The translations under genes were made by a program, and so were the position numbers. The notes beneath the pieces were generated by a model. That model worked only from the letters and a program-made list of their open reading frames with translations. It did not search any database and had not been told where the DNA came from. Positions 1 through 64,000 of a stretch of 64,000 nucleotides of DNA are shown here, piece by piece. This DNA is from a virus. Within the stretch, counting starts at the first letter, position 1. The number at the start of each line of letters is the position of its first letter. The DNA lies in IMG/VR virus record IMGVR_UViG_3300035670_009931, positions 1-64,000 of that record; one strand, written 5' to 3'.

Positions 1-83
1 CGCACCTGAATGTCCCCTTTCGACTGTTAATCACTGTCTACTCCAGGGTGCATAACCTATTTCTGCCAATACATCCAAATTGT

Positions 84-167
84 TGGTGGAGGCTGATGGA
101 TTCGAACCACCGTGCTGTTAAGACCTGGTTTACAATCAGGCGCAATCGACCACTCTGCCAAACCTCC
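84..167 (-). tRNA. tRNA-Tyr (anticodon GTA), class II with long variable arm, CCA encoded
   Basis: Manual cloverleaf on the minus strand. Acceptor GGAGGTT pairs with AGCCTCC. D-stem is 3 bp. Anticodon loop TTGTAAA gives U33-GUA-A37. T-arm is GGTGG-TTCGAAT-CCATC. Discriminator A is followed by an encoded CCA. Confidence 0.7.
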
Positions 168-454
168 ATGAACTTGTATGGTTCTCTCGGACCAAGAGTA
201 AACAATATCATTCACCGCACTAGGCTATCCAATGCCCGGACTCCTGATAATTGTTTTACCATATTTCAACACACTCAAGTCCGCGGCTCGGAAGGAACTA
301 TACCCGCAATGGGCTTACGCCCAGTCCCAATGCGTTGAAATATGGTATCACGTTACGTCAACGAACACTAGTAAAAACCCAGTGTCTCTGCAACGTAATA
401 CCTTGAAACCGTTAAATTGTTAAAGAACTAGTTGATCGCTCAACTCATGCATGT

Positions 455-483
455 ATTGTAGCACCTGCACGAATTATTGTCAA
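455..483 (-). promoter_or_regulatory. Near-consensus sigma70-type (T4 early-like) promoter TTGACA-N17-TACAAT, oriented toward tRNA-Tyr
   Basis: Minus strand reads TTGACAataattcgtgcaggtgcTACAAT. It sits about 280 nt upstream of the tRNA-Tyr 5' end. Confidence 0.5.
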
Positions 484-516
484 CTACTATTTGCTATGCT
501 CTGTAGGCTGATGCTT

Positions 517-600
517 CGTAAATCCAACTGGGATTCGAACCCAGGCCCCCAGCTGTCCAACAAGGTGTCCTATCCACTAGACGATTAGAACTCTCACGGT
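517..600 (-). ncRNA. Degenerate tRNA-like element: perfect T-arm but no acceptor pairing (pseudo-tRNA or structured RNA)
   Basis: Minus strand has CTGGG-TTCGAAT-CCCAG, a perfect T-arm. A D-arm-like GTC-TAGTGGATAG-GAC is also present. No 7-bp acceptor stem or clean anticodon stem could be built by hand. Confidence 0.25.
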
Positions 601-880
601 ATAACACGGCAATGCTAAACCCAGAGGCGAAGCAAACAAACCTTCTGAAGGTTGCCGCCTATCAGTCTACAGAACACAGCAAATTGTTAAAGATCGTTTC
701 GCTGATCTCTCAGCATGTTGACAGTATAACACTACTAGCATTTACTGTCAAACTGTAGTTGGCTTAATGTGTGATTTCCACCAACCTGGTACTCTGTATC
801 AGTCTAGGAATTTCCTAGCATCAACCTACGTCACACTGTGTTCTACAGTTTCATAACTATAACACTGTTCGCTTTTGATG

Positions 881-1099
881 TCAACGACCAAATTGCTTTT
901 TGTATTCGATTTCTGATTTTTTTTGTTCATAAACCACTTTACAGGCTAAACAAATTACAAAGGATAAACAACCGAATGCAAATCCAAACATTCCAAATTT
1001 TATAATAAGAAACCAGAAATACAGATTCAAAAAAAACACAATTCCAACTGCGGTTCCTACAACCTTGGCGGTATATTTGGCTGCTTCCAAATTGATCAT
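881..1099 (-). CDS. Small membrane protein (two predicted TM helices)
   Basis: 72-aa ORF with hydrophobic stretches (VVGTAVGIVFFLNLYFWFLII and FGFAFGCLSFVICLA). Confidence 0.4.
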   Translation of the reverse strand: MINLEAAKYTAKVVGTAVGIVFFLNLYFWFLIIKFGMFGFAFGCLSFVICLACKVVYEQKKSEIEYKKQFGR

Positions 1100-1114
1100 T
1101 TTTGATCCTTTATA

Positions 1115-1495
1115 TCAGAGGTTCAACAGTTGGCGCTCTTCGGCAGTCAGTTTTGCCAATGCCGAACGGCGAACTTCTTCTTTACGTTTGGTTTCTTCCA
1201 TCTCAAAAATTTTAGTGTTAACTTCATCAATGAGTACGTGAAGATCCTGCCAACTTCTCTCACTATATTCTGGTGAGAGATGATACGCATCTTTCCAGGA
1301 ATCCCAATCGTTAGTCCTCACCGCAAATTTACCTCCACGAACACTCATGCTGAAGTCAGCAGTAGTTGCATCTTCAAGAGTCTTCATCAAGAGTGGAAAG
1401 TATTCCGCACGTTCTTCTTCAATTCGTTCAAGACGGATCTGTTCATATTCGGCATTTAATTGAGCTTTAGTCTTACGAGGCATTTCGTACTCCAA
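1115..1495 (-). CDS. Hypothetical protein
   Basis: 126-aa ORF. GC content is slightly above the local background. Confidence 0.5.
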   Translation of the reverse strand: MEYEMPRKTKAQLNAEYEQIRLERIEEERAEYFPLLMKTLEDATTADFSMSVRGGKFAVRTNDWDSWKDAYHLSPEYSERSWQDLHVLIDEVNTKIFEMEETKRKEEVRRSALAKLTAEERQLLNL

Positions 1496-1767
1496 CGATT
1501 TTTTGATTTGTGAATTATGTCACATCTTGTGGTTGTTGTCAAGCTCAAGATGTGTATAGTAAAGCACACTAAATTAAATATAATGTGCTTTACTATATAC
1601 GGGTTTTACACATTTTGGTTATCGCCCAAAACTTATCATCACCGTACCCGCCCTCATTATTAGCCAGATGTTTTAAGTGCCCAGCAGGATCGCGTTTCCT
1701 TTCACACTTTGAGCAATTTATAGTGGCATTCCAAAATAAATTATACTCTAATTCTACCTCCAAAACA

Positions 1768-1800
1768 AAAAACCCCAGATCTTTCGATTCTGGGGTCCTT
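1768..1800 (-). terminator. Rho-independent terminator downstream of the 2002-2700 gene
   Basis: Minus strand reads CCCCAGAatcgaaagaTCTGGGG followed by a T-run. Confidence 0.5.
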
Positions 1801-2001
1801 AGAGTTAAGTTATGTTTTTGTTAAACTTTGTCCTCCTTGGACCCCTGTATCTCATATGTGCGATCATTTTTAATTGAGACACATATGGGTAAATTAAACC
1901 ATGCCTGGTAACTGGCTGATTTAAGTGTTGACATCATGATATGGGTGTTAGTTTTCATATACTTTATTTATAATTATTTATAATAAATGTTCATTTATTT
2001 A

Positions 2002-2700
2002 TCAATTATTAAGCCACCAAGCAAAAGTAGTTGGTCTAACTTGACAAGCATAATCTGCATCTAATGGTACATATGTTTTTAGTTCATTTTCTCCATACCG
2101 ATCACCAAGAAATGATTTATTAACGGTATATGGAAAATATGGATCTCCATGTTCCACCCCTGGATCAGGTGGTCTACCATCAAAAGTTGTATGAGACAAT
2201 TTACTAAATTCATATAATTTATCTATCCATTCCCGACCAGCAATTACTTGAATGGCGGTTTCTGGAATTTGATGCCTTCTGCACCAAAATGCTTCCCATC
2301 CATTAGCAAATTCATTTAGATAAGTTTGAAACTTTTTAGATATTAAAAAAGAATCTGCCTCTACATGAATTATTTTATCATAGTTGTATTTTTTAGCATA
2401 TACACTAGAAAATGTAAATGAACGATACCAACCATGATGATTATAGAAAGCAGGACGCCCTAAATTTTTCTGGAAATGGTATATAATACCACGGCTTTCT
2501 GGTTCATTATCTGGTAACTGACCTTCTTCTATAATTTCAATCCCGTCCCAATGTGGGAGTTCTGGACTCCCATCGTCAAACATTAGGACTTTATCTGCTT
2601 CTAAATATCCTGATTCGACGGCGTTAATCCATCTACCATGTAGGTCCTCCCACTGTGATAGATCTTTACCATATGTAGTACAAAATAATAATGTTTTCAT
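2002..2700 (-). CDS. Hypothetical protein, possible GT-A-like glycosyltransferase
   Basis: 232 aa. The LMFDDGSPE motif resembles the DDGS/DxD signature of GT2-type enzymes. The similarity is weak. Confidence 0.4.
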   Translation of the reverse strand: MKTLLFCTTYGKDLSQWEDLHGRWINAVESGYLEADKVLMFDDGSPELPHWDGIEIIEEGQLPDNEPESRGIIYHFQKNLGRPAFYNHHGWYRSFTFSSVYAKKYNYDKIIHVEADSFLISKKFQTYLNEFANGWEAFWCRRHQIPETAIQVIAGREWIDKLYEFSKLSHTTFDGRPPDPGVEHGDPYFPYTVNKSFLGDRYGENELKTYVPLDADYACQVRPTTFAWWLNN

Positions 2701-2704
2701 TTTT

Positions 2705-3373
2705 TTAAATTTCTGGAAATAATGTTTCTTCTATAAAATTTGTGATTTCTTTTTTATCTATGCCCATTGAAACCATACTATTTAGAACATGTGGATTTTG
2801 CTTTTGGAAAAAACAGTAACGATTTTGGTAGTCTGCATAGTTACTCTCAGTTGCCGATCCTATATTTTCTAGATAATATGTAAGACTTTCTAGAGCTATA
2901 TTTTTCAATTGATTTATTTCTTCAATATCTTGAAGATTTCCGGCTGCTATCATGGCTGGACTAAATATTTGTTTCGCCCATTCTGGTAGTTGCCTAGGTT
3001 TGTTCCAATTTAAATTTTTAGTTTTTTCTTCAAACCAGTTGAATATTGAATTATCATCTGTATTTGTTAAACTAAAGTCGTGGAATGCACCTGTAATTTT
3101 ATTTTGACCACATACAGCGTCAAATCCCCATATTGGACTAGGATCATTAATATGGGGAAATATTGTACAATGTAAAATATAGATCTTATGGGTTGATCTT
3201 TTATCAACTATTTCAATGTGTGCACGACGATAAAGTTTACTTGTATAAATGTTGTTATACCAACTATACTTTTCTTCTATGCCATTAATTTTAGATCCAG
3301 TTTCGTTAAATTTATTTTCTATTTTAACGGCTAGATCCGAAATTTCATTCCAAATCAATGACATTGTAGTCAT
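2705..3373 (-). CDS. pcyA: Phycocyanobilin:ferredoxin oxidoreductase (ferredoxin-dependent bilin reductase)
   Basis: ILHCTIFPHINDPSPIWGFDAVCGQNKITGAFHDFSLT aligns with the conserved PcyA core (ILHCVMFP...PLFGCDIVAG...ADLSPT). The gene is adjacent to ho1. Confidence 0.7.
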   Translation of the reverse strand: MTTMSLIWNEISDLAVKIENKFNETGSKINGIEEKYSWYNNIYTSKLYRRAHIEIVDKRSTHKIYILHCTIFPHINDPSPIWGFDAVCGQNKITGAFHDFSLTNTDDNSIFNWFEEKTKNLNWNKPRQLPEWAKQIFSPAMIAAGNLQDIEEINQLKNIALESLTYYLENIGSATESNYADYQNRYCFFQKQNPHVLNSMVSMGIDKKEITNFIEETLFPEI

Positions 3374-3884
3374 TCAATAATTTGATAGCCCAATCAAAAG
3401 CAATATTAGCTTCGTCAGCCATTGTATCTTTTAATTTAGCTCGTAAATTATTTTTCAATAATTCTGGATCTTTAAATGTTAAACTTAGATGTGATCCTGG
3501 AATTATTTTTTTGATCATTTGCCCACCATATAAATCACCCATATGCCATACATAGAGGTGAGCCATAATTCTATCTTTATCTGGGAATAGTTTTAAAATA
3601 TAATTATGGTAATCTATTGCTGGTTGTCTGAATTTATGAAATGTATCTTTATTAGTATTATTATTATAATCTCTATAAAGATAATGTGTTCTGCAAATAT
3701 CTGGAAGATCTGTCAAAAGACCACAAGCTCCAGCTACACCTTCAATCCCATTATAGATTAATTGTCGTTGATAGATATAATCACACCATATATTAAAAGG
3801 AAGTTTGTTTTTAAAGATGGCTTGCATGAAATTGGTTTTTTCTGCAATATCATGCTTTTCTTTTGTTAATTCTTTTAAACTCAT
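3345..3884 (-). CDS. ho1: Heme oxygenase
   Basis: HO-like N-terminus (LKELTKEKHDIAEKTNFMQAIF). The start is placed at the internal Met whose ATG overlaps the clpS stop (GCATGAGT). The upstream part of the track ORF would overlap clpS. Confidence 0.6.
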   Translation of the reverse strand: MSLKELTKEKHDIAEKTNFMQAIFKNKLPFNIWCDYIYQRQLIYNGIEGVAGACGLLTDLPDICRTHYLYRDYNNNTNKDTFHKFRQPAIDYHNYILKLFPDKDRIMAHLYVWHMGDLYGGQMIKKIIPGSHLSLTFKDPELLKNNLRAKLKDTMADEANIAFDWAIKLLNDYNVIDLE

Positions 3885-4186
3885 GCTTCCTCTACTCGTA
3901 CTTTTAATGGCCAACCATTTGCTCTTGCCAAATCAATAGTATCGATTGATTTTTGCTCGGCAATTTCATAACTATATATAGCTACAGTTGATTTACCTTC
4001 TGTATGAATTTGCATCATGAGTTCTTTTGATTTGGCTTCACTGTGTTTAAAAACTTTCATTAACACAGCAACCACAAATTCCATAGGTGTATGATTATCA
4101 TTTAGAAAAATCACGGCATATTTTTTTGGAGCTATAATTTTTTCAGAAGATAGTTTTTTCTTTTCAAGAATTATTTCTGTTGACAT
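3881..4186 (-). CDS. clpS: ATP-dependent Clp protease adaptor ClpS
   Basis: The core motif YAVIFLNDNHTPMEFVVAVLMKVF matches ClpS. The track start at 4216 is a TTG codon. An ATG at 4186 gives a 101-aa product close to ClpS size. Confidence 0.7.
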   Translation of the reverse strand: MSTEIILEKKKLSSEKIIAPKKYAVIFLNDNHTPMEFVVAVLMKVFKHSEAKSKELMMQIHTEGKSTVAIYSYEIAEQKSIDTIDLARANGWPLKVRVEEA

Positions 4187-4190
4187 AGTA

Positions 4191-4227
4191 TAAAAATTTA
4201 TTGAAAAATGGGGCAAGATGCCCCATT
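4191..4227 (-). terminator. Hairpin plus T-run after hsp20 (terminator or attenuator between hsp20 and clpS)
   Basis: Minus strand reads AATGGGGCAtctTGCCCCATT, then TTTTCAATAAATTTTT. Confidence 0.45.
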
Positions 4228-4230
4228 AGA

Positions 4231-4668
4231 TTACTCAGCCTTGATTTGTAATACTCTTGGCTTTAGTGCTTCGGGAATTACTCGATTAAGAGTAATTGAC
4301 AAAACTCCGTTTTTAATTTTACCTTCATTTACTTCCATATGTTCTGGAAGTAACCATGCACGTACAAACTTACGTGCTGCTAATCCACGATGAATGTAGT
4401 ATGATTCATCAATAGAATCATCCTTAACTTTTTCACCACGGATAATTAGTTGATTTTGATCAATTTCAACAGTAACCTCGTCAGGTGAAAATCCTGTAAC
4501 AGCAATTTCCAATTCATATTTATTTTCATCTTTTTTAATGAAATTAAATGGAGGATAAGAACTGCTAATTTGATTAGCGAACTTACGCTCAAAGTCGTTG
4601 AAAATAGAATCAAAACCTAGAAGTGCCTTTTGTAGGGCTGTAGTATCAAAACGTGTTAAACTATTCAT
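4231..4668 (-). CDS. hsp20: Small heat-shock protein (Hsp20 / alpha-crystallin family)
   Basis: 145 aa. The alpha-crystallin core (ELEIAVTGFSPDEVTVEIDQNQLIIRGEK...LPE...NGVLSITL) is present. Confidence 0.8.
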   Translation of the reverse strand: MNSLTRFDTTALQKALLGFDSIFNDFERKFANQISSSYPPFNFIKKDENKYELEIAVTGFSPDEVTVEIDQNQLIIRGEKVKDDSIDESYYIHRGLAARKFVRAWLLPEHMEVNEGKIKNGVLSITLNRVIPEALKPRVLQIKAE

Positions 4669-4727
4669 TTTTTTCTCCTTAATAAGTAAGTTATGTAGTA
4701 GACCTTAATAAGTATCCGCTACATATA

Positions 4728-4735
4728 TATTTATA
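4728..4735 (-). promoter_or_regulatory. T4-type late-promoter motif TATAAATA upstream of hsp20
   Basis: Minus strand has an exact TATAAATA about 60 nt upstream of the hsp20 ATG. Confidence 0.3.
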
Positions 4736-4741
4736 CAAGAT

Positions 4742-4957
4742 TTACAACTTTTTGTCAATATCTACGTATAAATTCGGTGATTTATTGATTTCTGAAAGTA
4801 ATGGATATAGAATTTTCTGTTGAATTCTATATGCCATTGTTTCCATAACAGTTTCTATGTTGTCACCTTTTTTAAGGCATTTAAGGGCCAAAGAAAGTTC
4901 ATATTCCATAACTTTTTCAGCCCACTGTTCCAATGAAACATTGTTATCAAATTTCAC
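4742..4957 (-). CDS. Hypothetical protein
   Basis: 71-aa ORF. Its stop overlaps the start region of the upstream gene. Confidence 0.4.
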   Translation of the reverse strand: MKFDNNVSLEQWAEKVMEYELSLALKCLKKGDNIETVMETMAYRIQQKILYPLLSEINKSPNLYVDIDKKL

Positions 4958-5796
4958 AAATCAATATATATATTTGGATTCCATCCTGAGTCTGGTTCAT
5001 AACCTTCATAACCACGTGGATTACATACCACTCTGGTATTTCCTATTGTGTAATCAAAAGGTGTGTGAACATGACCATGACACCAGAGAGCTATTTGAGG
5101 GCGATCCAGTATAAATTCTGATAAATCAGAATAATATGCTCCATTCATGTAACGGTCATTTTTATACTTTGGATTAATAGATAACTCACTTGGTGCCATA
5201 TGACTAACTACCACTATACGTTCAGCTGGATTATCTTTAATAGAATTACCGATAAATTCTAAACTACGACGATGCCTACTCAATGTATGTGCAGGACGTA
5301 ATTTAGTATATCCTAAACCATCATGTCGAATCACACGATAATCATTCATACCGTTAGCTACCGTATATAATGTTATTGGGTCACCTCGATTCATATCAGT
5401 CCATAGTGTAGACCCAATAAAAAGAATGTCATCAATCTTTTTACAATCGTCTTCCATGAAATAAATGTTAGGAAACTTAGCGCACTCATCACGCAATACA
5501 CGTATACTATCAATGAATTTTCCGTGATAAAATTCATGATTACCAGCAACATAAATTACGTGTGGAAATTGAAAACTAACACGTTTCAAAAAATCACGAA
5601 AACGTTGTGCCGATTCTTGAATCCGACCTAATTGAGCATATGGTGCATATGGACTAACGACTGGCTCTGGATGATCATGAAGATTTTGCGCGATCATAAT
5701 ATCACCAGATAAAATAAGAACATCACAATTTTCATCGTTCGTAATATTAATGTCACTAAATTCTAAATGTAAGTCACTAACTAGCTTAATACGCAT
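4954..5796 (-). CDS. Calcineurin-like metallophosphoesterase
   Basis: Metal-binding motifs DLHLE, GDI, GNHEF and GHVH are all present. Confidence 0.7.
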   Translation of the reverse strand: MRIKLVSDLHLEFSDINITNDENCDVLILSGDIMIAQNLHDHPEPVVSPYAPYAQLGRIQESAQRFRDFLKRVSFQFPHVIYVAGNHEFYHGKFIDSIRVLRDECAKFPNIYFMEDDCKKIDDILFIGSTLWTDMNRGDPITLYTVANGMNDYRVIRHDGLGYTKLRPAHTLSRHRRSLEFIGNSIKDNPAERIVVVSHMAPSELSINPKYKNDRYMNGAYYSDLSEFILDRPQIALWCHGHVHTPFDYTIGNTRVVCNPRGYEGYEPDSGWNPNIYIDL

Positions 5797-5861
5797 TCAT
5801 ATCTCCATAAAAAAGTCTAGGATCTTTTACAATCCTAGACTGTGCTACTAACTATTTCTAA

Positions 5862-7277
5862 TTAGCAATCGTAACGGCTATTACCGATGGTTTTCATCAT
5901 AATTCCAAAAGGAGTAAACTCCATAGGATCAGCCTTCAACAGGCTAGTCATGATACTTGGGCTGAACCCACTTACCAACGCTGCACCACTCTTGTCACTC
6001 TTAACAGGTACATTGTCTGAACTGTTAAGGTTCCAGAATACCACAGAAGGTAACTCATAACCAGCATCACGATACTTACGTTCAATCATCTCCATTGCAC
6101 TGTCATCATGACGAACACACTGATTGAACTGCATGTCCGAAAGAATCAACAACATCTTTGGCATATCGCCTTGAGGAACACGGTTCTTCACTGCGGTGCT
6201 TAGGATCTTGTCAAAAGCAGCATGTAGGTTAGTACTCATACCCCACGAACTCTTGATCATTTGGTGAGCCTTCTGAACAACATTTCCCTTGAGGGTCAAC
6301 AGTTCAGGACGATCACTAAATGTCAAGAATGTACCATTGAAGGCACCCTTGTTCTTATCAGCCAAGTACAGACCAAGCGAAACACTAACGTCCAAACAAG
6401 TTACACTAGTGTTCTTCCCTGCTGGACAAACCATAGACCCACTTACATCAACTAGAGGCATGATGTTAGCATCACCAACATAGTTAGGCAATGCATCCCA
6501 TTGTGCCACGATATGGTCCAACTCAGTCTTGTTGAGATTAGTTGTTCCATATGCTCCAATCACACCCTTAAGGACATCATGCGGGAAGATAGCTCCAGCA
6601 TTTACCTTAACGGTAGGATCACCCTTGACCAACTTAGCCACATACTCCGCAAACTTTGGAGTATGACGGTTGAACGCCTTCTTGTAAATACGAGAAGCCT
6701 GACTAGGTACATGACTAAAGTTGATGTTATCCCAATCGTTGGCACACATTTGTGATTCAACGACAGAGGTCAACCCAACAAGAGTCTTACGATACTGTTT
6801 AGGAGTCATCCCAAAGTAGTTACGGATTTCAGCCGCAACTGGTCCCTTGCGAGGAGTCCATTTTGCTGCCAGCCCGTTCTTTGCCCGGATATGTTCACCC
6901 AACAGAGTGAAGGCACGATCCTTCATATCCTTGGTCTTGAAGACGAACAAGTCATCAAAACGACCAAGTTCAGGAACACGATTCATCAGCCGTGCTGCGG
7001 CTGAAGGATCAGTGGACTCTAGATAAGTTAGGATATCACGGAAGATCTGACGTTCGCCAGCGCCTTCCCTTACATCACGTGCCCATAGTGCGATGCGCAA
7101 GGCAATCTCACGATCTTGTACATATGCTGCAACAAACTGTGGAATGATGTTTTTTCCACGGCTTGCCCCCACATTGTAGAATAGATCTACCAGAGCATTG
7201 TTAGTGGTCTTACGAGCCTTCATGCCGTTAGCGGTACGAGACTCTTGCTCTTGAATTGCGTTTACAAATGCGTTCAT
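5862..7277 (-). CDS. vWA-domain protein (DUF2828/TROVE-like architecture)
   Basis: 471 aa. A MIDAS-like motif (LVDVSGSM...T...D) is present. GC content is clearly higher than the surrounding DNA. Confidence 0.6.
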   Translation of the reverse strand: MNAFVNAIQEQESRTANGMKARKTTNNALVDLFYNVGASRGKNIIPQFVAAYVQDREIALRIALWARDVREGAGERQIFRDILTYLESTDPSAAARLMNRVPELGRFDDLFVFKTKDMKDRAFTLLGEHIRAKNGLAAKWTPRKGPVAAEIRNYFGMTPKQYRKTLVGLTSVVESQMCANDWDNINFSHVPSQASRIYKKAFNRHTPKFAEYVAKLVKGDPTVKVNAGAIFPHDVLKGVIGAYGTTNLNKTELDHIVAQWDALPNYVGDANIMPLVDVSGSMVCPAGKNTSVTCLDVSVSLGLYLADKNKGAFNGTFLTFSDRPELLTLKGNVVQKAHQMIKSSWGMSTNLHAAFDKILSTAVKNRVPQGDMPKMLLILSDMQFNQCVRHDDSAMEMIERKYRDAGYELPSVVFWNLNSSDNVPVKSDKSGAALVSGFSPSIMTSLLKADPMEFTPFGIMMKTIGNSRYDC

Positions 7278-7341
7278 TTTTTATTTCCTTTCAGTTTAGA
7301 TATAAAATATTAGTAATTGCTGTTACTAAACTTATGCGTAC

Positions 7342-7370
7342 ATTATAGACTAGATAGAGTTCTTTGTCAA
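7342..7370 (-). promoter_or_regulatory. Consensus sigma70-type (early) promoter TTGACA-N17-TATAAT driving the vWA gene
   Basis: Minus strand reads TTGACAaagaactctatctagtcTATAAT. Confidence 0.5.
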
Positions 7371-7627
7371 GATTCAATTCCGAAATGTTGTTTCACCATT
7401 CGTTCAAAGAGTTCGGTAGTAGAAAAAGGAATGTCATTAGATGACTTATATCCAACTTCATGGATTACTTTTAATACGTCCTGAGCAATCAACTCAGCGA
7501 ATTTTTCTTGATTAAGTTCCTTACTATATGTTTTTCCTAGAACTATTTCGTAGGTCGTGGGATCTATCACCATGTTTTGTTTTAGTTCGTATGCCTGTTC
7601 GGCAAGTTCTTTAATTCGCTTGTTCAT
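7367..7627 (-). CDS. Hypothetical protein
   Basis: 86-aa ORF. Confidence 0.45.
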   Translation of the reverse strand: MNKRIKELAEQAYELKQNMVIDPTTYEIVLGKTYSKELNQEKFAELIAQDVLKVIHEVGYKSSNDIPFSTTELFERMVKQHFGIES

Positions 7628-7885
7628 TTTTTATTTCCTTTCTGAATGCGTTTTTATGTCAAAGTTACGGTTTGATTTTCAAAGTTTGCTGTTAGCATTC
7701 TAATGTAAAACAGGTTAGTTGTCTACTTCTTTTTTTACAGTGAGAAATTAGAAACTCACCTTGTCTAAGAGTTGGGAGTTTGATGTCCCAACCTTCCCTA
7801 GACCATCTTAGTATTAAATGTGTTGCTGTGCCTAACCTTCAAGACTCTATTATAGAGTATCTACTTAAGCTTGTCAAGTAGTTTT

Positions 7886-8155
7886 TTAAAAACCCAATGG
7901 ACCTTTGGGTGGTTCAACTTCTATTTGTTTTGAACTTTGTTGTAATTGTTGTAGTAGCATAATAGCAGTATTTTTTACTGTGGGATCTGCACTCTTTGCT
8001 AATTCAACCAATGCCTGAACTTTAGCTGCTTCTGCGATAGTATTATCCCTAGATATTGATTTCTGTGCCTCTGCATATATAGAATAATTTGTTGCATCAG
8101 GAGATGCACATGCACTTAAAATTAATGCCAAAATTGTTAACATTGGTTTTTTCAC
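7886..8155 (-). CDS. Predicted lipoprotein
   Basis: Signal peptide with lipobox (LILSAC). Confidence 0.5.
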   Translation of the reverse strand: MKKPMLTILALILSACASPDATNYSIYAEAQKSISRDNTIAEAAKVQALVELAKSADPTVKNTAIMLLQQLQQSSKQIEVEPPKGPLGF

Positions 8156-8166
8156 TTTTTACCCTC

Positions 8167-8772
8167 TTATTTATTGCTTTGTAGTACTATCTTAGAAATG
8201 TGTTCAAGGCGTTCTATGTGTTCAAAAGCTCTCCATGGACTAGTATCTACCGCTACTACACCATGACGGTCCATACCAACAATATTATATTTTACTTTCC
8301 CTGTCACTGGATTGTAACCTAAATTTCTAATACACTCCGTGGCAAGTTCTTCAGTAATTGGCGGAATCAATGGAACATTTGGTGCTACACTAGTATACCT
8401 GCTTAACTCTGGAAATTCTTTAAGAAGATCCGGAAGTTGAATACCTGCATACATAGCAGCTACAGTATAAGTAGGATGTAGATGCAATACAACACGGACT
8501 TCTGTGTCGATGTTTTTTTGTAACCCATAATGCATTGGCAGTTCGCCACTTGGTTTTAATGCACTACTTATATCCGTATAAGGCAATTTTTTATTTTCTG
8601 CTAAATCCCATTTAACAAACATTTCAGGTTGCATTGTTTGTTTACGAATACCACTTGGAGTTACGTAAAAATGATTACGATCATGCCAACGGATACTAGC
8701 ATTACCATCTCTAGCTGTAATCCAATTACGTTTATATGCTTCTTGAAATAGTTCTGATATAGTCTCTAACAT
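8167..8772 (-). CDS. Class II aldolase/adducin-family protein (AraD/FucA-like)
   Basis: DGNASIRW...YVTPSG and LHLHPTY align with the conserved blocks of class II aldolase/epimerase. Confidence 0.55.
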   Translation of the reverse strand: MLETISELFQEAYKRNWITARDGNASIRWHDRNHFYVTPSGIRKQTMQPEMFVKWDLAENKKLPYTDISSALKPSGELPMHYGLQKNIDTEVRVVLHLHPTYTVAAMYAGIQLPDLLKEFPELSRYTSVAPNVPLIPPITEELATECIRNLGYNPVTGKVKYNIVGMDRHGVVAVDTSPWRAFEHIERLEHISKIVLQSNK

Positions 8773-8784
8773 TATTTTTACCTT

Positions 8785-9900
8785 TTATTTTACATATACA
8801 TCATTTATTTGTCTATTTACTCTTATAAATGTAGTGCATTTACTTAATTGCTTTAAGGATGCTGCACCAACATACGTGCAAGTACTACGCAGCCCACCCA
8901 ATAAATCTAATACAGTATCATTTACTTTTCCTCGATAAGGAATTTTTACAGTACGTCCTTCGCTACTACGATAACTTGCCACACCACCGTGATGTTTTTC
9001 CATAGCAGTGTCACTACTCATGCCATAAAATTCAACAAATTTTTTCCAGTCAACTTTATAGTTATGAATTTGTAAAACACCATTTTTATCAACTTCGCTA
9101 GTTAGGACTTCATTGGTTTTAAAATAATTTGTAATTACTTCCCCACCACCTTCATCATGACCAGCTAACATGCCTCCTAGCATTACAAAGTCAGCACCCG
9201 CACCAAAAGCTTTAGCAACATCACCAGGACAAGTACATCCACCGTCAGCCACAATATGACCACCAAGACCGTGAGCAGCATCGGCGCATTCAATAATAGC
9301 ACTAAGTTGTGGGTAACCTACGCCAGTGACGAGTCTCGTTGTGCATACCGATCCCGGCCCAACTCCGATTTTAACAATATCTGCGCCACGTAGTATTAAC
9401 TCCTGTGTCATATCTGCGGTAACAACATTACCGGCAATGATTGTATGTTTTGGGTATTGTTCTCGGACTTTAGCAACAAAATCTCCAAAATGTTCACTAT
9501 AACCGTTTGCTACATCGATACATATAAAATGTAATTCTGGATACGTATTTAGAATTTGCTGTAATCTAGACCAATCTTTATCACTAATTCCAGTACTAAC
9601 CGCACAGTAATCACCAAATTCAAAAATATTTTCAGTCGAGTGTTCAATGAACTTATCTAAGTCATAGCTTTTAACTAGGCAAGTAAATAGACGGTGTTGG
9701 TAAAGTTCTTTTGCCATATCAAAAGTACCAACACCGTCCATATTAGCTGCCATGATGGGAATGCCTGTCCATTCCCATTCACTATGTTTGAATTTATATG
9801 TCCTTGATAAATCTACTTCTTTACGACTAGATAATGTACTTCTTTTGGGACGTATTAAAACATCCTTGAAATCTAACTTAGTTTCGTCTTCGATTCTCAT
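8785..9900 (-). CDS. guaC: GMP reductase / IMP dehydrogenase-family enzyme (GuaC-like)
   Basis: The N-terminus [23 protein letters not shown] matches GuaC. The active-site loop [11 protein letters not shown] is present. There are no CBS domains, and the size (371 aa) fits GMP reductase. Confidence 0.7.
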
Positions 9901-9937
9901 GAATTTTATAAATTTTTAATTTTCAAACAAGTATTAA

Positions 9938-10072
9938 TTACTGGATTTCGTAATCTTCTTTACCGCAACCACATTCTGGACAAACAAAATCTTCGGGTAA
10001 TGTATTCCATGCACCTTCTAGATCGTCATCGTGGACATGGCCACATACTACACAAACATGTTGTTCACTCAT
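9938..10072 (-). CDS. Rubredoxin (44 aa; below the ORF-track size cutoff)
   Basis: Hand translation gives MSEQHVCVVCGHVHDD...FVCPECGCGKEDYEIQ with CxxC...CPxCG motifs. Its ATG overlaps the rubrerythrin stop (ATGA). Confidence 0.6.
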   Translation of the reverse strand: MSEQHVCVVCGHVHDDDLEGAWNTLPEDFVCPECGCGKEDYEIQ

Positions 10073-10521
10073 AGTTCAATCCCTTCTAGTTTACGCTTAT
10101 ATGCTTCTGCATGACGCTTTTCAACTTTTGCCAATGCGTCAAACCTCTTTTCTGCCTTCTTTAGAATTTCTAAAAATTCAGCAGCATGTGCTTGTGATTC
10201 ATTGATCTGCTCTGAAAATTCGCTTGCAGCACCATGCTTTTCGATGTTAGCTTGCTTTTCGAACTCAGGATACATTTCAGTGAATTCATAAGTCTCACCT
10301 TCAATTGCTTTTTCCAAGCATTCCTTTGTACTAGGCTTACCGATTAATAGTTCAAGATGACCCCAAGCATGAAGAATTTCTTGATCTGCGGTATGCTCAA
10401 AATGCTTTGCAATATCTTCAAATCCTTCTTCTCTTGCAATCCTTGCAAAATAACGGTATTTAATATGTGCCATGCTTTCTCCAGCAAGAGCACTTTCTAG
10501 ATTTTTTAATGTTACACTCAT
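10069..10521 (-). CDS. Rubrerythrin-like diiron (ferritin-like) protein
   Basis: ExxH diiron motifs (EGETYEF, EILHAWGHLE). The rubredoxin gene lies immediately downstream. Confidence 0.65.
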   Translation of the reverse strand: MSVTLKNLESALAGESMAHIKYRYFARIAREEGFEDIAKHFEHTADQEILHAWGHLELLIGKPSTKECLEKAIEGETYEFTEMYPEFEKQANIEKHGAASEFSEQINESQAHAAEFLEILKKAEKRFDALAKVEKRHAEAYKRKLEGIEL

Positions 10522-10688
10522 ATATTTCCTTTGTTAAGATTTTTTGCTTCTAATTCCCTAAGATCCATAGCCACATCGGCTACACCATGCCAATCTTGAA
10601 GTGCAACCATCACTTGAAGATATTCAAGTAAAATTTCTTTTTGCACATAAAAATCAGAATAGTCTTTATTTAAATATTCGTTATTCAT
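10518..10688 (-). CDS. Small hypothetical protein translationally coupled to rubrerythrin
   Basis: Hand-translated ORF of about 56 aa. Its TGA stop overlaps the rubrerythrin ATG. Confidence 0.35.
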   Translation of the reverse strand: MNNEYLNKDYSDFYVQKEILLEYLQVMVALQDWHGVADVAMDLRELEAKNLNKGNI

Positions 10689-10698
10689 AGTTTTTAAA

Positions 10699-11439
10699 TT
10701 AATAGTTTACTTTTTGCCATGTAGCACCATGAAACGGTGCTTTTTCATTTTCTGGTCTATCCGCTGTATAATAATACAATGCCAATGCAATCCTACTAAC
10801 ATTAGGAGGACAAACTAAAGGTATTGGATGACCATGATATGCATCATCTGTAATAGTAAAAATAACTGCTCTATTGAATATAGGTTTAACTTTTACTACA
10901 CAACGACTCAGATCCCTTTCCCATAATTCTAACTCACCGTTATATTCATCTTTCCAGTCTTCATTTAAATAAAGAAGCAGATTCAATCTTCTATGAAGAT
11001 TGTTTTTCCAATGAATATTGAAATCAGCATGTATATCTAATTTACCACCAGAATTTACTTTATGAATTCCACCACCCAACCAATCACTATCGGTTTGTAG
11101 GTTTTTAATGCCAGTTAAATTTTCTAGAAAATCTAACATTTCTCTAGAATGAAAATACTGTAATACGGTACTAGTAAATGGACAATTCTTTTCTAAAGAT
11201 TCCATCGACTGTTTGAATACATAATCATCTGGAGATGGAGTATAATATTTATTTACTTGTACTCCTGCTTCTTGTCCTTCAATATCGGTATACCAATCAG
11301 TATGATTTTTTATTTCTGACAAGACTAGCTTCATAATTTCTTCTGGAAAGAAATTATCAAGAACAATATGTGGAAATGGCTTTGCTTCCACATATTGTTT
11401 GTGTTTTAATTCAATATTATTTTTTGTATCTTTAAGCAT
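10699..11439 (-). CDS. 2OG-Fe(II) oxygenase-superfamily protein
   Basis: A HxD...H facial-triad-like pattern (LDIHADF ... YHGHPI) in a 246-aa ORF. Confidence 0.5.
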   Translation of the reverse strand: MLKDTKNNIELKHKQYVEAKPFPHIVLDNFFPEEIMKLVLSEIKNHTDWYTDIEGQEAGVQVNKYYTPSPDDYVFKQSMESLEKNCPFTSTVLQYFHSREMLDFLENLTGIKNLQTDSDWLGGGIHKVNSGGKLDIHADFNIHWKNNLHRRLNLLLYLNEDWKDEYNGELELWERDLSRCVVKVKPIFNRAVIFTITDDAYHGHPIPLVCPPNVSRIALALYYYTADRPENEKAPFHGATWQKVNY

Positions 11440-11513
11440 AAAATTAAAAAGTTAATGGGGATATTTATCTCTATCTTTTTTACAAAGAAAGAATTTTTTT
11501 TGTGAAAGTAAAA

Positions 11514-11548
11514 CCGTCTAGAATCATTTTTTTTATGATTCTAGACGA
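11514..11548 (-). terminator. Perfect 13-bp inverted repeat with a T8 loop (likely terminator downstream of the SPFH gene)
   Basis: CGTCTAGAATCAT-tttttttt-ATGATTCTAGACG. It lies inside the 61-aa track ORF 11480-11665, which is probably spurious. Confidence 0.4.
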
Positions 11549-11664
11549 AGACATATATTTTATGTCTTGAGAAGAGGAGAGTTTATTCGCTACTCTAGAC
11601 CCTATATATTGTTGACCTGTCTGGTCACAGATTAACATGTATGTATATGGTCTAGCTATGCACA

Positions 11665-12459
11665 TTATTTAATTGTTCCAAGAGCAGTTAGATTAGATGG
11701 AATAATCATAGTATTTACTTTTCCATCACGTACTGCCTCTGCTATAATCAGGGAGGCTTGAGCTTTCATGTATTCAATAGTTTGAGGACCATTGCTAGCT
11801 AGCATTTGCTGGCGCTTTGCTTCTAGCTCAGCAGTCTTTACTTGAATTTCACGTTGCTTAAGTTCGTTTTTAGCACGAACTAGTTCGTTTGCACTAGCAA
11901 CAACTGAGTCAGCAGGAACAACATTACGGATAAGAACCTGCGTAATATTTAGACTTCCGTCTAGCTTTTCTTCAGCAAGGTTACGAACAATTTCTTCCTT
12001 AATGAAAGTTTCCATGTCTGAGCGGTTATCAGCCATATCCAAAGCCTCGTACTTTCGTGCAGCCTTGTACGCAGCGTTACGAGCATTTTGCACAATATAA
12101 TTATACATTAGAAAAACGTCACCGTCTCCAACTGCGTGGAACGCCCTGTTCTTAGTAGCATATAGTTCACTAACCTGTCCAGGATTGATGTTATAAACAA
12201 CAACTAGATCAAAGTCCTTCATTGTTGAATTGTCCTTTGCAACAGGAGTCATATTCTCCATCACAACATTAACGTCCTTAACTGGAAACGTTAGAACATT
12301 TCCGACGATGGTTTGATTAAAACTTCCAGGAAGTAATTCACCTGGTTGAATCTGCTTAGTAAAGTCAATACGAACCCCTACCTCACCGGTTTCGATACGA
12401 GTACAACCCGCAGCAAGAACGGCAGCGGCAAGAACACCTAGAGTAAAAATACGCTTCAT
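11665..12459 (-). CDS. SPFH/band-7 (prohibitin/HflKC-like) lipoprotein
   Basis: Start placed at MKRIFTLGVLAAAVLAAGC (signal peptide plus lipobox) with an upstream AGGA. The band-7 core is followed by a coiled-coil. GC content is elevated. Confidence 0.65.
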   Translation of the reverse strand: MKRIFTLGVLAAAVLAAGCTRIETGEVGVRIDFTKQIQPGELLPGSFNQTIVGNVLTFPVKDVNVVMENMTPVAKDNSTMKDFDLVVVYNINPGQVSELYATKNRAFHAVGDGDVFLMYNYIVQNARNAAYKAARKYEALDMADNRSDMETFIKEEIVRNLAEEKLDGSLNITQVLIRNVVPADSVVASANELVRAKNELKQREIQVKTAELEAKRQQMLASNGPQTIEYMKAQASLIIAEAVRDGKVNTMIIPSNLTALGTIK

Positions 12460-12570
12460 TTTGAAATTTCCTTTAAATGACAAAATTAAAAATAACTGCC
12501 GCAGATACAACAGCACCTAGAACAAAATACATAACACGACCAACAATATTCATGATAACTTCCTTTTAAG

Positions 12571-12762
12571 TTAGAAAAAGATAACAATCAACGTTAACAC
12601 TGCTAACGTCAGACAAGCACATATTGTACTATATACGATCAACTTTGTCAACTGCCATTTTTCCTTTTGTGTAGTATTACGGACAGAATTAATACCAAAG
12701 TAAAACGCACCAAATAAAACTAGAAATGCAATAATAGCGTTAATCATTTTATACCTGCTCAC
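12571..12762 (-). CDS. Small membrane protein (2 TM)
   Basis: 63-aa ORF with two hydrophobic helices. Confidence 0.4.
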   Translation of the reverse strand: MSRYKMINAIIAFLVLFGAFYFGINSVRNTTQKEKWQLTKLIVYSTICACLTLAVLTLIVIFF

Positions 12763-13213
12763 TCATTTCAAGTTCTTTTTTCAACTTATTAAAAAGTTTA
12801 ATTTTATCTTTTAATTCTTTTTCCTTTTTTTCAGCTAATTTTTCAGCTAATTTTTTAGCTCTGTTGACAGCTAGAACTTCTGCTTTCTTCATACGAGTTT
12901 CATATTCTTTATCTGTTTCTAGACGTTCTACATGAACTACTACATAACTAGCGTTAATATCAATTCGTACTGATCTCTTATAAAGAAATTCCTGCTCAAG
13001 ATACTTTTGCTTGAGTTGTTTGATCTTTTCAATCATATGATCAAACGTTAACGGAGAGTTATCGGTTTCATAAAAAAGACCAAACACTGAATAATGATCA
13101 GTTGAGATTCTTATGGTTTTACGTTGTTTCGATGAGGTATTTGATGCCATGATAATCCCGGTTAGAAGTTGAAATTTTATATTTCTCTGACTAGAGAAAT
13201 TAAATTCTAACAC
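12749..13213 (-). CDS. Hypothetical protein (start uncertain: GTG at 13213 or ATG at 13150)
   Basis: 154-aa ORF with a lysine-rich, coiled-coil-like C-terminus. Confidence 0.4.
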   Translation of the reverse strand: MLEFNFSSQRNIKFQLLTGIIMASNTSSKQRKTIRISTDHYSVFGLFYETDNSPLTFDHMIEKIKQLKQKYLEQEFLYKRSVRIDINASYVVVHVERLETDKEYETRMKKAEVLAVNRAKKLAEKLAEKKEKELKDKIKLFNKLKKELEMSEQV

Positions 13214-13228
13214 AGGATTCAGGTACTG

Positions 13229-13465
13229 TCAATACATTTTTTTAGGTAGTTCTTGATCTTTGAGTTTCTTAATCCACCTAGCACGTGCTGCACTTTGCTT
13301 ACGCTTTTTTACAGTAGTAGGTTTTTCATAATGCATTTTTTTTCTTAAATCTTCAAGAATGCCAAGATCATCTACCCGTTGTTTAAATTTTCTTATGGCA
13401 ACTTCAATAGGTAAGTCACCAACAATAATTTTACTTCCTCTTAGATTATTTTTGTTTTTGTTCAT
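13229..13465 (-). CDS. rpsU: 30S ribosomal protein S21 (bS21)
   Basis: KIIVGDLPIEVAIRKFKQ...HYEKPTTVKKRKQSAARAR aligns with E. coli S21 (VALRRFKR...FYEKPTTERKR). Confidence 0.75.
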   Translation of the reverse strand: MNKNKNNLRGSKIIVGDLPIEVAIRKFKQRVDDLGILEDLRKKMHYEKPTTVKKRKQSAARARWIKKLKDQELPKKMY

Positions 13466-14684
13466 ATTTTTCTTTATTAAAAATTAATAATGGAGATTGT
13501 CCATTAACTACATCCTTATTTATAAGTATTGATTTTAAATTTTTCTCAGCTAAATTCATTGCATCATATTGATATGGTAATAGGATTTTTTCCATAATGT
13601 TTTTTAAACCACGTGCATTTGTTTTTAACTCTTTTGCTTTATTTGCTATTTCTATTAAAGCGTCGTTTTCAAATTTAATATCAATTCCGTCCAACTTAAA
13701 AATATATTCATATTGATTTATTAAACTATTCTTCGGATCTTTTAAAATCCTAACTAAATCTTCAGTAGTTAATTCATCGACACTGGTTATCAAACCAAAT
13801 CTACCAATAAATTCTGGTATAAATCCGTATTGTATTAAATCTTTTGGCGTTACTTCTGTAAACTCAACTAAAGACTTTTCAGTAACTGTTGAAACAGCTG
13901 TATTGAATCCTATAGTTTTTGGTTCTTTTCTACTTTGTATTATTTTTTCTAAACCAACAAATGCACCACCACAAATAAAAAGTATATCAGAAGTATCAAT
14001 TTCCATTATATCAGAATTGGGGTGTTTTCTTTTTCCAGAATTAGGCACTCGTACAATATTTCCCTCTATCATTTTTAGCAAGGCTTGTTGTACACCCTCA
14101 CCACTTACATCTCTTGTAATTGATACGTTTTCTCCTTTTCTAGCGATCTTATCTATTTCATCTATGTAAACAATCCCTCTACTTGCTTTAGATAGATCAC
14201 CATCTGATTCATTAATTAATCTTGAAAGAATACTTTCTACATCATCGCCTACATATCCTGCTTCAGTTAAACTAGTAGCATCACAAATTACAAATGGTAA
14301 ATCTAAATATTCTGCAATCTTTTTAGCCAGCATAGTTTTACCAGATCCAGTTGGTCCTAAGAGTAAAACATTTGTTTTTTCTAGTTTTATAGATTTAGAT
14401 GGATTATTAATTCTTTTAAAATGTTGGCTAACTGCCACTGATAGGGTCATCTTTGCATTTTCTTGACCAATGATATATTCATCAAGATATTCTTTTATTA
14501 AAGAAGGATTTAGTAACTTTTTTGTATTTGGTAAATTTTTTACTTTTTCATCATCTAAAATATCTATGCACAGATCTACACATGAATTACATATTGCAGC
14601 GTATTCACCGACAATTAATTTTTCTACTTCTTCCTTATTCTTTCCACAAAAGCTACATGAATGTTCACTGTTTTTGCTCATCAA
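13446..14684 (-). CDS. clpX: ATP-dependent Clp protease ATP-binding subunit ClpX
   Basis: N-terminal C4 zinc finger (CSFCGK...CNSC), Walker A LLLGPTGSGKT and a ClpX-like IGF-type loop GFIPEFIGR. Confidence 0.85.
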   Translation of the reverse strand: MMSKNSEHSCSFCGKNKEEVEKLIVGEYAAICNSCVDLCIDILDDEKVKNLPNTKKLLNPSLIKEYLDEYIIGQENAKMTLSVAVSQHFKRINNPSKSIKLEKTNVLLLGPTGSGKTMLAKKIAEYLDLPFVICDATSLTEAGYVGDDVESILSRLINESDGDLSKASRGIVYIDEIDKIARKGENVSITRDVSGEGVQQALLKMIEGNIVRVPNSGKRKHPNSDIMEIDTSDILFICGGAFVGLEKIIQSRKEPKTIGFNTAVSTVTEKSLVEFTEVTPKDLIQYGFIPEFIGRFGLITSVDELTTEDLVRILKDPKNSLINQYEYIFKLDGIDIKFENDALIEIANKAKELKTNARGLKNIMEKILLPYQYDAMNLAEKNLKSILINKDVVNGQSPLLIFNKEKYEQKQK

Positions 14685-15063
14685 ATACTCTTTCTAAAAA
14701 TTTATTAATATCTGTGATTCTGTTTTGATTTAAATGATTAATTATTGCTACAAAATTTTCATCTGATGATTGATAAAAAAAGTTATTATTTGCTAACATA
14801 TAACTGGCTAATACATTTACTAAATGGTTTTCCGTATCTAAATCTATGAATTTATAATCACTCCGACTTACTGCGTATAGTAACCAAGAGATATTAGTTT
14901 CATTTGTAAAAACATAAAAATTATAATTTTCTTTTAATTCTATTTCTGACAAGTATTTAGTTACTTTTTCTTGATCTGAATCAGAAATGTTTATAAACAA
15001 AACACTTTTATTATTATTTTCATAAAAGTCTGGTGGAGTTATTAATGTTATTTTACCGTCCAT
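14665..15063 (-). CDS. Hypothetical protein
   Basis: Track ORF trimmed to the internal Met (MDGKITLI...) to avoid an 83-nt overlap with the upstream gene. Confidence 0.4.
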   Translation of the reverse strand: MDGKITLITPPDFYENNNKSVLFINISDSDQEKVTKYLSEIELKENYNFYVFTNETNISWLLYAVSRSDYKFIDLDTENHLVNVLASYMLANNNFFYQSSDENFVAIINHLNQNRITDINKFLERVFDEQKQ

Positions 15064-15064
15064 A

Positions 15065-15424
15065 TTATCCTCTGCGCATCTTTGCGCTATCAATAGCTTC
15101 TTGTTGGTTGAATACTGGTTGTAAACAACTTTTATGTTGTACGACAATACCTTTTACCATATCACCTGTATATTTTTGATTTGGCTTAGAACTTACTGGA
15201 CCAGTAACCCAACTGTTTAAACTTTTTGGTCTAGTGTCAGTAATAATATTAGATTTAATCACCTTAGTCTCAACTGGTTTAGTAGTAACTGGTTTTGTTT
15301 TATATTTGTTTTTTAGTTCTTCCCAGCTTTTTTCAAGAGCCAATGCATTTCGTTTTTGTTCGGCACTTGCCCACTTTTTCTTTTTATTCTTTGAACTTGA
15401 TACAGGTGATGAAATAATACCCAC
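15065..15424 (-). CDS. Hypothetical lysine-rich protein
   Basis: 119-aa ORF. Confidence 0.4.
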   Translation of the reverse strand: MGIISSPVSSSKNKKKKWASAEQKRNALALEKSWEELKNKYKTKPVTTKPVETKVIKSNIITDTRPKSLNSWVTGPVSSKPNQKYTGDMVKGIVVQHKSCLQPVFNQQEAIDSAKMRRG

Positions 15425-15491
15425 AATTTTTCCTCTGAAAGTTAATCCAACTGTATTTTACTTTTTTGTATGAATTAAGTCAAGTACAATT

Positions 15492-16436
15492 TTACCATAC
15501 AAAATTTTCTGAATAATATTGAACTATCTTTTTTAACTCTTTATCAAAATCTGCTTTTGGTATCCAACCTAATTTTTTTATTTTTGAATCATCTAATGCG
15601 TATCTCACATCACCACCTGGACGAGTAAGGTGTTCTATATATGGCCATGGATCTTTTTTACCATTATACAATTTGATTATTTTACTGACAACTTCTATAT
15701 TTGGACATTCAAAGTTTCCATTTATATTGTATATCTCATTCTTGGAATTACTTTTGATTATTGTTATAACAGCATTTGCAGTATCCGAAACATGTAGCCA
15801 ATTTCTTTTTGGTTTACCCTCATCATGTAATTGAATTTTTTTGTCAAGCATTAAATGCTTACAGGTTTTTGGTATTAGTTTTTCAACGTACTGACCAATT
15901 CCATAATTATTTGTTGGTCTAACAATTACGTATGGTAAGTTGAAAGTTCTTGCCCATGCAAGAATTAACATATCTGCTGCTGCTTTAGATGCAGAATATG
16001 GGTTACTTGGTTTTAATAAATCTAGTTCACTATGCTGACCAACTTCAATATCACCATAAACTTCGTCCGTTGAAAAATGAAGTATAGTTGGCATTTTGTA
16101 TATACTTTTTTGTTTGATCAATTCTAGAAGTTTATGCACACCATTGATATTAGATTTTAAAAATACATCGGATGAAACTATGCTGTTATCTACATGAGTC
16201 TCAGCCGCAGTATTAATAACATAGTCACAATCATATAATCTATCTAAATCATTTATATCTGATTTAATAAATTTAAATTGATCTCCATATATTTCCAAAT
16301 CTTTTAATAAATCTATATTAGCGGCATATGTAATTTTATCAACACCAATTACATACCAACCTTGGTCCAAACATTTTTTAGCAATATTAAAACCAATAAA
16401 CCCTAAACATCCAGTAACATACACTACTTTTTTCAT
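15492..16436 (-). CDS. NDP-sugar 4,6-dehydratase / NAD-dependent epimerase (SDR family)
   Basis: N-terminal GxxGxxG (VTGCLGFIGFNI) and catalytic YxxxK (YSASKAAAD). Confidence 0.7.
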   Translation of the reverse strand: MKKVVYVTGCLGFIGFNIAKKCLDQGWYVIGVDKITYAANIDLLKDLEIYGDQFKFIKSDINDLDRLYDCDYVINTAAETHVDNSIVSSDVFLKSNINGVHKLLELIKQKSIYKMPTILHFSTDEVYGDIEVGQHSELDLLKPSNPYSASKAAADMLILAWARTFNLPYVIVRPTNNYGIGQYVEKLIPKTCKHLMLDKKIQLHDEGKPKRNWLHVSDTANAVITIIKSNSKNEIYNINGNFECPNIEVVSKIIKLYNGKKDPWPYIEHLTRPGGDVRYALDDSKIKKLGWIPKADFDKELKKIVQYYSENFVW

Positions 16437-16444
16437 TTTTATCC

Positions 16445-17239
16445 TTAATTAAAATAATTTTTAATTCCAAAATTTAAACCTAATAAATTTATGTTTAAAT
16501 TATCTATCCGAGAACTATTTCCAGTATAATTTAATTTACTATCAGAATCAATAATAATTTCATTTTTTATACCATGAGTATTAACGAATGTTTTTAAAAA
16601 ATCACTGAGTTTAATTTTTTGAGAATATACACAATTAATGTCTTTTATATCAACATCATTTTCTATCACAAATTCCGTTATTTTGCATAAATCTTGTATA
16701 CTTATATAATCAAAAAATCTATCATTAGATAATTTAAAGGTATCATTAGTTGATAGTAACTTTGGAATCAACCTAGTGTTTTTTTCATTAGATCCAAAAC
16801 AACCAAAAATTCTTAAGGTCATCAAGTTATCTTTCTCATAACATAATCTACTCATCATGTTATGACCATATCCATAACTATCTTCTGGCAGTTTTACAAA
16901 TATGTCTACTTCTCTTGCATTCTCTATATTGGTTGTTCTATCAAATTCTGCACCAGACCCATAATGAATAAACTTACCAAACTTAGATGAATTATTATAA
17001 AAATTCATAAAAATGCTAAGATTGTTTCTAGTATCCACTAGTAATGGGTCTGAACTATATGAAACTGCTGTATTTAAAATGCAGTCAAAATAATTACTAG
17101 AAAGAAAATGTTTAACATCAACGTAATTATATAAGTCTAATCTCTCTCTAGTTACAGGTATTACATCAAACTTTTTAGACAAAAATTTTACCAAATGGTT
17201 ACCAATAAAACCATTAGATCCTAAAACAGCTATTTTCAT
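16445..17239 (-). CDS. NAD(P)-dependent sugar epimerase/reductase (SDR fold)
   Basis: N-terminal Rossmann motif VLGSNGFIGNHL. Confidence 0.55.
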   Translation of the reverse strand: MKIAVLGSNGFIGNHLVKFLSKKFDVIPVTRERLDLYNYVDVKHFLSSNYFDCILNTAVSYSSDPLLVDTRNNLSIFMNFYNNSSKFGKFIHYGSGAEFDRTTNIENAREVDIFVKLPEDSYGYGHNMMSRLCYEKDNLMTLRIFGCFGSNEKNTRLIPKLLSTNDTFKLSNDRFFDYISIQDLCKITEFVIENDVDIKDINCVYSQKIKLSDFLKTFVNTHGIKNEIIIDSDSKLNYTGNSSRIDNLNINLLGLNFGIKNYFN

Positions 17240-17985
17240 ATTTTCAAAAGTTCTTTAACGACAAGCTCATTTTCTAATTCAGCTTCATCAAGAAATGGTG
17301 TCATGTCGTGTAAACCAGCTTGTTTACCATTTTTTAATGCTTGAGCAGGTAAAATTTCTTGATCTTTTTTGCAACGACAATCTATGATACATGGGCCGGG
17401 TTTTTCTAGTATAATTGAAAATTTATTTAGATCATTAGCCAATCGCATATCTACAAAATCTATACCAAATGCAGTGGCAACGTTTTTAAAGGAGGGAAAC
17501 CATAAACCAGTTTCATTACTAGTCCCATACACTCTACCTTCAAAATACTTAGTTTGTGTATTTTTAATACTTAAATATCCATCATTGTTCAATATAACAA
17601 ATTTAATATTCAAATCATGTTGTTTGACTGTAGCAAGTTCTTGAATATTACTCATAAAACTACCATCACCTATGATACTAATGACTTGTTGGTTACTTGC
17701 CATACTGACACCAATAGATGCTGGGAGTGCCCATCCCATATCAGCCTGTGCTGGACTAAAAATAAAACGTTGACCTGTCTTAGCATTTAACGCTACTGGC
17801 CCTGCATAACTAATACTACCAGCATCACCCATCAGAATATCTTCAACCCTACTATGTTTATTAATAGCATCTAATACAGCGTAGATATTCAAATCGTAAT
17901 CTCTATTGTTTGCTTCGTATTCTGGTTGCATTACTGGCCATATATTTTTCCAGTGATTGCATTTATCAATCCAATCTTGATTCAT
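17236..17985 (-). CDS. TPP-dependent enzyme, C-terminal TPP-binding (PP) domain (acetolactate-synthase-like)
   Basis: GDGSF...N TPP-binding motif (IIGDGSFMSNIQEL). The ORF overlaps the upstream N-terminal ORF by 4 nt. Confidence 0.65.
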   Translation of the reverse strand: MNQDWIDKCNHWKNIWPVMQPEYEANNRDYDLNIYAVLDAINKHSRVEDILMGDAGSISYAGPVALNAKTGQRFIFSPAQADMGWALPASIGVSMASNQQVISIIGDGSFMSNIQELATVKQHDLNIKFVILNNDGYLSIKNTQTKYFEGRVYGTSNETGLWFPSFKNVATAFGIDFVDMRLANDLNKFSIILEKPGPCIIDCRCKKDQEILPAQALKNGKQAGLHDMTPFLDEAELENELVVKELLKI

Positions 17986-18995
17986 ACTAGCATTTCCTTA
18001 AAAAAATCTTTTAAATTGATATTATATTTTTCATGTATTTCAATTATATCTTTATTCAATTCATTTTTGTCTATGTCAATCATAATTTTATAACTGTATG
18101 GACTAAACTGTTTTGGATCATATCCTATTACGCTAGCTCCTAAACTGCTACCAAGAACTATCATTAGATCAGCGTTTTGCATGGCAAAATTTCCAGCCCT
18201 GCTACCTTTTATTCCTATTGCACCTATACTTAGGTTATGTGAATTTGCAGTATAATCTCTTGCACCATAAGTGCTTACATATGGTATGTTATATTTTTCT
18301 ATAAATTGTACAAATTCTTCCACTGTATTACTTTGTCGTATACCATAGCCTGCAATAATAATAGGACGAGTAGACCTTTCTATTGTTTTTTTAATTTTTG
18401 AAACATCATTATTAAATTCGTTATTAAAGCTAGGATGATATGTTCTGTATTTTGATGGCATTTGAGCAGTTTGTATATCACCTGGGATATCTACCCATAC
18501 TGGTCCAGGTCTATCACTTTGTGCAATATGAACTGCATATTGTATTGCATATACAACATCTTCAATGTTGTCAACAAAGCAACTAAATTTAGTCATAGAT
18601 GAATAAGTTTCAACAATATTATGTTCCTGAATTCCATATTTTCTAATATTAACGTTTTTAGTTCTATTAATATAATTGCTACATGTAGATAATCTAACGT
18701 TACCAGATAAAAATAGAACAGGTACACTATCTTGCCATGCATTAAGAACACTGGTGGCACAATTTGTACCAGCGCATCCTGTGGTAGGATTAACAACGGA
18801 AAGTTTTCCAGTAAATTTACTTTCACCTATTGCAGCATGACCAGCACTTTGTTCGTGATGATAACAAATATAGTTTATTTTTCCATTTTTAATAAACCCG
18901 TCATTCAATCCACTTGCGCCACCACCCATTAAACCATGAACATTTCTAATTCCTATATTGTACAGGTAGTCGGCTATCCAATCACATACTCTCAT
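17982..18995 (-). CDS. TPP-dependent enzyme, N-terminal Pyr plus central domains (partner of 17236-17985)
   Basis: Pyr-domain-like N-terminus. The two ORFs together total about 586 aa, the size of an ALS/YerE-type enzyme. Confidence 0.6.
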   Translation of the reverse strand: MRVCDWIADYLYNIGIRNVHGLMGGGASGLNDGFIKNGKINYICYHHEQSAGHAAIGESKFTGKLSVVNPTTGCAGTNCATSVLNAWQDSVPVLFLSGNVRLSTCSNYINRTKNVNIRKYGIQEHNIVETYSSMTKFSCFVDNIEDVVYAIQYAVHIAQSDRPGPVWVDIPGDIQTAQMPSKYRTYHPSFNNEFNNDVSKIKKTIERSTRPIIIAGYGIRQSNTVEEFVQFIEKYNIPYVSTYGARDYTANSHNLSIGAIGIKGSRAGNFAMQNADLMIVLGSSLGASVIGYDPKQFSPYSYKIMIDIDKNELNKDIIEIHEKYNINLKDFFKEMLV

Positions 18996-19008
18996 ATTAT
19001 CTCCGGTT

Positions 19009-20334
19009 TTATAAAAATAAACTCATGAAGTTATCAACTTTTTCTCCTATATATGATATCTGTTCAGGTGTTATCACTGGACTAGTTCCATGGAAAAAAG
19101 TATTTTTCATAACAAAAGTTGCCACTGGAAAATTATTTTTTGCATCTTCTGGATTCATCAAATGACTATATGCTGGTTGTAACATAATATTTCCAGCAAA
19201 ATATGGCCTAGTTTGTATGAGATTTGTTTCAAGATAATCGACCAAATCAAATCTAGAGAATGGCGCATTCTCCCTTATTGTCAAGGGGAACGCAAACCAA
19301 CTAGGATCACTTTTATTTTGTGCTGTCGGTAAATGAAAGAACTCTTCATACTTTTTATAGATATCTAAAAGCAAACTATAATTTCTTCTTCTTAATTGAT
19401 GAATGGTTGGCAACTTATCTATTTGAACTAGACCCATAGCCCCCTGCAATTCTATCGGTTTCAAATTAAATCCAATTTCATCATATACATACTTGTGATC
19501 AAAAATTTCATTTTTCATACAAGGTATCCATTCTGAGAAACGTTTACCGCATGTACCACACTGCAATTTATTTGCTTCTGGTCCAACACAGTAGCAACCT
19601 CGTCCCCATTCTCTAAATGACCTAGCGATAACTTCTAAATCATAAGTTTTGCAAGCAACAAAACCCCCCTCACCCATTGTCATATGATGTGCTGGATAAA
19701 AGCTACAGCTAGCCATTTCACCAAAACTACCTAAAGGTTTGCCATCATATGTGCTACCTAACGCATCACAGCAATCCTCTAGTAAAATTAAATTATACTT
19801 TTTAACCAATTCCATTACTTGATCCATATTTGGTGGATTTCCCAGTACATGAGCAAAAGTTATTACACGTATATTATGTTCTTTAATTAAATCTTCAGCT
19901 TTGGATAAATCTAAATTTAATGTATCTATTTCAATGTCCAAAAATACTGGTTCAAATCCCATTTGTAAAGTTGGGTTCAATGTAGTTGGAAATCCAGCTA
20001 TAGGCATTAAAACTTTAGTTCCTTTTGGTAAGTTATATCCTCGCTTTGATGTCAGGGTTGCCATCATAAGTAGGTTTGAACTAGATCCACTATTAGTTAA
20101 AATACCATGTTCTTTACCAAATTGTTTTGGGAACTCTTTTTCAAATTTTAAACATTTATCTCCCATAACCAACCAACCATCTAACATGGAAGATATAGAA
20201 GATACAAATTCATTTTCATCAAAATATGGACCGGCATAATTTACAAAATCTTTACCTGCTATCCATTTTTTATTTTGATTTTTATTTTTTATATATTCAT
20301 TAATATTTTGTAAAATTTGTTCTTTAGTTATCAT
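19009..20334 (-). CDS. DegT/DnrJ/EryC1-family PMP-dependent sugar 3-dehydrase (DdhC/RfbH E1-like)
   Basis: Fold-type I sugar aminotransferase core. The usual SF(Y/H)PTK lysine is replaced by His (SFYPAHHMT), as in E1 dehydrases. A cysteine cluster (CYCVGPEANKLQCGTCGKRFSEWIPC) could bind Fe-S. Confidence 0.6.
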   Translation of the reverse strand: MITKEQILQNINEYIKNKNQNKKWIAGKDFVNYAGPYFDENEFVSSISSMLDGWLVMGDKCLKFEKEFPKQFGKEHGILTNSGSSSNLLMMATLTSKRGYNLPKGTKVLMPIAGFPTTLNPTLQMGFEPVFLDIEIDTLNLDLSKAEDLIKEHNIRVITFAHVLGNPPNMDQVMELVKKYNLILLEDCCDALGSTYDGKPLGSFGEMASCSFYPAHHMTMGEGGFVACKTYDLEVIARSFREWGRGCYCVGPEANKLQCGTCGKRFSEWIPCMKNEIFDHKYVYDEIGFNLKPIELQGAMGLVQIDKLPTIHQLRRRNYSLLLDIYKKYEEFFHLPTAQNKSDPSWFAFPLTIRENAPFSRFDLVDYLETNLIQTRPYFAGNIMLQPAYSHLMNPEDAKNNFPVATFVMKNTFFHGTSPVITPEQISYIGEKVDNFMSLFL

Positions 20335-21176
20335 TCTTGAATTTGTCCTTTCATAGTATTATACACTACTTTTAAACGATCTCCAAACCTGTCCCATGCA
20401 ACAGTATCTTCTTCATTATTAAGGTTTTGTTGATGCCAAAATTCATCAGTAATATATGCACCGGGATCTGTAGGTTTTCTATCTGCTTGTTGACCAACTA
20501 CTTGTTTAACTGTTTTAAAGAATTCCCAACTCTTAGAGTAATAATGATGTATTCGTAATTTATCATGACTTATTGCACTGCATGGATAATTTAATCCTTG
20601 GGTTATTAATCTACCTTCAACATCATATGTTCCATATTCAGTACCTAAACAATGACCATCTTTTCTTACCCAAATATTACCTGCATTTGGACCTCCCCGT
20701 AAAATTGATTTTATATGATGATTTAGTTTATGATTTAACGGTGCTCTTTTTGTAAAACATTCTGTAACTAAGCTAGGTTCCCAACTTATATGCCCATTAT
20801 TACCAAACATTGTCCAGTAAATACCCAGACAACTCAAACGTAAATTCATGTAATTTACTAAGAAATCTTTAATATTATGGTGTTGTATGGGTACATAGAA
20901 CTCATCTGCATCTGCACTGATTATCCAATCAAATTCTCCACTAGCACGATGCTGAAATACATACTCCCAATACCTATTACCAGCATCATTGCCTATAACT
21001 TGCATGGGTCTTATATCATAAAACTTTGATAATTTTTTTATAATATCAAAACTTGAATCAGTGCTCATATGATCATATACTAGAAATGTATCCACTCCTA
21101 ACATATGATACCATGCAAACCATTCTATTAAATGTCTTGAATTATTTCGTTGTATTAAACTTACTGCAATTTTCAT
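20331..21176 (-). CDS. Glycosyltransferase (GT92/DUF23-like)
   Basis: Pattern HLIEWFAWYHMLGVDTFLVYDHMSTD resembles the GT92 signature. Assignment by recall only. Confidence 0.45.
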   Translation of the reverse strand: MKIAVSLIQRNNSRHLIEWFAWYHMLGVDTFLVYDHMSTDSSFDIIKKLSKFYDIRPMQVIGNDAGNRYWEYVFQHRASGEFDWIISADADEFYVPIQHHNIKDFLVNYMNLRLSCLGIYWTMFGNNGHISWEPSLVTECFTKRAPLNHKLNHHIKSILRGGPNAGNIWVRKDGHCLGTEYGTYDVEGRLITQGLNYPCSAISHDKLRIHHYYSKSWEFFKTVKQVVGQQADRKPTDPGAYITDEFWHQQNLNNEEDTVAWDRFGDRLKVVYNTMKGQIQE

Positions 21177-21179
21177 ATA

Positions 21180-21833
21180 TTATCTTATAATAAATTGTGA
21201 ATAATAATCAAATGCTTTTAATCTAAAATTTAGATCAGTTGCTGGCCATTGTATTACAAAATCACCTAGTGACCAATCACCAACTGTTCCCAATTTATCA
21301 ATAAGTGGCTCCGGATAACGACCTCTATACAATGAATAATTGTATGAATTCATTACCTTTTGAGGAACTAATTTGACTAAATCATTTTTATATTTTTCAT
21401 ATGTATCTTTCATAATACCCTGTTCACCTTCCCAATTGGTATATGTCGGTAAAGTTTCAGCTATCATGTTTAGATAATCTCTACCTTCGGGCGAATTTCT
21501 AAGTAGAAAACTATCAGAGTTGATACCATTAAAATCTGATGCAATAATTAAATGATAATTTGTATCAGCTATATCTTCTAATTTTATTTTAAAATTGGTG
21601 ATCATTAAATCACCACCTGTCCACCATATCCAAGAATCATTTTCAATCTTACTAATAACATCTTGTAAAATTTGTATCTTAGCAATTTGGGCTGAACGCA
21701 TATCATTCCACGTAATCAATCTTAAATCATGATTGTATCCATGTAAATTACAATATGGAACTTTATTATTGTGCCAAGTTTTATCCATTAATGGCTGATA
21801 TGTACTATCATAATAACTAACTAATGTAAACAT
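21180..21833 (-). CDS. Hypothetical protein, possible glycosyltransferase
   Basis: 217-aa ORF located inside the glycan cluster. Confidence 0.35.
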   Translation of the reverse strand: MFTLVSYYDSTYQPLMDKTWHNNKVPYCNLHGYNHDLRLITWNDMRSAQIAKIQILQDVISKIENDSWIWWTGGDLMITNFKIKLEDIADTNYHLIIASDFNGINSDSFLLRNSPEGRDYLNMIAETLPTYTNWEGEQGIMKDTYEKYKNDLVKLVPQKVMNSYNYSLYRGRYPEPLIDKLGTVGDWSLGDFVIQWPATDLNFRLKAFDYYSQFIIR

Positions 21834-21836
21834 CTA

Positions 21837-22766
21837 TTAACCTATTGTTGTTATAGTTTTCTTCTCAGTGGAATGGTCTGTTTTCTTTATTAGATATTCA
21901 ACAATTTGAGAGGCTATATTTTCATTTACTGTATTACTAAAATATGTATTAGCGTTGTACTCACCTTTACCAGTTAAACAATCAGTTGCTCGAAAATTAA
22001 ATGAAAGAAATGTTTTACTTGAATCTAACAAATTTTCTTTAGTGTGACAGAAACTAAATGGTCCGCTATTTTTTCCAACAATTAGTTTTGCATATTTACT
22101 TAGAAAAGATATTTGATTTAGATTTCCTTCATTTGCAGAAAACAAATCATCAGTATATGTAATATTTGGTCTGTTAATGTTTAGTTTATGTGCAACTAAA
22201 AATTCATGATCTTTGAATTTATCTGCCATATCTTTAATGGTGTTTTCCATTATGCCCATTGCACTTTGACCACTTTGTTGAATACCATTACAAAATAAAA
22301 CAATTGGTTTCTGTGATTTTTCTTTCAAATACTTATGACAAGCATCCAAATCAAATTTAGAATAATCAGTTTCAGGTAAGTAATAACTAAAATCATTATC
22401 AAACTTTATATCAAGAATCTCAAAGTATTCTCGCCATGCTGAATGTAAAAGCGGATAATTAGCATGATGACCGGGAGCTAGATGCTTTCCGATCCATGAT
22501 CCTATCCATGTACTAATAAATAATGTGCCACTATCTTCATGAAAAATATATGGCAATTCTTTTTTTACATCTCTAAATGGTATTTGATATGTTCTAATAA
22601 ACCTACAATCAACATCTGCGATAATGCTTTCATGCTTATCGTGGGCATAAGAAAAACCAACGTCATCTAATTGACGTATGATATCTTTTACGAATCCTTT
22701 GGTGACAAAACAGTCACCATTTTTTTCGTAATTGTAAAATATAATATTGTTAAGAGTCGTATACAT
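21837..22766 (-). CDS. Hypothetical protein (glycan-cluster member)
   Basis: 309-aa ORF. Confidence 0.4.
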   Translation of the reverse strand: MYTTLNNIIFYNYEKNGDCFVTKGFVKDIIRQLDDVGFSYAHDKHESIIADVDCRFIRTYQIPFRDVKKELPYIFHEDSGTLFISTWIGSWIGKHLAPGHHANYPLLHSAWREYFEILDIKFDNDFSYYLPETDYSKFDLDACHKYLKEKSQKPIVLFCNGIQQSGQSAMGIMENTIKDMADKFKDHEFLVAHKLNINRPNITYTDDLFSANEGNLNQISFLSKYAKLIVGKNSGPFSFCHTKENLLDSSKTFLSFNFRATDCLTGKGEYNANTYFSNTVNENIASQIVEYLIKKTDHSTEKKTITTIG

Positions 22767-22768
22767 AA

Positions 22769-24067
22769 TTATTGTTTTGTTATTAATTTAATTAAATTAT
22801 TGGCAATTTCTTCAATCACGTTTACTGTTACTGAATTACCAAATAGATCAAAAATTTCTTCTGTTGTTAAGTGATTCGTTTTATATGTTAAAGGAAATCC
22901 AAATAATTTTTTAAGCTCGGAATGACTAAGTTTTCTTAGACCAGTATTTTCAATTACCCCCAAACGAGTTGAATCCGTAGCAACTACAGTTGGAATAATA
23001 TTATTATCATCAATTATTTTACTAAATTCAAAACTTAATTTACCAGTTGTTAATGTGTATCCCATTGGTAAATCAGTCCTTTTTATTTTTGTTTTAACAT
23101 TATTAATTATTTTATAGTCTTTTAAATATTCTTGTTTTAGATAACCTTTTTCAGTTAGTGCATTTAAATCATTTTCTAAATTTTCATAATCCATAAATGT
23201 TTTAATTTGATTTAAAGAAAGAGGAATCCCATCGAACCAAGATGTACCATTTTCTACGGACCATTTTTTATTTCTTCTTTTTACTATTAAAGAATTAATT
23301 AGTTCTTTTTGTTTTGGTGTGATTGATCCTTTTATACCCAAATCCCAACTATGAATATTATTATCTCCACCTCTTTTGTCATTAATTGATTTACCAGCTA
23401 ATAAATTTAGATTATTAAATGATGATTTTAAAAGAAAATTTAATTTACTATTTGGTGTTTCTAAGTTATAATCTCTAATATCTTTAAAAGTAACAGCTTT
23501 AAAATTTGTACTAAAATCAAATATATTTTGTAAATTTAGATTTAAATCTTTTCTAACTCCAGCAATATAAATTCTTTTTCTCCCTTGAGCTAGCCCAAAA
23601 TTTTTAGAATTTAATAATTTCCATGAAAAATCATATCCTATTTGATCAAGTATTGCCAATATCGTAGATAAAGTATTTCCTTTATTATGGTTTATTAAGC
23701 CTTCTACATTTTCCAAAATAAAACATTTTGGTTTTATATCATTGAGGATTCTTGCAACTTCAAAAAATAATGTACCCCTAGTGTCTTCAAACCCCAAACG
23801 TTTTCCAGCAGATGAAAACGCTTGGCAAGGGAATCCAGCCAATAAAAAATCAAATGAACCTAATTCAGATGTATTAATTTTTCTAACATCTTCAATATTT
23901 GATTTTTCAAAATTAAGTTGGTATGTTTCTATTGCTGATTTTTTTATATCAGATGATAGTATACATTCACCAATTAAATTATTTCTTGACAGTGCTTGTT
24001 GAAGTCCTAGTCTAAATCCACCTATTCCACAAAATAAATCTATAAATTTTATTTTTTCATTAATCAT
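22769..24067 (-). CDS. dcm: DNA (cytosine-5)-methyltransferase
   Basis: Motif I FCGIGG, motif IV GFPCQAFS, motif VI ENV and motif X GNSVTV are all present. Confidence 0.8.
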   Translation of the reverse strand: MINEKIKFIDLFCGIGGFRLGLQQALSRNNLIGECILSSDIKKSAIETYQLNFEKSNIEDVRKINTSELGSFDFLLAGFPCQAFSSAGKRLGFEDTRGTLFFEVARILNDIKPKCFILENVEGLINHNKGNTLSTILAILDQIGYDFSWKLLNSKNFGLAQGRKRIYIAGVRKDLNLNLQNIFDFSTNFKAVTFKDIRDYNLETPNSKLNFLLKSSFNNLNLLAGKSINDKRGGDNNIHSWDLGIKGSITPKQKELINSLIVKRRNKKWSVENGTSWFDGIPLSLNQIKTFMDYENLENDLNALTEKGYLKQEYLKDYKIINNVKTKIKRTDLPMGYTLTTGKLSFEFSKIIDDNNIIPTVVATDSTRLGVIENTGLRKLSHSELKKLFGFPLTYKTNHLTTEEIFDLFGNSVTVNVIEEIANNLIKLITKQ

Positions 24068-24095
24068 TATAATTTCCAGATTTATTTAATAAATT

Positions 24096-25319
24096 TTATT
24101 TTGAAATTAGCTTAAAATACGGACAAGGTAAAACCAAAGTACCACCACCATTTAGATATTCTTGTTCTCTCATTTCAAATTCGTTAATAAAATGCCAAGG
24201 CAGTACCAAAGCATATTCCGGTTTTGCTTTTCGCATTTCTTCCTCGCTAACTATTGGTATCATTGTTCCAACAGTTTTTAGTCCAAACTTATATGGACTT
24301 CTTTCAGCAATGGCATCTATACAAGTACTATCTAAACCAAAGTGTTGTAATAATGTATTACCTTTTGTACTTGCACCATATCCATAAATTTTCTTATTTT
24401 CTTTTTTGGCCTTATTAACAAAATCAACTACTTGAGTTTTTAATAGTTCTAATTTTTTACCAAAATCTTCCCATACCTCAACATCACGAATATTACATAC
24501 ATTCTTCTCATATGCTAAAATACTTTCGATTCTAACATTGCATACATCTCTTAGTGGTGCTGTTCCAAAACTATTAATATTGGCGTTTTTCTTTTGAATA
24601 TAAATTCTAAAGCTACCACCATTTGTATCATTTAAACTACAATCTACTATCTTGAATCCATGTGATTCAAATAAGTTTTTTATACTGGTTAAATCATAAT
24701 AATAAACATGTTCATGACATATATTATCGAATGCTAATTGTTTAACCATTAGTGGTGTATAGCTCATTTGTAAAACTAATAATCCATCATTATCCAATAC
24801 TTTATACAAATCTTTAATAAATGGATTAGGATCATCTAAATCATAGAACATCGCAATGCAGGTAATTACTTTTGCGGTGTCTGTTTTTGATGTTATTTTT
24901 TGCCAAGCTTTTAATGAAAAATAGTCTTGTGCAACCGTTGCTACTTTACTACTTTCAGCATAGTATGAATTATCACATGGATCTATACCATATTTTTTCA
25001 TAGTATCTGGTACAGATTTTAACAAAGTACCATCATTACAGGCTATATCTAGCCACTTATCACCTGGATTTAATTTTACTCTTGAACTTATTTCTGATAC
25101 TATACTTTGTAGTTCTTTAGTCATACTAGCGTTAATACCACTTCTGTACCAGTATTGCCCCCACATTGATTCAGCGGGAGCAACTTCTTTTAGTCTTACA
25201 GCCCCAATTTTTTTGTCTAGGTAAAGATCTAAACTATATTTTTTTCTTTTCTTCATGTCGTCTTTTGATTTAATAAAATCACTGACGTAATACTTCCCCA
25301 AAGCTAATACTTTTTTCAT
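24096..25319 (-). CDS. SAM-dependent methyltransferase (sugar C-methyltransferase-like architecture)
   Basis: Class I MTase motif (LDIACNDG) plus a C-terminal domain of the kind found in NDP-sugar C-methyltransferases. Confidence 0.5.
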   Translation of the reverse strand: MKKVLALGKYYVSDFIKSKDDMKKRKKYSLDLYLDKKIGAVRLKEVAPAESMWGQYWYRSGINASMTKELQSIVSEISSRVKLNPGDKWLDIACNDGTLLKSVPDTMKKYGIDPCDNSYYAESSKVATVAQDYFSLKAWQKITSKTDTAKVITCIAMFYDLDDPNPFIKDLYKVLDNDGLLVLQMSYTPLMVKQLAFDNICHEHVYYYDLTSIKNLFESHGFKIVDCSLNDTNGGSFRIYIQKKNANINSFGTAPLRDVCNVRIESILAYEKNVCNIRDVEVWEDFGKKLELLKTQVVDFVNKAKKENKKIYGYGASTKGNTLLQHFGLDSTCIDAIAERSPYKFGLKTVGTMIPIVSEEEMRKAKPEYALVLPWHFINEFEMREQEYLNGGGTLVLPCPYFKLISK

Positions 25320-25339
25320 TTTTTTCCTTGTTATTGGTT

Positions 25340-26008
25340 TTATGATATTTGAAATAAATCGTACACTAGAAAATATCTAGGGTCACTATTTTTTAAACTT
25401 TTTTCTTTGATAGTATTGATAATATTCCTATCAACTAAATCTGGATGAACCCACCAATCTTCGTATGGTGAAATTTGATTGGGTATATAACATGTTAGTA
25501 CATCCCCTGCAACTAGTTCATAACCTAAAGTAGATAAAATTTTTCTACTTTCATTTCTAGCATAATCACCTTCAGCATAAAAATCAGTTTCATATGTTAT
25601 AGTTCTAAATTTAAATTTATCAAATGGAATTCTTTTTAATGCTGATAATGTGTTAATACTTGGTTCAATATCTAATTGAAGATAATCAATTATATTTCTT
25701 GTAGGAAAATAATACGATAATAATTTTTCATAATCTGTATTTAATGCATCAGTAGCTAAAAAAGTTGTATTTGGTCTGTGAAATTTCCACTCATTTGCAT
25801 ATTCCTCAAATAAATCAATTGAAACACCTGACCAATTGAATACAGATTCTAAATTATAAGTATTATTATTATTGATTGGTAAGTGACATCCTATTTCCAA
25901 AAAAGTTCCATTTTTCATACCATTAGTTGCAGTCATTACAAATATATCCTGCATATCCAATGAATATGATTTTTTAACTAATTCACTGTTGTTAAAGTTA
26001 TATTTCAT
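25340..26008 (-). CDS. Hypothetical protein, possible FkbM-type methyltransferase
   Basis: 222 aa. Contains a G-x-G-like LEIGCH segment. Weak. Confidence 0.3.
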   Translation of the reverse strand: MKYNFNNSELVKKSYSLDMQDIFVMTATNGMKNGTFLEIGCHLPINNNNTYNLESVFNWSGVSIDLFEEYANEWKFHRPNTTFLATDALNTDYEKLLSYYFPTRNIIDYLQLDIEPSINTLSALKRIPFDKFKFRTITYETDFYAEGDYARNESRKILSTLGYELVAGDVLTCYIPNQISPYEDWWVHPDLVDRNIINTIKEKSLKNSDPRYFLVYDLFQIS

Positions 26009-26024
26009 ATATTAGTTGTTTAAT

Positions 26025-26414
26025 TTAATTAGTGTGTGACTTTTCTTCAACTATTTCAGAATTATATTTTAAATTGACATTTTTCTTTATAGTGCTACGT
26101 AAATCGTTTGAAATATATATTTGTTTTGCAATTTTTGCAACTTTAATATAATCAGTCGTATAGTATAGTTCTAGTCCTATTTTACGTATTTCATTTTCTA
26201 AATCCCAAATTTTTAAATTTACTTCATAAAGTTCATCATAAAAATCTACAATATCTGGATCTAAAGACAATGAATCATATGTATTTTTTAAACTCATATA
26301 TTCATATCTTACATTTTTTAATTTTTCATCATCAGTTATTTTACTAGATTTGATTTCAAGAATAGTAAGCTTATCTACTAATTCCCCTATGCTTACTGGT
26401 ATACTAATATTCAT
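26025..26414 (-). CDS. Hypothetical protein
   Basis: 129-aa ORF. Confidence 0.4.
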   Translation of the reverse strand: MNISIPVSIGELVDKLTILEIKSSKITDDEKLKNVRYEYMSLKNTYDSLSLDPDIVDFYDELYEVNLKIWDLENEIRKIGLELYYTTDYIKVAKIAKQIYISNDLRSTIKKNVNLKYNSEIVEEKSHTN

Positions 26415-26415
26415 A

Positions 26416-27423
26416 TTAAATACTCTTTTTCATCTCAGTAGAACACATATCATTTACAATATCATACAGATTCATTTTTGGTTCCCATCCTAAAACTTCT
26501 TTAGCTTTAGAATAATCTCCTAATAATGTATTGACATCGGCTGGTCTATAAAATTTCGGATCTATTTCTATTAAAGTTTTTCCAGAATTGCTATCTATAC
26601 CACGTTCATTTAAATCAGTACCAACCCACTCTAATTTTATGCCATGCCACTGTGCAGTAAGATCACAAAATTCTCTTACTGAATATTGTTTACCAGTGGC
26701 TAACACAAAGTCATCTGGACTATGATGTTGTAGTATCATCCATATACCTTCAACAAAATCCTTTGCATGACCCCAATCTCTTTTAGCGTCAATGTTACCA
26801 AGTTTAATGGAAGATTGTTTACCGGCTATGATATCATTAAATCCTTTTGTAATTTTTCTTGTTACAAAAGCTTCGCCACGTCTAGGACTTTCATGATTAT
26901 AAAGAATACCAGTACTTGCAAAAAGATTATAGCTTTCTCTGTAATTTACAGTAATCCAATGTCCAAATAATTTAGAAACACCGTATGGGCTTCTTGGATA
27001 AAATGGAGTGCTTTCATTTTGAGGAATAGTTTGAACTAATCCAAAGAGTTCACTGGTAGATGCTTGATAAAATTTTATAGTTTTATACTGTTTTATAGCT
27101 TCAAGTAATCTTAAAACACCTAAAGCATCAGTTTCAGCCGTATATTCAGGTACTTCGAAGCTTACATGAACATGGCTTTGTGCAGCCAAATTATAAACCT
27201 CATCGGGACAAACTTCTTCTATGATATTCCTGATGTTTAAATTATCAGTTAAATCACCATAATGAAGTTTTATCTGATCACGTATATGAGTGATATTTGG
27301 TATTACTTCATAACTAGAATTTCGTCTAATTAATCCGTGAACTTTATAGCCTTTTGATAGTAATAGTTCTGCTAGATAAGAACCATCTTGTCCGGATATA
27401 CCGGTAATTAATGCAGTTTTCAT
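26416..27423 (-). CDS. gmd: GDP-mannose 4,6-dehydratase
   Basis: N-terminus [34 protein letters not shown] and a catalytic YxxxK (YGVSK) match Gmd. Confidence 0.85.
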
Positions 27424-27546
27424 ACGTTATATTATACAACTTTTCGAAACGGGTTGCAATATTTAGTTTTCGATAAAGTGTATTATTTAAAATATGAAAT
27501 TTTTTCTGGTATTAATTTACTATATTCACCCTTGGAAAGATACAAT

Positions 27547-30063
27547 TTATTGTCCTTCTGATACATTCTGATTCATCTTGTGCAACTTATCAAGTTCATC
27601 AGTAAATGCTTTTCCTGCTAGTTTTATATTACCAGTATCTTTCATAACGTTATATGCAACATCAATTACATCTAACATTTGTTCATTTGATGGAGTCCAT
27701 CCACTAACAGCATTTTTCAAAAATCGCATGATTGATGGAAGCGTTGTTATAAGATATTGTTTATATGCTTCTGGATCTTTTTTTGGATCACCTGTATTTT
27801 CTGTAAAACTTTCACTTGTCTTTTTTTTACTGTTGTCGTCTATATCAGAATCTGGTACAATTTTTGCAGGTATAGATTTTATATCTGCTATTTTATGTGC
27901 CCAAAATCTGTGATGACCATCTAATACTTGATAACCTTTTCTATATTTGCGTACTAAAATAGCGGGGAGTTTATCCCCTTTCTTTAGTTTTGTTACCATT
28001 CTTTTAATCTTAGTTTTGCTTTCCGTTTGATGCATCTTTTTACTAGGTTCAAAAGTAGTAAGTTTATCAATCGGTATATTAATTGTTGGTAACTTATCAA
28101 ATCCGGTATCATCTACATCTGCACCATAATATTCAGGATCGGTGTATAGTTTTATTTTACCTTCCGCCACACCTTGCTTCAATCTTGCACTTTGTAATTC
28201 ACCACTAGTAATATACTTTACCGGTAATGATTTTATGTTTGAGTCAACCGCTTTAGCCAATCTATGAAGACCATCAATTACAGTCAATTTACCATTGTTG
28301 CTTTTTGTAATCACAACAGGAACTGATATATCGGCATTTTTTAATCTGGTTATATCCGGTTCATCATATGCTAATACCCATGCCAATTTACTTACTGAAC
28401 ATTGTTTAGTTGGCTTAGTTTCTGCCATAGCCAAAACTTTATCAAAATCATATTCTACTCCGTCATGGGTAATTGATCCGCCCTCTTTATATGAGCCTTC
28501 CGTCAAACCTTTTTGTTTTGATTTCTTTGCTTTATCTAAATAATATTTTCGTAGTTCTAAATCTTTTTTTGTTGGTGTGCGAACTAAATCAAGATGTCTA
28601 TCTACCGGTTCTTCTATTATATTTTCATCGGGAACATGAATTGATTTTATGTGAGGTAGACTTGAAAATTCGTTATTATTACCGCCCGGTTCCCACATAT
28701 CTTTACCATTCTTGTCATATCTAGGCAATTTATGTAAATAGACATTTTCACCGTGTCTTAGTTTACCATTAAATAAAATCAATTGATCTTTTTGGTCGAA
28801 CATACCGGTATCAGATCCATCGGTTGTCATTCCCATTTTTATTGCAGTATTCTTATCAGCAGTTGCATATATAGCAAATCTATTACTACCTTCTTCTCCA
28901 CCAGTATCATGTGCTTGTTTAGGAACTAATACGTTAATTCTATGTTTTGAACCATGCCACAAGTATTTTTGTTTATCAGCTTGTTCACTTACTTTTTTTT
29001 TACAACTACCAGGTTTTCCTGCTGGAACACCACGTACTCTGGTATAACCGGGCCAACATTTTAATTCGTCTAACTTATCAGATTCATTGTTAGCTATCAT
29101 TTTTTCCAGCATATTGGAAGGAGTATCTTCATCACCTGCAATATATTCTATAAAATTTTCATGACGATCTTCTAATCCTTTTAGACCAGAATTTATTGTT
29201 CTTGTAACTTCAGTAGTATTTTTAAAATCAGAAACTTTTGGTTTTACACGTGCTCCCCAGTACCACAAAGCAATTTGTGCTGCAATATCTGGATCTTCTG
29301 CTAATTGTGGATTGTTTATTAAATCTTTGCCAATAGCTTTACCTGCAATTCGATAATTATATCTACCTGTTAATTGTATAAATCCACGACCTTTAAATCG
29401 TATACCATCACCAATTTTTGTGTTACCCAATCTTTTTGCTCTGTCAGGTGAATATTTTGGGTCATATCTCTTGAAATAATTTTTACCACCCTGTTCTGCT
29501 AAACGTGAAAAATCTCTAGTTTCATGGGCACATTGTGCCATAAATTGTGCAAGTTCATATCCACTTAAACCTGCTTTTTTTGCATAATTCATCAAGAATT
29601 TTTCTCTTGGGCTACTAGTTATATAATTAACAGTTGGTTGTTTAGTAGCAACTGGTTTAGCTTGTTGAGTAGCTGGTGCAGTATTAGGTGCAGTAGCTGT
29701 TGCAACCGGTTGATTTTGTTTTGGACCTGTCAATGCTTGTTTGGCGGTCATCACACCAGTAGAACCAAGTGCCACTGCACCAGCTAATCCTAAACCAAAT
29801 AATTGGTCACGCCAACCTTCTTCTAAATCATCTGAATAAAATTCATTTAATTTATTCTGTGAAACAAGTTCATTATATTTTTTTCTTGATATATACCAAG
29901 TTCCAGTTGAGGATTTTTTAAATCCAAGATCAGTCAATTGACGATCACTATAACTGCCTTTTAGTTGGCCGGGTTTTAAAAATACAATATCTTTGTATTT
30001 GTTATCTTCTGTAATATTAAATTCTGAAAAACGCATCTTGTATTTATAATTTTTTAAATACAA
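27547..30063 (-). CDS. Multidomain protein: GH19 lysozyme/chitinase-like domain plus two ParB-like nuclease (ParBc) domains
   Basis: GH19 block FKGRGFIQLTGRYNY. Two ParBc-like motifs near the C-terminus (VIDGLHRLAKAV; VLDGHHRFWAHKI). 838 aa. Confidence 0.55.
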   Translation of the reverse strand: MYLKNYKYKMRFSEFNITEDNKYKDIVFLKPGQLKGSYSDRQLTDLGFKKSSTGTWYISRKKYNELVSQNKLNEFYSDDLEEGWRDQLFGLGLAGAVALGSTGVMTAKQALTGPKQNQPVATATAPNTAPATQQAKPVATKQPTVNYITSSPREKFLMNYAKKAGLSGYELAQFMAQCAHETRDFSRLAEQGGKNYFKRYDPKYSPDRAKRLGNTKIGDGIRFKGRGFIQLTGRYNYRIAGKAIGKDLINNPQLAEDPDIAAQIALWYWGARVKPKVSDFKNTTEVTRTINSGLKGLEDRHENFIEYIAGDEDTPSNMLEKMIANNESDKLDELKCWPGYTRVRGVPAGKPGSCKKKVSEQADKQKYLWHGSKHRINVLVPKQAHDTGGEEGSNRFAIYATADKNTAIKMGMTTDGSDTGMFDQKDQLILFNGKLRHGENVYLHKLPRYDKNGKDMWEPGGNNNEFSSLPHIKSIHVPDENIIEEPVDRHLDLVRTPTKKDLELRKYYLDKAKKSKQKGLTEGSYKEGGSITHDGVEYDFDKVLAMAETKPTKQCSVSKLAWVLAYDEPDITRLKNADISVPVVITKSNNGKLTVIDGLHRLAKAVDSNIKSLPVKYITSGELQSARLKQGVAEGKIKLYTDPEYYGADVDDTGFDKLPTINIPIDKLTTFEPSKKMHQTESKTKIKRMVTKLKKGDKLPAILVRKYRKGYQVLDGHHRFWAHKIADIKSIPAKIVPDSDIDDNSKKKTSESFTENTGDPKKDPEAYKQYLITTLPSIMRFLKNAVSGWTPSNEQMLDVIDVAYNVMKDTGNIKLAGKAFTDELDKLHKMNQNVSEGQ

Positions 30064-30107
30064 AATAAAAAAGGCTACCTAAGTAGCCTCTTTTAAGTTA
30101 CATAATT

Positions 30108-30557
30108 TTAGAACTTATAACGAACCCCAGTACTTAGATTAACACCATTAAAGGTATTAACTCTAGATTGGCCAAATTGGTAAGTCATACCAACTACTCC
30201 ATCTAGACGACCAACAAGAGGAGTTGATACTTCTAGTCCTACATTCATTGCATATCCATCTACGCTAGTCTTATTGTCAAGATAAGAAACCCCTACAGTT
30301 GGAGTAAATTGGACACTGCCAACTTTAGCAAGATCATATCCACCAGTGAGGGTAAAACGATTTTGATCATCAGCCCCTACTGAACTACGACGATACTCTA
30401 CACCAGCAGAAACGAGACCAACACTATGTGATAGTGTTACTTCACCGTAGTTGCGGTTTACGTCACTGAAATCACGACCGACGTTTACACCTAGTTCAAG
30501 GGCAGATGCAGTAATAGCAGTAACAGCTAGCATAGTTGCAATAAAAATTTTCTTCAT
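30108..30557 (-). CDS. Outer-membrane beta-barrel protein (OmpA-N/OmpW-like)
   Basis: Signal peptide, alternating amphipathic beta-strands, C-terminal aromatic (…VRYKF). GC content is elevated. Confidence 0.55.
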   Translation of the reverse strand: MKKIFIATMLAVTAITASALELGVNVGRDFSDVNRNYGEVTLSHSVGLVSAGVEYRRSSVGADDQNRFTLTGGYDLAKVGSVQFTPTVGVSYLDNKTSVDGYAMNVGLEVSTPLVGRLDGVVGMTYQFGQSRVNTFNGVNLSTGVRYKF

Positions 30558-30753
30558 ATGTTTTCCTTAGTTAAAACGTTATTGTACACGAGTTGAAGAA
30601 GCTTGTAAAGTCATTTTTTGTCACAGTTTTGTAATAACAAAAATATATAATATTTGTAAATATAAATTATATGAATATGATTTATCGTAACTTATATAAA
30701 AAATAAATCGACCGCAATGATTGAGTGGTGCTGGAATTCGTAACCAGCTTAAT

Positions 30754-30780
30754 AGATCCGAAAGGATCTATTTTTATTTA
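30754..30780 (+). terminator. Small hairpin (AGATCC-GAAA-GGATCT) plus T-run with no upstream plus-strand CDS; possible end of a short ncRNA
   Basis: GNRA-like loop with a 6-bp stem, followed by ATTTTTATTT. Confidence 0.25.
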
Positions 30781-30791
30781 AAGGATGATAT

Positions 30792-31571
30792 ATGTCTAAA
30801 AAAACTTATAGAACCATAGCAATTAGTGATGTTCATTTAGGAACTAAAGATTGCAAAGCAGAACAGTTAGTCAATTTTCTAAAGAATAACTCATGTGAAC
30901 ATCTGTATCTTGTTGGTGATATAATTGATGGCTGGAAAATTAAAAGAAATAAACTCAGATGGAAACAAAGCCATACAAATGTTATTCGTAGTATACTAGG
31001 TCACGCAAAACGTGGAACAAATATTGTATATATTGCAGGAAATCATGATGAATTTATAAGACCATTTTTAACATATAAATTTAGTTTTGGGATGATTGAG
31101 ATAAAAAACCAACATGAACATATTGGTCTTGATGGAAAACACTATTTAATTGTACATGGAGATCTATTCGATGGTATTACAAGAATAGCACCGTGGATTA
31201 GTTTTTTAGGAGACCATGCATATGACATAGTTCTCAGTATAAATTCTAAATTCAATTGGATCAGAAGAAAACTTGGATTTGGGTATTGGAGCTTAAGTAA
31301 ATTTTTAAAACACAAAGTAAAACGAGCAGTAGATTTTATATTTCAATTTGAACAAAACATTTCATTATATTGTAAAAAACGTGGGTATGATGGAATAATT
31401 TGTGGCCATATTCATAAAGCAGAAATAAAAATTATAGATAAAATAACTTATATGAATTCTGGTGATTGGGTAGAAAGCTGTACTGCTTTAGTAGAAGATT
31501 GGAATGGAAAATGGTTTATTATAACTTGGGTTAAGGAAGATCATGTGGATTCTAATACTTCTAGCAATTAA
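30792..31571 (+). CDS. LpxH-like metallophosphoesterase
   Basis: DVHLG, GDIIDGW, GNHDE, HGD and GHIH blocks occur in the order typical of LpxH/MPP enzymes. Confidence 0.6.
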   Translation: MSKKTYRTIAISDVHLGTKDCKAEQLVNFLKNNSCEHLYLVGDIIDGWKIKRNKLRWKQSHTNVIRSILGHAKRGTNIVYIAGNHDEFIRPFLTYKFSFGMIEIKNQHEHIGLDGKHYLIVHGDLFDGITRIAPWISFLGDHAYDIVLSINSKFNWIRRKLGFGYWSLSKFLKHKVKRAVDFIFQFEQNISLYCKKRGYDGIICGHIHKAEIKIIDKITYMNSGDWVESCTALVEDWNGKWFIITWVKEDHVDSNTSSN

Positions 31572-31636
31572 TATTAATAATCCAAGAGATATTCCTGGAA
31601 AAATAAGTTTAGAATTTAATTCTTTAGAAGCATGTA

Positions 31637-31665
31637 TTGAAAGTGTAAATAGCTTACAATATAAT
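31637..31665 (+). promoter_or_regulatory. Sigma70-type promoter TTGAAA-N17-TATAAT upstream of the GT1 gene
   Basis: TTGAAAgtgtaaatagcttacaaTATAAT, 33 nt upstream of the ATG at 31698. Confidence 0.45.
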
Positions 31666-31697
31666 CTCAAATTTAAGAACTATAGGATTGAAGCTCA

Positions 31698-32705
31698 ATG
31701 TATAAAAAAATATTAATAATCACCGATAATTTACAAAATCAAATAAATGGAGTAGTTACAACATATACTAATTTAGCGAAATTGGCAAAATCTAAAGGAT
31801 ATGAATTAAAATTTATAGACCCAAGCAATTTTAAACATTATTCTTTGCCTAGTTATCCTGAAATAAAATTAAGCCTACCATTTAATATAAAGAAAAAAAT
31901 TAAAGAAATTGATCCTGACTATATTCATATAGCAACGGAGGGACCATTGGGTTTTGCAGCTAGGTTATATCTAGATAAGCAAAATATACATTATAACACT
32001 AGTTATCATACTAAGTTACCTGAAGCATTAAAAAAACTTTTAGGTATACCAGAATTTTTAACATGGAAGTATATCAGATGGTTTCATAAACATAGTGGTA
32101 AAGTTTTAACTACTACATTATCTATGCGTGATGAACTATTGAATAATGGATTAAAAACGGAAATCATACCATGGACTAGAGGGGTAGATCGTGAAATATT
32201 TAAACCAATAAAAACAAATAGAGAAGAAAAAATTATATTATTATGTGTAAGTAGAATTAGTAAAGAAAAAAATTTGGATGCTTTTTGTAGTTTAGATTAT
32301 CCAAATTCCAGAAAAATAATTGTTGGTGATGGCCCATATAGAAAACATCTAGAAGAAAAGTATAAAGACGTTGAGTTTACGGGATTTAAAACTGGAAAAG
32401 AATTAGCAAAATATTATCAAATGGCCGATGTTTTTGTTTTTCCAAGTACTTGGGATACATTTGGTATAGTTATGATAGAGTCCTTAGCTTGTGGAACGCC
32501 AGTAGCAGCTTTTCCAGTTACTGGTCCACGTGATATCATCGTACAAAATGTAGATGGATACTTGTCTTACAATTTAGATTATGCAATTTCTTGTTGTTTG
32601 AAAATAGATAGAAATGTAGTTGCAAAAAGTAGCGAAAAATGGACATGGGAATCTGCTTGGGAAATATTTGAAAAAAATTTAATACAATTAAAATTTAATA
32701 ATTGA
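31698..32705 (+). CDS. Glycosyltransferase family 1 (GT4-like)
   Basis: GT-B C-terminal motif (FVFPSTWDTFGIVMIESLACGTPV). Confidence 0.7.
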   Translation: MYKKILIITDNLQNQINGVVTTYTNLAKLAKSKGYELKFIDPSNFKHYSLPSYPEIKLSLPFNIKKKIKEIDPDYIHIATEGPLGFAARLYLDKQNIHYNTSYHTKLPEALKKLLGIPEFLTWKYIRWFHKHSGKVLTTTLSMRDELLNNGLKTEIIPWTRGVDREIFKPIKTNREEKIILLCVSRISKEKNLDAFCSLDYPNSRKIIVGDGPYRKHLEEKYKDVEFTGFKTGKELAKYYQMADVFVFPSTWDTFGIVMIESLACGTPVAAFPVTGPRDIIVQNVDGYLSYNLDYAISCCLKIDRNVVAKSSEKWTWESAWEIFEKNLIQLKFNN

Positions 32706-32715
32706 CTATAAAAAA

Positions 32716-33114
32716 TTAATCTTCAAAAGTAACAGTAAATTGACGGCCTTTATAAATGAATGTAACAACTTCTCCACGCTTAATAGTTACAGGAACGTTG
32801 TTGCATTTTTGAGTCCATTCATATTTACGCTGATCTTCCCCGATCCTATTACCAACACCTGCACCTACAATAGCACCGATAACAGTTGCAGCATCACGAC
32901 CGGATCCATTACCAACCTGATTTCCAATAATACCACCAGCTACCCCACCAATAACTGTACCCAATGTACTATTATTTGATTCTACTCTTTCCTGATAGCA
33001 TTGTTGTTGATAAATTGTTTGATATCTGGGTTGCACAGAGATAACTCTAGCGATATCTTCATACCCATATGAAAATGTACTTACAAAAAGTAAAGCTAGT
33101 GGCAGTTTACGCAT
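32716..33114 (-). CDS. Glycine-zipper (SlyB/17 kDa-antigen-like) exported protein
   Basis: Signal peptide plus GxxxG repeats (GGVAGGIIGNQVGNGSG...GAIVGAGVG). Confidence 0.55.
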   Translation of the reverse strand: MRKLPLALLFVSTFSYGYEDIARVISVQPRYQTIYQQQCYQERVESNNSTLGTVIGGVAGGIIGNQVGNGSGRDAATVIGAIVGAGVGNRIGEDQRKYEWTQKCNNVPVTIKRGEVVTFIYKGRQFTVTFED

Positions 33115-33132
33115 AATTAGTTTCCTATAATT

Positions 33133-33240
33133 TTATCCATATTTTCTACGAACGACACGCTTAGCCATTTCTTTTAATGATCTAGGTTTTGGTGGTTTTT
33201 TGCCTTTTAAAATTTGGCTTACCCTGCGTGGACTTGGCAT
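33133..33240 (-). CDS. 35-aa highly basic peptide (not in the ORF track)
   Basis: Hand translation gives MPSPRRVSQILKGKKPPKPRSLKEMAKRVVRRKYG. Confidence 0.25.
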   Translation of the reverse strand: MPSPRRVSQILKGKKPPKPRSLKEMAKRVVRRKYG

Positions 33241-33389
33241 ATATATTCCTTAGAATGTTGAGATATGTGAATTGTATCGCCTTTAAATATTTATGTCAAG
33301 GTTGTTTTTTATCTGTATCATAAAAAATACAATACAATCCCCATAGATGTACTAACAATAATTTTACAATTAAAGACACTAAAAATATA

Positions 33390-33878
33390 TTAATCCACAG
33401 GTTTTCCATTTTCATCTACCTCAATCCAAGTATAATCTCCTAACCATTTTACTCTGCATATGTAATCATATTCAGATGGCTTTCCAGTAAACCATTCAGT
33501 CGGACCATGCTTAACCAATCTATTAAATTTTTTTAGATTATCATAACATAGCCAATATATGTTTCCATTATATAACTTAAATTGATATTCTGCTGAATGC
33601 ACAGCATCCGTAATTTCTAATCTACGTTTTATTTTAGCAGCCTGAGATTGAAGGACTTTTACTAAGTCCATAATTCTTTCATACTCTTGTTGCGCATGCA
33701 TTCTAGCAACATTTAACATGATGTCTTTTTGTTTTGTTACTGGAACAAGATCGAATTTTGGACCACCAACTTCAGTTGGATATGGAGTCACATTTCGATT
33801 CAAGAAACTAACTAATGTTCCATCAACTTCTGTATCAAAACTAGTTCTTCCGTCCGCTGAATTTTTAGTATCACTCAT
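33390..33878 (-). CDS. Hypothetical protein
   Basis: 162-aa ORF. Confidence 0.45.
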   Translation of the reverse strand: MSDTKNSADGRTSFDTEVDGTLVSFLNRNVTPYPTEVGGPKFDLVPVTKQKDIMLNVARMHAQQEYERIMDLVKVLQSQAAKIKRRLEITDAVHSAEYQFKLYNGNIYWLCYDNLKKFNRLVKHGPTEWFTGKPSEYDYICRVKWLGDYTWIEVDENGKPVD

Positions 33879-33879
33879 A

Positions 33880-34278
33880 TTAATGACATGCTTTATTTTT
33901 ATTGAATACAGTGTATAGTATTTTACTTGCTAAATTAAAATGTTTTTCCATTATATGATTAGCCAAGCCATAAGCAATTATTCCAATATCTTTATAATAA
34001 TCATTACTTGGCCATTTTGATTTTCTGAATGGATAACTATAGATCAATAAACATTCATCACCAATTGATAATAGTTCTGAATTATTTTTTTTATGCAGTG
34101 CTTCCATTATTTGCAATGCCATTATGTTATCGCCTATATCAGTTCTTTCAAAGTTTTTAGCTAGTAAATGAACTATATATGCTTCTACTTCATGATCAAG
34201 AATTATAGAAGTTGTTTTTTCAGATTCTAGAACTAGATCATAACAAGATTTAACATATTCAAACCAAAACTTATTCAT
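33880..34278 (-). CDS. Hypothetical protein
   Basis: 132-aa ORF. Confidence 0.45.
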   Translation of the reverse strand: MNKFWFEYVKSCYDLVLESEKTTSIILDHEVEAYIVHLLAKNFERTDIGDNIMALQIMEALHKKNNSELLSIGDECLLIYSYPFRKSKWPSNDYYKDIGIIAYGLANHIMEKHFNLASKILYTVFNKNKACH

Positions 34279-34399
34279 ACTATTATTTAGAAATAAGGGT
34301 GGGGATAACAGATTTCGTAGAACTGGTTATCGGCTCTGTTGTACCATAGTAGCCTCTCACTACTACAAATTGCTATGCATATTATACTTCTACAAAAGT

Positions 34400-34663
34400 T
34401 TAATCCCCGACGAAAACGTTAGAACTTCCAGTAGCAGGTTCTCCACAAACTGATGCAGGATCTCCTTCGTTTACAACTGCGATATTATTAATAAACACAT
34501 TATTAGATCCTGCAACTATAGTTTGAGGAGTATGAGGAAATAATCCATGGCCACTAACAGTATCCCCATCAACTATCACTTCTTCATCATTTGCATATAC
34601 CGAGCTTTGGCTGGGGACTAAATCACCTCCTGCACTATCATTATCTCTGGAAATTCCTGGCAT
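34400..34663 (-). CDS. PAAR-like (gp5.4-like) spike-tip protein
   Basis: 87 aa, Gly/Val-rich beta repeats. The pattern (SGHG...TIVAGSNNVFINN...GDPASVCGE...GSSNVFVGD) resembles PAAR. Confidence 0.4.
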   Translation of the reverse strand: MPGISRDNDSAGGDLVPSQSSVYANDEEVIVDGDTVSGHGLFPHTPQTIVAGSNNVFINNIAVVNEGDPASVCGEPATGSSNVFVGD

Positions 34664-34671
34664 ATTAATAT

Positions 34672-34959
34672 TTATCGTAATGCGATGCCTGTTGTACCTT
34701 GTAGATACTGATCGGCAGCATCTTTTTTGCTTGTAACAACGGTAAATACATGACTCTTTTTTAGAGTGATAGTATCTTTATCACCTAAAAAGATCCATGG
34801 CATCATACCCAAGCCCTGTGGACCAATTGTAATAGATAGTGGTTTTGATATTGTAATGTCATCACCTTCGCTAGTATCATACCTAGCAATAAGTTCATCA
34901 CCGTTTATAAGTTTTAAACTTACAATATCACCACTCGTAAAACCTTTATTAATTAACAT
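34672..34959 (-). CDS. Hypothetical protein
   Basis: 95-aa ORF. Confidence 0.4.
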   Translation of the reverse strand: MLINKGFTSGDIVSLKLINGDELIARYDTSEGDDITISKPLSITIGPQGLGMMPWIFLGDKDTITLKKSHVFTVVTSKKDAADQYLQGTTGIALR

Positions 34960-34960
34960 T

Positions 34961-35293
34961 TTATTTTTCTTTCGTATTATTTTGATATAAAGCCTCTAGC
35001 ATTTTGTATTGCTGGTATGCTTTTTGTAATGTTTGATGTTTTTCTAACTTTTCTATATCAGGAGATAGAATAGCCAATCTTTGTTCTATTTTTTCTAAAA
35101 GTGAAACTAAATTTGTGCCCTTAATCATTATGTCGCCATTAAGATTTATTTCATCATTTATAATAACTGGATTATCAAAAATAGTTTTGTAATTATAACT
35201 AGTATTATTTGCCAGTATAATATTTGATGAACTAGGTATAGTTGTATAAAATATAGTTCCACTATTACTATCAATAGTGTTATTGGTTGTCAT
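34961..35293 (-). CDS. Hypothetical protein
   Basis: 110-aa ORF. Confidence 0.4.
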   Translation of the reverse strand: MTTNNTIDSNSGTIFYTTIPSSSNIILANNTSYNYKTIFDNPVIINDEINLNGDIMIKGTNLVSLLEKIEQRLAILSPDIEKLEKHQTLQKAYQQYKMLEALYQNNTKEK

Positions 35294-35513
35294 TTATTAA
35301 ATATTCCTTTAGTTCTTTGAACCCTCCTAAAAGTTTACCATCTAAAATAATTTGTGGAACAGTTCTAGCTGTAGGTATTTCTTCAATAAGTTCTTCCTTA
35401 GTCCATCCATCTCCGATTTTTCGTTCTTCAAAAACAATTCCACGTTGTTTAAGTAGTGCCTTTGCTTGATCACAGTATGGACAATTGTACTTACTCCAAA
35501 TTATGTTATTCAT
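35280..35513 (-). CDS. nrdC: Glutaredoxin (NrdC-like)
   Basis: CPYC active site (YNCPYCDQAK) in a 77-aa product. Confidence 0.75.
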   Translation of the reverse strand: MNNIIWSKYNCPYCDQAKALLKQRGIVFEERKIGDGWTKEELIEEIPTARTVPQIILDGKLLGGFKELKEYLINDNQ

Positions 35514-35526
35514 ATTTTATTACCTT

Positions 35527-35757
35527 TTATTTTTTACGAGGTGCAACTTCAATTAAGCATGGACTTTCTATTCTAGCAGCCATCATATGTACGTGCTTAC
35601 TCCAATCTAATAATTTATTACTTAACCAATCTAAAAATTTAACCCGCAAACATTTTTCTTTTTTTTCAATTTTGTGTAATTTTTCTAAGAGTGGTAACAA
35701 TTCTTTCCCACCTTCAGAATGTTCAAAATTTTTAATATTTGTTATTTTTTCACTCAT
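35527..35757 (-). CDS. Hypothetical protein
   Basis: 76-aa ORF. Confidence 0.4.
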   Translation of the reverse strand: MSEKITNIKNFEHSEGGKELLPLLEKLHKIEKKEKCLRVKFLDWLSNKLLDWSKHVHMMAARIESPCLIEVAPRKK

Positions 35758-35923
35758 TTTCTAATACCTCTGCCTCTACAATAATACTTGAATCACACAT
35801 TTCCTGTGCAACTTCTTCTAATGTTTTTGCTAGTTCAGAATTTAAATCAAAATCTGAATTATCTTTATCTTTTATTAATTTACTGAATTTAACAGTTATA
35901 ATTTTTGTTTCAATCTTTGCCAT
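35750..35923 (-). CDS. Small acidic hypothetical protein (not in the ORF track)
   Basis: ORF of about 57 aa with a strong RBS (AAGGAG). It overlaps the next gene's start. Confidence 0.35.
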   Translation of the reverse strand: MAKIETKIITVKFSKLIKDKDNSDFDLNSELAKTLEEVAQEMCDSSIIVEAEVLENE

Positions 35924-35933
35924 TATTTACTCC

Positions 35934-37028
35934 TTATAGATCAGGCAACTCTTCGTAGTTTAATTGTTCGCTCATTACACCGATAACATAGTTGGTAGAT
36001 TCAGTTTCTTGTAATGCAACTTGTTTTTTAGAAATGTTTATATGTTTATTAAACCAGGGTATAGGACTATTTTTTGGATAGTCTTCATTATATTTCACAC
36101 CAATATCTTTTAATCTATTATAGGCAGTGTAATCAACAAAGTTCTTTAGAATTTCAGAATTTAATCCAATTACTACACCCTTTTTAAACAAATAATCAGC
36201 CCAAGATTTTTCTTCCTTAATCACTTCTAGATATAAGTTATATACTGCTTCTTCACATAAGATTTTTGCTTTAGCAAATCTTTCATCTTCTTTAACTACT
36301 GTATTAATAATCCAAGCAGTCCATTCAGCATGTAATAATTCATCCTGTAAAATTAAACTAATAATATTACCATTACCTATATAAATCTTATTTTCCACCA
36401 TAGCTAAGCTGGTAGCAAAACTAACCATAAACCTGAATGCTTCTAATGCATAACTTGCATTTAATGCCATCCATATTGCATTTATGTGTTCTTGCTCGTC
36501 TACCATTATACCTAATTCTTTGGAACAATTCAACTTGTGCAATCTATCATAATGATCACCAATATTAGATGCCATATTAATAATTTCGTCAGTTTCATGG
36601 ATCTTGTTGAATTCATCCTTTGGAACGCCATATACATTTCTTATAATGTGACTATAGCTTTTAGAGTGGATATTGGTTTCAAAAAAGCTCCAATTGTTAA
36701 CTAACGCTTCAAGTTCGGGAATTGAAATAACAGGTCCGAAAACTTGACTCGGGGCGCGACCCTGTATGCTGTCAAGAGCAGTTTGACGTAATAGATTACT
36801 TGTAAAAATATGTTTGACAGCATTGCTGGCTTCCTTATGATCCATTTTATCTTTGGTTAAACTAATTTCTTCAGGAACCCAAAAAAATCCACGTTGTAAT
36901 TCTTCAAATTTTGCTATTTTTGGTTGGCGATACTCTTCAAATCTTTGAACAGTAACTTCGCCATCCAAGAACATTTTTCTCTTTAAATAATTTGGTTTTG
37001 TTTTTAAATCGTATTGTGCTTTTGACAT
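35934..37028 (-). CDS. nrdB: Ribonucleoside-diphosphate reductase beta subunit
   Basis: Ferritin-like class Ia R2 with a diiron ExxH motif (ILQDELLHAEW). 364 aa. Confidence 0.8.
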   Translation of the reverse strand: MSKAQYDLKTKPNYLKRKMFLDGEVTVQRFEEYRQPKIAKFEELQRGFFWVPEEISLTKDKMDHKEASNAVKHIFTSNLLRQTALDSIQGRAPSQVFGPVISIPELEALVNNWSFFETNIHSKSYSHIIRNVYGVPKDEFNKIHETDEIINMASNIGDHYDRLHKLNCSKELGIMVDEQEHINAIWMALNASYALEAFRFMVSFATSLAMVENKIYIGNGNIISLILQDELLHAEWTAWIINTVVKEDERFAKAKILCEEAVYNLYLEVIKEEKSWADYLFKKGVVIGLNSEILKNFVDYTAYNRLKDIGVKYNEDYPKNSPIPWFNKHINISKKQVALQETESTNYVIGVMSEQLNYEELPDL

Positions 37029-37652
37029 TTATAGCATTCCTTTTATTTGTTCTCTAAAAAATCTAATATGAAAATAAGATCGTGTTTCAGCTAGCATGTT
37101 TCCAATTTCAGAAAGAACATATTGATACCTTTTGAAATCAGTATCATCATGTTGAAAATATCGATTCATTTCATCGCTGTTTTTAAATGTAGTGAATGTT
37201 TTGCCCGGTTTCTGTTTATCGTACACTGATACATTCAACCCTATATTGAACAGTCTGTCCCATATTGCTTTACCTTCATCACTTAAAGAATCATCACTCA
37301 TTAATCGTATACTTAAATTTTTGTTATCATCTAAAATAAATTTGTATAATTCACTAGCATATGGTTGTTTACCTCGATATTTAGGGTTTTTTCCAGTTAA
37401 CATAACTACCAATGCTTGAGGGCGTTTTTCAAGTTCAACCCCCAATATAATAGTGCTTTGCTTATCTTCTAACCAATAATAAATTGTCTGAGATAAGACA
37501 ATCTTTTTTATATTATTTCCTAAATCTACTGGGTTTACTCCATTATTCAATAGGTCATTTATATGATATACAAGTGCATCATATGTTTCAAAATTTCCAA
37601 GACCTGTTGGCATTTCAACCAACCAAGTCTTTTCAAAATTCTCTCTACTCAT
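37029..37652 (-). CDS. Hypothetical protein
   Basis: 207-aa ORF. Confidence 0.45.
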   Translation of the reverse strand: MSRENFEKTWLVEMPTGLGNFETYDALVYHINDLLNNGVNPVDLGNNIKKIVLSQTIYYWLEDKQSTIILGVELEKRPQALVVMLTGKNPKYRGKQPYASELYKFILDDNKNLSIRLMSDDSLSDEGKAIWDRLFNIGLNVSVYDKQKPGKTFTTFKNSDEMNRYFQHDDTDFKRYQYVLSEIGNMLAETRSYFHIRFFREQIKGML

Positions 37653-37668
37653 GAAATTTTTCCTTTAA

Positions 37669-38238
37669 TTATCTCCATTTTGGTCCTTCAAACCATGCAA
37701 CTAAACTGTGTCTTGTACCATATGTAACAGGGGTAACTTCATGTGGAATAAATGAAGGGAAAAATATAACAGAGCCCTGTTGTCTAATATCAGATGCCAA
37801 AGGTTCCTCAAACCCATCTAGATGGAATTTCATTTCACCACCTAGATAATCAGCAGGATTTGATAATTGAACTGAGCAACTTAATTTTCTATGATGATTT
37901 GGATCATTATTAATCCAAAATACATCATGGTGTTTCTTATATTCACCTCTTTCCGAGGCATCATATTCCCCTATTTGAATAAAATTTAACCTTGTTACAT
38001 GAATATTAAAAAAAGCTTGGTTTGCCTCTAATGCCATTAACCAAAGATCATTAAAAACATCTTTAAAATCAGGATTATCTTTTTGTATAAATTTTACTCG
38101 ACTTTTACGTATACTGACATCTACAACTGAATTACCAACTACAGCGGTTTCCCAATTATATTTTTCAGACTTTTTGATAATACTTTGACAGTACTCTGGA
38201 GTCCATTTACTTTTAAAGTAACACCATAGTCCATTCAT
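37669..38238 (-). CDS. 2OG-Fe(II) oxygenase (prolyl-4-hydroxylase-like)
   Basis: HxD...H...R pattern (KKHHDV ... PHEVTPVTYGTRHSLVAWF). Confidence 0.6.
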   Translation of the reverse strand: MNGLWCYFKSKWTPEYCQSIIKKSEKYNWETAVVGNSVVDVSIRKSRVKFIQKDNPDFKDVFNDLWLMALEANQAFFNIHVTRLNFIQIGEYDASERGEYKKHHDVFWINNDPNHHRKLSCSVQLSNPADYLGGEMKFHLDGFEEPLASDIRQQGSVIFFPSFIPHEVTPVTYGTRHSLVAWFEGPKWR

Positions 38239-38774
38239 AACTTACAACTCAAACAATCTTGCTCATCATCATCTGGAATGACTATTTCATTGACAACATT
38301 ACTAGATGATGTTAATGTTGTTTTAGAACCCAATTTGTTAATTAAACTATAGTAGAAAGTTTTTAATCCCCATTTATATCCTAACATTAGATTTTTTGCA
38401 ATTAATGTACTCGGAACTTTCCCGTCTTTAAAATGTGCAGGATTATAAAACGTATTTGTACTAATACTTTGATCTATATATGCAGCAAGTACCGCAGCAG
38501 TTTTTAGATATTCAACACAATCTTTTTGATCCCACATTAGTTGATACCTATTTTTTAATTTTTTATATTCGGGGACAACTTGAACAAAACTTCCAGCCTT
38601 TGATTCTTTAACTGAAATCAATTCCATAGGAATTTCAATTCCATTAGTTGAATTTAAAACTACAGATGAGTTGTGAGATACACAACCATTTGGTAACGCA
38701 TATGCACCACTTTTTGTAGTGATATCATATGTTGGAACTACTTCAGTATGCCTATTAATTTTTTTTATTTTCAT
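38235..38774 (-). CDS. nrdA: nrdA C-terminal fragment: split-intein C-half (35 aa) fused to the RNR alpha C-extein
   Basis: MKIKKINRHTEVVPTYDITTKSGAYALPNGCVSHN carries intein blocks F/G (YDITT...NGCVSHN). It is followed by SSVVLNSTNGIEIP...IDQSISTNTFYNP...GYKWGLKTFYY...CLSCKL, which aligns with the NrdA C-terminus including the CxxC tail. It has its own GGAG RBS and ATG. Confidence 0.75.
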   Translation of the reverse strand: MKIKKINRHTEVVPTYDITTKSGAYALPNGCVSHNSSVVLNSTNGIEIPMELISVKESKAGSFVQVVPEYKKLKNRYQLMWDQKDCVEYLKTAAVLAAYIDQSISTNTFYNPAHFKDGKVPSTLIAKNLMLGYKWGLKTFYYSLINKLGSKTTLTSSSNVVNEIVIPDDDEQDCLSCKL

Positions 38775-39954
38775 TTATTTTCTCCATCAATTCATCGAGT
38801 GTTAAGGAACATTTCATACGCTTACTACAATTTTCTTCAACTAAAATCCATTCTAAATTTAATGGATTTCCTATAATTTCTGGGTTTATCCCGTCTAGAT
38901 AACCCTGCATTTTTGAATACATGTGATCGAGATGATATTCCCCTTTATGACGTCCTCGTTTACCCGGACATTCTGGTATTTTAGATAACGACTGTCTAGT
39001 GAATCTATCAACAGAAGCTGAGTAACCTTTAAATCCTTGATGTAATTCTTCTGCTAATTTACCGTATTCACGAAAACATGATGATTTCACCAGTCTTCTC
39101 TCATTATAGATACTTTCACCATTTTTACCATACTTATCCATACAAAATTTTAAACTTGAACCATCTTTTCTAGTGTTTATATTTTCTAGAATATTTTTTA
39201 TTTCTTCTTTGGTAAGACCCCTAGATTCCCAATATTCTTTGTGTAGACCAGAATACAACTTTTGAGTATCAGATATCATTTTTCTAGACTCATCCAAAGA
39301 ATAACCTCTTTTAATCCAAAAATCTACTGTACAACGATTAGCCTCTCTTTTGTATTTTTGGAATCCATCGATGCTATCATCCCAATAGTCAATATAATTT
39401 TTATGAAATCTATGAATAAATTTATGCTTTTCTCTACCCACAGTGTCGCCATATATTTCTATACACCTACTCAATGACAAGGATGTTTCATATTTCAACT
39501 TCTTTATTTTTTCAATAACAGCATCATCCGAAAGTCCTTTAGATACCCAATAAGATGGATCATATATATTAGGTTTATTCGTCAAATATTCTTTTTTGTG
39601 GGACTCCCAATTATTACCGTATTTAACTTTAAAGTATTCATCGCTATTACTCACTGCTTTATGTTTTTTTCTATAATTTAACCACTCGGTGAATCTAGAT
39701 GGATCGTACTCATCATCACTCAACCCGCGAACATATAACAAGAAATTTTTATCATTGATGAATCTAAAAATAGCATCAATAATATTTTTTCTGTCGTTTA
39801 ATGACAATCCATAAAATTTAGATATATCTTCGTCTGATGCAGCAGAAAGAAGAATATCCAATTCTTCTTTCGTTTTTACTTTATTCAATATTTTTTTAGG
39901 TTGGGATCTCGGTTTCCCCAAAATCATTAACTTCAACGACATCATCTCCTTCAT
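38755..39954 (-). mobile_element. Free-standing homing-endonuclease-like ORF (HNH-like C-terminus) inserted between the two nrdA halves
   Basis: 399 aa, in a third reading frame. It overlaps both nrdA fragments. The C-terminus HLDHMYS...GNPLNLEW...ENCSKRMK is HNH-like. Confidence 0.55.
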
Positions 39955-42151
39955 TTAATTCCCGAACGTGTATCCATTTTTTCTCATTATTGCGATTAAC
40001 CAACAATCTATGATTATCGGTGAGTTTCACTATTGATCCATCTTCAAATATAATCTCATTAACTGAGGCCATGCCATTATAATATATACTTGTTATAGAA
40101 TCTGCATTTCCATTTGGCCCAACAACAGAAATTTCATCTATTTTGTGATGACCGATTAAATTGGTAGCCTCTATTAATTCCCAATTTAATCCAGCCTTTT
40201 CACATAATTCATGAAAATTGGGTAACGTTCCGTCCAAAGTATTTATCTTATCTTCCCAAGAATGACAACTTTCTACAGGTGCTACAGCCATTAGTGTTGC
40301 ATTACGTATACCATATTTTAACATTTTTTCACGTAGGGGTTCCCAGTTTAATGAGGGTGTGAAATCAGTTAGTTCATTTACTCCATTACTTCTACGTTCC
40401 CAAGGAAATACTCCTTTGCCGTACCAAGTATGTTGACTACGAGTGCAAGCCCCTTTTTCTTGAGCTAGTTCAACACTCACTTCAGTCAAGTAATATGATT
40501 GATGTTCGGCCCACCTTTTTACCTCAGCCAAGCTAGTTGAGTCACCGTATTTAAAATTCCGTTTGGCATGCCAGTAAGCTAGATTTGTTATACCAATACC
40601 AAGTGGTTCAAACTCATCATTCGATAACTTACTTTGAACACTTAGAAAATCTTGATATCCCAATAAGTTACTTAAACTTCTTACCAATACTCTACATGCT
40701 TTACGCATATCTTGCGGATTTTTAAATACACCCCAATTTATACTTCCAAGTGTACATAACGCTATACGACCTGATTCATCTTCAATACGCTCAAATGGAC
40801 GATTAGGTAACAAAATTTCTAAACATAAGTTTGATTGATAGATAGGGTCTAGTTTAGTATCGAACGAACCTTGATTAATAACATTATCAATATTAACGAT
40901 ATAAATTCTACCAGTATCGGTTCTTTCTTTTAATATACCATTCTTAAAAATTTCTTCAGCAGATATAACTTTTTTCTTTTTGGATGAATCTTGTTCATAT
41001 TTTACATATAAGCTTTCAAAAAGTTTGCTATCTCTATAGTATGCTTCGTATAAATCTTGAACTTCATGTGGATCAAATAAAGTTATATTCTTCCCTTGTT
41101 TAAATCGTTTCCAAAATAATCCACTAATAACAACGCCATAGTCCAACTGACGAACTCTTGTTTCTTCAGTGCCTTGATTATTTTTGAGAACAATCAAATC
41201 TTCAAATTGATAATGCCATATTGGGAAGAATACCGTGCAACTTGCATTTCTAATTCCACCTTGAGAACAAGAACGAAGATCTCCATACCACTTCTTTAAG
41301 AAAGGTACTAGTCCAGTATGTTTAATTTCTCCATTGCGAATTGGTGCTCCTAATGGCCTAATTCTACCTATTTCTAGGCCAATTCCTGCACGTTTTGATG
41401 CATATTTTGCCATCATTTCACCTGTGGCAAAAATTGAATCTAATGTATCATCACTAGAAATAAGAACACAGGAACTGAATTGTTTAGTGGTTGTCCCTAG
41501 ACCAGCAAGAACAGGAGTTGCTAAAGTGAAATGTCCATCTGATGCACATTCATAATACTCTTTTACAAACTTTAGTCTTTTATCCTTACTTTCAGCATGG
41601 AATGCGGTAGCAGCAGCTATTGCATACCTTACTTGTGGAGTTTCATAAATCTTGCCAGTTGCTCTATTTTGAACTAGATACTTTTCACACAATTGAGCAA
41701 TCGCTGCATATGTATAATTTTCATCCTTAGAATGATCTATAAAAAGATCAATAATATTCCATTCTTCTTCGGTATACCACTCCATAAGTTCAGGGGTATA
41801 CATACCTAATTCTACGTTTTTCTTTACTATATTGTATAAAGTATCAGGTTCATATTTTCCATATACTTCTTTTCTAAGCATACTTAAACGCTGTCTACCT
41901 GCGACATACTGATAATTTACATTATTAATGTCTTCGTTTTCGCTTTCATCAATCAAACTGACCATAGCCTGTAGTAACAACTTGTCAATTGTTTCAGTTG
42001 TCATTTTATCATGAAATTGAAGTTGTGCCCGTATTTGAATCATAGACGGACTAACAGAATCAATACCTTTACAACAATTATCAACCTGTCTTTGAATTTT
42101 ACTTATATCCAATGGGACGATTTCCCCATCACGTTTAACTACCGTAATCAT
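39896..42151 (-). CDS. nrdA: nrdA N-terminal fragment: RNR alpha N-extein (about 630 aa) fused to the split-intein N-half (about 121 aa)
   Basis: Class Ia catalytic residues are present (SNLCLEI, ALCTLGSIN). The extein ends ...LMAVAPVES. It is followed by CHSWEDKINTLDG (block A) ... SIVKLTDNHRLLV (block B, TxxH), then a stop. Confidence 0.8.
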   Translation of the reverse strand: MITVVKRDGEIVPLDISKIQRQVDNCCKGIDSVSPSMIQIRAQLQFHDKMTTETIDKLLLQAMVSLIDESENEDINNVNYQYVAGRQRLSMLRKEVYGKYEPDTLYNIVKKNVELGMYTPELMEWYTEEEWNIIDLFIDHSKDENYTYAAIAQLCEKYLVQNRATGKIYETPQVRYAIAAATAFHAESKDKRLKFVKEYYECASDGHFTLATPVLAGLGTTTKQFSSCVLISSDDTLDSIFATGEMMAKYASKRAGIGLEIGRIRPLGAPIRNGEIKHTGLVPFLKKWYGDLRSCSQGGIRNASCTVFFPIWHYQFEDLIVLKNNQGTEETRVRQLDYGVVISGLFWKRFKQGKNITLFDPHEVQDLYEAYYRDSKLFESLYVKYEQDSSKKKKVISAEEIFKNGILKERTDTGRIYIVNIDNVINQGSFDTKLDPIYQSNLCLEILLPNRPFERIEDESGRIALCTLGSINWGVFKNPQDMRKACRVLVRSLSNLLGYQDFLSVQSKLSNDEFEPLGIGITNLAYWHAKRNFKYGDSTSLAEVKRWAEHQSYYLTEVSVELAQEKGACTRSQHTWYGKGVFPWERRSNGVNELTDFTPSLNWEPLREKMLKYGIRNATLMAVAPVESCHSWEDKINTLDGTLPNFHELCEKAGLNWELIEATNLIGHHKIDEISVVGPNGNADSITSIYYNGMASVNEIIFEDGSIVKLTDNHRLLVNRNNEKKWIHVRELNEGDDVVEVNDFGETEIPT

Positions 42152-42202
42152 AAAAAATTATTCCTTTTACTTTTTCTTAGAAAGTATTATTTACTTGTAA
42201 AT

Positions 42203-42625
42203 TTATATTTGAATTAAATTTTCAACAAAATAGTTGCTTAATATTGAGTCTTTAAATACAGGCTCTTGATCTTTAAAATTAAGTACAAATTTATTATCTA
42301 CAACAACTACATTATACCTATTTTCATCGTTACTGTCTACTAGCATCTGAATCTCAATAGGAGTGTCTTTAAATTTATTTGTATATTTTAAAGTTAAAGC
42401 AATCATTAACGATTTTGTAAAATCATCATATTTATTTTCAATGATTATTTCCCATGGGGTTGGCCATGATTTTTTATTGTAAGGATCAACTTTACGATTG
42501 TAAGGAACAAAGGGTGCATTGTTCCAAAATTCACATACATCTTCAAATGGTGTATCTGAGCTATCGATTAATTTTCTATGTTGCACCCAATCAGATAATC
42601 TTTGTTCTATAGATTTTTTAAACAT
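42203..42625 (-). CDS. Hypothetical protein
   Basis: 140-aa ORF. Confidence 0.45.
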   Translation of the reverse strand: MFKKSIEQRLSDWVQHRKLIDSSDTPFEDVCEFWNNAPFVPYNRKVDPYNKKSWPTPWEIIIENKYDDFTKSLMIALTLKYTNKFKDTPIEIQMLVDSNDENRYNVVVVDNKFVLNFKDQEPVFKDSILSNYFVENLIQI

Positions 42626-44305
42626 TTACGTCATTATATTTAAGTTGTACTCTAATGATGATTCGATTGAATCATTAACGCATACTAAAGAAACATAATT
42701 CTTTGTACTGGCATATGTTGATGTGGTTGTAAAATATATAGATGGTGGACCAGTAAGTTCATCATATGTTTCTATATAATTAAAACTATCAGTTACAGCG
42801 CCAATATTATCTGGAGCTAAGTTAACGGTCAATTCACCTTTTCTTGATAATCTATCATTTGTTAATTGATAGTTTATTTTTATAAGTTGATCTTGACCAT
42901 TCAATGGTATTTTGGCAAATACGGTAGAACTAGATGCTACAATAGTTGCAGTGCTTACTTCGGTATTAAGTATATATGCTCTACCAGTAACCAAAGGGGC
43001 ATAGTAAAAATCAGTTGAAGTGGTAGCATCAGCTAAATTTTTTCTCTGGAAAAAATCATCAATACTTTTATTTCCAGTTGAATTAAAACTTATAACAGCA
43101 GTCGAAGCACCAGCAGCAGTTATATTATCAGTCAACCCAACTCCATTTCCTGTTTGTATAAAGAAATTATTTTCTGAAATAACATTACTTTTTAAGTTAT
43201 TAGGATTGGCACCAACATATATACCTTCTCTTACAATATTTTCAAATCTATTGTTTGAAATAATCCCATTTGTTGGTCCTGGTAAATTATTATCAATTGT
43301 ATAATATTCTATACCTCTGTTTAAATTACTAAAAATACTTTTATCTATTGTAGGTCTTACAACTGTACCTGTCCCACGAACTCCGATGTATAGTGAATCG
43401 AAAGCACAATCTATAATTTCTACATTTTCACATAGATTTGCATCCCCAGAACCTAATCCACCTCCAGTTCCACGTATTTCAACTCCGATACCATTTGACA
43501 CTAATCCATATGTAGTGGTAGAAGTTGAATCGAATGCTGTTCTTAGAATACAATTATCAAGTTTAGCATTTAAAACATTATCAAAGCTAACTAGTGCATT
43601 GTCTGATGCATATGCTGGATCATATTCTAATGTTAAATTTTTAATAACTACTTGTCTAGCTCGTTTAACTCCAGTTTCCATCAATCCAGACAAAAATAAG
43701 TTACCATCAGCGTCGGATGTTCTAAAAATATTAGTTGTTGATGAGGTAAGAGTAATTACTGTTAATTCTGGATGTTCTCCAACTAATGTAGTGTATGGTG
43801 GTAATTCGATTGCATTCGATATAAGATATTTTCCAGCTGGAATTTTTAGTTCTCTTCTAGAATCCATTCTTTCCAATGAATCCCATGTACTATTTTTAAA
43901 TATAGTATCTACAGCCACTTGGAACTCATTTGAAATGTCAGTTGCAGTAAAGCTTTGTATTACACCAAATTCACATATACTTACGCTTTCATCTAACTTT
44001 TCTTGTAAAAGTCTAGTAACTGAAGTGGCACTAATATGGGGAGTAAGTGCACGATATTTATATGGACTAGTTAAAGTTGCAGTTGATAAATTTAATAATT
44101 CAAATATATTATCTCTTTGAAAATCTTTTTCTGTTAAGATTCTAGTATTTTCATCATCTGCTGCACCCTCTGCAATTCTTTTACCTATGTAAAGATTTTC
44201 AGTGTCTTGTGCCCATGCAAATTCACCAGGTTCTAGTTTTGGAACCTTGTTTTGTATTTCTTGACCTCTACGGATCTGTATTCTAGCCACTTCTAAAATT
44301 GCCAT
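42626..44305 (-). CDS. Right-handed parallel beta-helix protein (pectate-lyase/tailspike-like), probable structural or glycan-binding protein
   Basis: 559 aa with repetitive N/G/T/V-rich beta-helix-like repeats. Confidence 0.45.
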   Translation of the reverse strand: MAILEVARIQIRRGQEIQNKVPKLEPGEFAWAQDTENLYIGKRIAEGAADDENTRILTEKDFQRDNIFELLNLSTATLTSPYKYRALTPHISATSVTRLLQEKLDESVSICEFGVIQSFTATDISNEFQVAVDTIFKNSTWDSLERMDSRRELKIPAGKYLISNAIELPPYTTLVGEHPELTVITLTSSTTNIFRTSDADGNLFLSGLMETGVKRARQVVIKNLTLEYDPAYASDNALVSFDNVLNAKLDNCILRTAFDSTSTTTYGLVSNGIGVEIRGTGGGLGSGDANLCENVEIIDCAFDSLYIGVRGTGTVVRPTIDKSIFSNLNRGIEYYTIDNNLPGPTNGIISNNRFENIVREGIYVGANPNNLKSNVISENNFFIQTGNGVGLTDNITAAGASTAVISFNSTGNKSIDDFFQRKNLADATTSTDFYYAPLVTGRAYILNTEVSTATIVASSSTVFAKIPLNGQDQLIKINYQLTNDRLSRKGELTVNLAPDNIGAVTDSFNYIETYDELTGPPSIYFTTTSTYASTKNYVSLVCVNDSIESSLEYNLNIMT

Positions 44306-44400
44306 ATCTATCTCCCAATATGTTATTTATCGTTCCAAACCCGCTTTCCATTTACAAGTTTCCATGTTCGACCTTTACATTTATTATCAATGTTTTTAGT

Positions 44401-45096
44401 TCAGGCGTGATACTTATAATAAGTTTCTACTTTTTCCAACCATCTATCTTGATACTTGTTAAAGTCTTTCGGCCATAAATCAAATTGTTGATATTGTAAA
44501 TCTCGGGTGCACATAAAAATATGACCTTCTCTAATATCAGTGCCATATGTATTATTATGGCACATAATATATGCCACTAGCTGAGTTTTATAGCCATCAA
44601 CCCATTCTTCTTTTTTTAGCTTATTAGACTGTTTATAGTCACAAATACTGGGTTTTCCTTGATAAACCGCAACTAAGTCTGTTGTTCCAGAGTATAAACC
44701 AGAATAATATAGACTTTGTTCATACGCCCAAATTTCATCTATTTTAGAGAATGCATTCTCGATGATGAGATCGGCCATTTTATTTGATTGGACATGAACC
44801 AAATTACCACCCGGTTGTCGTTGCACTCCGGTTATAAAGTTTTCTATGTTTTTATGCATAGATGTCCCCACACCGGATGCCTCTTTAACAATTTTGGCGG
44901 CTTTATCTTCACCTATTCGTTTTTTCCACTCTAAAATAGCACTTTTATCTTCCGTGGCGCTAAGAATCGTGGTAACACTTGGAAGTTTTTCTCCTTCCGG
45001 TGTCTGATATGATCTTTTATTAGTTACAGGATCATTTATTTGAACACAACCTTGGTAGTCAAATTTTTTTACGTATGGTGGAGGATTTATAGTCAT
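44401..45096 (-). CDS. PD-(D/E)xK nuclease (RecB/Cas4-family-like exonuclease)
   Basis: Motifs TTDLV (D), ICDYKQ (DxK) and QLVAY (QxxxY). Confidence 0.5.
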   Translation of the reverse strand: MTINPPPYVKKFDYQGCVQINDPVTNKRSYQTPEGEKLPSVTTILSATEDKSAILEWKKRIGEDKAAKIVKEASGVGTSMHKNIENFITGVQRQPGGNLVHVQSNKMADLIIENAFSKIDEIWAYEQSLYYSGLYSGTTDLVAVYQGKPSICDYKQSNKLKKEEWVDGYKTQLVAYIMCHNNTYGTDIREGHIFMCTRDLQYQQFDLWPKDFNKYQDRWLEKVETYYKYHA

Positions 45097-45127
45097 ACAC
45101 GGAGTATAACATAAATGTATACAACTG

Positions 45128-45502
45128 TCAAATTTTTGATGAAATAGCTTTTTTAGCGGCTCTAGACGCCATATTATCTACAGTGGTTGATCCACTTTGA
45201 TCTGTTGGCATCGCAGGTGAATTTGCTTGATTTTTTGTTTTGATGTATACTTTTTCATTTTCAACATCAATATCTTTAATTAAATTACCATTGGGGTCAA
45301 ATTCATTTTGCCATTGTATTAATGTGTCTATATTAGAAATACCATATTGATCACTACCTGCCATTCGCTTAATAGTGTCAAAGTCATAAACTAATGTATC
45401 GCCTTTTTTAGTGGCATTATTTGCCTGACCCTGTAGTACCTTAAGGATATTTCCTATAGGACCAGGATCAGGTTTTACATCAAGAATTTCAAATAGACGC
45501 AT
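45128..45502 (-). CDS. Hypothetical protein
   Basis: 124-aa ORF. Confidence 0.45.
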   Translation of the reverse strand: MRLFEILDVKPDPGPIGNILKVLQGQANNATKKGDTLVYDFDTIKRMAGSDQYGISNIDTLIQWQNEFDPNGNLIKDIDVENEKVYIKTKNQANSPAMPTDQSGSTTVDNMASRAAKKAISSKI

Positions 45503-46794
45503 TATTGTGATAGTTTAGCAAGTAATATATGAGATTCACGTAACTTTTTTCTATAATTACTTTCTCTTAATTCTCTACCTGTATCACCTTCACCAGCCGC
45601 AGCATCGCTTGCTGCAAATTCGTCTGGGCCAGCAGATGCTCCCGCTTCTGGATTCATCATATCTGGAGATGTTGGAGTTATTTCTTCTCCCGGCTCTCCA
45701 CCCATTGGAACTTCTGGTGTTTCTTCTCCTGCCAATTGAGCTATTGCTTTACTAATAACTTCCCGCTGAGCGTTTAAAGTTGCCAATGTTGTAGCTAATG
45801 CAGGTCCAACAGCCTGCTTAAATGCCATTGATTGTTGTGCTCCAAAGTTATGACGAATCTCATCAGATAATTCAATCATTACCTTAGTTTGATATTGACC
45901 AACTTTTTGCATCCAGCTAGTATAATCATTTGCCATATCACCGGCAGCAGTAATAGTGTTGGCTCTTTCTTCCTCGTCTTCATTCAATAAACGTTCTATA
46001 TTCTCGTTTACCATTCTTACATAGGTGCGATATAAAGATTCTTTTACTGGTTTCTTTTTTAATTTTGCCAATTCAACATTTTTTTCTTTACTATTAGGTG
46101 CTTTCTTTACAGCAGTTTTAGCTTTTACCGGTTCTTTAGTTTTCTTAGGTTTCTTTTCTGGTAAACCTTTGTGCTTAGTGCTTGCAAATTTCTCTGCTTC
46201 TTTTCCAGTCATGGATTTAGCAGCTTTTGCAACTTCAGGGCTTGCAGGTTCTTCACCCTTTTTCGCAGCATGAACCATTCCCATGAATTTTTGCTGTTTT
46301 TTGCTAACAGCTTTTTCTGCGACCATTTCATCGTCGGCATGTTGTTTGGTCTTTTTAACAGCTTCTTTGAATGGCTTTCCAGACTTAGCAGCAGCTTTTG
46401 CACGACTGCCCCATACTTCGTCTTTGTTGGTTTCTATTTTACCATCACCATCGTAATCTTTTTTTGCCATTGTTTTTTTTGATGCAGTTTTTTTACGTGC
46501 TTCAGAAATACTTGCTGCTGTTTTTTTATTTGAGTTTTCACCTAACATTTCTTTAATCCTTGTGTTTACAAGATCAAGCATAGCTTTATCTTTTTGGTAG
46601 CTTTCATTATTTAACAAATCGTTGAACTTAGAACCATTTTCATGATTAAAAATTTTTGTTCTAAGTTTATTTCTTATATCTTCCAGTTGTTCTCTGTTAT
46701 ATGGGGAAACATTTACTCTAACGCCGAAATGTTTATTAATGTTTTCCTCAATCATTTTACTATTTAATTTGGAATAAAAAATAGAAGTTTTCAT
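45502..46794 (-). CDS. Lysine-rich hypothetical protein with an EF-hand-like DYDGDGKIE loop
   Basis: 430 aa. Long basic K/A/E-rich centre and acidic C-terminus. Possibly a core or scaffold-type protein. Confidence 0.45.
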   Translation of the reverse strand: MKTSIFYSKLNSKMIEENINKHFGVRVNVSPYNREQLEDIRNKLRTKIFNHENGSKFNDLLNNESYQKDKAMLDLVNTRIKEMLGENSNKKTAASISEARKKTASKKTMAKKDYDGDGKIETNKDEVWGSRAKAAAKSGKPFKEAVKKTKQHADDEMVAEKAVSKKQQKFMGMVHAAKKGEEPASPEVAKAAKSMTGKEAEKFASTKHKGLPEKKPKKTKEPVKAKTAVKKAPNSKEKNVELAKLKKKPVKESLYRTYVRMVNENIERLLNEDEEERANTITAAGDMANDYTSWMQKVGQYQTKVMIELSDEIRHNFGAQQSMAFKQAVGPALATTLATLNAQREVISKAIAQLAGEETPEVPMGGEPGEEITPTSPDMMNPEAGASAGPDEFAASDAAAGEGDTGRELRESNYRKKLRESHILLAKLSQ

Positions 46795-46825
46795 TGGTGT
46801 TCTTTCTCAGTATTATTTTAATTAT

Positions 46826-47278
46826 TTATACGAAAGTGCTCAGTTTGTTAAACTGTTCGTTAATTTTACCTAGACATCTTTGTTTTTTGACAGTAGCAAT
46901 ATCAGACTTCATCTTTCTTATCTCCAAAGTTTCAATATTTTTTTTCTTTGATCTGTTTTTTAACTGTTCCTCAAATAAAGAATATCCATAGTTTCTGTCA
47001 AGCTCAAGAATATTTTTATCCATGAACTTACCCAATGCTAAACTATTTGCAATTAATATTGCCGACTGTGGTAAATTTATGTTGTCTACCACAATATTAT
47101 TAGAAGTATTGTATATTGAATAAAAATTGTTTTCTTTTTTTATGAAATAAAATCCAATTCTTATAGAACCATCATCTTCTTGTATAGGTATAACGAAACC
47201 TTTATTTTTTAAATTATTTTTTACTTTTACAGATATTGTAAAAATTTTATCCCAGATTTCTTTTGATATATCGTTCAT
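46826..47278 (-). CDS. Hypothetical protein
   Basis: 150-aa ORF. Confidence 0.45.
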   Translation of the reverse strand: MNDISKEIWDKIFTISVKVKNNLKNKGFVIPIQEDDGSIRIGFYFIKKENNFYSIYNTSNNIVVDNINLPQSAILIANSLALGKFMDKNILELDRNYGYSLFEEQLKNRSKKKNIETLEIRKMKSDIATVKKQRCLGKINEQFNKLSTFV

Positions 47279-47463
47279 AATCTTTTCAAAGTATTGTTAT
47301 CATTACTTATACTATACAAACCTTTTCTAACTAAATTTTGCGCTAGCCACAAATCATGATCATCCAATGAGGATAATCTAGCGGTTGGATATTTGTCTAC
47401 GAAAGACTTTTCTTCATTAGTTAATACAATCGGTATACCAGAAATTAATTCATATAATTTCAT
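47275..47463 (-). CDS. Hypothetical protein
   Basis: 62-aa ORF coupled to neighbours by 4-nt overlaps. Confidence 0.35.
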   Translation of the reverse strand: MKLYELISGIPIVLTNEEKSFVDKYPTARLSSLDDHDLWLAQNLVRKGLYSISNDNNTLKRL

Positions 47464-47891
47464 GATTGTTTTTTAATTCCCATAGATTGAAGCTGTTGTA
47501 GCATTTGGCTGTTCTGTGGATCTTTAGTATCTAATGAAAATACTGCATTATCCATCTTAAACTTTAATACATTTGGATCATTCGATATAACTGAATCTAT
47601 TCTTGTTCCAGCAGGTATGTTTACTGGTTTTTGAATATTCGTAGTATTTTGTTGGGGTTTACTTACTGTGCTTGTCCCTTGAGTACCAGATGTTCCCATT
47701 GGCTGCGGTGATGTACCCGCTTGGTTAGATTGTTGTGTTGCACCCGATTGATTAGCTTTCTGAGCTGTTTGTTGAGGTTTCTGTGTTGATTGAACAGTTT
47801 GTCCAGTCTCTTTTCCTTTTTGTAAAACATTTGCTATGGTAGTAACCATATTACTTTGTTCTCTAATATAAACTAGCTCTTTAATTTTCAT
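47460..47891 (-). CDS. Gln/Thr-rich hypothetical protein
   Basis: 143-aa ORF with a low-complexity Q/T-rich centre. Confidence 0.4.
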   Translation of the reverse strand: MKIKELVYIREQSNMVTTIANVLQKGKETGQTVQSTQKPQQTAQKANQSGATQQSNQAGTSPQPMGTSGTQGTSTVSKPQQNTTNIQKPVNIPAGTRIDSVISNDPNVLKFKMDNAVFSLDTKDPQNSQMLQQLQSMGIKKQS

Positions 47892-47892
47892 A

Positions 47893-48309
47893 TTAATATA
47901 TCTTAAAAATTATATTTTTCAATTTCGGATCATGACAATCAAAAATTGGTATATCAATATTTATTGTTTCTGTCAATTTTTTAATAATAGGAACTTGATG
48001 TATATCATTTGGTAATAATCCAATTTCATTATTATCAGAAGACTTATAGACACCTGCTCTATCTGGAGAAAATTTAAAAGTCCAGACGCTATTTTTACCT
48101 TTATATAAGGAGCCAAATCCTAAATCTTTTATATCTACTGTTTCTACTGTTGGTCCAAAATCATAATTAATAATAGATTTAATTTCTAGGCATTGAAGTA
48201 ATGTAATAAAGTTTTTATGCTGATTAAATGCTATATTTAATTCATCACTGTCTCTTCTTACGTTAGTCTGCGTAATATCAATAAGTGTTTTTATTTCTAT
48301 GTATTCCAT
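47893..48309 (-). CDS. Hypothetical protein
   Basis: 138-aa ORF. Confidence 0.45.
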   Translation of the reverse strand: MEYIEIKTLIDITQTNVRRDSDELNIAFNQHKNFITLLQCLEIKSIINYDFGPTVETVDIKDLGFGSLYKGKNSVWTFKFSPDRAGVYKSSDNNEIGLLPNDIHQVPIIKKLTETINIDIPIFDCHDPKLKNIIFKIY

Positions 48310-48399
48310 AATATACCTTGTTAATTTTTAGATATTTATGGAAAAAAGAAAAGGGGTATATAAAATACCCCTTTGATTAATTTAACTTAGTTAATTAAA

Positions 48400-48831
48400 T
48401 TAGGAAATTACGAATGCAGCACCGGCTGCAACTGTTGTTCCAGATACATCCATTGTGCTACCACCAGCAGTAGGAACTGCGGTGCCTAGAGCACGAATGA
48501 TCTCTTGTAAACCAGGCTGGGTTGCGCTACCAGTCGTAGCAGCAAATGTTGCGTGTCCATCTACAATTAGATGAATAACACCACCACTTGATGCTGGAAC
48601 ATAGTAAGCCAAAATACCACTTGGGCAAACTCTTAGGATGGTCTCAACAACTCCACCTAAACCACCATTTACACCAGCAGCCATTTCACCCTGTAGATCT
48701 TGGGCTGAAGCACTACCATTCTTTACTGTTACTAAGAAAAACTTTAAATTTCCACCAAGTTGGGCACCAGCAACGCCGTTGATAACGCCTTCTACACCAA
48801 CTCCACCGTGAACTCTATCTATTCCTGCCAT
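48400..48831 (-). CDS. Gly/Ala-rich hypothetical protein
   Basis: 143-aa ORF. GC content is visibly higher than the neighbouring DNA. Confidence 0.4.
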   Translation of the reverse strand: MAGIDRVHGGVGVEGVINGVAGAQLGGNLKFFLVTVKNGSASAQDLQGEMAAGVNGGLGGVVETILRVCPSGILAYYVPASSGGVIHLIVDGHATFAATTGSATQPGLQEIIRALGTAVPTAGGSTMDVSGTTVAAGAAFVIS

Positions 48832-48913
48832 TTTATTTCTCCTTAAATCTTTTTATCTGTTGGCTAACAGATTTTCATATGATTATTTAGTAAAAAATTT
48901 AAAAAATACGGTT

Positions 48914-49213
48914 TTAGGAATCATTTTTCAAATTACCATCTATAACTTTAAGACGTTTCTTAGTTTCTTTATCTTCTTTAATTCGTTTGATTCCTCTTAC
49001 GAATTTGGCAGAATTATAAGTTCGTATACTTCCTATTAATCTTTTCTCAAGTTCAAAAGATTCTTCTTCACTATAAGTTTCTTTTATTAATTTTAATAAA
49101 TTTATCGCACCATCAATAATATGTAAAGCTCTTGATTCTATTATATCTTCATTATTCTTTTTTATGTTAATAGAATTTAATTCTTCAAGTATACTACGAG
49201 TCGTTTTTTTCAA
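48914..49213 (-). CDS. Hypothetical protein
   Basis: 99-aa ORF. Confidence 0.4.
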   Translation of the reverse strand: MKKTTRSILEELNSINIKKNNEDIIESRALHIIDGAINLLKLIKETYSEEESFELEKRLIGSIRTYNSAKFVRGIKRIKEDKETKKRLKVIDGNLKNDS

Positions 49214-49302
49214 GATATAATCCTTTTCTAATATTTATTTTAATAGGTTAATATTATAATACATTTACAATAAAAATAAAATTGTTGCACTGCACAAAAT
49301 TT

Positions 49303-49319
49303 TATAAATATGATATAAT
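49303..49319 (+). promoter_or_regulatory. TATAAATA late-type motif overlapping a TATAAT -10 element, upstream of small plus-strand ORFs
   Basis: ttTATAAATAtgaTATAAT, about 35-45 nt upstream of an ATG at 49352 that has a GAGGA RBS. Confidence 0.3.
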
Positions 49320-49351
49320 CATCACAAGTGATTATATTAAGAGGAACACAC

Positions 49352-49525
49352 AATGTTTAAGACAATAACAGATAAGTTAAAAAATATTTTTAAAAGCACC
49401 TCACACGGTGATTCTCTAAAAGAATATATAATATACAACAATCCTAAATCTACAGCTGATATAGAATTACTAGAAAAACAGTGGGCATATAAAAGCTTTC
49501 AAAATAATAATAGGAGTTGGTTATG
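49352..49525 (+). CDS. Small hypothetical protein (about 57 aa; not in the ORF track)
   Basis: RBS AAGAGGAAC plus ATG, by hand translation. Confidence 0.3.
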
Positions 49526-49624
49526 ATTATATTTAAAAAAATAGGAGAATTCATAGTATGTTGGGGAGAAATGATATACGAGTATCGTAAATATCATAAA
49601 ATGCATGGTATGTATTAAATGCAG

Positions 49625-49653
49625 TTGACAAGGTAGTCAACCTGTATTATAAT
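49625..49653 (+). promoter_or_regulatory. Perfect consensus sigma70-type promoter TTGACA-N17-TATAAT
   Basis: TTGACAaggtagtcaacctgtatTATAAT. Confidence 0.55.
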
Positions 49654-49706
49654 AGTACCTGTTACACAACATGGTAACACAGACATTCACACAGAAGGAG
49701 AAAAAT

Positions 49707-49982
49707 ATGTCTAAAGATAGTTTTACTAATAACATGCCTCAGTTCAAGGTAAATCAATCACGTAACGGATATGAAATCCGTACTGATTTGTTACATATGG
49801 CTAAGGATCTTGTTACTGCTGAATACAGTATGAAGTTTAGTGGCTGGGAAATGACAGCAAAACGAGATGATAAAACCAATCAAATCGTTTCAACTGTTGA
49901 AATGCCAAAATTTCCTGGTATTGAACAAGTGCTCGAAACAGCCGAAAAGATGTATCAGTTCGTTTCCGCAAAATCAAAGTGA
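49707..49982 (+). CDS. Hypothetical protein (start moved to the Met with RBS AAGGAG)
   Basis: The track ORF starts at 49671 with no RBS. An internal ATG at 49707 is preceded by cagAAGGAGaaaaat. Confidence 0.5.
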   Translation: MSKDSFTNNMPQFKVNQSRNGYEIRTDLLHMAKDLVTAEYSMKFSGWEMTAKRDDKTNQIVSTVEMPKFPGIEQVLETAEKMYQFVSAKSK

Positions 49983-50022
49983 TTCATTAATCAAACGATT
50001 GTAATTTTATAAAACATTCCTT

Positions 50023-50051
50023 TTAAGGCTTAGCCTTTTTAAATCCCCGAA
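50023..50051 (+). terminator. Rho-independent terminator
   Basis: AATCCCCGAA-tt-TTCGGGGATT hairpin followed by T8. Confidence 0.6.
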
Positions 50052-50067
50052 TTTTCGGGGATTTTTT

Positions 50068-53064
50068 TTATATTTTTCTGATTAAACTTTTTAGTCTACT
50101 TAATTCTTCATTGGATTCATTCATTGGGAATCCTAATCTCTTTGCTAAAGCCTGATCTTCTGGATCTTTAAAGTATGATACTGGTGGTTTTGGTCCACCT
50201 ACTTTTCTCACCATATTGTTTAATATATATGGATCTTGTATATTGGGGTTTCCACCATCTTTTGTCAACCACTGTTTTTGTGGTTCAGTGAAATTAAAAC
50301 CTTGACCAGCAGTGTTTTGAGCGGGAGGGGTCTGTGGACTTTGCTGTTGCTGTTGTACTGGTTGAGATCTTGCCTGTTGTTGAGTAGCTAGTTGAGTAAT
50401 TTGTTGATTTACTTGATCGTTAGTTAAATTGGCAATACTAGCCCTTGGTTGACCTAAATCAACTGTGGGAAATCCTATTCTTTTAGCTATCGCTTGATCA
50501 TCAGGATCTTTAAAGTATGATACAGGAGGCATTGGACCACCTGCTCTCTTGACCATATTCCATATAATATATGGATCTTGTATATTGGGTTTCCCACCAC
50601 TTCTATACAACCATTCCTTTTGTGCATCAGTGAAATTAAAACCTTGTGGCGTAGTTCTTTGTACAAAATCTGGTGCTAATGCAGAACCTTGTTGCACAGA
50701 TGCCCCTAGGTTTCCTGTAGATAATTGTGATCCACCTGTTTTAAGACCAGTACCAGACGGAGGTGTAGAAACAGCTTGTCTTTCTGGTTGTGACGTTGTA
50801 TTAACAGTTGCTACATCACCCGGTCTTGAAGTTACCTGTGCTGGTGGTAAGTTTGTAGTTCTACTTATAATATCTCTCTCATACTGTTCATTATCATCGT
50901 ATGGTAAGTTCGTAGTTCTACTTATAATATCTCTCTCATACTGTTCCCCATCATCGGATACTGTAGCATTAGATGGAGTACCACCAGCAGCAGTAGTATC
51001 AGTCGGAGATCCATATCCATAAGTATACTGATCGATTGTATCACCACCACCAGTATCACCAGCAGCAGTAGTAGTACCACCAGCAGCAGTACTACCAGCA
51101 GTACCACCAGCAGTACCACCAGTATTTGAACCTTGAGCTTGATCAGAACCTCCACTAGTTAGTGCCGCAGCACCAACTGTTGCCGCCCCCGCTGCTAATG
51201 CACCGTTATCACTAATTCTTCCAACTTGAACAGGAGTAGGCGGTGCGCCAGTAGTAGTTTGCATAGGAGCAGTAGCAGTACCAGCGGCACGTCCACCACC
51301 AGTGCCAGCACCACCAGCAGCACCACCGGTAGCAGTACCACCGGCAGCACCACCGGTACGTCCACCGGCAGCAATAGTACCAGCAGCACCGCCAGCAACA
51401 GTACCAGCAGTACCAATAGCACCACCACCAGTACCACCAGCACCAGTACTACCACCAGCAGCGCCAACACGTCCAGCAGCACTAGTACCACCACCAGCAC
51501 CGGTACCACCAGCAGTACCACCACGTCCAGCAGCACCAGCAGCACCAGTACCACCACCAGTGCTCAGACTAAAAGGATTACTTGAGGCCCTTACAGCAGC
51601 GTTTGGATTATTAGCTTGGGCAATTACAGCAGCTTCCCCTGGAGTTCTTGCACCCTTTCCTGCATTTTGTTGTACGATTATACCACCAGGTGTGGTAGTG
51701 GTACCAACAGTACCACCAGCAGTAGGAGTAGTAGCAGCAGGAGTAGTAGCAGGAGTAACAGGCCTAGCAGGGGCAGGAACAGCAGAAGCATCTGCTGCTC
51801 TTGCAGCGGCTTGTTGCTTTCTTATTCTTTCTGCTTCTCTTTCAGCAGTCCCCCAGATAGCCGGAGGTGAACCTCCAGTTGCAGCACCTGCTGCTGGGGT
51901 TTTACCTGCGTTTTTGGCAGCATCTACTGCTGCATCTGCGGCTTTAGTTCCAGCTTTTACAGCATCTGTGGCTTTATCGCTATTTCTAACTATTTTAATA
52001 TCATTTAATAAATCATAAAGATCAACTATCGTGTTTAATTTTTTAGCACCTGGAAAACTTGGGGGAATACGTGGTAGTTGTACAGCCGCCTCATCAATAA
52101 ATTTTAATTCATTTCTTAAAAAATCTATTTGATCTGATTCTGAAATTGGTTTTAATTTTTTCAAATGCTGATCAGGTGTTTCATTTTTATATCTAGTTGA
52201 ATATTGATCAACTTTTCCTGTACGAGGATTTTTCCAAGTAAATGTTGGTTGACCAGCTTTTCTAGCATTAAAGAATGCTCTCTCAAAATCAGACATTTTC
52301 TTTGGAGTTTGTGCTGGTGTTGGAGTTGACGCAGAAGGTGTAGGTTGGCTGGTAGCAGCAGCGGATGTACTAGGTGTATTTGGCAATAATGCACTACCAC
52401 CTCCAGCTACAGTACCAGCAATTGCTCCAGTTCTAGCCCAATCTTTTGCACCTAATCCAGTTGATTGAGGAGGAGTAACAACTGATCTACCGACAGGAGC
52501 TTTTGCATTAGGATCTATTGGTGGTACATTATCTGCTCTAGTTTTAATGTCTTTTACATCGTCTGGTTTTACAGAAGATGGACTAAATTTACCAGTAGCT
52601 GGGTTTCTGCTGGTAGACATCATTGGGGCTATTTTTCTAGCTAATTTAAGAACTTCATTTACATCAATATCATCTTCTTCAGAAATAACTGGAGGGTTTT
52701 CTGGATCTTCTTGCTCTGGAGGCACATAATTTGGAGATCCAGGTCTATTATCATTGTAATAATCTAATGCCATACCAACAGGCATTGTTACCGGATTGGT
52801 ATACGCGGCACCAGATAAAACTGATATAACTGCACCACTTCTATCACCTGCTTGCCATCTATTCCATGCATCCATAAAACTAAGTGCTGTTCCCACTCCA
52901 CCTAAAAATTTAGCACCAAATTTGCCAGCGTTCTTGGCAATAGTTTTTCCTCTTGAAGCAGGAGGAGCAGTCGTAGCAGCAACACCACCATTTTCATTTA
53001 ATATTTTAGAATTATTTTTATCAATCTCTTTTATAGTGTCAACTAAACTGTTCCAATTATTCAT
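50068..53064 (-). CDS. Large (about 999 aa) low-complexity Gly/Ala/Thr-rich protein with C-terminal tandem repeat domains; probable virion or cell-surface-interacting protein
   Basis: Start placed at MNNWNS... (RBS AAGGA), clear of the upstream gene's stop. Two roughly 60-aa repeats (GFNFTxxQKxWL...NPNIQDPYI...PPVSYFKDPxDQAxAKRxGFP) and a 19-aa repeat (EQYERDIISRTTNLPYDDN) occurring twice. Confidence 0.6.
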   Translation of the reverse strand: MNNWNSLVDTIKEIDKNNSKILNENGGVAATTAPPASRGKTIAKNAGKFGAKFLGGVGTALSFMDAWNRWQAGDRSGAVISVLSGAAYTNPVTMPVGMALDYYNDNRPGSPNYVPPEQEDPENPPVISEEDDIDVNEVLKLARKIAPMMSTSRNPATGKFSPSSVKPDDVKDIKTRADNVPPIDPNAKAPVGRSVVTPPQSTGLGAKDWARTGAIAGTVAGGGSALLPNTPSTSAAATSQPTPSASTPTPAQTPKKMSDFERAFFNARKAGQPTFTWKNPRTGKVDQYSTRYKNETPDQHLKKLKPISESDQIDFLRNELKFIDEAAVQLPRIPPSFPGAKKLNTIVDLYDLLNDIKIVRNSDKATDAVKAGTKAADAAVDAAKNAGKTPAAGAATGGSPPAIWGTAEREAERIRKQQAAARAADASAVPAPARPVTPATTPAATTPTAGGTVGTTTTPGGIIVQQNAGKGARTPGEAAVIAQANNPNAAVRASSNPFSLSTGGGTGAAGAAGRGGTAGGTGAGGGTSAAGRVGAAGGSTGAGGTGGGAIGTAGTVAGGAAGTIAAGGRTGGAAGGTATGGAAGGAGTGGGRAAGTATAPMQTTTGAPPTPVQVGRISDNGALAAGAATVGAAALTSGGSDQAQGSNTGGTAGGTAGSTAAGGTTTAAGDTGGGDTIDQYTYGYGSPTDTTAAGGTPSNATVSDDGEQYERDIISRTTNLPYDDNEQYERDIISRTTNLPPAQVTSRPGDVATVNTTSQPERQAVSTPPSGTGLKTGGSQLSTGNLGASVQQGSALAPDFVQRTTPQGFNFTDAQKEWLYRSGGKPNIQDPYIIWNMVKRAGGPMPPVSYFKDPDDQAIAKRIGFPTVDLGQPRASIANLTNDQVNQQITQLATQQQARSQPVQQQQQSPQTPPAQNTAGQGFNFTEPQKQWLTKDGGNPNIQDPYILNNMVRKVGGPKPPVSYFKDPEDQALAKRLGFPMNESNEELSRLKSLIRKI

Positions 53065-53074
53065 GATGTAATCC

Positions 53075-53881
53075 TTAATAGTCAATATAATTCTTAAATT
53101 CATCTGGGTCAGATGATGCTTGATAAAATACAATATCCTGTGTATCGAATTGTATTCCATTTTTTTTCTGCCAACTATATCCACCACCAGTTTCATATAT
53201 ATGATATGGTATATCTATTGTGTAAACACCTTCAGAAAACTTGGCAGCAACGTATACATGTTGTTCATATGAGCAACTTACCGTTGTACATTCAATTCCT
53301 TTATTACTTAGTATTTCACATACATCATCTGCTATAAGATGACATATTCCACCACCAGCATAGGTATCAACGTCTTCTTCATCCCAATCATCATATGTTT
53401 TTTGAACTTTAATCAAAACACTTGGCATCAATGATTTTGCCAATTGTACAGATGGTAAATTCTCATTTTCATCGTCTTCTAAACTTTCAACCAATGGTTT
53501 GCTTTTTATATATTCTGGATACTTTTTATTGAATATTCTCATTACTACACCAGCAATTTCATTGGCTTGATTTTCTTGAGGGCTACCTGTTCTACCACTA
53601 TCATTATCTAATTCATCATTAATGTCTTGTTTATAATGAACTAGTTCATGTGCTATAGTTCGTAAAATGTCAACAGGATGTCTATTAGCTAAACCAACAT
53701 GCAATGTTTTTGCATTGATATCATATTTTCCAAAAGTTGGTTGATCCGGACTATCAATTTCTTTTGAAATTTTTATTTTAGGTAAAGAATCTATACCTAT
53801 AACTTTTTTTGCAATAGGCTTAAATTTGTTGAAAATATCAACGAAATCATTTTTGTTTTCAACAAGTTCTCTATATCTCAT
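53075..53881 (-). CDS. HExxH-motif protein (putative zinc metallopeptidase-like)
   Basis: IAHELVHYKQ motif in a 268-aa ORF. Confidence 0.4.
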   Translation of the reverse strand: MRYRELVENKNDFVDIFNKFKPIAKKVIGIDSLPKIKISKEIDSPDQPTFGKYDINAKTLHVGLANRHPVDILRTIAHELVHYKQDINDELDNDSGRTGSPQENQANEIAGVVMRIFNKKYPEYIKSKPLVESLEDDENENLPSVQLAKSLMPSVLIKVQKTYDDWDEEDVDTYAGGGICHLIADDVCEILSNKGIECTTVSCSYEQHVYVAAKFSEGVYTIDIPYHIYETGGGYSWQKKNGIQFDTQDIVFYQASSDPDEFKNYIDY

Positions 53882-53886
53882 GAATT

Positions 53887-53894
53887 TATTTATA
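53887..53894 (-). promoter_or_regulatory. T4-type late-promoter motif TATAAATA immediately upstream of the 53881 start
   Basis: Minus strand reads cTATAAATAaattcATG. Confidence 0.3.
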
Positions 53895-54131
53895 GTTTTA
53901 GAAGTAAATGCTCACTTTGTAGACAGAATGGCGTTAATGTCTAACTAGCAGCAGCCGCCTCGATACTATCGTAAGTATAACGGTCCTAGATAGTATTAAT
54001 ATTTCCACACAAAATAAACTGATATCATGCCTATAATTAAAAAAGCAATCCACCAGTTAAAAATAAAAAATAATGAAGTTAAACCAATAACCCAAGTTAA
54101 ATGATAGAGATGGAATTTCCATCCTAAATCA

Positions 54132-54563
54132 TCAACACCAAGTTTGTTTTGCTTCTCCATAATATTCTCTAGCTAAACCATTAGCAATTAAACCCTGACG
54201 AACACTTTGTCCATTTACTAATATATCACCCAACACGCGACCTCCAAACTTATCCCATCCATAAAGAACTACTTGGAATTGTCTTCCCTGTGCCACAAGT
54301 TGTTTGGTATATTGACTAGCCATTTCTCCACGTTGTGCTTCTTGCGCACATTGTGCTCTATGACCTTTTTCTGGAGTATCAACTCCAAATATTCTGACGG
54401 CCAATTCTGGTTTTAATGGTGCAGGTAAAAATGGAGCAGAAATAACTATAGTATCCCCGTCACTTACTCTTATAATCTGTGTATCATAAACCACACCTTT
54501 GGGTTGTTTTTGTGCAAATACCAAAAATGGTACGATTAATAATAATGCTAATAGTTTTTTCAT
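54132..54563 (-). CDS. Secreted thermonuclease (staphylococcal-nuclease/SNase family)
   Basis: Signal peptide. SNase motifs RVSDGDTIVI and FGVDTPEK. Confidence 0.7.
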   Translation of the reverse strand: MKKLLALLLIVPFLVFAQKQPKGVVYDTQIIRVSDGDTIVISAPFLPAPLKPELAVRIFGVDTPEKGHRAQCAQEAQRGEMASQYTKQLVAQGRQFQVVLYGWDKFGGRVLGDILVNGQSVRQGLIANGLAREYYGEAKQTWC

Positions 54564-54574
54564 GTCAATCCTCT

Positions 54575-55894
54575 TTAAGTTGTTTCTTCAAAATTAATGC
54601 TGGCCCAGCCTTTTAAATTATTACCACTGTGTTTCATGGCAATAACAAATTCATATCTAGTTCCATCAAATGTGTTTCTTGTAAGTTGGCGTTGGAATGG
54701 AAATTCTGCCAATGAAGGAGAAGAACTAGACTGATTTGAACTTGCAATATAACCAACCTCAACTGTAGTACCAGTGTTTACAAAACCGGTTGCTGATAAA
54801 TTATATTCTACACTGCTATCGTCACCTATACTGATCCATGTTCCCCCAGTGGTAATTGATTTAATTAATACTTCCCAACGAAACATTGCTGACTCAGCAA
54901 CTGTTACACTAAAATTTTGTGGGAATACAATAGCACCTAGTCTATCTGCTTTTAATCTAATACTAACCAATGGGTATAAAATTTGAGTTCCATTACCACT
55001 CATCACATATCCATCTAATCCTGTTCCTATACTCCGTGGACGACCTCTAAGTTCATAACCACCTTCTGAAATAACTGTAGCACATATGTCTTTTAAAACA
55101 CTAGTTGAAGTAGTTGCAGTAGTATTTTCTATTTCTGTTCTTATTGGTAAACATGCTGTGGTCATATAGGTAGAAGTAGTTCCTGTTTCATTTGCATGAT
55201 GAAATATATGACAGGGAATAAATTGACCTTTTATAACAAATCCACACTCTACACTACCTACACCCAACCATTCAATATTAATATAAAGTATTTGTGATAA
55301 ACTACTATCCAAAACGATTTTATCTGCTCCTGTTCCGTCTAAGGTAGTTATATTCCAGTTGTCTTTCGCAACTCTTGTTTCTACAACAGATCCTGAAATT
55401 TTACTTTTTTTAACAAAGTAAACTGTGCTGCCATCTCGTTCTAAATAAATCCCATTATCACTATCAAAATAACCTACACGTTGTCGTAAGCCAGTTTTAG
55501 CAGGACCTAGACAAAATGTTCTCAATATTAATAGACTTTTACCAGGTTGATAAGCAAATACACGATCACTTTCTCTATAGACTGCTGCATTTGTTTGAGT
55601 TCCGATAGATAATGCTACCAAACCTTCATTATTTAAAAATGTGGCGGTACTTAAAGTTCCTGTCGTATAAGTATTAACACGTTCTTGATCGCTATATCTA
55701 TAAAAATTATCAAATAAGGTAAATGGTTGACTAACTCTAAATCTACCAAATGCATCACTGGCAGTTGGACCTAATGTTGTTCTTATTATAGGTTCGCCAA
55801 GAACATTATATTCCATTGCTTTATGAAGATCCAACAAGTTACTTTCTTGCGGATGAGCATAATTGGTAGAATTTAAATAACGATCAACTGGCAT
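54575..55894 (-). CDS. Probable virion structural protein
   Basis: 439 aa, beta-rich, located in the structural gene block. Confidence 0.4.
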   Translation of the reverse strand: MPVDRYLNSTNYAHPQESNLLDLHKAMEYNVLGEPIIRTTLGPTASDAFGRFRVSQPFTLFDNFYRYSDQERVNTYTTGTLSTATFLNNEGLVALSIGTQTNAAVYRESDRVFAYQPGKSLLILRTFCLGPAKTGLRQRVGYFDSDNGIYLERDGSTVYFVKKSKISGSVVETRVAKDNWNITTLDGTGADKIVLDSSLSQILYINIEWLGVGSVECGFVIKGQFIPCHIFHHANETGTTSTYMTTACLPIRTEIENTTATTSTSVLKDICATVISEGGYELRGRPRSIGTGLDGYVMSGNGTQILYPLVSIRLKADRLGAIVFPQNFSVTVAESAMFRWEVLIKSITTGGTWISIGDDSSVEYNLSATGFVNTGTTVEVGYIASSNQSSSSPSLAEFPFQRQLTRNTFDGTRYEFVIAMKHSGNNLKGWASINFEETT

Positions 55895-57000
55895 TATGGC
55901 ACCAACAATAGTTTAGTTGCACCAGCAGGTATAGCTTGTGTATTTGAACCACCATATGGATTGGCGGTTGCAGTAGCAGTTAATGCAGATGTTGGAACAG
56001 TAAAGTCGCCAGTATATACTGCCAGACCTTTTACTAATCTAAAATTAGTAATAAATCCCACAAATGCTGCATTAGTAGCATATAAATTAGTATTACCAAC
56101 TACAAATGGTGTAACTGTATCATTAATATTATCAGTATTGCTCACCGATGATCCACGTAAAGTACCATTTCGATATACGCTTAATGTTGTCCCTGATCTA
56201 ACAACTGCCCAATGATACCATGTATTAATTGTGGTGGCACTTGCAGAATTATAATCGGTATCAGCATCTCCCCCGCTCCAAAAATAGAACGTACCCGATT
56301 CTATACTAACACCAAAATCTATAGCAGGATAATCTCCTACGGTAAATACACGTTGAAACTGTGATAATGTAGTTTGATAACTAAACCATTCTACTGTAAA
56401 GTCACCTGTTCCCATAGCCCAATCTGAACTAGCCGGGGTTTCTATATAACTATCAGTACTGCTAATAAATGAATAGCTATTACCTCCCCCAACAAATGGG
56501 CTTTGTGTTGATGTTGTAACAGCCGATCCTATTGTAAGAGTAGGATTAGAAAAAGCGGGGACTGGTGCTTCAGCTAACCATGGTCTATGAATAACCAGTG
56601 TACTAGTTGTTCCTACTGTAGCAGTATTAGAAATATATTTGTCTGCTAACAAATCAACATCAAATATATTATAAACTCTATAATAGTTTGTAGTAGTATT
56701 TCCAGCTGATTGTCTACGTAGCTGTGCTAAATTTAATTTAGCAACTTGTCTATCTACTTTAGAAGCTAATTCAGAAATTGTATTACTACTTCCAATATAC
56801 GTACCCGAGGTTACTGCATATACCGACATGGTAGCACTCGTATCCACTTCAGTATTATTAATATAAAATTGCTGTATAGTACTAGTTGTACCTTCAGCAG
56901 CCCAAACAAGATCTGCTAATTCGGCAAATGTTGTGGTAGTATTAACACTGATAGTTAATTTTGTTGCACTATTAAGAAAACTTTGAACATAGATATCCAT
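55894..57000 (-). CDS. Structural protein with a ConA/LamG-like lectin domain
   Basis: LamG-like block NTWYHWAVVRSGTTLSVYRNG. Confidence 0.45.
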   Translation of the reverse strand: MDIYVQSFLNSATKLTISVNTTTTFAELADLVWAAEGTTSTIQQFYINNTEVDTSATMSVYAVTSGTYIGSSNTISELASKVDRQVAKLNLAQLRRQSAGNTTTNYYRVYNIFDVDLLADKYISNTATVGTTSTLVIHRPWLAEAPVPAFSNPTLTIGSAVTTSTQSPFVGGGNSYSFISSTDSYIETPASSDWAMGTGDFTVEWFSYQTTLSQFQRVFTVGDYPAIDFGVSIESGTFYFWSGGDADTDYNSASATTINTWYHWAVVRSGTTLSVYRNGTLRGSSVSNTDNINDTVTPFVVGNTNLYATNAAFVGFITNFRLVKGLAVYTGDFTVPTSALTATATANPYGGSNTQAIPAGATKLLLVP

Positions 57001-57003
57001 TAA

Positions 57004-57324
57004 TTACTCCGGTCTATGTTGATAATTTGGATATAACGAAATAGAATTTCCCTTTAAATCACTGGGGTTTTTTGGACCATTCCATCCACCACCTGCATCA
57101 TTTGTTACTGCACTTATATCTGCTATTACTACGGATGGACTATTATCATATATTCCGGAGTTACTTCTTTCAGCATCAAGCATTGCAAAAATATGCTTAA
57201 ATCTATTTGTATCTACACCTGTTTGGATAGTATCAACTCTTTCTGCTTGATCAGTATCATCTGATTCAACATCAATATCATCAATAAGATCCAAAATGTT
57301 TCTAATTATTTCTGTTGCTTTCAT
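57004..57324 (-). CDS. Hypothetical protein
   Basis: 106-aa ORF. Confidence 0.4.
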   Translation of the reverse strand: MKATEIIRNILDLIDDIDVESDDTDQAERVDTIQTGVDTNRFKHIFAMLDAERSNSGIYDNSPSVVIADISAVTNDAGGGWNGPKNPSDLKGNSISLYPNYQHRPE

Positions 57325-57339
57325 ATTATGTTATATTTA

Positions 57340-58083
57340 TCAACTATCATTGTCCGGAAACTGTTTGGTAGGTATTTCAAATGTAGTCCCATCCGGATAG
57401 CGACAAATTCCTTTTGTTATTCTTACTTCATCAATGTAACCAGATGTTAATGCAAGTCCGTTGTCTGTTCCACCTATTGATACAGATGTATCAGCATCGT
57501 ATAGTATTCCACTATAAGATTGACTATCTACTGCAACTCCATCTACATAAAAATAAAATGTATTTGATTGTCTAACTAAAGCAAGGTGATACCATCGACT
57601 AGCTTCAACTGTTGGCCCAGAATCTTCACCTAAGTTATAGGCTAATCCCAATACTGGATTTGGTACAAATCCTCTAGCATTAAATTTATCATTTACTACT
57701 CTAATTTGAAATGGGAAAAATCCAACGCCTGCTGCTTTATTAATTATAATATCAGACTCTACTGGATCTATATTACAAAATAATTCAATCGTCCAGTCTC
57801 CTGTAGTTAAGTCAAAATCAGAGTCATTCGGAGTTGTTATATATGAATCTACGTTATTAAAAAATCCACTGGCTCCACCAAATTTACTAATAGAAGTTGA
57901 TATTACTGCACCACCGAATGCACTAACTATTTTAGTCCTAGTACTGCTATCAATAAAATCAGTTGAACCATCAGTTCCATTCATGTGAAGTAACAGTGAT
58001 ACATTATCAAATAATGCATCCTGATTAAAAACTGCACTTCTTCCAAAACCATATAGTCCAGTAATTGATGATATAAATGGCAT
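57340..58083 (-). CDS. Structural protein with a ConA/LamG-like lectin domain
   Basis: SRWYHLALVRQSNTFYFYVDGVAV. Confidence 0.45.
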   Translation of the reverse strand: MPFISSITGLYGFGRSAVFNQDALFDNVSLLLHMNGTDGSTDFIDSSTRTKIVSAFGGAVISTSISKFGGASGFFNNVDSYITTPNDSDFDLTTGDWTIELFCNIDPVESDIIINKAAGVGFFPFQIRVVNDKFNARGFVPNPVLGLAYNLGEDSGPTVEASRWYHLALVRQSNTFYFYVDGVAVDSQSYSGILYDADTSVSIGGTDNGLALTSGYIDEVRITKGICRYPDGTTFEIPTKQFPDNDS

Positions 58084-58086
58084 GTT

Positions 58087-59025
58087 TTATCCGAAAGATA
58101 CTAATTGTCCAAGCACAGTACAGGAATTTATATTACCTGTATTAAGTAATGTAAATGACATTACATCAACACTATTTGAAACACCGGAAGGTATTATTCC
58201 ACCCTGCCAATTAATATTTTGATAATTACTATCGATGCTTAATTGAGTAGGGATATAAGCAGTAGCCCCTTGATTTAATAATAAAATTATAATTGTGGAA
58301 TATCCAGAATCTAATGTTAAATTAGTTAAATTAACTGTAAAAGTATTTGATATATCTGTATGATTGAATACTTTTGATATACTTGCATCATGATCTACTA
58401 TCCCAGATGCATTTGTTATACTTGCAAAAGATTCTTGTACTTGATTAATAACTAAAGAATTACCAACATATAATTTTCCGCCTATTCCAACTCCACCAAC
58501 CACAGACAATGCGCCGGAATCAGTAGATGAAGACTGTGTATCATTGGTTATTGTTATAGAATTATCTGTAGTATTTCCATATCCAACCACGGTATCTAGA
58601 TCAGCAACAGACCATATAGTCCAGGTATTCCCTTCTTGTACAACTTGTGTACCTGTTCCATTTTGTATTACTATACTAAGACCAGAAACACCTTGACTTC
58701 CTTGAATACCCTGACTTCCTTGAACACCTTCTAATCCTTGGAAACCCTGTGCACCCTGTACACCTTGACTTCCTTGAAACCCCTGAAAACCTTGATACCC
58801 TTGATTTCCTTGGAAACCTTGATATCCTTGCGAACCTTGTATTCCTTGGTGACCTTGTATACCTTGAACACCTTGATGTCCTTGTGATCCCTGTACTCCT
58901 TGAAACCCTTGGCTACCCAATTGTGCTTGACCTAACCATTTAGCACCATCAAATGTATATGTTACATTGTTAGTACCGAGATATACGGTACCGGTACTAG
59001 GGTTTGATGGAAAATCTAAAACCAT
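58087..59025 (-). CDS. Collagen-like-repeat tail-fibre protein
   Basis: About 30 consecutive G-X-Y triplets (GSQGFQGVQGSQGHQG...). Confidence 0.6.
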   Translation of the reverse strand: MVLDFPSNPSTGTVYLGTNNVTYTFDGAKWLGQAQLGSQGFQGVQGSQGHQGVQGIQGHQGIQGSQGYQGFQGNQGYQGFQGFQGSQGVQGAQGFQGLEGVQGSQGIQGSQGVSGLSIVIQNGTGTQVVQEGNTWTIWSVADLDTVVGYGNTTDNSITITNDTQSSSTDSGALSVVGGVGIGGKLYVGNSLVINQVQESFASITNASGIVDHDASISKVFNHTDISNTFTVNLTNLTLDSGYSTIIILLLNQGATAYIPTQLSIDSNYQNINWQGGIIPSGVSNSVDVMSFTLLNTGNINSCTVLGQLVSFG

Positions 59026-59045
59026 TTTGAAATCCTTTTATTATA

Positions 59046-59053
59046 TATTTATG
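59046..59053 (-). promoter_or_regulatory. Late-promoter-like motif cATAAATA upstream of the collagen-like fibre gene
   Basis: Minus strand has CATAAATA about 25 nt upstream of the ATG at 59025. Confidence 0.25.
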
Positions 59054-59065
59054 GTATTAAAAATA

Positions 59066-60787
59066 TTAAATTCTAACATATCCCCAATTTACTACTTGAG
59101 TAGATGAACTATTATTTGTAATTCCAAATGAGAAAACATTAGAATTTGTAGTAACTACAGTGGCAGAACTAATTGTTCCTACAGTGCCGATTATTTGATT
59201 TGGGATAGAATCAAGAACCAAATTATTCCCTTCAGCATAATACCACCCATATTGATTACCAATTGCTGGAACATTACTATTTGATAATGATACAGTTGCA
59301 TTCCATACTACAATACCATTAGGAATATTTCCTCTGACCCACATTGTATATGATGTATTTTGACTAACAGTAAAACTTACGGTATTAGCACCAGGTTCTA
59401 ATGACCAAGAACCTGCACCAGTTTTATAAGCAGTAGTTTGAACGGTGCTATCTGGGAAAGTTATGCCCCCATCAATACCAAATGTCCAGGATTTGCTTGT
59501 ATAATTAGTTTTTATTACAAGTGTTCCATCAGAACTAATAGATAGTTCAGTAGCAGTAGAATTTAAAATGGCCAACCCATTTGATCCTGTTAGATCTATG
59601 TTATTGAAAGTAGGAGAATCCGTAGTATTAAGATTTTGATCAAAATTAGTAGATGTATATGCGGTATTTTGAATAGACCCATCTGGGAATACTAATTCAC
59701 CATCTACATTCATTGTCCATGTATTAACATTTATTTCGTCACTAGCTATAAAATCTATACTACTACTATCACCATTAATTAAAATTTTTGTACTTTGACC
59801 TGCACCTAATTCTAGTTTTCCATCATTTGATCTAGTTGCGCCAGCTTTAATTATTAATTTCCAATCTTCTGCATTTTCGATAATATGATCACCTGGACTA
59901 TCTGCTAATATATCTATAGCAATACCTGGAATTAATGACTGCCTAGGTAGTACAAATTTTCTATCATATGTAAATTTCCATTCACCAATTATTTCATTAC
60001 CATCGTTACTTCCAATAGTAACTCCATTTTCTATATCAGAAATTTTAACATGATTATATTTGCCACCTAGCCATAATGCGGCATTTGATCTATCTCTTTC
60101 CCCCCCAGTTCTTATATGAACATGATTTTCAGCACTATTTGGATCTATGACGATGTATTGATGATAATCACTAGCAGTTGTTGCATATATTAGTTGAAAA
60201 TCTGGGATTAATTCAATAATAGAATTATTATATCCTTCTTGAGATATATTATTAAAACTACGTATTACTGAATTTCCTGAAGGCAAAAATAAGGTAGTTC
60301 CAGTGGAATCTATAGATAAACTTGATCCATTATTTCTTAAAGATGATGTAGTTGCAGAATCTATACCATTAACTGTTAATCTACCATCTACAATTGATAA
60401 AGGTGTGCCACCAAGATATATTGTACTAGAACCAACATATAGACTTCTCCATTGACTACTAGTGCTACCCAAATCATATGTTAAATCTGCACCCGGTAAT
60501 ATATGTGAAGTCACAGTAGTTAAATCAACCGGATCCGCTACAGGCGGCGCAGCATCTACCCAAAACCCGTCATAATAAATGAAATTCCTACCGCTTACAG
60601 TATCATACCAAATTGTTCCTTCAGTTGAAGTTGTAGGTGGAAATGCATTTACTATAATTACACTACTATCTGTGCTACTTGCAGATAATTCAGCAAAATT
60701 ATTATTAATTTTATAGAATGCAGTTCGTAAACTGTCACCATCCCCCGCATTTGCACCACTGCCAGTATTAACATATTGAATAGTCAT
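59066..60787 (-). CDS. Tail-fibre/structural protein
   Basis: 573 aa. The N-terminus GDGDSLRTAFYKINNNFAEL is typical of phage fibre proteins. The rest is S/T/N-rich and beta-rich. Confidence 0.5.
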   Translation of the reverse strand: MTIQYVNTGSGANAGDGDSLRTAFYKINNNFAELSASSTDSSVIIVNAFPPTTSTEGTIWYDTVSGRNFIYYDGFWVDAAPPVADPVDLTTVTSHILPGADLTYDLGSTSSQWRSLYVGSSTIYLGGTPLSIVDGRLTVNGIDSATTSSLRNNGSSLSIDSTGTTLFLPSGNSVIRSFNNISQEGYNNSIIELIPDFQLIYATTASDYHQYIVIDPNSAENHVHIRTGGERDRSNAALWLGGKYNHVKISDIENGVTIGSNDGNEIIGEWKFTYDRKFVLPRQSLIPGIAIDILADSPGDHIIENAEDWKLIIKAGATRSNDGKLELGAGQSTKILINGDSSSIDFIASDEINVNTWTMNVDGELVFPDGSIQNTAYTSTNFDQNLNTTDSPTFNNIDLTGSNGLAILNSTATELSISSDGTLVIKTNYTSKSWTFGIDGGITFPDSTVQTTAYKTGAGSWSLEPGANTVSFTVSQNTSYTMWVRGNIPNGIVVWNATVSLSNSNVPAIGNQYGWYYAEGNNLVLDSIPNQIIGTVGTISSATVVTTNSNVFSFGITNNSSSTQVVNWGYVRI

Positions 60788-60893
60788 TTTTTTTCCTGAG
60801 TATAACGAAATATAATATATTTAGTTGCTTTTCGCCTAAAAACATGATACACTGTCACTACGAGCAAGCATAAATAACTATGTATAAAATAAA

Positions 60894-61400
60894 ATGGCAA
60901 CACTAATTCTTAATGCAGATGCATCACCTATATCATTGCTGCCACTAAGTGTAATTTCTTGGGAAGAAGCAATCAGATATTTAGTAAGTGAAAAAGCAAC
61001 ACCGATTGAATGGTACGAAGATTGGATCGTGCGATCAGCACGATGGGACACTCGCGTCCCAGCAGTTATGATGTTGAATGAATTTCAAAAAACTAAGAAA
61101 ACAATTAGGTTCAGTAAGCAAAATGTATTTCTTCGGGATGAATACATATGTCAATATTGTGGAACTGAAGTTACCAGTAAAACTGCAACATTAGATCATG
61201 TATTACCGCAAAGTTATGGTGGTACTAGTACTTGGTTAAATTGCACCACTGCTTGTGGAATATGTAACTCTAAAAAAGGAAATAATAAAAGTATTATTCC
61301 AAATTCAAAACCATGGAAACCTGATTTTTGGTCTCTAGTAAATAAGAGAAAGAAATTGGGGTGGCAAGTTGCACACGAATCATGGAATAATTATATATAA
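60894..61400 (+). CDS. HNH endonuclease (free-standing)
   Basis: CQYCG...LDHVLPQSYGG...N...CGICNSKK gives a Cys4 HNH motif. Confidence 0.65.
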   Translation: MATLILNADASPISLLPLSVISWEEAIRYLVSEKATPIEWYEDWIVRSARWDTRVPAVMMLNEFQKTKKTIRFSKQNVFLRDEYICQYCGTEVTSKTATLDHVLPQSYGGTSTWLNCTTACGICNSKKGNNKSIIPNSKPWKPDFWSLVNKRKKLGWQVAHESWNNYI

Positions 61401-61426
61401 AAAAACGCCCCACTGGGGCGTTTTTC
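61401..61426. terminator. Bidirectional rho-independent terminator between the HNH and infA genes
   Basis: AAAAACGCCCCActgGGGGCGTTTTT, flanked by A/T runs on both strands. Confidence 0.6.
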
Positions 61427-61643
61427 ATTTGTCTCTGTAAACTATTCGTCCTTTAGATGTATCATATGGACTCAGTTCCATGACAACACGATCACCTTCT
61501 AAAATTTGAATTTTATTTTGTCGTATTTTTCCACTTATGTGTCCCAGAATAGTAGAACCAGTTTCCAACTTTACTCTAAACATTGCATTAGGTAAAATCT
61601 GTTCAACTACACCATCTAAAGTTATAAAATCACTTTTTGCCAT
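61425..61643 (-). CDS. infA: Translation initiation factor IF-1
   Basis: The whole 72-aa product aligns with E. coli IF1 ([13 protein letters not shown]...[36 protein letters not shown]). Confidence 0.8.
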
Positions 61644-61662
61644 TTATTAATATTTTCCTTTG

Positions 61663-62985
61663 TTAAATTTTTTCCCCAGTTTCAAATCCCCTAAATCTAA
61701 TAAATCTGGGAAAACGTAAACTATAAGTACCATCTTGATTTAAAGTAATACCATCAGCCCTGATTTCAACAATTTGACCAATGATATTACTACGATTATT
61801 CCAAAAATTATCTCTATCAATATCAGTAAACCCACTGCCAACATTGACGGAAATATTTTTCCCGTCGTCATGTCCCTCGCAAACCAATGCCCCCAAGCGT
61901 CCAACATTTCTTCCTGTACCCTCTTCAACATTGATTACCTCCAAAGAAACATCAATAAATGGTTTAAGTTTTAGCCAAGCATGTGAACGTTTGCATTCAT
62001 ATGGCGCGAGAGGATCTTTAATCATGATCCCTTCATATCCACCATTAATTGCTGTTTGATTGATTTTCTTGAAAATCTGCTGACCTTCTTTGGTGTTAAG
62101 ATTAATGGTTTCATGTGCAAGAATTTTAATGTTACCAAGATCAAAAGATGATTCATTATCCTCATACCATTTACGAAGCATCATACTACGAATCTTTTGA
62201 TTTGTTTCCCAAAATCCCAGTTGAAAATTTTCTAGCGGAATCAGATCAAATAGATATAGAGTTGCGTCGTCTGCATTGACATTACTTTTTCTATACACCT
62301 GCTTCATTAGGTCTTGAAAACTACTACTCATTACTTCCCCATCAAATACATATGGCTTTGTAATAGAGGAAGCAACTTTGGCAAATTGCTTTTTGATATT
62401 TTCAAAATTTAGAAGTTCTTTGCCGTTACGACTGTATTGAACAACATTACCATCAGGATATACAATAGTAAGTACTCTAACACCATCTAGTTTTACTTCA
62501 ATAAGCTTTTCACCAGAAACTTTAGATTGATGATTTAAACTGTCATGCGCAAGTTGACAGCCAAATACAGGAATGGAATATAGTGGCCACTTTTTTTCAA
62601 CTACTTTATTAATAGTTTTTTCGCTAACACCACAACGAAGATCCTTAATTAGAATACGTCTGTACCAGCGATTCCATTCCTCGTTAGTGGCACTGTTCAT
62701 AAGATTTTCAATTAAATCACGGGCAGCATTACCAGTAATCTTACGGGACATCAGTTGGTAAACATTACCCTTGAATGAATCCCAACTGAGTCCAGTACCA
62801 TCTACACCAGATCTTTCAGGAACTTGTTTAATTCCAAATGTAATCAATGGATCAATAGCAAGACGACAACCTTCAAAAAAGATATCGTTTGATTCAACGG
62901 CCAAAGCTTCAATGATTTGTTCTTTGTTGATACGACTTGGATGATTCTCCAAGTTCGCAATAGCGAACGTGCAGCTAGAAATCAT
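61663..62985 (-). CDS. ATP-dependent DNA ligase
   Basis: Adenylation motif I KLDGVR (IEVKLDGVRVLT). 440 aa. Confidence 0.7.
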   Translation of the reverse strand: MISSCTFAIANLENHPSRINKEQIIEALAVESNDIFFEGCRLAIDPLITFGIKQVPERSGVDGTGLSWDSFKGNVYQLMSRKITGNAARDLIENLMNSATNEEWNRWYRRILIKDLRCGVSEKTINKVVEKKWPLYSIPVFGCQLAHDSLNHQSKVSGEKLIEVKLDGVRVLTIVYPDGNVVQYSRNGKELLNFENIKKQFAKVASSITKPYVFDGEVMSSSFQDLMKQVYRKSNVNADDATLYLFDLIPLENFQLGFWETNQKIRSMMLRKWYEDNESSFDLGNIKILAHETINLNTKEGQQIFKKINQTAINGGYEGIMIKDPLAPYECKRSHAWLKLKPFIDVSLEVINVEEGTGRNVGRLGALVCEGHDDGKNISVNVGSGFTDIDRDNFWNNRSNIIGQIVEIRADGITLNQDGTYSLRFPRFIRFRGFETGEKI

Positions 62986-63049
62986 AATTAAAATAAGAAA
63001 GAGTTGAGATGGCTCATTCTAACATGGATACAATGATCTGTCAACTCTA

Positions 63050-63319
63050 TTATTTGCGTCTTTTTTTGCCACCACGGGTTGGACCGGAATAATCTTTTAC
63101 TGGACCACCATGACGCTCACTGCGCATTTTCTTGCCCATTAATTTTACTCCAGTACCTTTTTTACCTTGTGTACCAGTTCCAGCAGTGTGCTTTGAATCA
63201 TGAGCTTTATAACCCAAACTTACACATTGGCTATATCTGACATTGCTAAGACCGGGTTTAGAACACTGACTCTTAGAAGGCTTTGGTATTTTCTTTTCAA
63301 TGATATCACGTAGACGCAT
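63050..63319 (-). CDS. Basic hypothetical protein
   Basis: 89 aa, K/R/G-rich (…GGKKRRK). Confidence 0.4.
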   Translation of the reverse strand: MRLRDIIEKKIPKPSKSQCSKPGLSNVRYSQCVSLGYKAHDSKHTAGTGTQGKKGTGVKLMGKKMRSERHGGPVKDYSGPTRGGKKRRK

Positions 63320-63330
63320 AACTTTATTTA

Positions 63331-63642
63331 TTATTTAAATAAAATTAAGCTCATTATGATAGTCTGTGCCACAAATCCAATAGCGATCACTGTTACATAT
63401 AGATTATTTTTTTCAATAAGACTCTTAAAAAACAGAGCTAACAAACTAGCCCATATAAAAAGAACACTGTCCACTGGAGGCAATTGATCACTCTTACCTA
63501 ACAAAACGGTAATCAGTGTTGGTGTAAAAGCAACATGTGCTAAAATAATTGCCAATAAACCAAAAGTCTTTGCACTTATTTTACCAAAATGGTCTTTGAA
63601 AAAATTTACAATATATTCGCTAACTGAGGTTACTTTATCCAT
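63331..63642 (-). CDS. Small membrane protein (about 3 TM)
   Basis: 103 aa, hydrophobic. Confidence 0.45.
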   Translation of the reverse strand: MDKVTSVSEYIVNFFKDHFGKISAKTFGLLAIILAHVAFTPTLITVLLGKSDQLPPVDSVLFIWASLLALFFKSLIEKNNLYVTVIAIGFVAQTIIMSLILFK

Positions 63643-63652
63643 GATTTATCCT

Positions 63653-64000
63653 TTACTTATAAAAAATATGCCGACCAATTTTTGCTACACGTTGTTTGCG
63701 CCATTTTGGATTAACATAATCCGCATGATAGAATAATGATTCTGTAATGCTAGGCAACCTAAAACCTTCAAGCAATACTTTTTTTGCTACTTCCATACTT
63801 TGTTCATATGCTTCTTTATGAATAGGTTTAATAATAGCTGCTCTGTCACAATACCAACTAAATTGGCATACAGTTCTTTCATAGATAACATTTTTTTGAT
63901 AAACCACTTTGCATATATCATTTGGAAATAATCCTGATTTTACACGATTGATAGTAACTTGTGCAACCGCTACCTGACCTTCGAATGGTTCATTTGCTGC
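63653..64000 (-). CDS. SleB-like cell-wall hydrolase (Hydrolase_2 family), 5'-partial at the window edge
   Basis: The frame stays open past 63907 to the window end. AANEPFEGQVAVAQVTINRVKSGLFPNDICKVVYQ...QFSWYCD matches the SleB core. Confidence 0.55.
   Translation of the reverse strand, partial: AANEPFEGQVAVAQVTINRVKSGLFPNDICKVVYQKNVIYERTVCQFSWYCDRAAIIKPIHKEAYEQSMEVAKKVLLEGFRLPSITESLFYHADYVNPKWRKQRVAKIGRHIFYK

Follow-up and report, generated by a model that had tools for sequence, protein, structure and literature searches.

A phage class Ia nrdA gene in the window (the whole 64,000-nucleotide stretch analyzed, from virus record IMGVR_UViG_3300035670_009931) very probably carries a composite selfish element, in which a mini-intein is broken by a free-standing homing-endonuclease gene. 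Sequence comparison places the element between the codons that correspond to E. coli NrdA T624 and S625, and the break falls at the canonical endonuclease-insertion position. The locus is real and intact. Its arrangement, the ‘fractured gene’, is already known, though here it occupies a new position and involves an endonuclease that is unclassified. The anatomy, homology and conservation of the locus, the selection acting on it and its presence/absence polymorphism are shown by the sequence analysis.

As the original prediction held, nrdA consists of three consecutive minus-strand ORFs in differing frames; ORF calling shows that they overlap and that each end lies at +1 relative to the preceding ORF. 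ORF1 (39896..42151, 751 aa) encodes NrdA residues 1–628 followed by a 123-aa IntN, ORF2 (38755..39954, 399 aa) encodes a free-standing endonuclease-like protein, and ORF3 (38235..38774, 179 aa) encodes a 35-aa IntC followed by the final 144 NrdA residues. The anticipated overlap of ORF2 with both neighbors amounts to at most 59 nt with ORF1 and 20 nt with ORF3. Reading the DNA directly places the N-extein/IntN junction between AGT (Ser628) and TGT (Cys629) at 40268/40267, the TAA stop of ORF1 at 39896–39898, and the IntC/C-extein junction between AAC (Asn35) and TCA (Ser+1) at 38670/38669. The ribosome-binding site predicted for ORF3 is a GGAG Shine–Dalgarno element, read from the sequence at 38782..38785 on the minus strand within the 3′-terminal part of the endonuclease ORF, and the ORF3 ATG (38772–38774) follows 7 nt downstream; a Shine–Dalgarno-like element precedes the IntC start by 6–9 nt in all six loci compared. 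As context outside the mobile element, the downstream minus-strand nrdB gene (35934..37028; Pfam Ribonuc_red_sm, E 9e-36) encodes the RNR small subunit, the functional partner of NrdA.

The N-extein (ORF1 residues 1–628; 40268..42151, minus strand), predicted at about 630 aa and found to read directly into the intein N-half at Cys629, matches the Pfam ATP-cone and Ribonuc_red_lgN profiles and positions 1–395 of Ribonuc_red_lgC. Besides the ATP-cone and the all-alpha domain, it covers most of the barrel with its active-site Cys/Asn/Glu residues, and aligns to E. coli R1 and one related solved NrdA with E values of about 1e-170. The 144-aa C-extein (38235..38669, minus strand) starts at Ser+1 and ends in CLSCKL and a stop codon, and its match to Ribonuc_red_lgC positions 393–522 bears out the proposed correspondence to the NrdA C-terminus, CxxC tail included. 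The RNR barrel profile breaks off in ORF1 and resumes in ORF3 right at the junction (positions 1–395 and 393–522, respectively), which cannot be due to chance. The clean reconstruction expected against E. coli NrdA was also obtained, as the rejoined exteins align gap-free to E. coli R1 571–732, with the site between T624 and S625. The proposal that the N-extein holds all catalytic residues does not survive, however: the C-extein contains both the FYY tyrosines of radical transfer (Y730/Y731 in E. coli) and the C-terminal CxxC cysteines, and on its own neither NrdA fragment can thus be active.

The intein halves agree with the predicted sizes of about 120 and 35 aa. IntN (ORF1 residues 629–751, 123 aa, CHSWEDKINT...LTDNH...; 39896..40267 including the TAA) matches positions 1–117 of an intein-family profile with E 2e-48, whereas IntC (ORF3 residues 1–35, MKIKKINRHTEVVPTYDITTKSGAYALPNGCVSHN; 38670..38774), likewise on the minus strand, matches positions 118–153 with E 4e-13. 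The former segment of the profile is found solely in ORF1 and the latter solely in ORF3, with no other match within the window, and 79 of the 100 best IntN relatives terminate at a protein C-terminus. On the Pfam Intein_splicing model, for which the cut-off is 35.8 bits, the joined intein scores 38.4 bits versus 25.5 for IntN alone, and all 38 PDB chains matched by the family profile are inteins, the best being Npu DnaE (1.2e-8). Modeled from a single sequence, the joined intein gave no reliable structure (pLDDT 34), and the joined halves are assigned a Hint fold from the profiles only. Across 11 intein sequences (31–77% identity), the splicing positions are invariant, namely C1, T83/H86 of block B, D140 of block F and the terminal H157-N158; Thr10 of IntN is also invariant in the family, and the +1 residue is Ser or Thr. 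The final ~7–9 IntN residues (DFGETEIPT) are specified by DNA that doubles as coding sequence for the endonuclease N-terminus.

Block A of the intein, CHSWEDKINT, resembles the CLSYETEILT of Npu DnaE. Among solved structures, the family profile matches the Npu/Ssp DnaE split inteins (PDB 2keq, 4kl5, 1zd7, 4qfq) best. The split position is shared, since the IntN/IntC break (profile position 118/119) corresponds to the start of the natural Npu DnaE IntC, whose chains match the profile over the same span as the IntC in the window; the DnaE IntC is also 35–36 aa long and begins with M-x-K-I. By contrast, the DnaE halves lie far apart in cyanobacterial chromosomes with no intervening endonuclease gene and use Cys at +1, whereas the intein in the window has Ser/Thr in that position and, following block A, a helical segment of ~25 aa that is specific to its family.

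We infer splicing, nuclease activity and homing of the element from these features. Two polypeptides, NrdA(1–628)-IntN(123 aa) and IntC(35 aa)-NrdA(144 aa), would be made separately, the second from its own GGAG/ATG within the final stretch of the endonuclease gene. IntN, which is strongly acidic (net charge −14), could then pair with the basic N-terminus of IntC (+3 over its first 12 residues) and fold into a Hint domain, and trans-splicing via Cys1, Ser+1 and the terminal Asn would yield a seamless 772-aa NrdA (...APVES-SSVVLN...), which would partner the downstream-encoded NrdB. Related fractured-gene split inteins, including gp41-1, gp41-8, NrdJ-1 and IMPDH-1, trans-splice very fast in experiments (PMC7090010). 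Meanwhile, the 399-aa protein, in which a putative modular DNA-binding region (N-terminal/central) precedes an HNH-like (His-Me finger) nuclease at the C-terminus, presumably cleaves intein-free nrdA of co-infecting relatives, and the ensuing repair would copy both intein halves along with the endonuclease gene.

Alternatively, the intein halves could serve only as an interaction domain, giving a two-chain alpha subunit that assembles non-covalently without splicing. The charge complementarity of the halves would also suit simple association, and there is precedent in the nrdA-a/mobE/nrdA-b locus of Aeromonas phage Aeh1, where a free-standing endonuclease gene of the HNH type likewise divides nrdA into two separately expressed pieces (PMC3045599). 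The functional Aeh1 protein (NrdA-a/NrdA-b) lacks intein motifs, is split between C439 and C462, and assembles non-covalently via short tails that are possibly remnants of a degenerate intein (PMC3045599). In the window, by contrast, the intein halves are complete and all splicing residues are present. Moreover, Cys1, the block B Thr/His, the block F Asp, the penultimate His, the terminal Asn and the Ser/Thr at +1 stay invariant down to 31% identity, beyond what selection for mere association would require. Assembly without splicing would also leave a 158-aa Hint domain lodged at the substrate-binding loop (T624/S625), and wherever the same intein occurs in contiguous form, active enzyme depends on its splicing. 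We therefore consider non-covalent assembly very unlikely.

Homopolymer A-runs (7 and 8 A's) occur at both ORF junctions in the window and are error-prone on some platforms, raising the question of whether two sequencing or assembly frameshift errors have split a contiguous endonuclease-containing intein. The same layout, with the same +1/+1 frames, recurs in independent JGI, ENA and Logan assemblies and, unannotated, in the cultured Klebsiella jumbo phages KP13-7 and phiKp_21 and the Campylobacter phage vB_CjeM_WX1. In total, at least five diverged metagenomic lineages, drawn from different projects, and the finished genomes of three cultured phages repeat the stop, the restart and these frames, and L009, L001 and L010 have this layout without the A-runs. 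Together with the conservation, across the overlap, of the endonuclease N-terminus in its own frame and an IntC start with its own Shine–Dalgarno element, these observations leave the artefact explanation effectively refuted already and with next to no probability. The A-runs, also found at the junctions of some relatives, and the conserved +1/+1 frames might instead reflect programmed recoding, in which two +1 ribosomal frameshifts, or transcriptional slippage on the A-runs, would join all three ORFs into a single large, cis-splicing intein with the endonuclease inside it. Neither the A-runs nor any slippery motif is conserved, however, significant RNA structure was found at neither ORF junction, and the Shine–Dalgarno element and start codon ahead of IntC are conserved. 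In L009, moreover, the nuclease module is lost and the truncated endonuclease ORF leaves a gap before IntC, yet both intein halves are kept. Recoding, too, is hardly credible.

A degenerating, non-functional nrdA wrecked by selfish insertions is also very improbable, if marginally less so. ‘Inteins’ in Campylobacter phage nrdA appear in the literature (PMC3653736, PMC3322345), and Dwivedi et al. (2013) read similar loci as degenerating genes or pseudogenes rather than trans-splicing fractured genes (PMC3653736); some relatives (L008, KP13-7) carry three or more insertions. Nevertheless, pN is well below pS for the exteins, IntN, IntC and endonuclease (dN/dS values are rough, as dS is saturated), no lineage compared has internal stops, the C-exteins of the window and L008 share 91% identity, the residues for catalysis and splicing are in place, and nrdB is kept downstream. 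Recurrence in independent assemblies and cultured phages argues against both artefact and pseudogene, and the original view of a split intein that is neither decayed nor mis-sequenced stands.

Other alleles place the element in context. Each of the 80 best-matching IMG/VR relatives has an empty site, with no interruption there. Contiguous metagenomic mini-inteins (P0022, P0046, P0049, P0024, P0066 and P0073) occupy the same NrdA position, share the intein blocks and are homologous to the joined halves at 31–37% identity. They are single pieces of 151–155 aa without an endonuclease gene, shorter by ~5–7 residues at the point of the break and less basic at the N-terminus of the IntC part, and plausibly represent the state before endonuclease invasion. 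Although the arrangement was initially ascribed mainly to marine metagenomes, the cultured Klebsiella Alcyoneusvirus phages KP13-7/phiKp_21 and Campylobacter phage vB_CjeM_WX1 carry homologous IntN/IntC at the same insertion site, in parts labeled ‘hypothetical protein’ in GenBank. The KP13-7 halves are 35% identical to those in the window (E 1e-29), and this phage also shares the dual-coding overlap NENxKN*/MKIxKI. The nuclease module is common to the cultured-phage copies (38% identity over 65 aa), whereas the N-terminal regions of their endonucleases have largely no sequence relationship to that in the window. Across loci, intein and extein similarities are mosaic.

The architecture, with host N-part plus IntN, a free-standing endonuclease gene, and IntC plus host C-part, is identical to that of the fractured genes described by Dassa et al. 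(2009), which include the GOS loci NrdA-1 to -7, NrdJ-1/2, gp41-1, IMPDH-1 and others (PMC2677866). Like them, the element is phage-borne and targets a DNA-precursor enzyme, and its acidic IntN and basic IntC parallel those reported for Dassa NrdA-2 (PMC2677866). In contrast, the split in all seven Dassa NrdA loci immediately precedes the thiyl-radical Cys instead of falling at T624|S625, and in the window the endonuclease ORF overlaps both intein halves. The Dassa endonucleases are only GIY-YIG or Vsr-like; the protein here is neither, and looks HNH-like from its predicted fold, a type that those authors had only predicted as possible in a fractured gene (PMC2677866).

The longest endonuclease ORF is 399 aa, and the start conserved among relatives corresponds to the ATG at 39925–39927, with a poorly spaced upstream Shine–Dalgarno sequence. 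About 25 nt past the ORF1 stop, at endonuclease codons ~28–37, lies a minus-strand 11-bp perfect mRNA hairpin (39845..39871), for which neither sequence conservation across loci nor statistical significance was found; the hairpins that other loci carry at comparable offsets differ from it. The protein combines a helical N-terminal/central region, built of two kinds of short repeated modules, with a putative C-terminal nuclease module (residues 301–399; 38758..39054, minus strand) in which D343, H344, S347, G351, N366, L367, N375 and K378 are invariant. Its 11 full-length relatives (47–99% identity) all lie in the same nrdA context where checked. As originally proposed, the C-terminus looks HNH-like, with a DH...N...N motif and an HNH-like predicted fold. 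The homing endonucleases of the I-Bth0305I/Vsr-like (EDxHD) group share this polarity, with modular DNA binding at the N-terminus and the nuclease at the C-terminus (PMC3239194), and have a PD-(D/E)xK/Vsr core in place of the HNH-like module. Endonucleases at the equivalent RNR site in L097 and L099 have central repeat modules in common with the protein in the window, and there is a faint hint that their nuclease domains may be Vsr-like (DUF559, E 0.07).

The nrdA gene occupies 38235-42151 on the minus strand as three consecutive ORFs in three frames, and its coordinates and frames match exactly those of the original prediction. ORF1 (39896..42151, minus, 751 aa) encodes a 628-aa N-extein followed by a 123-aa intein N-half (IntN), ORF2 (38755..39954, minus, 399 aa) encodes the putative endonuclease, and ORF3 (38235..38774, minus, 179 aa) encodes a 35-aa intein C-half (IntC) followed by a 144-aa C-extein. 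Each frame is shifted +1 relative to that of the preceding ORF, and ORF2 shares up to 59 nt with ORF1 and 20 nt with ORF3. IntN and IntC are separate ORFs at the same locus and in the same orientation, each next to one part of nrdA. The DNA of the N-side junction reads GCA CCT GTA GAA AGT|TGT CAT TCT TGG (APVES|CHSW), with ORF1 ending at a TAA stop codon (39896-39898), and that of the C-side junction reads GTA TCT CAC AAC|TCA TCT (VSHN|SS). The ribosome-binding site and start codon proposed for ORF3 can be read directly in the DNA, where GGAG (38782-38785) precedes the ATG with a spacing of 7 nt; an SD-like element lies 6-9 nt upstream of the IntC start in all six loci compared.

Relatives of the locus establish that this layout is real. 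The endonuclease has 11 full-length metagenomic relatives (47-99% identity), and every context that we fetched from JGI, ENA and Logan assemblies shows the identical three-gene layout with +1/+1 frames. Frameshifting or slippage between the ORFs was considered as an alternative and rejected, because the A-runs found at the junctions in the window lack conservation among loci, being absent from some relatives. In the exteins, IntN, IntC and the endonuclease alike, pN is far below pS, and dN/dS is about 0.09-0.28 where computable, with dS saturated. The locus is neither an artefact nor a pseudogene. The composite element is also present, unannotated, in three finished genomes, namely those of the Klebsiella Alcyoneusvirus phages KP13-7 and phiKp_21 and of Campylobacter phage vB_CjeM_WX1; the KP13-7 and phiKp_21 copies are 35% identical to the window in the intein (E 1e-29) and 38% identical in the nuclease module. 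A match in Pseudomonas phage PA5oct that seemed to reach into IntC proved to be just uninterrupted NrdA. The locus had no megablast match among 50,697 phage records, so the window phage has no close cultured relative among them, and its structural protein shares only ~48% identity with proteins of cyanomyophages.

The two extein fragments together make up a class Ia NrdA. In Pfam searches, the RNR barrel profile (523 positions) is divided between the two fragments, positions 1-395 matching ORF1 and positions 393-522 matching ORF3; the ATP-cone and the all-alpha domain are both in ORF1. ORF1 matches the solved E. coli R1 and one related NrdA with E about 1e-170, and the NLC.E and other Cys motifs align. 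When the exteins are spliced in silico and aligned with E. coli R1 571-732, no gap appears across the junction, which places the intein between T624 and S625, and all 80 intein-free relatives encode APVES|SSVVLN, a junction peptide shared with the occupied alleles; the clean extein junction reported earlier thus holds. The intein sits in the R1 loop E623-S625, which we take to contact the substrate phosphates. One earlier claim, that the N-extein carries all catalytic residues, is wrong: the C-extein holds both FYY (R1 Y730/Y731) and the C-terminal CLSCKL, so both fragments are indispensable. The class Ia assignment follows from the domains, the active-site residues, the C-terminal Tyr-Tyr and Cys pair and the partner gene nrdB (35934..37028, minus), which lies downstream of nrdA beyond two other genes. 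The first of these, at 37669-38238 (minus), encodes a 2OG-Fe(II) oxygenase (Pfam E 4e-13), with a 4-nt overlap between its start and the nrdA stop; the second, at 37029-37652 (minus), is a 207-aa ORF with no family match. The same oxygenase gene also follows nrdA in L008, a Logan contig from a close relative of the window phage, and an aldolase_II gene occupies this place in the L004 group of compared loci.

Both halves bear the sequence hallmarks of a Hint-domain intein with the class 1 splicing mechanism. The block A nucleophile, Cys629 of ORF1, directly follows APVES, block B in IntN reads LTDNH (Thr-x-x-His), and blocks F and G read YDITT...NGCVSHN|S across IntC and the extein. We aligned the joined halves of five fractured loci with six contiguous relatives (11 sequences, 31-77% identity). 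None of these varies at C1, T10, the block B residues T83 and H86, D140 of block F or H157-N158 of block G, and the +1 extein residue is Ser or Thr in every aligned member. IntN alone scores 25.5 bits against the Pfam profile Intein_splicing (PF14890), and joined IntN and IntC score 38.4 bits through the last profile position, above the curated gathering score of 35.8 bits. The proposed Hint blocks are therefore borne out, with the splicing residues both present and invariant. A family profile searched against the PDB matched 38 chains, all inteins, with Npu DnaE best (1.2e-8). The break between the halves falls at profile position 118/119, and positions 119-153 are those that the natural IntC chains of Npu DnaE match, which puts the split at the canonical endonuclease-insertion position between blocks B and F. 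The 123/35-aa sizes and this split site agree with the earlier view of a natural split intein and, together with the layout, the intein blocks and their conservation, make the description of nrdA as fractured by a split intein and a free-standing endonuclease gene essentially right. Within the 64-kb window, matches to profile positions 1-117 are confined to ORF1 and those to positions 118-153 to ORF3, and a profile search found no second intein half or endonuclease copy elsewhere in the window.

From the conserved catalytic residues and the behavior of experimentally fast relatives, we infer that the two precursors are probably joined by trans-splicing. The related fractured-gene inteins gp41-1, gp41-8, NrdJ-1 and IMPDH-1 are very fast trans-splicers in experiments, and NrdA-2, in a 2020 description, had been identified but never characterised before (PMC7090010). 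IntN has a net charge of -14, of which -7 falls in its last 25 residues, and IntC has a charge of +3 over its first 12 residues; among family members, the charge of the IntC N-terminus is +2 to +4 in split forms and -1 to +2 in contiguous ones. This pattern fits the electrostatic association known for split inteins (PMC2677866, PMC3045599). An AF2 model of the joined halves, built from the single sequence, was unusable (pLDDT 34). An alternative would be a split NrdA of the Aeh1 type, which assembles non-covalently through short non-intein tails, lacks splicing motifs and is split between C439 and C462 (PMC3045599). The window locus has complete intein blocks and is split at T624|S625, so that an assembly of this kind is the less likely reading. 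In KP13-7, the expected spliced junction sequence is ...IMPGE-TSSQISNSTAGIEK. The best IntN relative, P0012 (a 192-aa metagenomic protein, 67% identity), covers only IntN residues 28-122, is fused to an unrelated 95-aa N-terminus and lacks block A and Cys1; it may derive from IntN by rearrangement or decay.

The ORF2 family consists of conserved, intact ORFs of 387-399 aa that lie between the intein halves and are under purifying selection. The case for a putative nuclease comes from a motif and a predicted fold. Metagenomic, Klebsiella-phage and Campylobacter-phage members all keep D343, H344, S347, G351, N366, L367, N375 and K378 in the C-terminal module, with the spacing N-x8-N-x2-K (N366, N375, K378); we take the order and spacing of these residues to match the classical HNH core. 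The module is predicted to adopt a beta-beta-alpha-metal fold. Profile searches and a whole-chain structure search gave no such indication. Pfam at E<=10 returned nothing for ORF2 or its relatives (8 members), a nuclease-module profile found only chance matches among PDB sequences, whole-chain Foldseek against the PDB returned nothing with E<1, and hhalign gave no significant match to a verified HNH_3 protein (probability 1.6%). A large-database profile search added 14 endonuclease members, none of them HNH-labelled, and the PHROGs matches (5104 and 23051) are both annotated as 'unknown function'. Because the endonuclease matches neither curated HNH profiles nor the sequences of solved HNH proteins, we call it HNH-like and assign it to none of the named HNH families. 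The predicted HNH-like C-terminus thus stands as a motif and a modelled fold, and its placement by HNH profiles does not.

The N-terminal and central parts of ORF2 are helical and contain two short modules in three copies each. The same modules occur in the endonucleases of two IMG/VR contigs, L097 (3282-4763) and L099 (3492-4553), whose C-termini differ. The RNR that these contigs encode is also of class I but more distant, and a split intein related to that of the window interrupts it at the corresponding position; the C-terminal domain of the endonuclease there carries EYxGxxxHPN with a faint DUF559/Vsr-family hint (E 0.07). Shared modules combined with different C-termini suggest that nuclease domains may have been swapped on a common DNA-binding scaffold. 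The polarity of the window endonuclease, with putative binding modules at the N-terminus and the candidate nuclease at the C-terminus, is that of the I-Bth0305I Vsr-like family (PMC3239194). A family member of 388 aa, CP21_075, lies between fragments of a gp18-like tail-sheath gene in Campylobacter phage CP21 (678-4048 of the compared locus). No recognisable intein halves lie beside CP21_075 at this tail-sheath locus, and three more 'putative homing endonuclease' genes follow it.

At the population level, nrdA exists in empty, contiguous and split forms. IntN had 210 relatives in an exhaustive search, and among the best 100 of these the match ends at the protein C-terminus in 79, which we therefore count as split, and is internal in 19. 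Contiguous mini-inteins of 151-155 aa without an endonuclease occupy the same NrdA site in P0022, P0046, P0049, P0024, P0066 and P0073; compared with these, split forms are 5-7 residues longer at the break. In the window, the DNA for the extra IntN residues (DFGETEIPT) also encodes, in another frame, the conserved endonuclease N-terminus ILGKPRSQPKK. Alleles without the intein are frequent: the best 80 IMG/VR relatives (74-80% identity) are all uninterrupted at the site, and only five IMG/VR loci have a close endonuclease homolog. Similarity along the locus is mosaic: in its C-extein the window is closer to L008 (91% identity) than to L004 (72%), and in its IntN closer to L004 (74%) than to L008 (63%). 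The alleles and this mosaicism match the model of Dassa et al. (PMC2677866), in which a free-standing endonuclease gene inserts into a mini-intein, and would be compatible with a homing cycle.

The codons for the two Ser residues at the junction differ with occupancy. We compared the empty loci L012-L091 with the occupied loci L004-L009 and L092-L096 and the window (codons 40268-40270 and 38667-38669). Empty junctions read TCN|AGY in 65 of 80 cases and AGT|TCY in 13, whereas the 12 occupied loci, from ~5 lineages, all have AGT at -1, and four of the five lineages have TCN at +1. This difference is a candidate signature of a recognition site, of resistance or of co-conversion. At the resolution used, the empty AGT|TCY alleles do not form the clade nearest the occupied ones. 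Coexisting empty and occupied alleles, mosaic similarity and occupancy-linked junction codons are indirect evidence that the endonuclease may cleave site-specifically and home.

Several relatives carry further changes in nrdA. In L009, an ENA contig (ERZ27280939), the endonuclease homolog (4688-5605) is cut to 305 aa and its nuclease module is wholly gone, with IntN and IntC intact; this looks like decay of the endonuclease with retention of a now-essential split intein. In L008 (Logan ERR14789965, 1-6708), nrdA is broken into four or more ORFs, three others (369 aa; 231 aa, with NUMOD3; and 395 aa) lie between these, and the first nrdA fragment shows further Hint/LAGLIDADG hints, an extreme pile-up of selfish inserts in one gene. 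In KP13-7 (28-5558 of the compared locus), nrdA is in four pieces. The first of its three breaks (SCSQG* ... MWHLEF) lacks ~12 NrdA residues and contains a Pfam HNH_3 ORF, and Rfam detected no group I intron there. At the second break, a split intein accompanied by a GIY-YIG endonuclease occupies the thiyl-radical site (NLC|C), as in the NrdA type of Dassa et al., and the third break is the element studied here.

The window locus is real, yet it holds no conceptual surprise and no new principle. Its arrangement is that of the fractured genes of Dassa et al. 2009 (PMC2677866), from which it differs in its insertion site and unclassified endonuclease: all seven of their NrdA loci are split adjoining the thiyl-radical Cys, and the endonucleases that they found are GIY-YIG or Vsr-like only, with HNH types merely predicted. 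What is new is the insertion site, the unclassified endonuclease family and the presence of the element in cultivable phages, which together make it a good starting point for experiments. There are several implications. First, the reach of fractured genes extends from GOS metagenome fragments to complete genomes of phages that grow in the laboratory (Klebsiella Alcyoneusvirus and Campylobacter Eucampyvirinae), where trans-splicing and homing are open to direct testing. Second, labels in databases and the literature can be corrected, as these genes appear as 'hypothetical proteins' or decaying nrdA pseudogenes; for example, published analyses of Campylobacter-phage nrdA saw 'inteins' and 'hypothetical proteins' and interpreted them as gene decay (PMC3653736, PMC3322345). 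Third, all three stages of the proposed evolutionary path (empty, contiguous mini-intein and endonuclease-invaded split intein) are found at a single site, to which the L009 lineage adds endonuclease decay. Finally, this new Cys1/Ser+1 split-intein family, with canonical 123/35-aa halves, might serve as an orthogonal protein-ligation tool, and an unclassified endonuclease with modular repeats may interest nuclease engineers.

More broadly, we tentatively propose a joint reading, to which we assign slightly less than an even chance. The endonuclease would found an unrecognised homing family that combines a divergent HNH-like C-terminal nuclease with short helical DNA-recognition modules common to endonucleases with another nuclease domain. 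With the split intein, it would form one ancient, co-evolving element, having a conserved dual-coding overlap in which the 3' end of the endonuclease gene provides the SD and start of IntC, and spread over aquatic uncultured, Klebsiella jumbo and Campylobacter phages. Its target, the substrate-binding loop of RNR, would be one unreported for fractured genes, and the Ser-codon switch, from TCN|AGY in most empty alleles to AGT|TCN in occupied ones, would mark a recognition site or co-conversion tract.

RNA-level and promoter signals at the locus were few. Folding around both junctions gave z-scores near 0, a sigma-70 promoter scan did no better than shuffled sequence, and an Rfam search of 37500-42600 detected no group I intron and no other family. 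A perfect 11-bp hairpin (GAAAGAAGAAU-UGGAU-AUUCUUCUUUC) lies at 39845-39871 (minus), ~25 nt past the ORF1 stop and inside the 5' end of the endonuclease ORF; neither it nor a small hairpin overlapping the endonuclease start upstream shows convincing conservation among the compared loci. At a comparable offset, KP13-7 forms another hairpin, of 9 bp, and the 11-bp hairpin of the window could be a candidate regulator of endonuclease expression. Elsewhere in the window, an 838-aa ORF at 27547-30063 (minus) joins endolysin/chitinase-like PHROG matches (~87-313) to a ParB-like domain (~662-748), an unusual fusion.

Follow-up and report, generated by a model that had tools for sequence, protein, structure and literature searches.

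The locus raises the question of what is encoded by a long, repeat-laden phage gene whose centre reaches a GC content of 0.528 (positions 51001-52000) against 0.25-0.37 across most of the window, the window being the 64,000-nt stretch of IMG/VR record IMGVR_UViG_3300035670_009931 analyzed here. The gene (hereafter the target; loci of relatives are numbered with L and family proteins with P) is located at 50068-53064 on the minus strand and comprises 998 codons and a stop codon, its product being one residue shorter than the 999 aa given in an earlier note on this DNA. The minus-strand open reading frame extends over 50068-53196. We consider the ATG at 53064 to be the credible start because 11 nt separate it from the stop of the gene upstream (53075-53881), a Shine-Dalgarno-like AAGGA precedes it by 7 nt, and the alternative, longer start would produce a 120 nt overlap with that gene. 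The low-complexity core covers aa 361-700 (50965-51984, minus strand), where Gly, Ala, Thr and Pro make up 70% of the residues, rising to 88% in an extreme Gly-rich stretch inside the core (aa 500-600, 51265-51567, minus strand). These values bear out the GC-rich Gly/Ala/Thr/Pro centre described in the earlier note, and the long spurious ORFs that it mentioned are equally present, as stop-free runs of 128, 262, 78 and 122 codons in four other frames. GC3 stays at 0.06-0.26 over the entire gene and is near-uniform with the phage's own AT-ending bias, so the GC excess is that of Gly/Ala/Thr/Pro codons written in the native bias and not that of foreign DNA. Horizontal transfer as the source of the GC-rich island was dropped for the same reason.

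The architecture of the target is a mosaic, in which short conserved modules are set on long, fast-changing Gly/Ala/Thr/Pro spacers. The C-terminal part, on the minus strand like the whole gene, starts with a conserved pre-module segment (aa 758-807, SQPERQAVSTPPSGTGLK...GSALAPDFVQRTTPQ, 50644-50793) common to the orthologs of L006, L035, L009, and L034. It is followed by module copy 1 (aa 808-867, GFNFTDAQKEWL...NIQDPYII...PPVSYFKDPDDQAIAKRIGFPT, 50464-50643), by a Gln-rich linker (aa 868-921, 50302-50463) within which TRF detected short repeats (50341-50415), by module copy 2 (aa 922-981, 50122-50301), and by a C-terminal tag (aa 982-998, NESNEELSRLKSLIRKI, 50071-50121). Two diverged C-terminal copies of about 175 nt and 80% identity had been noticed before, and the comparison agrees closely, with 194-nt copies at 50126-50319 and 50468-50661 sharing 77% of their nucleotides. 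Their 60-aa module cores present 78% nucleotide and 72% amino acid identity with a dN/dS of 0.22, while the target compared with its L006 ortholog gives 0.19. Both copies fit a family motif of ~55 aa (F-x-F-[ST]-P-x-Q-x-x-W-L-G-G-A-x-x-Q-D-P-x-I-x-x-R-M-P-G-x-K-P-P-x-S-Y-F-x-D-P-x-D-Q-x-x-A), with a 4-residue insertion following W-L and another preceding G-P, a feature that L006 shows too. In L006, L035, L007, L009, and L034, orthologs were identified whose elements follow one another in the order seen in the target. On the basis of GC3, dN/dS, and ortholog order, the target is a real gene under selection; its modules and termini are conserved under purifying selection and its centre is hypervariable. 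The GC core, the spurious ORFs, the tandem unit, and the C-terminal repeat are all far beyond chance.

Neither the whole target protein nor five segments of it matched Pfam or PHROGs, the protein had no match among PDB sequences, and an exact-sequence look-up of it returned nothing. None of 50,697 GenBank phage records was matched by megablast (48-56 kb) or by tblastn with the target, nor by tblastn with the consensus module at E<=1, and an IMG/VR scan gave no close relatives of the whole protein. The module was also absent from 185,579 GTDB genomes, which argues against a prophage or cellular origin. Run against 1.84 billion proteins, on the other hand, its profile picked up 147 cluster representatives, 88 of them at E<1e-10; a further profile-based homolog search yielded only 2 matches. 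The loci of the module family number 27 in IMG/VR and 26 in metagenomes, and parts of the target recur only in aquatic metagenomic phage contigs, shuffled in relatives. The target belongs to an uncultured aquatic large phage, probably a myovirus, and the protein is probably largely disordered. Replication and packaging genes on related contigs are of the T4 type, and the single terminase checked is closest to those of PA5oct-type jumbo phages.

The company that the module keeps is that of the cell wall. Pfam domains in 87 module proteins are almost solely of this type, namely PG_binding_1 (at least 21), LysM (11), and PG_binding_3 (5), together with SLT, GH19, and VgrG3_C (one each). PG_binding_1 and LysM, the commonest fusion partners, are small like the module, which is predicted to form three helices, and PG_binding_1 is also helical. 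The target nevertheless matches neither family: PF01471, PF09374, and PF01476 had no match in it even at E<=10 on separate segments. The model of the module has no significant structural neighbor and matches no known fold by structure comparison, and the module profile had no match in the PDB. Pfam, PHROGs, segment, and PDB searches of the target revealed no catalytic domain. A cell-wall- or glycan-binding role had been put forward in the earlier note; it is supported by association only, through fusion of the module to PG_binding_1 and LysM in relatives, and the target itself has no recognizable cell-wall-binding domain. A genome has several paralogs that bear the module, which may sit anywhere in the chain, and in L009 the ortholog adjoins a 1353-aa protein with LysM, transglycosylase, module, and DUF5872. 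Such variable order of shared small modules resembles the polyvalent proteins of phages and conjugative elements (Iyer et al. 2017; PMC5512222), and P0055, P0068, and the product of L009 10827-14888 are polyvalent-like in joining LysM, transglycosylase or GH19, PG_binding, module, and DUF5872 in one chain. The target differs in being mostly spacer, in having no enzymatic or effector domain, two or more distinct ones in one polypeptide being the mark of a polyvalent protein, and in modules that are not among the Pfam families.

The neighboring genes place the target among homologs of virion proteins. Its downstream neighbor (48914-49213, minus strand, 99 aa) is a homolog of PA5oct gp259 (phrog_11854 at 3e-14; 43% identity over 77 aa). 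In PA5oct, gp259 has the annotation of a virion structural protein and stands at the head of a block of structural genes verified by mass spectrometry. A 430-aa neighbor with a DUF3008 segment (45502-46794, minus strand) is homologous in its C-terminal half to PA5oct gp247, a mass-spectrometry-verified virion protein, and has a tag-like C-terminus. Both are established in the same order and orientation as in the gp259-gp247 block of PA5oct (Arenbergviridae), whereas helicase and primase genes occupy the position upstream of gp259 in PA5oct; PA5oct and all other deposited phages (50,697) have no homolog of the target or of the module. On the upstream side, a 439-aa product (54575-55894, minus strand) belongs to the virion structural family phrog_1645 (3e-108) and matches annotated virion structural proteins of cyanophages and of phage HMO-2011. 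LamG baseplate-like and collagen-like tail fiber genes are located 3-10 kb upstream of the target, the collagen-like one at 58087-59025 (Collagen Pfam 1.6e-16), and half-module proteins of the family adjoin SU10_adaptor-like genes. This context, with flanking homologs of virion structural proteins of which some are mass-spectrometry-verified in PA5oct, supports the earlier suggestion of a virion protein, and we infer from it that the target is probably carried in the virion. The neighborhood is mixed, as it also holds a nuclease (54132-54563), an exonuclease (44401-45096), and a ribonucleotide reductase, which count against a virion reading. Because the head module lies outside the 64-kb window and the flanks that were covered, no prohead protease gene was found there.

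Both ends of the target are shared with proteins that are otherwise unrelated to it. The N-terminal leader (aa 1-24, MNNWNSLVDTIKEIDKNNSKILNE, 52993-53064, minus strand) is an amphipathic helix ending I-L-N-E. It aligns with the MDLKALIAKMDQIEAKQILNE-type (MDLK-type) leader of 44 of the 97 full-length family proteins, and its final ILNE (residues 21-24) is also how the leaders of P0010 and P0058 end. The pattern [ILVFM][ILVFM]xE occurs within the first 45 aa of 47 of these 97 proteins, compared with a background of 6%. At the other end, 28-41 of 102 family proteins finish, right at the C-terminus, with the tag pattern (K/N)ES...(D/E)ELxR(I/L)(V/K)xL... (background 5%); the C-terminus of the target fits it and L006 carries it as well. 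It speaks against reading these ends as signals that (I/L)xE is a short motif, frequent in proteins rich in K, E, I, and L, and that the P3 residues of the C-terminal site vary. Next to the leader lies a Gly/Ala-rich helical module (aa 28-110, ...GVGTALSFMDAWNRWQAGDRSGAVISVLSGAAY..., 52735-52983, minus strand), which recurs in P0009, where it is joined to PG_binding_1, and in about 20 family proteins, be it near the N-terminus, in the middle, or near the C-terminus. It had no match in Pfam, and AF2 modeled it with low confidence (pLDDT 61) as three soluble-looking helices. It is not a classical transmembrane segment, because its maximum 19-aa hydropathy is 1.16 compared with the Kyte-Doolittle cut-off of ~1.6 for a membrane segment; a membrane-hairpin or glycine-zipper reading was dropped on account of this value and the absence of a Pfam family. 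Leader, helical module, and C-terminal tag, all common to this metagenome-only family, were not among the elements described in the earlier note.

The reading that we prefer, to which we would give a little under an even chance, is that the target is a mosaic protein that is associated with the virion, acts at the envelope, and has assembly signals in its terminal tags. Leader, helical module, pre-module segment, two predicted three-helix modules, and C-terminal tag are strung on Gly/Ala/Thr/Pro- and Gln-rich spacers. The target would be expressed together with the surrounding virion genes, and the leader and tag, which recur in dozens of proteins of this phage group that are not related in other respects, would serve as assembly or packaging signals that a T4-type prohead protease may cut off after Glu. 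The mature protein would be carried in the particle and freed at infection, when its folded modules would engage the host cell envelope and the flexible spacers would give them reach. Signal function and cleavage of the termini are putative, as is action in the periplasm or cell wall, the link to the wall being one of association only.

This proposal can be set beside what has been described for the internal proteins of T4, which have a short N-terminal capsid-targeting sequence that is taken off by gp21 (PMC9958956), and for the prohead protease of SPN3US, which cuts after Glu with Ser preferred at P1' (PMC10052503). With the T4 internal head proteins (IPI, IPII, IPIII, Alt) and the ejection proteins of SPN3US/phiKZ, the target family has in common a leader conserved among unrelated proteins of one phage group, which in the target ends in hydrophobic-x-Glu, the site type of T4-type prohead proteases, and a location among virion genes, with exit at infection being proposed for the family. 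The paralog-conserved leader ending in (L/I)-x-E that marks a T4-type head-internal protein is present in the target at the motif level only. The family has no sequence similarity with these proteins, and packaging and cleavage of the target are putative. Moreover, T4 internal proteins lack peptidoglycan-binding domains, which many members of the target family carry, and, unlike them, the target family has a conserved C-terminal tag.

A bolder version, which we regard as rather unlikely, is that leader and tag constitute an undescribed two-ended address system that loads varied cargo into the particle, with a Glu-specific prohead protease trimming both ends and the three-helix module as a new domain that targets the envelope. 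It would be a feature of a clade of uncultured aquatic large myoviruses, with peptidoglycan-binding, peptidoglycan-cleaving, and spacer-like proteins, the target included, as its cargo. Were it true, these myoviruses would have a periplasmic toolkit that they eject, a counterpart of what the ejection proteins are in podoviruses.

More generally, large uncultured aquatic phages encode many unannotated proteins, and the locus shows that part of these are put together from a small vocabulary of short modules and end tags, recombined along disordered spacers. The three-helix module may be a new domain that binds the envelope. Should the tags be packaging signals, sequence alone would allow one to predict which proteins of an uncultured phage are internal or ejected, and foreign cargo could be loaded into large capsids with the tags as handles, a use to which the capsid-targeting sequence of T4 is already put.

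The same termini also bear on a different explanation, namely that the target is a core- or scaffold-like filler of the head interior, degraded or lost at maturation, with a role in assembly and none at the host envelope. That the conserved tags at both termini end or begin at Glu, that T4 core proteins are processed by gp21, and that low-complexity proteins are able to fill space would all agree with it. However, the 340-aa core is very poor in Glu and would therefore survive a protease specific for this residue, and the purifying selection on the two modules together with the peptidoglycan-binding fusions points to a function after assembly. We consider a mere filler improbable.

Somewhat more doubtful still is a surface-exposed fiber, whisker, or adhesin, in which the core would form an ordered fibrous structure such as polyglycine-II or a beta-solenoid, with tips for receptor binding made up of the C-terminal modules. 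The fiber and baseplate-like genes upstream would suit such a protein, a variable centre with conserved ends between strains is also typical for host-range proteins, and Gly-rich motifs occur in certain phage adhesins. Collagen-like or Gly-rich phage fibers and PE-PGRS proteins likewise resemble the target in being Gly/Ala-rich, in DNA repeats with triplet-multiple units, and in length polymorphism. The core itself, however, speaks against order: Gly is distributed over the three registers of aa 500-600 as 12/18/14, so that Gly-X-Y periodicity is absent, in contrast to collagen-like fibers, and a composition of 70-88% Gly, Ala, Thr, and Pro leaves hardly any hydrophobic residues for a folded core. 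A collagen-like structure was dropped for lack of this periodicity, and no fiber, collagen (including Collagen Pfam), or beta-helix family was matched in Pfam or PHROGs by the whole protein or its segments. Furthermore, each genome has several paralogous module proteins with modules at any position, and the partners of the module bind peptidoglycan, which lies below the outer membrane. The fiber-like candidate of the earlier note is hence not supported by the registers, the family searches, or the paralog number.

Slightly less probable again is a role of the target outside the virion, as a cell-wall protein that acts during lysis. It would build up in the cytoplasm, pass through holin lesions to the peptidoglycan, and aid endolysins, for instance by targeting or by membrane disruption with its cationic C-terminal helix. 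The co-occurrence of the family with PG_binding_1, LysM, SLT, and GH19, a 210-aa GH19 gene near family members in L003, the absence of a signal peptide from the target, and its amphipathic, basic C-terminus are in favor of it. Yet no holin, endolysin, or spanin gene adjoins the target, its neighbors are homologs of virion proteins, and a 998-aa, mostly disordered protein would be atypical for a lysis accessory. In addition, unrelated proteins have kept the sequence of the C-terminal tag, and this suggests that the tag is specifically recognized rather than just generally amphipathic.

The central repeats lie in the variable part of the gene. The core DNA contains overlapping repeats with unit lengths that are multiples of a triplet. 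Beside it, a 57-nt (19-aa) unit is duplicated at 50845-50901 and 50902-50958 (minus strand). It had been described as exactly duplicated in tandem; the tandem arrangement holds, with 2.0 copies, and the exactness does not, since 52 of the 57 nt are identical (91-92%). A run of 15 residues (EQYERDIISRTTNLP) is identical between the copies, with one synonymous difference within it. In the close relative L006 the EQYERD duplication is absent and PPAPST is repeated five times instead, PPAPST repeats replacing the region equivalent to the core there, while in L007 a stretch of 27 aa has been duplicated independently at the place equivalent to the 57-nt unit. The region equivalent to the core is hypervariable among L007, L009, and L034; these near-identical strains have invariant ends and differ in their centres in the copy number of 10-aa and 27-aa units. 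Together with L006, these copy numbers allow the length-variation hotspots predicted by the earlier note to be seen directly. The spacers would change length quickly through replication slippage, and the repeat findings taken alone describe ordinary slippage-prone low-complexity DNA within a real gene. That the target instead arose from faulty assembly, or is low-complexity DNA that does not code and was misread as a gene, is hardly credible: contigs of relatives break here (L006) or carry a frameshift (L008), and the region is therefore hard to assemble, but the 2997-nt frame is intact and in native codon bias, conserved modules flank the repeats on both sides, independent orthologs come from several samples, and dN/dS is about 0.2.

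Some smaller features of the locus were also recorded. A mini-motif (SDFERAFFNARKAGQPTFTWKNPRTGKVDQYSTRYKNE, aa 257-296, 52177-52296, minus strand) was noticed in the sequence, on weak evidence; it had no family match in Pfam, PHROGs, or segment searches, and a similar F..A...A.KAGKPTF..NGK was spotted by eye in L040. The upstream gene (53075-53881, minus strand) encodes 268 aa with an HExxH metalloprotease-like motif (phrog_87 at 2e-5; Peptidase_M78 weak), and its homolog lies ~5 kb upstream of the target orthologs in L007 and L009. Synteny with the 267-aa upstream gene of L003 and L002 was dropped, as that gene is not homologous to the HExxH gene. A TATAAATA box, the T4 late-promoter consensus, precedes the ATG of the HExxH gene by 5 nt (53887-53894, minus strand). 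With 9 boxes observed against 16 expected, it is not over-represented and was rejected as a statistically enriched motif. Eight of the nine boxes are on the coding strand, five of those eight being intergenic, and this bias of strand and position, with a box ahead of the putative two-gene unit of HExxH gene and target, is suggestive only. The window also encodes a protein of ~830 aa with GH19 and ParB_N.

The target gene lies within the single long ORF of the minus strand in this region (50068-53196). The credible start is the ATG at 53064, because it follows the upstream gene's stop by 11 nt and is preceded, at 7 nt, by an AAGGA, while the longer start overlaps that gene by 120 nt; the product is thus 998 aa and not 999 aa, as the earlier note had it. 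The GC-rich, low-complexity centre described there is indeed present, as GC rises up to 0.53 at 51-52 kb against 0.25-0.37 in most 1-kb bins of this AT-rich window, and the long spurious ORFs were recovered as stop-free runs of 78-262 codons in four other frames. Gly, Ala, Thr and Pro make up 70% of residues 361-700 and 88% of residues 500-600. GC3 is 0.06-0.26 in each 50-codon block and hence native throughout, so the GC island results from codons for Gly, Ala, Thr and Pro under the phage's own bias; foreign DNA as its origin is ruled out by the same values. This is a real gene under selection, encoding five or more conserved elements in a mosaic with hypervariable spacers between them.

The first 24 residues (MNNWNSLVDTIKEIDKNNSKILNE) align with the MDLKALIAKMDQIEAKQILNE-type leader, an acidic, amphipathic segment found in 44 of the 97 full-length family proteins, and the pattern hydrophobic-hydrophobic-x-Glu occurs within the first 45 residues of 47 of the 97 (versus 6% of internal windows). 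No module-family protein has a signal peptide-like N-terminus. The Gly/Ala-rich helical module at residues 28-110 (...GVGTALSFMDAWNRWQAGDRSGAVISVLSGAAY...) recurs in about 20 proteins bearing the 'QDPYI' module of the target's C-terminus, where its position can be N-terminal, central or C-terminal. It has no Pfam match and is predicted with low confidence to form three helices (pLDDT 61). A membrane hairpin was also considered for it and rejected, the hydrophobicity being too weak (maximum 19-residue Kyte-Doolittle mean of 1.16). A tag, (K/N)ES...(D/E)ELxR(I/L)(V/K)xL..., stands at the very C-terminal end of 28-41 of 102 family proteins versus a 5% background, and the last 17 residues of the target (NESNEELSRLKSLIRKI) match it. 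The same kind of tag is borne by module-less proteins, such as the metagenomic protein P0009 and those at 1230-2099 of contig L019 and 8257-9603 of contig L028, and a tag-like tail is common to window gene 45502-46794 and gp247 of the Pseudomonas jumbo phage PA5oct. Another peptide, SIA..L(L/I/V).E(F/S)FGY, recurs in many family members (e.g., P0002, P0006, P0009, P0021, L041, L044), often at a terminus or immediately ahead of the module, and is absent from the target.

Neither the whole target nor five separate segments of it matched Pfam or PHROGs, and the PDB holds no relative by sequence. No match was found in 50,697 deposited phage genomes, the consensus module at E<=1 included, nor in 185,579 bacterial and archaeal species (one genome each). 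Word-indexed searches led to eight metagenomic proteins that share the target's C-terminal module and to P0009, which bears PG_binding_1 and has an N-terminal segment in common with the target. The module profile matched 147 of 1.84 billion cluster representatives (88 at E<1e-10), and 27 module loci were detected in the IMG/VR scan and 26 in the JGI/ENA metagenome scan, all with a GC of 0.36-0.54. All elements of the target come from a vocabulary known from metagenomes only, which is shuffled among numerous proteins of one aquatic phage group. The module consensus is F-x-F-(S/T)-P-E-Q-E-K-W-L-G-G-A-N-R-Q-D-P-Y-I-L-x-R-M-P-G-x-K-P-P-V-S-Y-F-K-D-P-x-D-Q-A-I-A-K. The two copies of the target share 72% protein identity with a dN/dS of 0.22, and copy 1 against the ortholog on contig L006 gives 0.19; selection therefore maintains both. 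A second tier of about 200-aa proteins (L061:1036-1767 and P0110-P0149) contains the module's first half alone (FSPEQEKWLGGADRTDPYILARMR), N-terminally, together with a conserved C-terminus, S(S)RADGIA.RGKTRG. Such half-module proteins, e.g., P0113, adjoin SU10_adaptor-like and tail genes in podovirus-like contigs.

The only annotated partners of this vocabulary are peptidoglycan-binding or -cleaving domains. Specifically, the domains detected in a Pfam scan of 87 module-bearing proteins were nearly all of the cell-wall kind: PG_binding_1 in 21, LysM in 11, PG_binding_3 in five, and one protein each with SLT, GH19 and VgrG3_C. Beyond these, the matches were DUF5872 (two), DUF3008 (one) and three single weak ones (aRib and two LysM-like families). 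In some large relatives (P0055, P0068 and the 1353-aa product of L009 10827-14888), a single chain includes LysM, tandem repeats and a transglycosylase or GH19, plus a PG_binding-like segment, the module, helical Gly/Ala repeats and DUF5872, an arrangement resembling the polyvalent proteins of Iyer et al. (PMC5512222). Adjoining the target's ortholog, L009:3831-7835 encodes 1334 aa with about ten evenly spaced Q-G-V-A-E-G motifs between units of ~50-150 aa, and has the look of a polyprotein in which Glu-type protease sites are repeated. Its residues 200-237 match phrog_16028, as does a 79-aa gene just after the half-module P0113 in L061.

The window is phage-like. Its genes include those for a ribonucleotide reductase with an intein-like segment and for an ATP-dependent ligase, alongside others for virion structural proteins, LamG baseplate-like proteins, a tail fibre of the collagen-like type and a GH19 + ParB_N protein. 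Family-bearing contigs encode gp32, UvsX-like and UvsW-like proteins, a T4-type large terminase and a family B polymerase, and the terminase of contig L005 is closest (54%) to PA5oct-type jumbo myoviruses. The target sits among virion-gene homologs. The next same-strand gene downstream (48914-49213) is a homolog of PA5oct gp259 (43% over 77 aa; phrog_11854, E-value = 3e-14), which in PA5oct stands first in a block of structural genes verified by mass spectrometry, and the C-terminal half of the product of 45502-46794 (-) matches the likewise verified gp247 (E-value = 6e-11); window 45502-49213 (-) is collinear with that block, gp259...gp247. Between them, gene 48400-48831 weakly resembles PA5oct gp251 via an N-terminal KVHGG motif (E-value = 1e-3). 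On the other side, gene 54575-55894 matches phrog_1645, annotated as a virion structural protein (E-value = 3e-108), with baseplate-like and fibre-like genes upstream of it. Directly upstream of the target, at 11 nt, a 268-aa HExxH gene (53075-53881, -; motif IAHELVHY) is probably co-transcribed with it. Its metalloprotease-family matches are weak (phrog_87, 2e-5; Peptidase_M78, 0.017), and in contigs L007 and L009 its homolog is located about 5 kb upstream of the target's orthologs. A TATAAATA box, the T4 late-promoter consensus, lies 5 nt ahead of its ATG; others precede the DUF3008 gene and, by 4 nt, the ATG at 30036 of the GH19 + ParB gene. The box is not over-represented in the window (9 observed, 16 expected); eight of the nine are on the coding strand, five of these in intergenic DNA, which is 9.7% of the window.

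Our preferred reading, held tentatively, is that the target would be a virion-associated protein with its termini as address signals, the mature form of which would act in the host envelope at infection, the spacers giving it reach. The termini are read in this way because two short peptides are conserved across proteins otherwise sharing nothing, for which a common recognition partner is the simplest account. In T4 this role falls to the prohead core, with gp21 removing the signal (PMC9958956). The prohead protease of the giant phage SPN3US cuts behind Glu, with a preference for Ser at P1' (PMC10052503), matching, at motif level, the ...ILNE|N/S and ...NE|S junctions. Within the preferred reading, the idea of a dual tag with a protease is possible, if rather doubtful. 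Envelope action is suggested because peptidoglycan-binding partners without secretion signals reach their ligand only via particle delivery or lysis lesions. A degraded head-core filler is unlikely, since the core of the target is Glu-poor and the modules are under purifying selection. A surface fibre or adhesin has still less to recommend it, with neither periodicity nor a fibre domain, and is disfavoured by the paralogy and shuffling of the family. Ranking below both, a lysis-phase accessory protein would suit the peptidoglycan partners, but the neighbourhood does not fit it. Mosaic virion-associated or polyvalent phage proteins are already known as a general kind; what is unusual is that each conserved piece belongs to unannotated metagenome-only families with shared terminal tags.

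The repeats in themselves are ordinary. The 57-nt tandem unit at 50845-50958 exists in two copies as noted earlier, although these are alike at 52 of 57 nt rather than exact, and the C-terminal pair (50126-50319 and 50468-50661) is likewise present, at 194 nt and 77% identity instead of ~175 nt and ~80%. Their proposed role as hotspots of length variation is supported by the near-identical strains L007, L009 and L034, in which the first ~250 and last ~190 ortholog residues are almost invariant, while in the centre the copy number of GGTTGARPVS differs by one or two, L007 has a 27-aa tandem duplication and scattered substitutions occur as well. The closest ortholog is found on L006; this contig of 2.8 kb is collinear with window 47.9-50.7 kb, and its counterpart of gene 48400-48831 is far more conserved than the neighbouring genes (94% protein identity). 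The ortholog includes the tag along with both copies of the module. The EQYERD duplication is missing from it, and PPAPST x5 stands in place of the Gly/Ala/Thr of the window; the contig breaks off within this repeat. More distant orthologs (L035, L007, L009 and L034; 540-606 aa) keep the order of leader, helical module, spacer, low-complexity region, conserved PERP...SAL.PDF..RT segment and one module. Compared with them, the 998-aa target is an expanded version: its Gly/Ala/Thr core is bigger, its module is duplicated, and it has a 19-aa duplication plus an additional segment at aa 250-360. In L008:4123-6061, a frameshift within the low-complexity region splits the ortholog into a helical-module ORF (4123-5595) and a module ORF (5372-6061), either by an assembly error in the repeats or in a pseudogene. 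The repeat copy numbers are provisional, relatives showing contig breaks and this frameshift in the region; as an explanation for the gene itself an artefact is excluded, its probability being negligible.

Some further features of the window were recorded. The protein of 27547-30063 (-; ~830 aa) has a polyvalent-type architecture, with a GH19 chitinase/lysozyme-like domain at aa 87-304 and a ParB N-terminal domain at aa 662-748. The ribonucleotide reductase large subunit (39896-42151, -) has a C-terminal Intein_splicing match (aa 683-739) below the Pfam cut-off, and ORF 38755-39954 overlaps the end of its gene; an intein or homing-endonuclease remnant may be present. ARAGORN reported a tRNA with a four-base anticodon (ggac) at 518-592 (-), next to tRNA-Tyr at 84-167, which could be a frameshift-suppressor-like tRNA or a miscall. 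Finally, a staphylococcal-nuclease-like protein with a signal-peptide-like N-terminus (MKKLLALLLIVPFLVFAQ) is encoded at 54132-54563 (-), flanked by virion structural genes; an ORF of contig L033 shares 78% identity with it.

Follow-up and report, generated by a model that had tools for sequence, protein, structure and literature searches.

Phage-encoded IF-1 is, as such, already known. A 2020 survey of huge phages (Al-Shayeb et al., PMC7162821) lists both IF1 and IF3 in their gene content and proposes that their translation genes intercept host translation, and a ‘translation initiation factor 1A’ belongs to the 39 single-copy core genes of the Jug (jumbo gut) phages (PMC12880540). Lak megaphages also carry IF-1, GenBank annotates IF-1 in phage Phosso (PV764938), and PHROGs holds a family for phage IF-1, phrog_30201, under the label of unknown function. 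The initial annotation of the DNA analysed here regarded infA as rare in phages. That is true of deposited phage records, 36 of which (out of 50,697) hold IF-1, a count inflated by mislabelled bacterial records, including at least those of Acinetobacter MD-2021a (one inspected). Against it stand the reports published since 2020, the place of the gene in the Jug core, and the IF-1 relatives that an alignment-seeded scan detected on at least 571 IMG/VR viral contigs. The inspected record (CAKLQH020000005.1, ‘Acinetobacter phage MD-2021a’, our locus L096) is bacterial chromosome, with infA lying among ansA, truA, gadX, leuB and leuD.

We analysed a 64,000 nt stretch of viral DNA (positions 1 to 64,000 of IMG/VR record IMGVR_UViG_3300035670_009931; hereafter, the window) that encodes an IF-1. 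The points that this locus adds to the phage IF-1s already described are a clade of jumbo phages in which the gene is found between a DNA ligase gene and a convergent HNH endonuclease gene, and a change at position 46 of the protein. In length and OB fold, the window protein is like bacterial IF-1 (E. coli and T. thermophilus; PDB 1hr0, 9fco and 9h9h; TM 0.91–0.93), and the residues for contact with uS12, the 530 loop and most of h44 are the same. It differs in having Q46, K44, G34 and Q42, and in being encoded by a phage, beside a DNA ligase gene, with no cellular context.

The IF-1s of Lak phages, LR756511 and LR756508 come from very large uncultured phages and, like that of the window, are accompanied by further translation genes, S21 among them, but they are 42–57% identical to the window protein and represent separate lineages, and the ligase/IF-1/HNH context occurs in none of them. 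Y/F44 and K/R46 are kept in Lak phages and LR756511, as well as in DAC19-like Bacteroides phages, whereas the huge phage LR756508 has N44 and N46 (motif Q-H-N-I-N). Closer in these columns are the Sinorhizobium jumbo phage Phosso and its relatives on 460–480 kb IMG/VR contigs, in which G34, a non-basic residue at 46 and a non-aromatic residue at 44 are also found, at 58% identity; here, however, both 44 and 46 are Asn (motif K-N-N-I-N), and the neighbouring genes encode a Clp ATPase and a MutT-like protein instead of ligase and HNH endonuclease. With the Jug phages, the window's phage shares an IF-1-family core gene that extends across a jumbo-phage clade, a likeness drawn from their published description; they are gut phages of Bacteroides/Phocaeicola, and differ from the window in environment and gene context.

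We also considered the bS21-encoding Bacteroidetes phages of Chen et al. 2022 (PMC9723584), which are freshwater phages, AT-rich (31–34% GC) and of ~300 kb, and which have S21, ClpX-type chaperones, sugar-modification genes and HNH genes in common with the window's phage. Their S21 gene lies on the reverse strand inside a terminase–capsid block (TerL/portal/protease/MCP), whereas that of the window adjoins a ClpX-like gene of the same orientation, with no terminase or capsid gene nearby among the ORFs scanned (~5.9–16.4 kb). Neither IF-1 nor the IMG sample numbers of the large contigs are mentioned in the text of that paper or in the supplements consulted. A link between the window's phage and these phages is not established.

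Identity and surroundings of the infA-like gene

The gene at 61425..61643 (Table 1) encodes a true, full-length member of the IF-1 family with the IF-1 OB fold. Its product scored 101.6 bits against the infA equivalog TIGR00008 of NCBIfam (cut-off 61.15), with residues 3–70 aligned to positions 1–68 of the 69 in the model, and 89.3 bits against the Pfam family PF01176, eIF-1a/IF-1 (cut-off 30.2), so that the assignment to IF-1 proposed at the outset stood up to profile searches; scores against the archaeal and eukaryotic eIF-1A models were far under their cut-offs. A PDB sequence search gave 13 matches, comprising 12 bacterial IF-1s (E values of ~1e-24 to 1e-14) and one archaeal aIF-1A (3e-4), and phmmer over the six-frame ORFs of the window returned a single IF-1 match, far beyond chance (E = 1e-25). 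Alignments with the IF-1s of C. difficile, S. aureus and E. coli are free of gaps over residues 1–72 or 1–71. The near-colinearity with E. coli IF1 noticed in the initial annotation is thus real, covering residues 1–71 at 58% identity, and identity across solved IF-1s is 56–64%. The protein is a single domain of 72 aa, colinear throughout, within the ~70–75 residues of the family.

A cold-shock or generic S1 protein was the identity that the initial annotation had named as fatal to its reading. We rejected this identity: no CSD or S1 family matched the window protein at E <= 0.01 in the family-model scan, and the best matches by both sequence and structure are IF-1s, followed by eIF1A/aIF1A. 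AlphaFold2, given 26 sequences of the clade, produced a model (pLDDT 89.3) with five strands (residues 7–17, 21–26, 31–36, 52–57 and 64–71) and one short helix (38–42), which is the layout expected of IF-1, where a short helix connects strands 3 and 4 of a five-stranded OB barrel. The top Foldseek matches of the model are IF-1s bound to the 30S subunit, 9h9h_X and 9fco_I (TM 0.93, rmsd 0.9 Å), with 1hr0_W at TM 0.91; eIF1A/aIF1A and the RsgA N-domain trail far behind the IF-1 structures.

Table 1. Coordinates, strands and supporting matches of features in the window
Feature	Position	Strand	Remarks
tRNA-Tyr (GTA)	84..167	-	ARAGORN; Rfam tRNA 53.3 bits; ~61 kb from IF-1
tRNA-like gene	518..592	-	ARAGORN four-base anticodon (ggac), no amino-acid assignment; Rfam tRNA 31.6 bits, just over gathering score of 29
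DUF2828 + DUF7788 protein gene	5862..7277	-	471 aa; phrog_850 ‘RNA-binding protein’ at 4e-137; near the tRNA genes
Ribosomal protein bS21 homologue	13232..13483	-	PF01165 50.6 bits; phrog_21469; PDB bS21 at 1e-12
ClpX-like AAA+ gene	13446..14684	-	End overlapped by S21 ORF
Sugar-modification run	15492..25319	-	NAD epimerase/dehydratase, DegT-type aminotransferase, C-methyltransferase
C5 cytosine DNA methylase gene	22769..24067		Within sugar-modification run
Glycoside hydrolase 19/ParB fusion gene	27547..30063	-	838 aa; chitinase/endolysin-like, with ParB N-terminal domain near C-terminus
HNH endonuclease gene	60894..61400	+	Convergent with IF-1; PF14279, PF01844; phrog_16726
Bidirectional intrinsic-terminator-like hairpin	61401..61425	.	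A7-CGCCCC-ACT-GGGGCG-T5; MFE -17.4 kcal/mol
infA-like gene, IF-1 homologue (OB fold)	61425..61643	-	72-codon ORF, ATG to TGA; 72 aa
Shine-Dalgarno-like AAGGA	61656..61660	-	12 nt before IF-1 ATG, within 19-nt spacer
ATP-dependent DNA ligase gene	61663..62985	-	PF01068 + PF14743; phrog_114 at 1e-95
Sigma-70-like promoter	63016..63044	-	TTGACA-17-TAGAAT; 11/12 consensus matches, TG before -10 hexamer
Very basic ORF	63050..63319	-	89 aa, Gly/Lys/Arg-rich, no family match; just upstream of ligase promoter

The placing of the gene between a bidirectional terminator and the DNA ligase gene, also part of the initial annotation, agrees with the features that we located. The ligase gene is directly upstream on the same strand, and 19 nt separate its stop codon from the ATG of IF-1. 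Cores of the AAGGA type, such as the one in this spacer, precede 26 of the 57 genes of the window, compared with 8% of random positions. The sequence TTGACA-17-TAGAAT precedes the start of the ligase gene by ~59 nt. Over the whole region, promoter-like matches are not in excess (8, versus 11.4 in shuffles). The form TTGAC[AT]-17-TAnAAT lies at -56 to -64 from the ligase in the window and likewise in each of the seven relatives checked, with unrelated spacer sequences, and because the distance is the same despite the differing spacers, we take the sequence before the ligase to be a real promoter of the sigma-70 type, likely serving a ligase/IF-1 transcript. Judging by their spacing and the consensus promoter, ligase and IF-1 are probably co-transcribed, in a putative transcription unit that would comprise promoter, ligase, IF-1 and terminator.

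Downstream, the terminator-like hairpin occupies the entire gap between the stop codon of IF-1 and that of the convergent HNH gene. Its stem, CGCCCC-ACT-GGGGCG, is perfect and is flanked by seven A and five T residues. An A-tract, GC-stem and T-tract recur at the equivalent place in many relatives with differing stem sequences, and this conservation of the architecture through changed stems makes the case for a bidirectional terminator well founded. In most related loci, the convergent HNH gene is encountered ~220–700 nt (mostly ~250 nt) after the IF-1 start, and it is kept even in one related locus without an adjacent ligase gene.

Some relatives have additional genes in this neighbourhood. 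A HesB/IscA-like Fe-S gene (PF01521) lies at the place equivalent to the very basic ORF of the window. Between ligase and IF-1, 36 relatives have a spacer of ~244 nt that holds a conserved ORF of ~80 aa, whose end abuts the start codon of IF-1 (3755..4000 in locus L098, 3757..4000 in L111, and 34 others); its C-terminus reads ...RAK(D/E)LV(V/L)KGLKGE.., and neither Pfam nor PHROG gave a match. A homologue of this ORF is absent from the window, with its 19 nt spacer.

The window is phage DNA, on the evidence of flanking phage genes, composition and viral synteny. It has a GC content of 33% and encodes ribonucleotide reductase subunits, baseplate- and tail-fibre-like proteins, fibre proteins with collagen repeats and lectin folds, an endolysin-like protein, the phage-type ATP-dependent ligase and the HNH endonuclease. 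A virion structural protein is 48% identical to the counterparts in cyanomyophages and in Puniceispirillum phage HMO-2011. The composition of infA itself (GC 32.4%, GC3 16.4%) matches that of the neighbouring genes. The joining of a glycoside hydrolase 19 domain to a ParB N-terminal domain in one 838-aa protein (Table 1) is an unusual fusion.

As well as IF-1, the window encodes an S21 homologue, situated 48 kb away and unlinked to the IF-1 gene. The initial annotation counted S21, IF-1 and the tRNA-Tyr together as several translation-initiation components; this is apt for the first two, but tRNA-Tyr is an elongator tRNA with no part in initiation. Of the bS21 structures matched by this S21, the gammaproteobacterial ones are nearest (E 1e-12) and that of Flavobacterium is farthest (E 2e-3), a further point of difference from the Bacteroidetes phages of Chen et al.; this affinity, together with the use of AAGGA sites, may offer hints of the host, and hints only.

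Relatives, synteny and age of the gene

Among 5.8 billion proteins, 2,091 homologues were found at E <= 1e-10. The best 120 of these are 69–100% identical to the window protein, save one mis-called double-domain entry, and the motif R-Q-N-K-I-Q, which holds K44 and Q46, is common to 115 of them. Three relatives that we looked up at 76–81% identity, one of them on a contig of 332,457 bp, have the same neighbourhood, in the order cell-wall hydrolase, 103-aa ORF, (Fe-S protein), ligase, IF-1 and convergent HNH. More widely, a ligase gene upstream and a convergent HNH gene downstream accompany IF-1 in ~60 viral loci from IMG/VR, JGI and Logan, a count drawn from the 80 closest IMG/VR loci plus loci found earlier. 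The syntenic contigs include ones of 322,512, 332,457 and 354,680 bp, and the identity of their IF-1 to that of the window extends down to 56%. Contigs of >200 kb are a feature of these syntenic relatives; the longest recorded contig with the exact window protein is 66,268 bp. A near-identity DNA search with the last 6 kb of the window gave no match in the phage collection, and the nearest ligase among deposited phages is <=37.5% identical to that of the window.

The gene is under strong purifying selection. Between the window and loci L086 and L087, whose IF-1s are 97% identical to it, there are 31 synonymous and two non-synonymous differences (dN/dS 0.008), and deeper pairs give a dN/dS of ~0.1 with dS near saturation. 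A neighbour-joining tree of 398 unique IF-1s groups 160 of the 167 sequences with Q/T46 in a single pure clade. Without the four signature columns, the median size of the largest such clade across bootstraps is 56. The 72-aa protein is too short for a tree, and the argument for a probable single origin of the ligase-linked clade therefore rests on synteny.

The initial annotation envisaged a phylogeny that would identify the donor of the gene, but no donor lineage can be named. A scan of 185,579 GTDB species representatives, which was seeded with a pattern and is hence biased, gave a best bacterial IF-1 of <=63% identity, with matches spread over Planctomycetota, Gammaproteobacteria, Spirochaetes and Clostridia. 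In an exhaustive HMMER search of 1.84 billion 50%-cluster representatives, full-length bacterial matches were <=65% identical. We attribute the lack of a nameable donor to the age of the gene in the phage lineage.

Some public ‘phage’ IF-1 records are in truth bacterial DNA, as the Acinetobacter phage MD-2021a record illustrates, and the window gene might likewise reflect contaminating host DNA, a chimera of the assembly, or a passenger gene captured of late and now in decay. We regard this as so improbable as to be negligible. The gene has phage genes on both flanks and the same composition as the phage, no sampled bacterial IF-1 exceeds ~65% identity, the neighbourhood is repeated in different samples on dozens of contigs independent of one another, and dN/dS is ~0.01, all of which speaks against such an origin. 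GC3, distance from bacterial IF-1s, low dN/dS and recurring synteny together argue that infA is neither a recent capture nor a contaminant. It is an old, vertically inherited core gene of an AT-rich, largely jumbo phage lineage.

Residues expected to face the decoding centre

Four columns of the IF-1 alignment are specific to the clade: G34, Q42, K44 and Q46 (window numbering with Met1, which from residue 5 on equals T. thermophilus numbering without Met). For comparison we used 61 IF-1s from GTDB genomes and 153 from cluster representatives, of which two are gapped at position 46, leaving 212 unique sequences at that column; the viral set consisted of 131 unique IF-1s from 212 IMG/VR loci, gathered in three differently ranked scans. 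Position 34 is Gly in the clade and Ala in 89% of sequences elsewhere. Position 42, Gln in the clade, is mostly Met, Lys or Arg in cellular IF-1s, and position 44, Lys in the window protein, is Tyr, Phe, Trp or Arg. At position 46, all 212 cellular or representative sequences have Arg or Lys, whereas the window protein has Gln; it lacks the basic residue, although this residue lies outside the curated family definition. As an invariant R/K46 is Gln here, the canonical function cannot simply be assumed.

The change is common among viral IF-1s. Position 46 is non-basic in 73 of the 131 viral sequences (Q in 47, N in 16, T in eight, and D and S in one each), and an aromatic residue at position 44 is found in seven of the 131, compared with 159 of the 214 in the comparison set. 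A Fisher test of viral against comparison sequences gave p ~1e-38, a value that overstates independence, the sequences being related. Within the ligase-linked clade, K/R44 always accompanies Q/T46.

In the structural literature (PMC10913371; bioRxiv 10.1101/2023.10.27.564398, which cites Carter et al. 2001), R41 and R46 are in direct contact with the flipped-out decoding bases A1492 and A1493, K39 and M42 contact G530, and Y60, D61 and R64 contact uS12. Most of this surface is retained. The window protein has K3, P18, A20, F22, R23, H35, G38, K39, R41, Y60, D61, K64, R66 and R70, and the ribosome-contact residues K2/3, P18, R23, G38, K39, R41, Y60, D61, K/R64 and R66 are present and near-invariant in the clade. 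Across the 131 viral IF-1s, the residues for contact with uS12 (Y60, D61 and K64) and with the 530 loop (K3, G38, K39 and R66) are invariant or nearly so.

Bidentate hydrogen bonds to adenine are classically made by amide side chains, as Luscombe and co-workers reportedly set out in 2001. Since the replacements at position 46 are mostly Gln or Asn, both with amide side chains, the pattern suggests that the contact with A1493 may be changed rather than lost. In a literature search of incomplete coverage, we found no description of a position-46 substitution or of a ligase-linked IF-1 clade, and no mutational data on R46.

Probable role of the phage IF-1 during infection

We favour the explanation, to which we assign a probability of about 70%, that the gene encodes a working IF-1, a core gene of an AT-rich, mostly jumbo lineage of uncultured phages, for use on the host 30S subunit. 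The strong constraint on a core gene in an old syntenic clade argues that the phage uses its IF-1 instead of carrying it as a passenger. In this model, host RNA polymerase would transcribe IF-1 with the replication gene ligase from the sigma-70-like promoter, early or mid-infection, and the protein would be translated from the AAGGA ribosome-binding site. Like cellular IF-1, it would bind the A site of the host 30S subunit between helix 44, the 530 loop and uS12, where it could supplement or replace host IF-1 during infection, and initiation complexes would keep forming on phage mRNAs, to the presumed benefit of the phage. Going by the residues at positions 44 and 46, the grip of the phage factor on the decoding centre probably differs somewhat from that of cellular IF-1; Q46 might, for instance, form an amide–adenine hydrogen bond, with K44 supplying a positive charge moved to position 44. 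We conjecture that such an altered contact may shift affinity, release on subunit joining, or initiation fidelity.

The same substitutions could be given more weight. A specialised IF-1 might re-programme initiation, its altered A1493 contact shifting the conformation of the decoding centre, IF3-dependent fidelity or subunit joining, such that ribosomes with the phage factor, and possibly also the phage S21, would favour phage mRNAs or tolerate their start sites. We think this rather unlikely, although several observations point towards it: the contrast at position 46 (73/131 viral sequences non-basic, against 0/212 cellular or representative ones) and that at position 44, the recurrence of the change in different contexts (K/R-I-Q/T in the ligase-linked clade, N-I-N in Phosso and the 460–480 kb contigs), the clustering of the substitutions on the helix in contact with G530, A1492 and A1493, the presence of S21 in the same phage, and the redirection of host translation that has been proposed for genes of this type (PMC7162821, PMC9723584). 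The viral sequences are interrelated, however, so the counts run higher than the independent changes behind them; the substitutions may also be neutral, or else compensated, given the constant pairing of K/R44 with Q/T46 in the clade; and with ordinary AAGGA sites before about half of the window genes, there is no sign of unusual initiation. The wider notion that phage IF-1s form a functionally distinct class, in which many members, the whole ligase-linked clade among them, exchange the basic residue at 46 (for Gln, Asn or Thr) and the aromatic one at 44 whilst keeping the other contacts, strikes us as somewhat less doubtful, and we put it forward tentatively.

Bacterial IF-1 has partial RNA chaperone activity, melting RNA and preventing termination. 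The phage protein might accordingly be imagined as a general RNA chaperone, a cold-shock-like OB protein that acts off the ribosome in RNA melting or antitermination. IF-1 and proteins of the CspA type share the OB/S1-like fold, a relaxed binding to the ribosome could be read from the absence of the arginine that contacts A1493, and IF-1 levels are linked with cold-shock translation in E. coli (PMC6511846). There is no cold-shock-domain match, however, the significant matches being IF-1, eIF1A or the RsgA N-domain throughout, and near-invariant contacts for uS12 and the 530 loop would have no obvious role off the ribosome. The conservation of those residues in 131 viral sequences makes this explanation the less likely one, and we consider it improbable. 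A working IF-1 on host 30S subunits remains the reading that we prefer.

The question of why large phages carry parts of the translation machinery has so far been argued mostly for S21 and tRNAs. The recurring loss of the A1493-contacting arginine offers a handle on whether phage IF-1s supplement host initiation or re-tune it, and because the difference amounts to two residues in a 72-aa protein, re-tuning by a phage IF-1 is experimentally tractable. If phage IF-1s do hold the decoding centre differently during initiation, this would represent a phage-specific tuning of host ribosomes.
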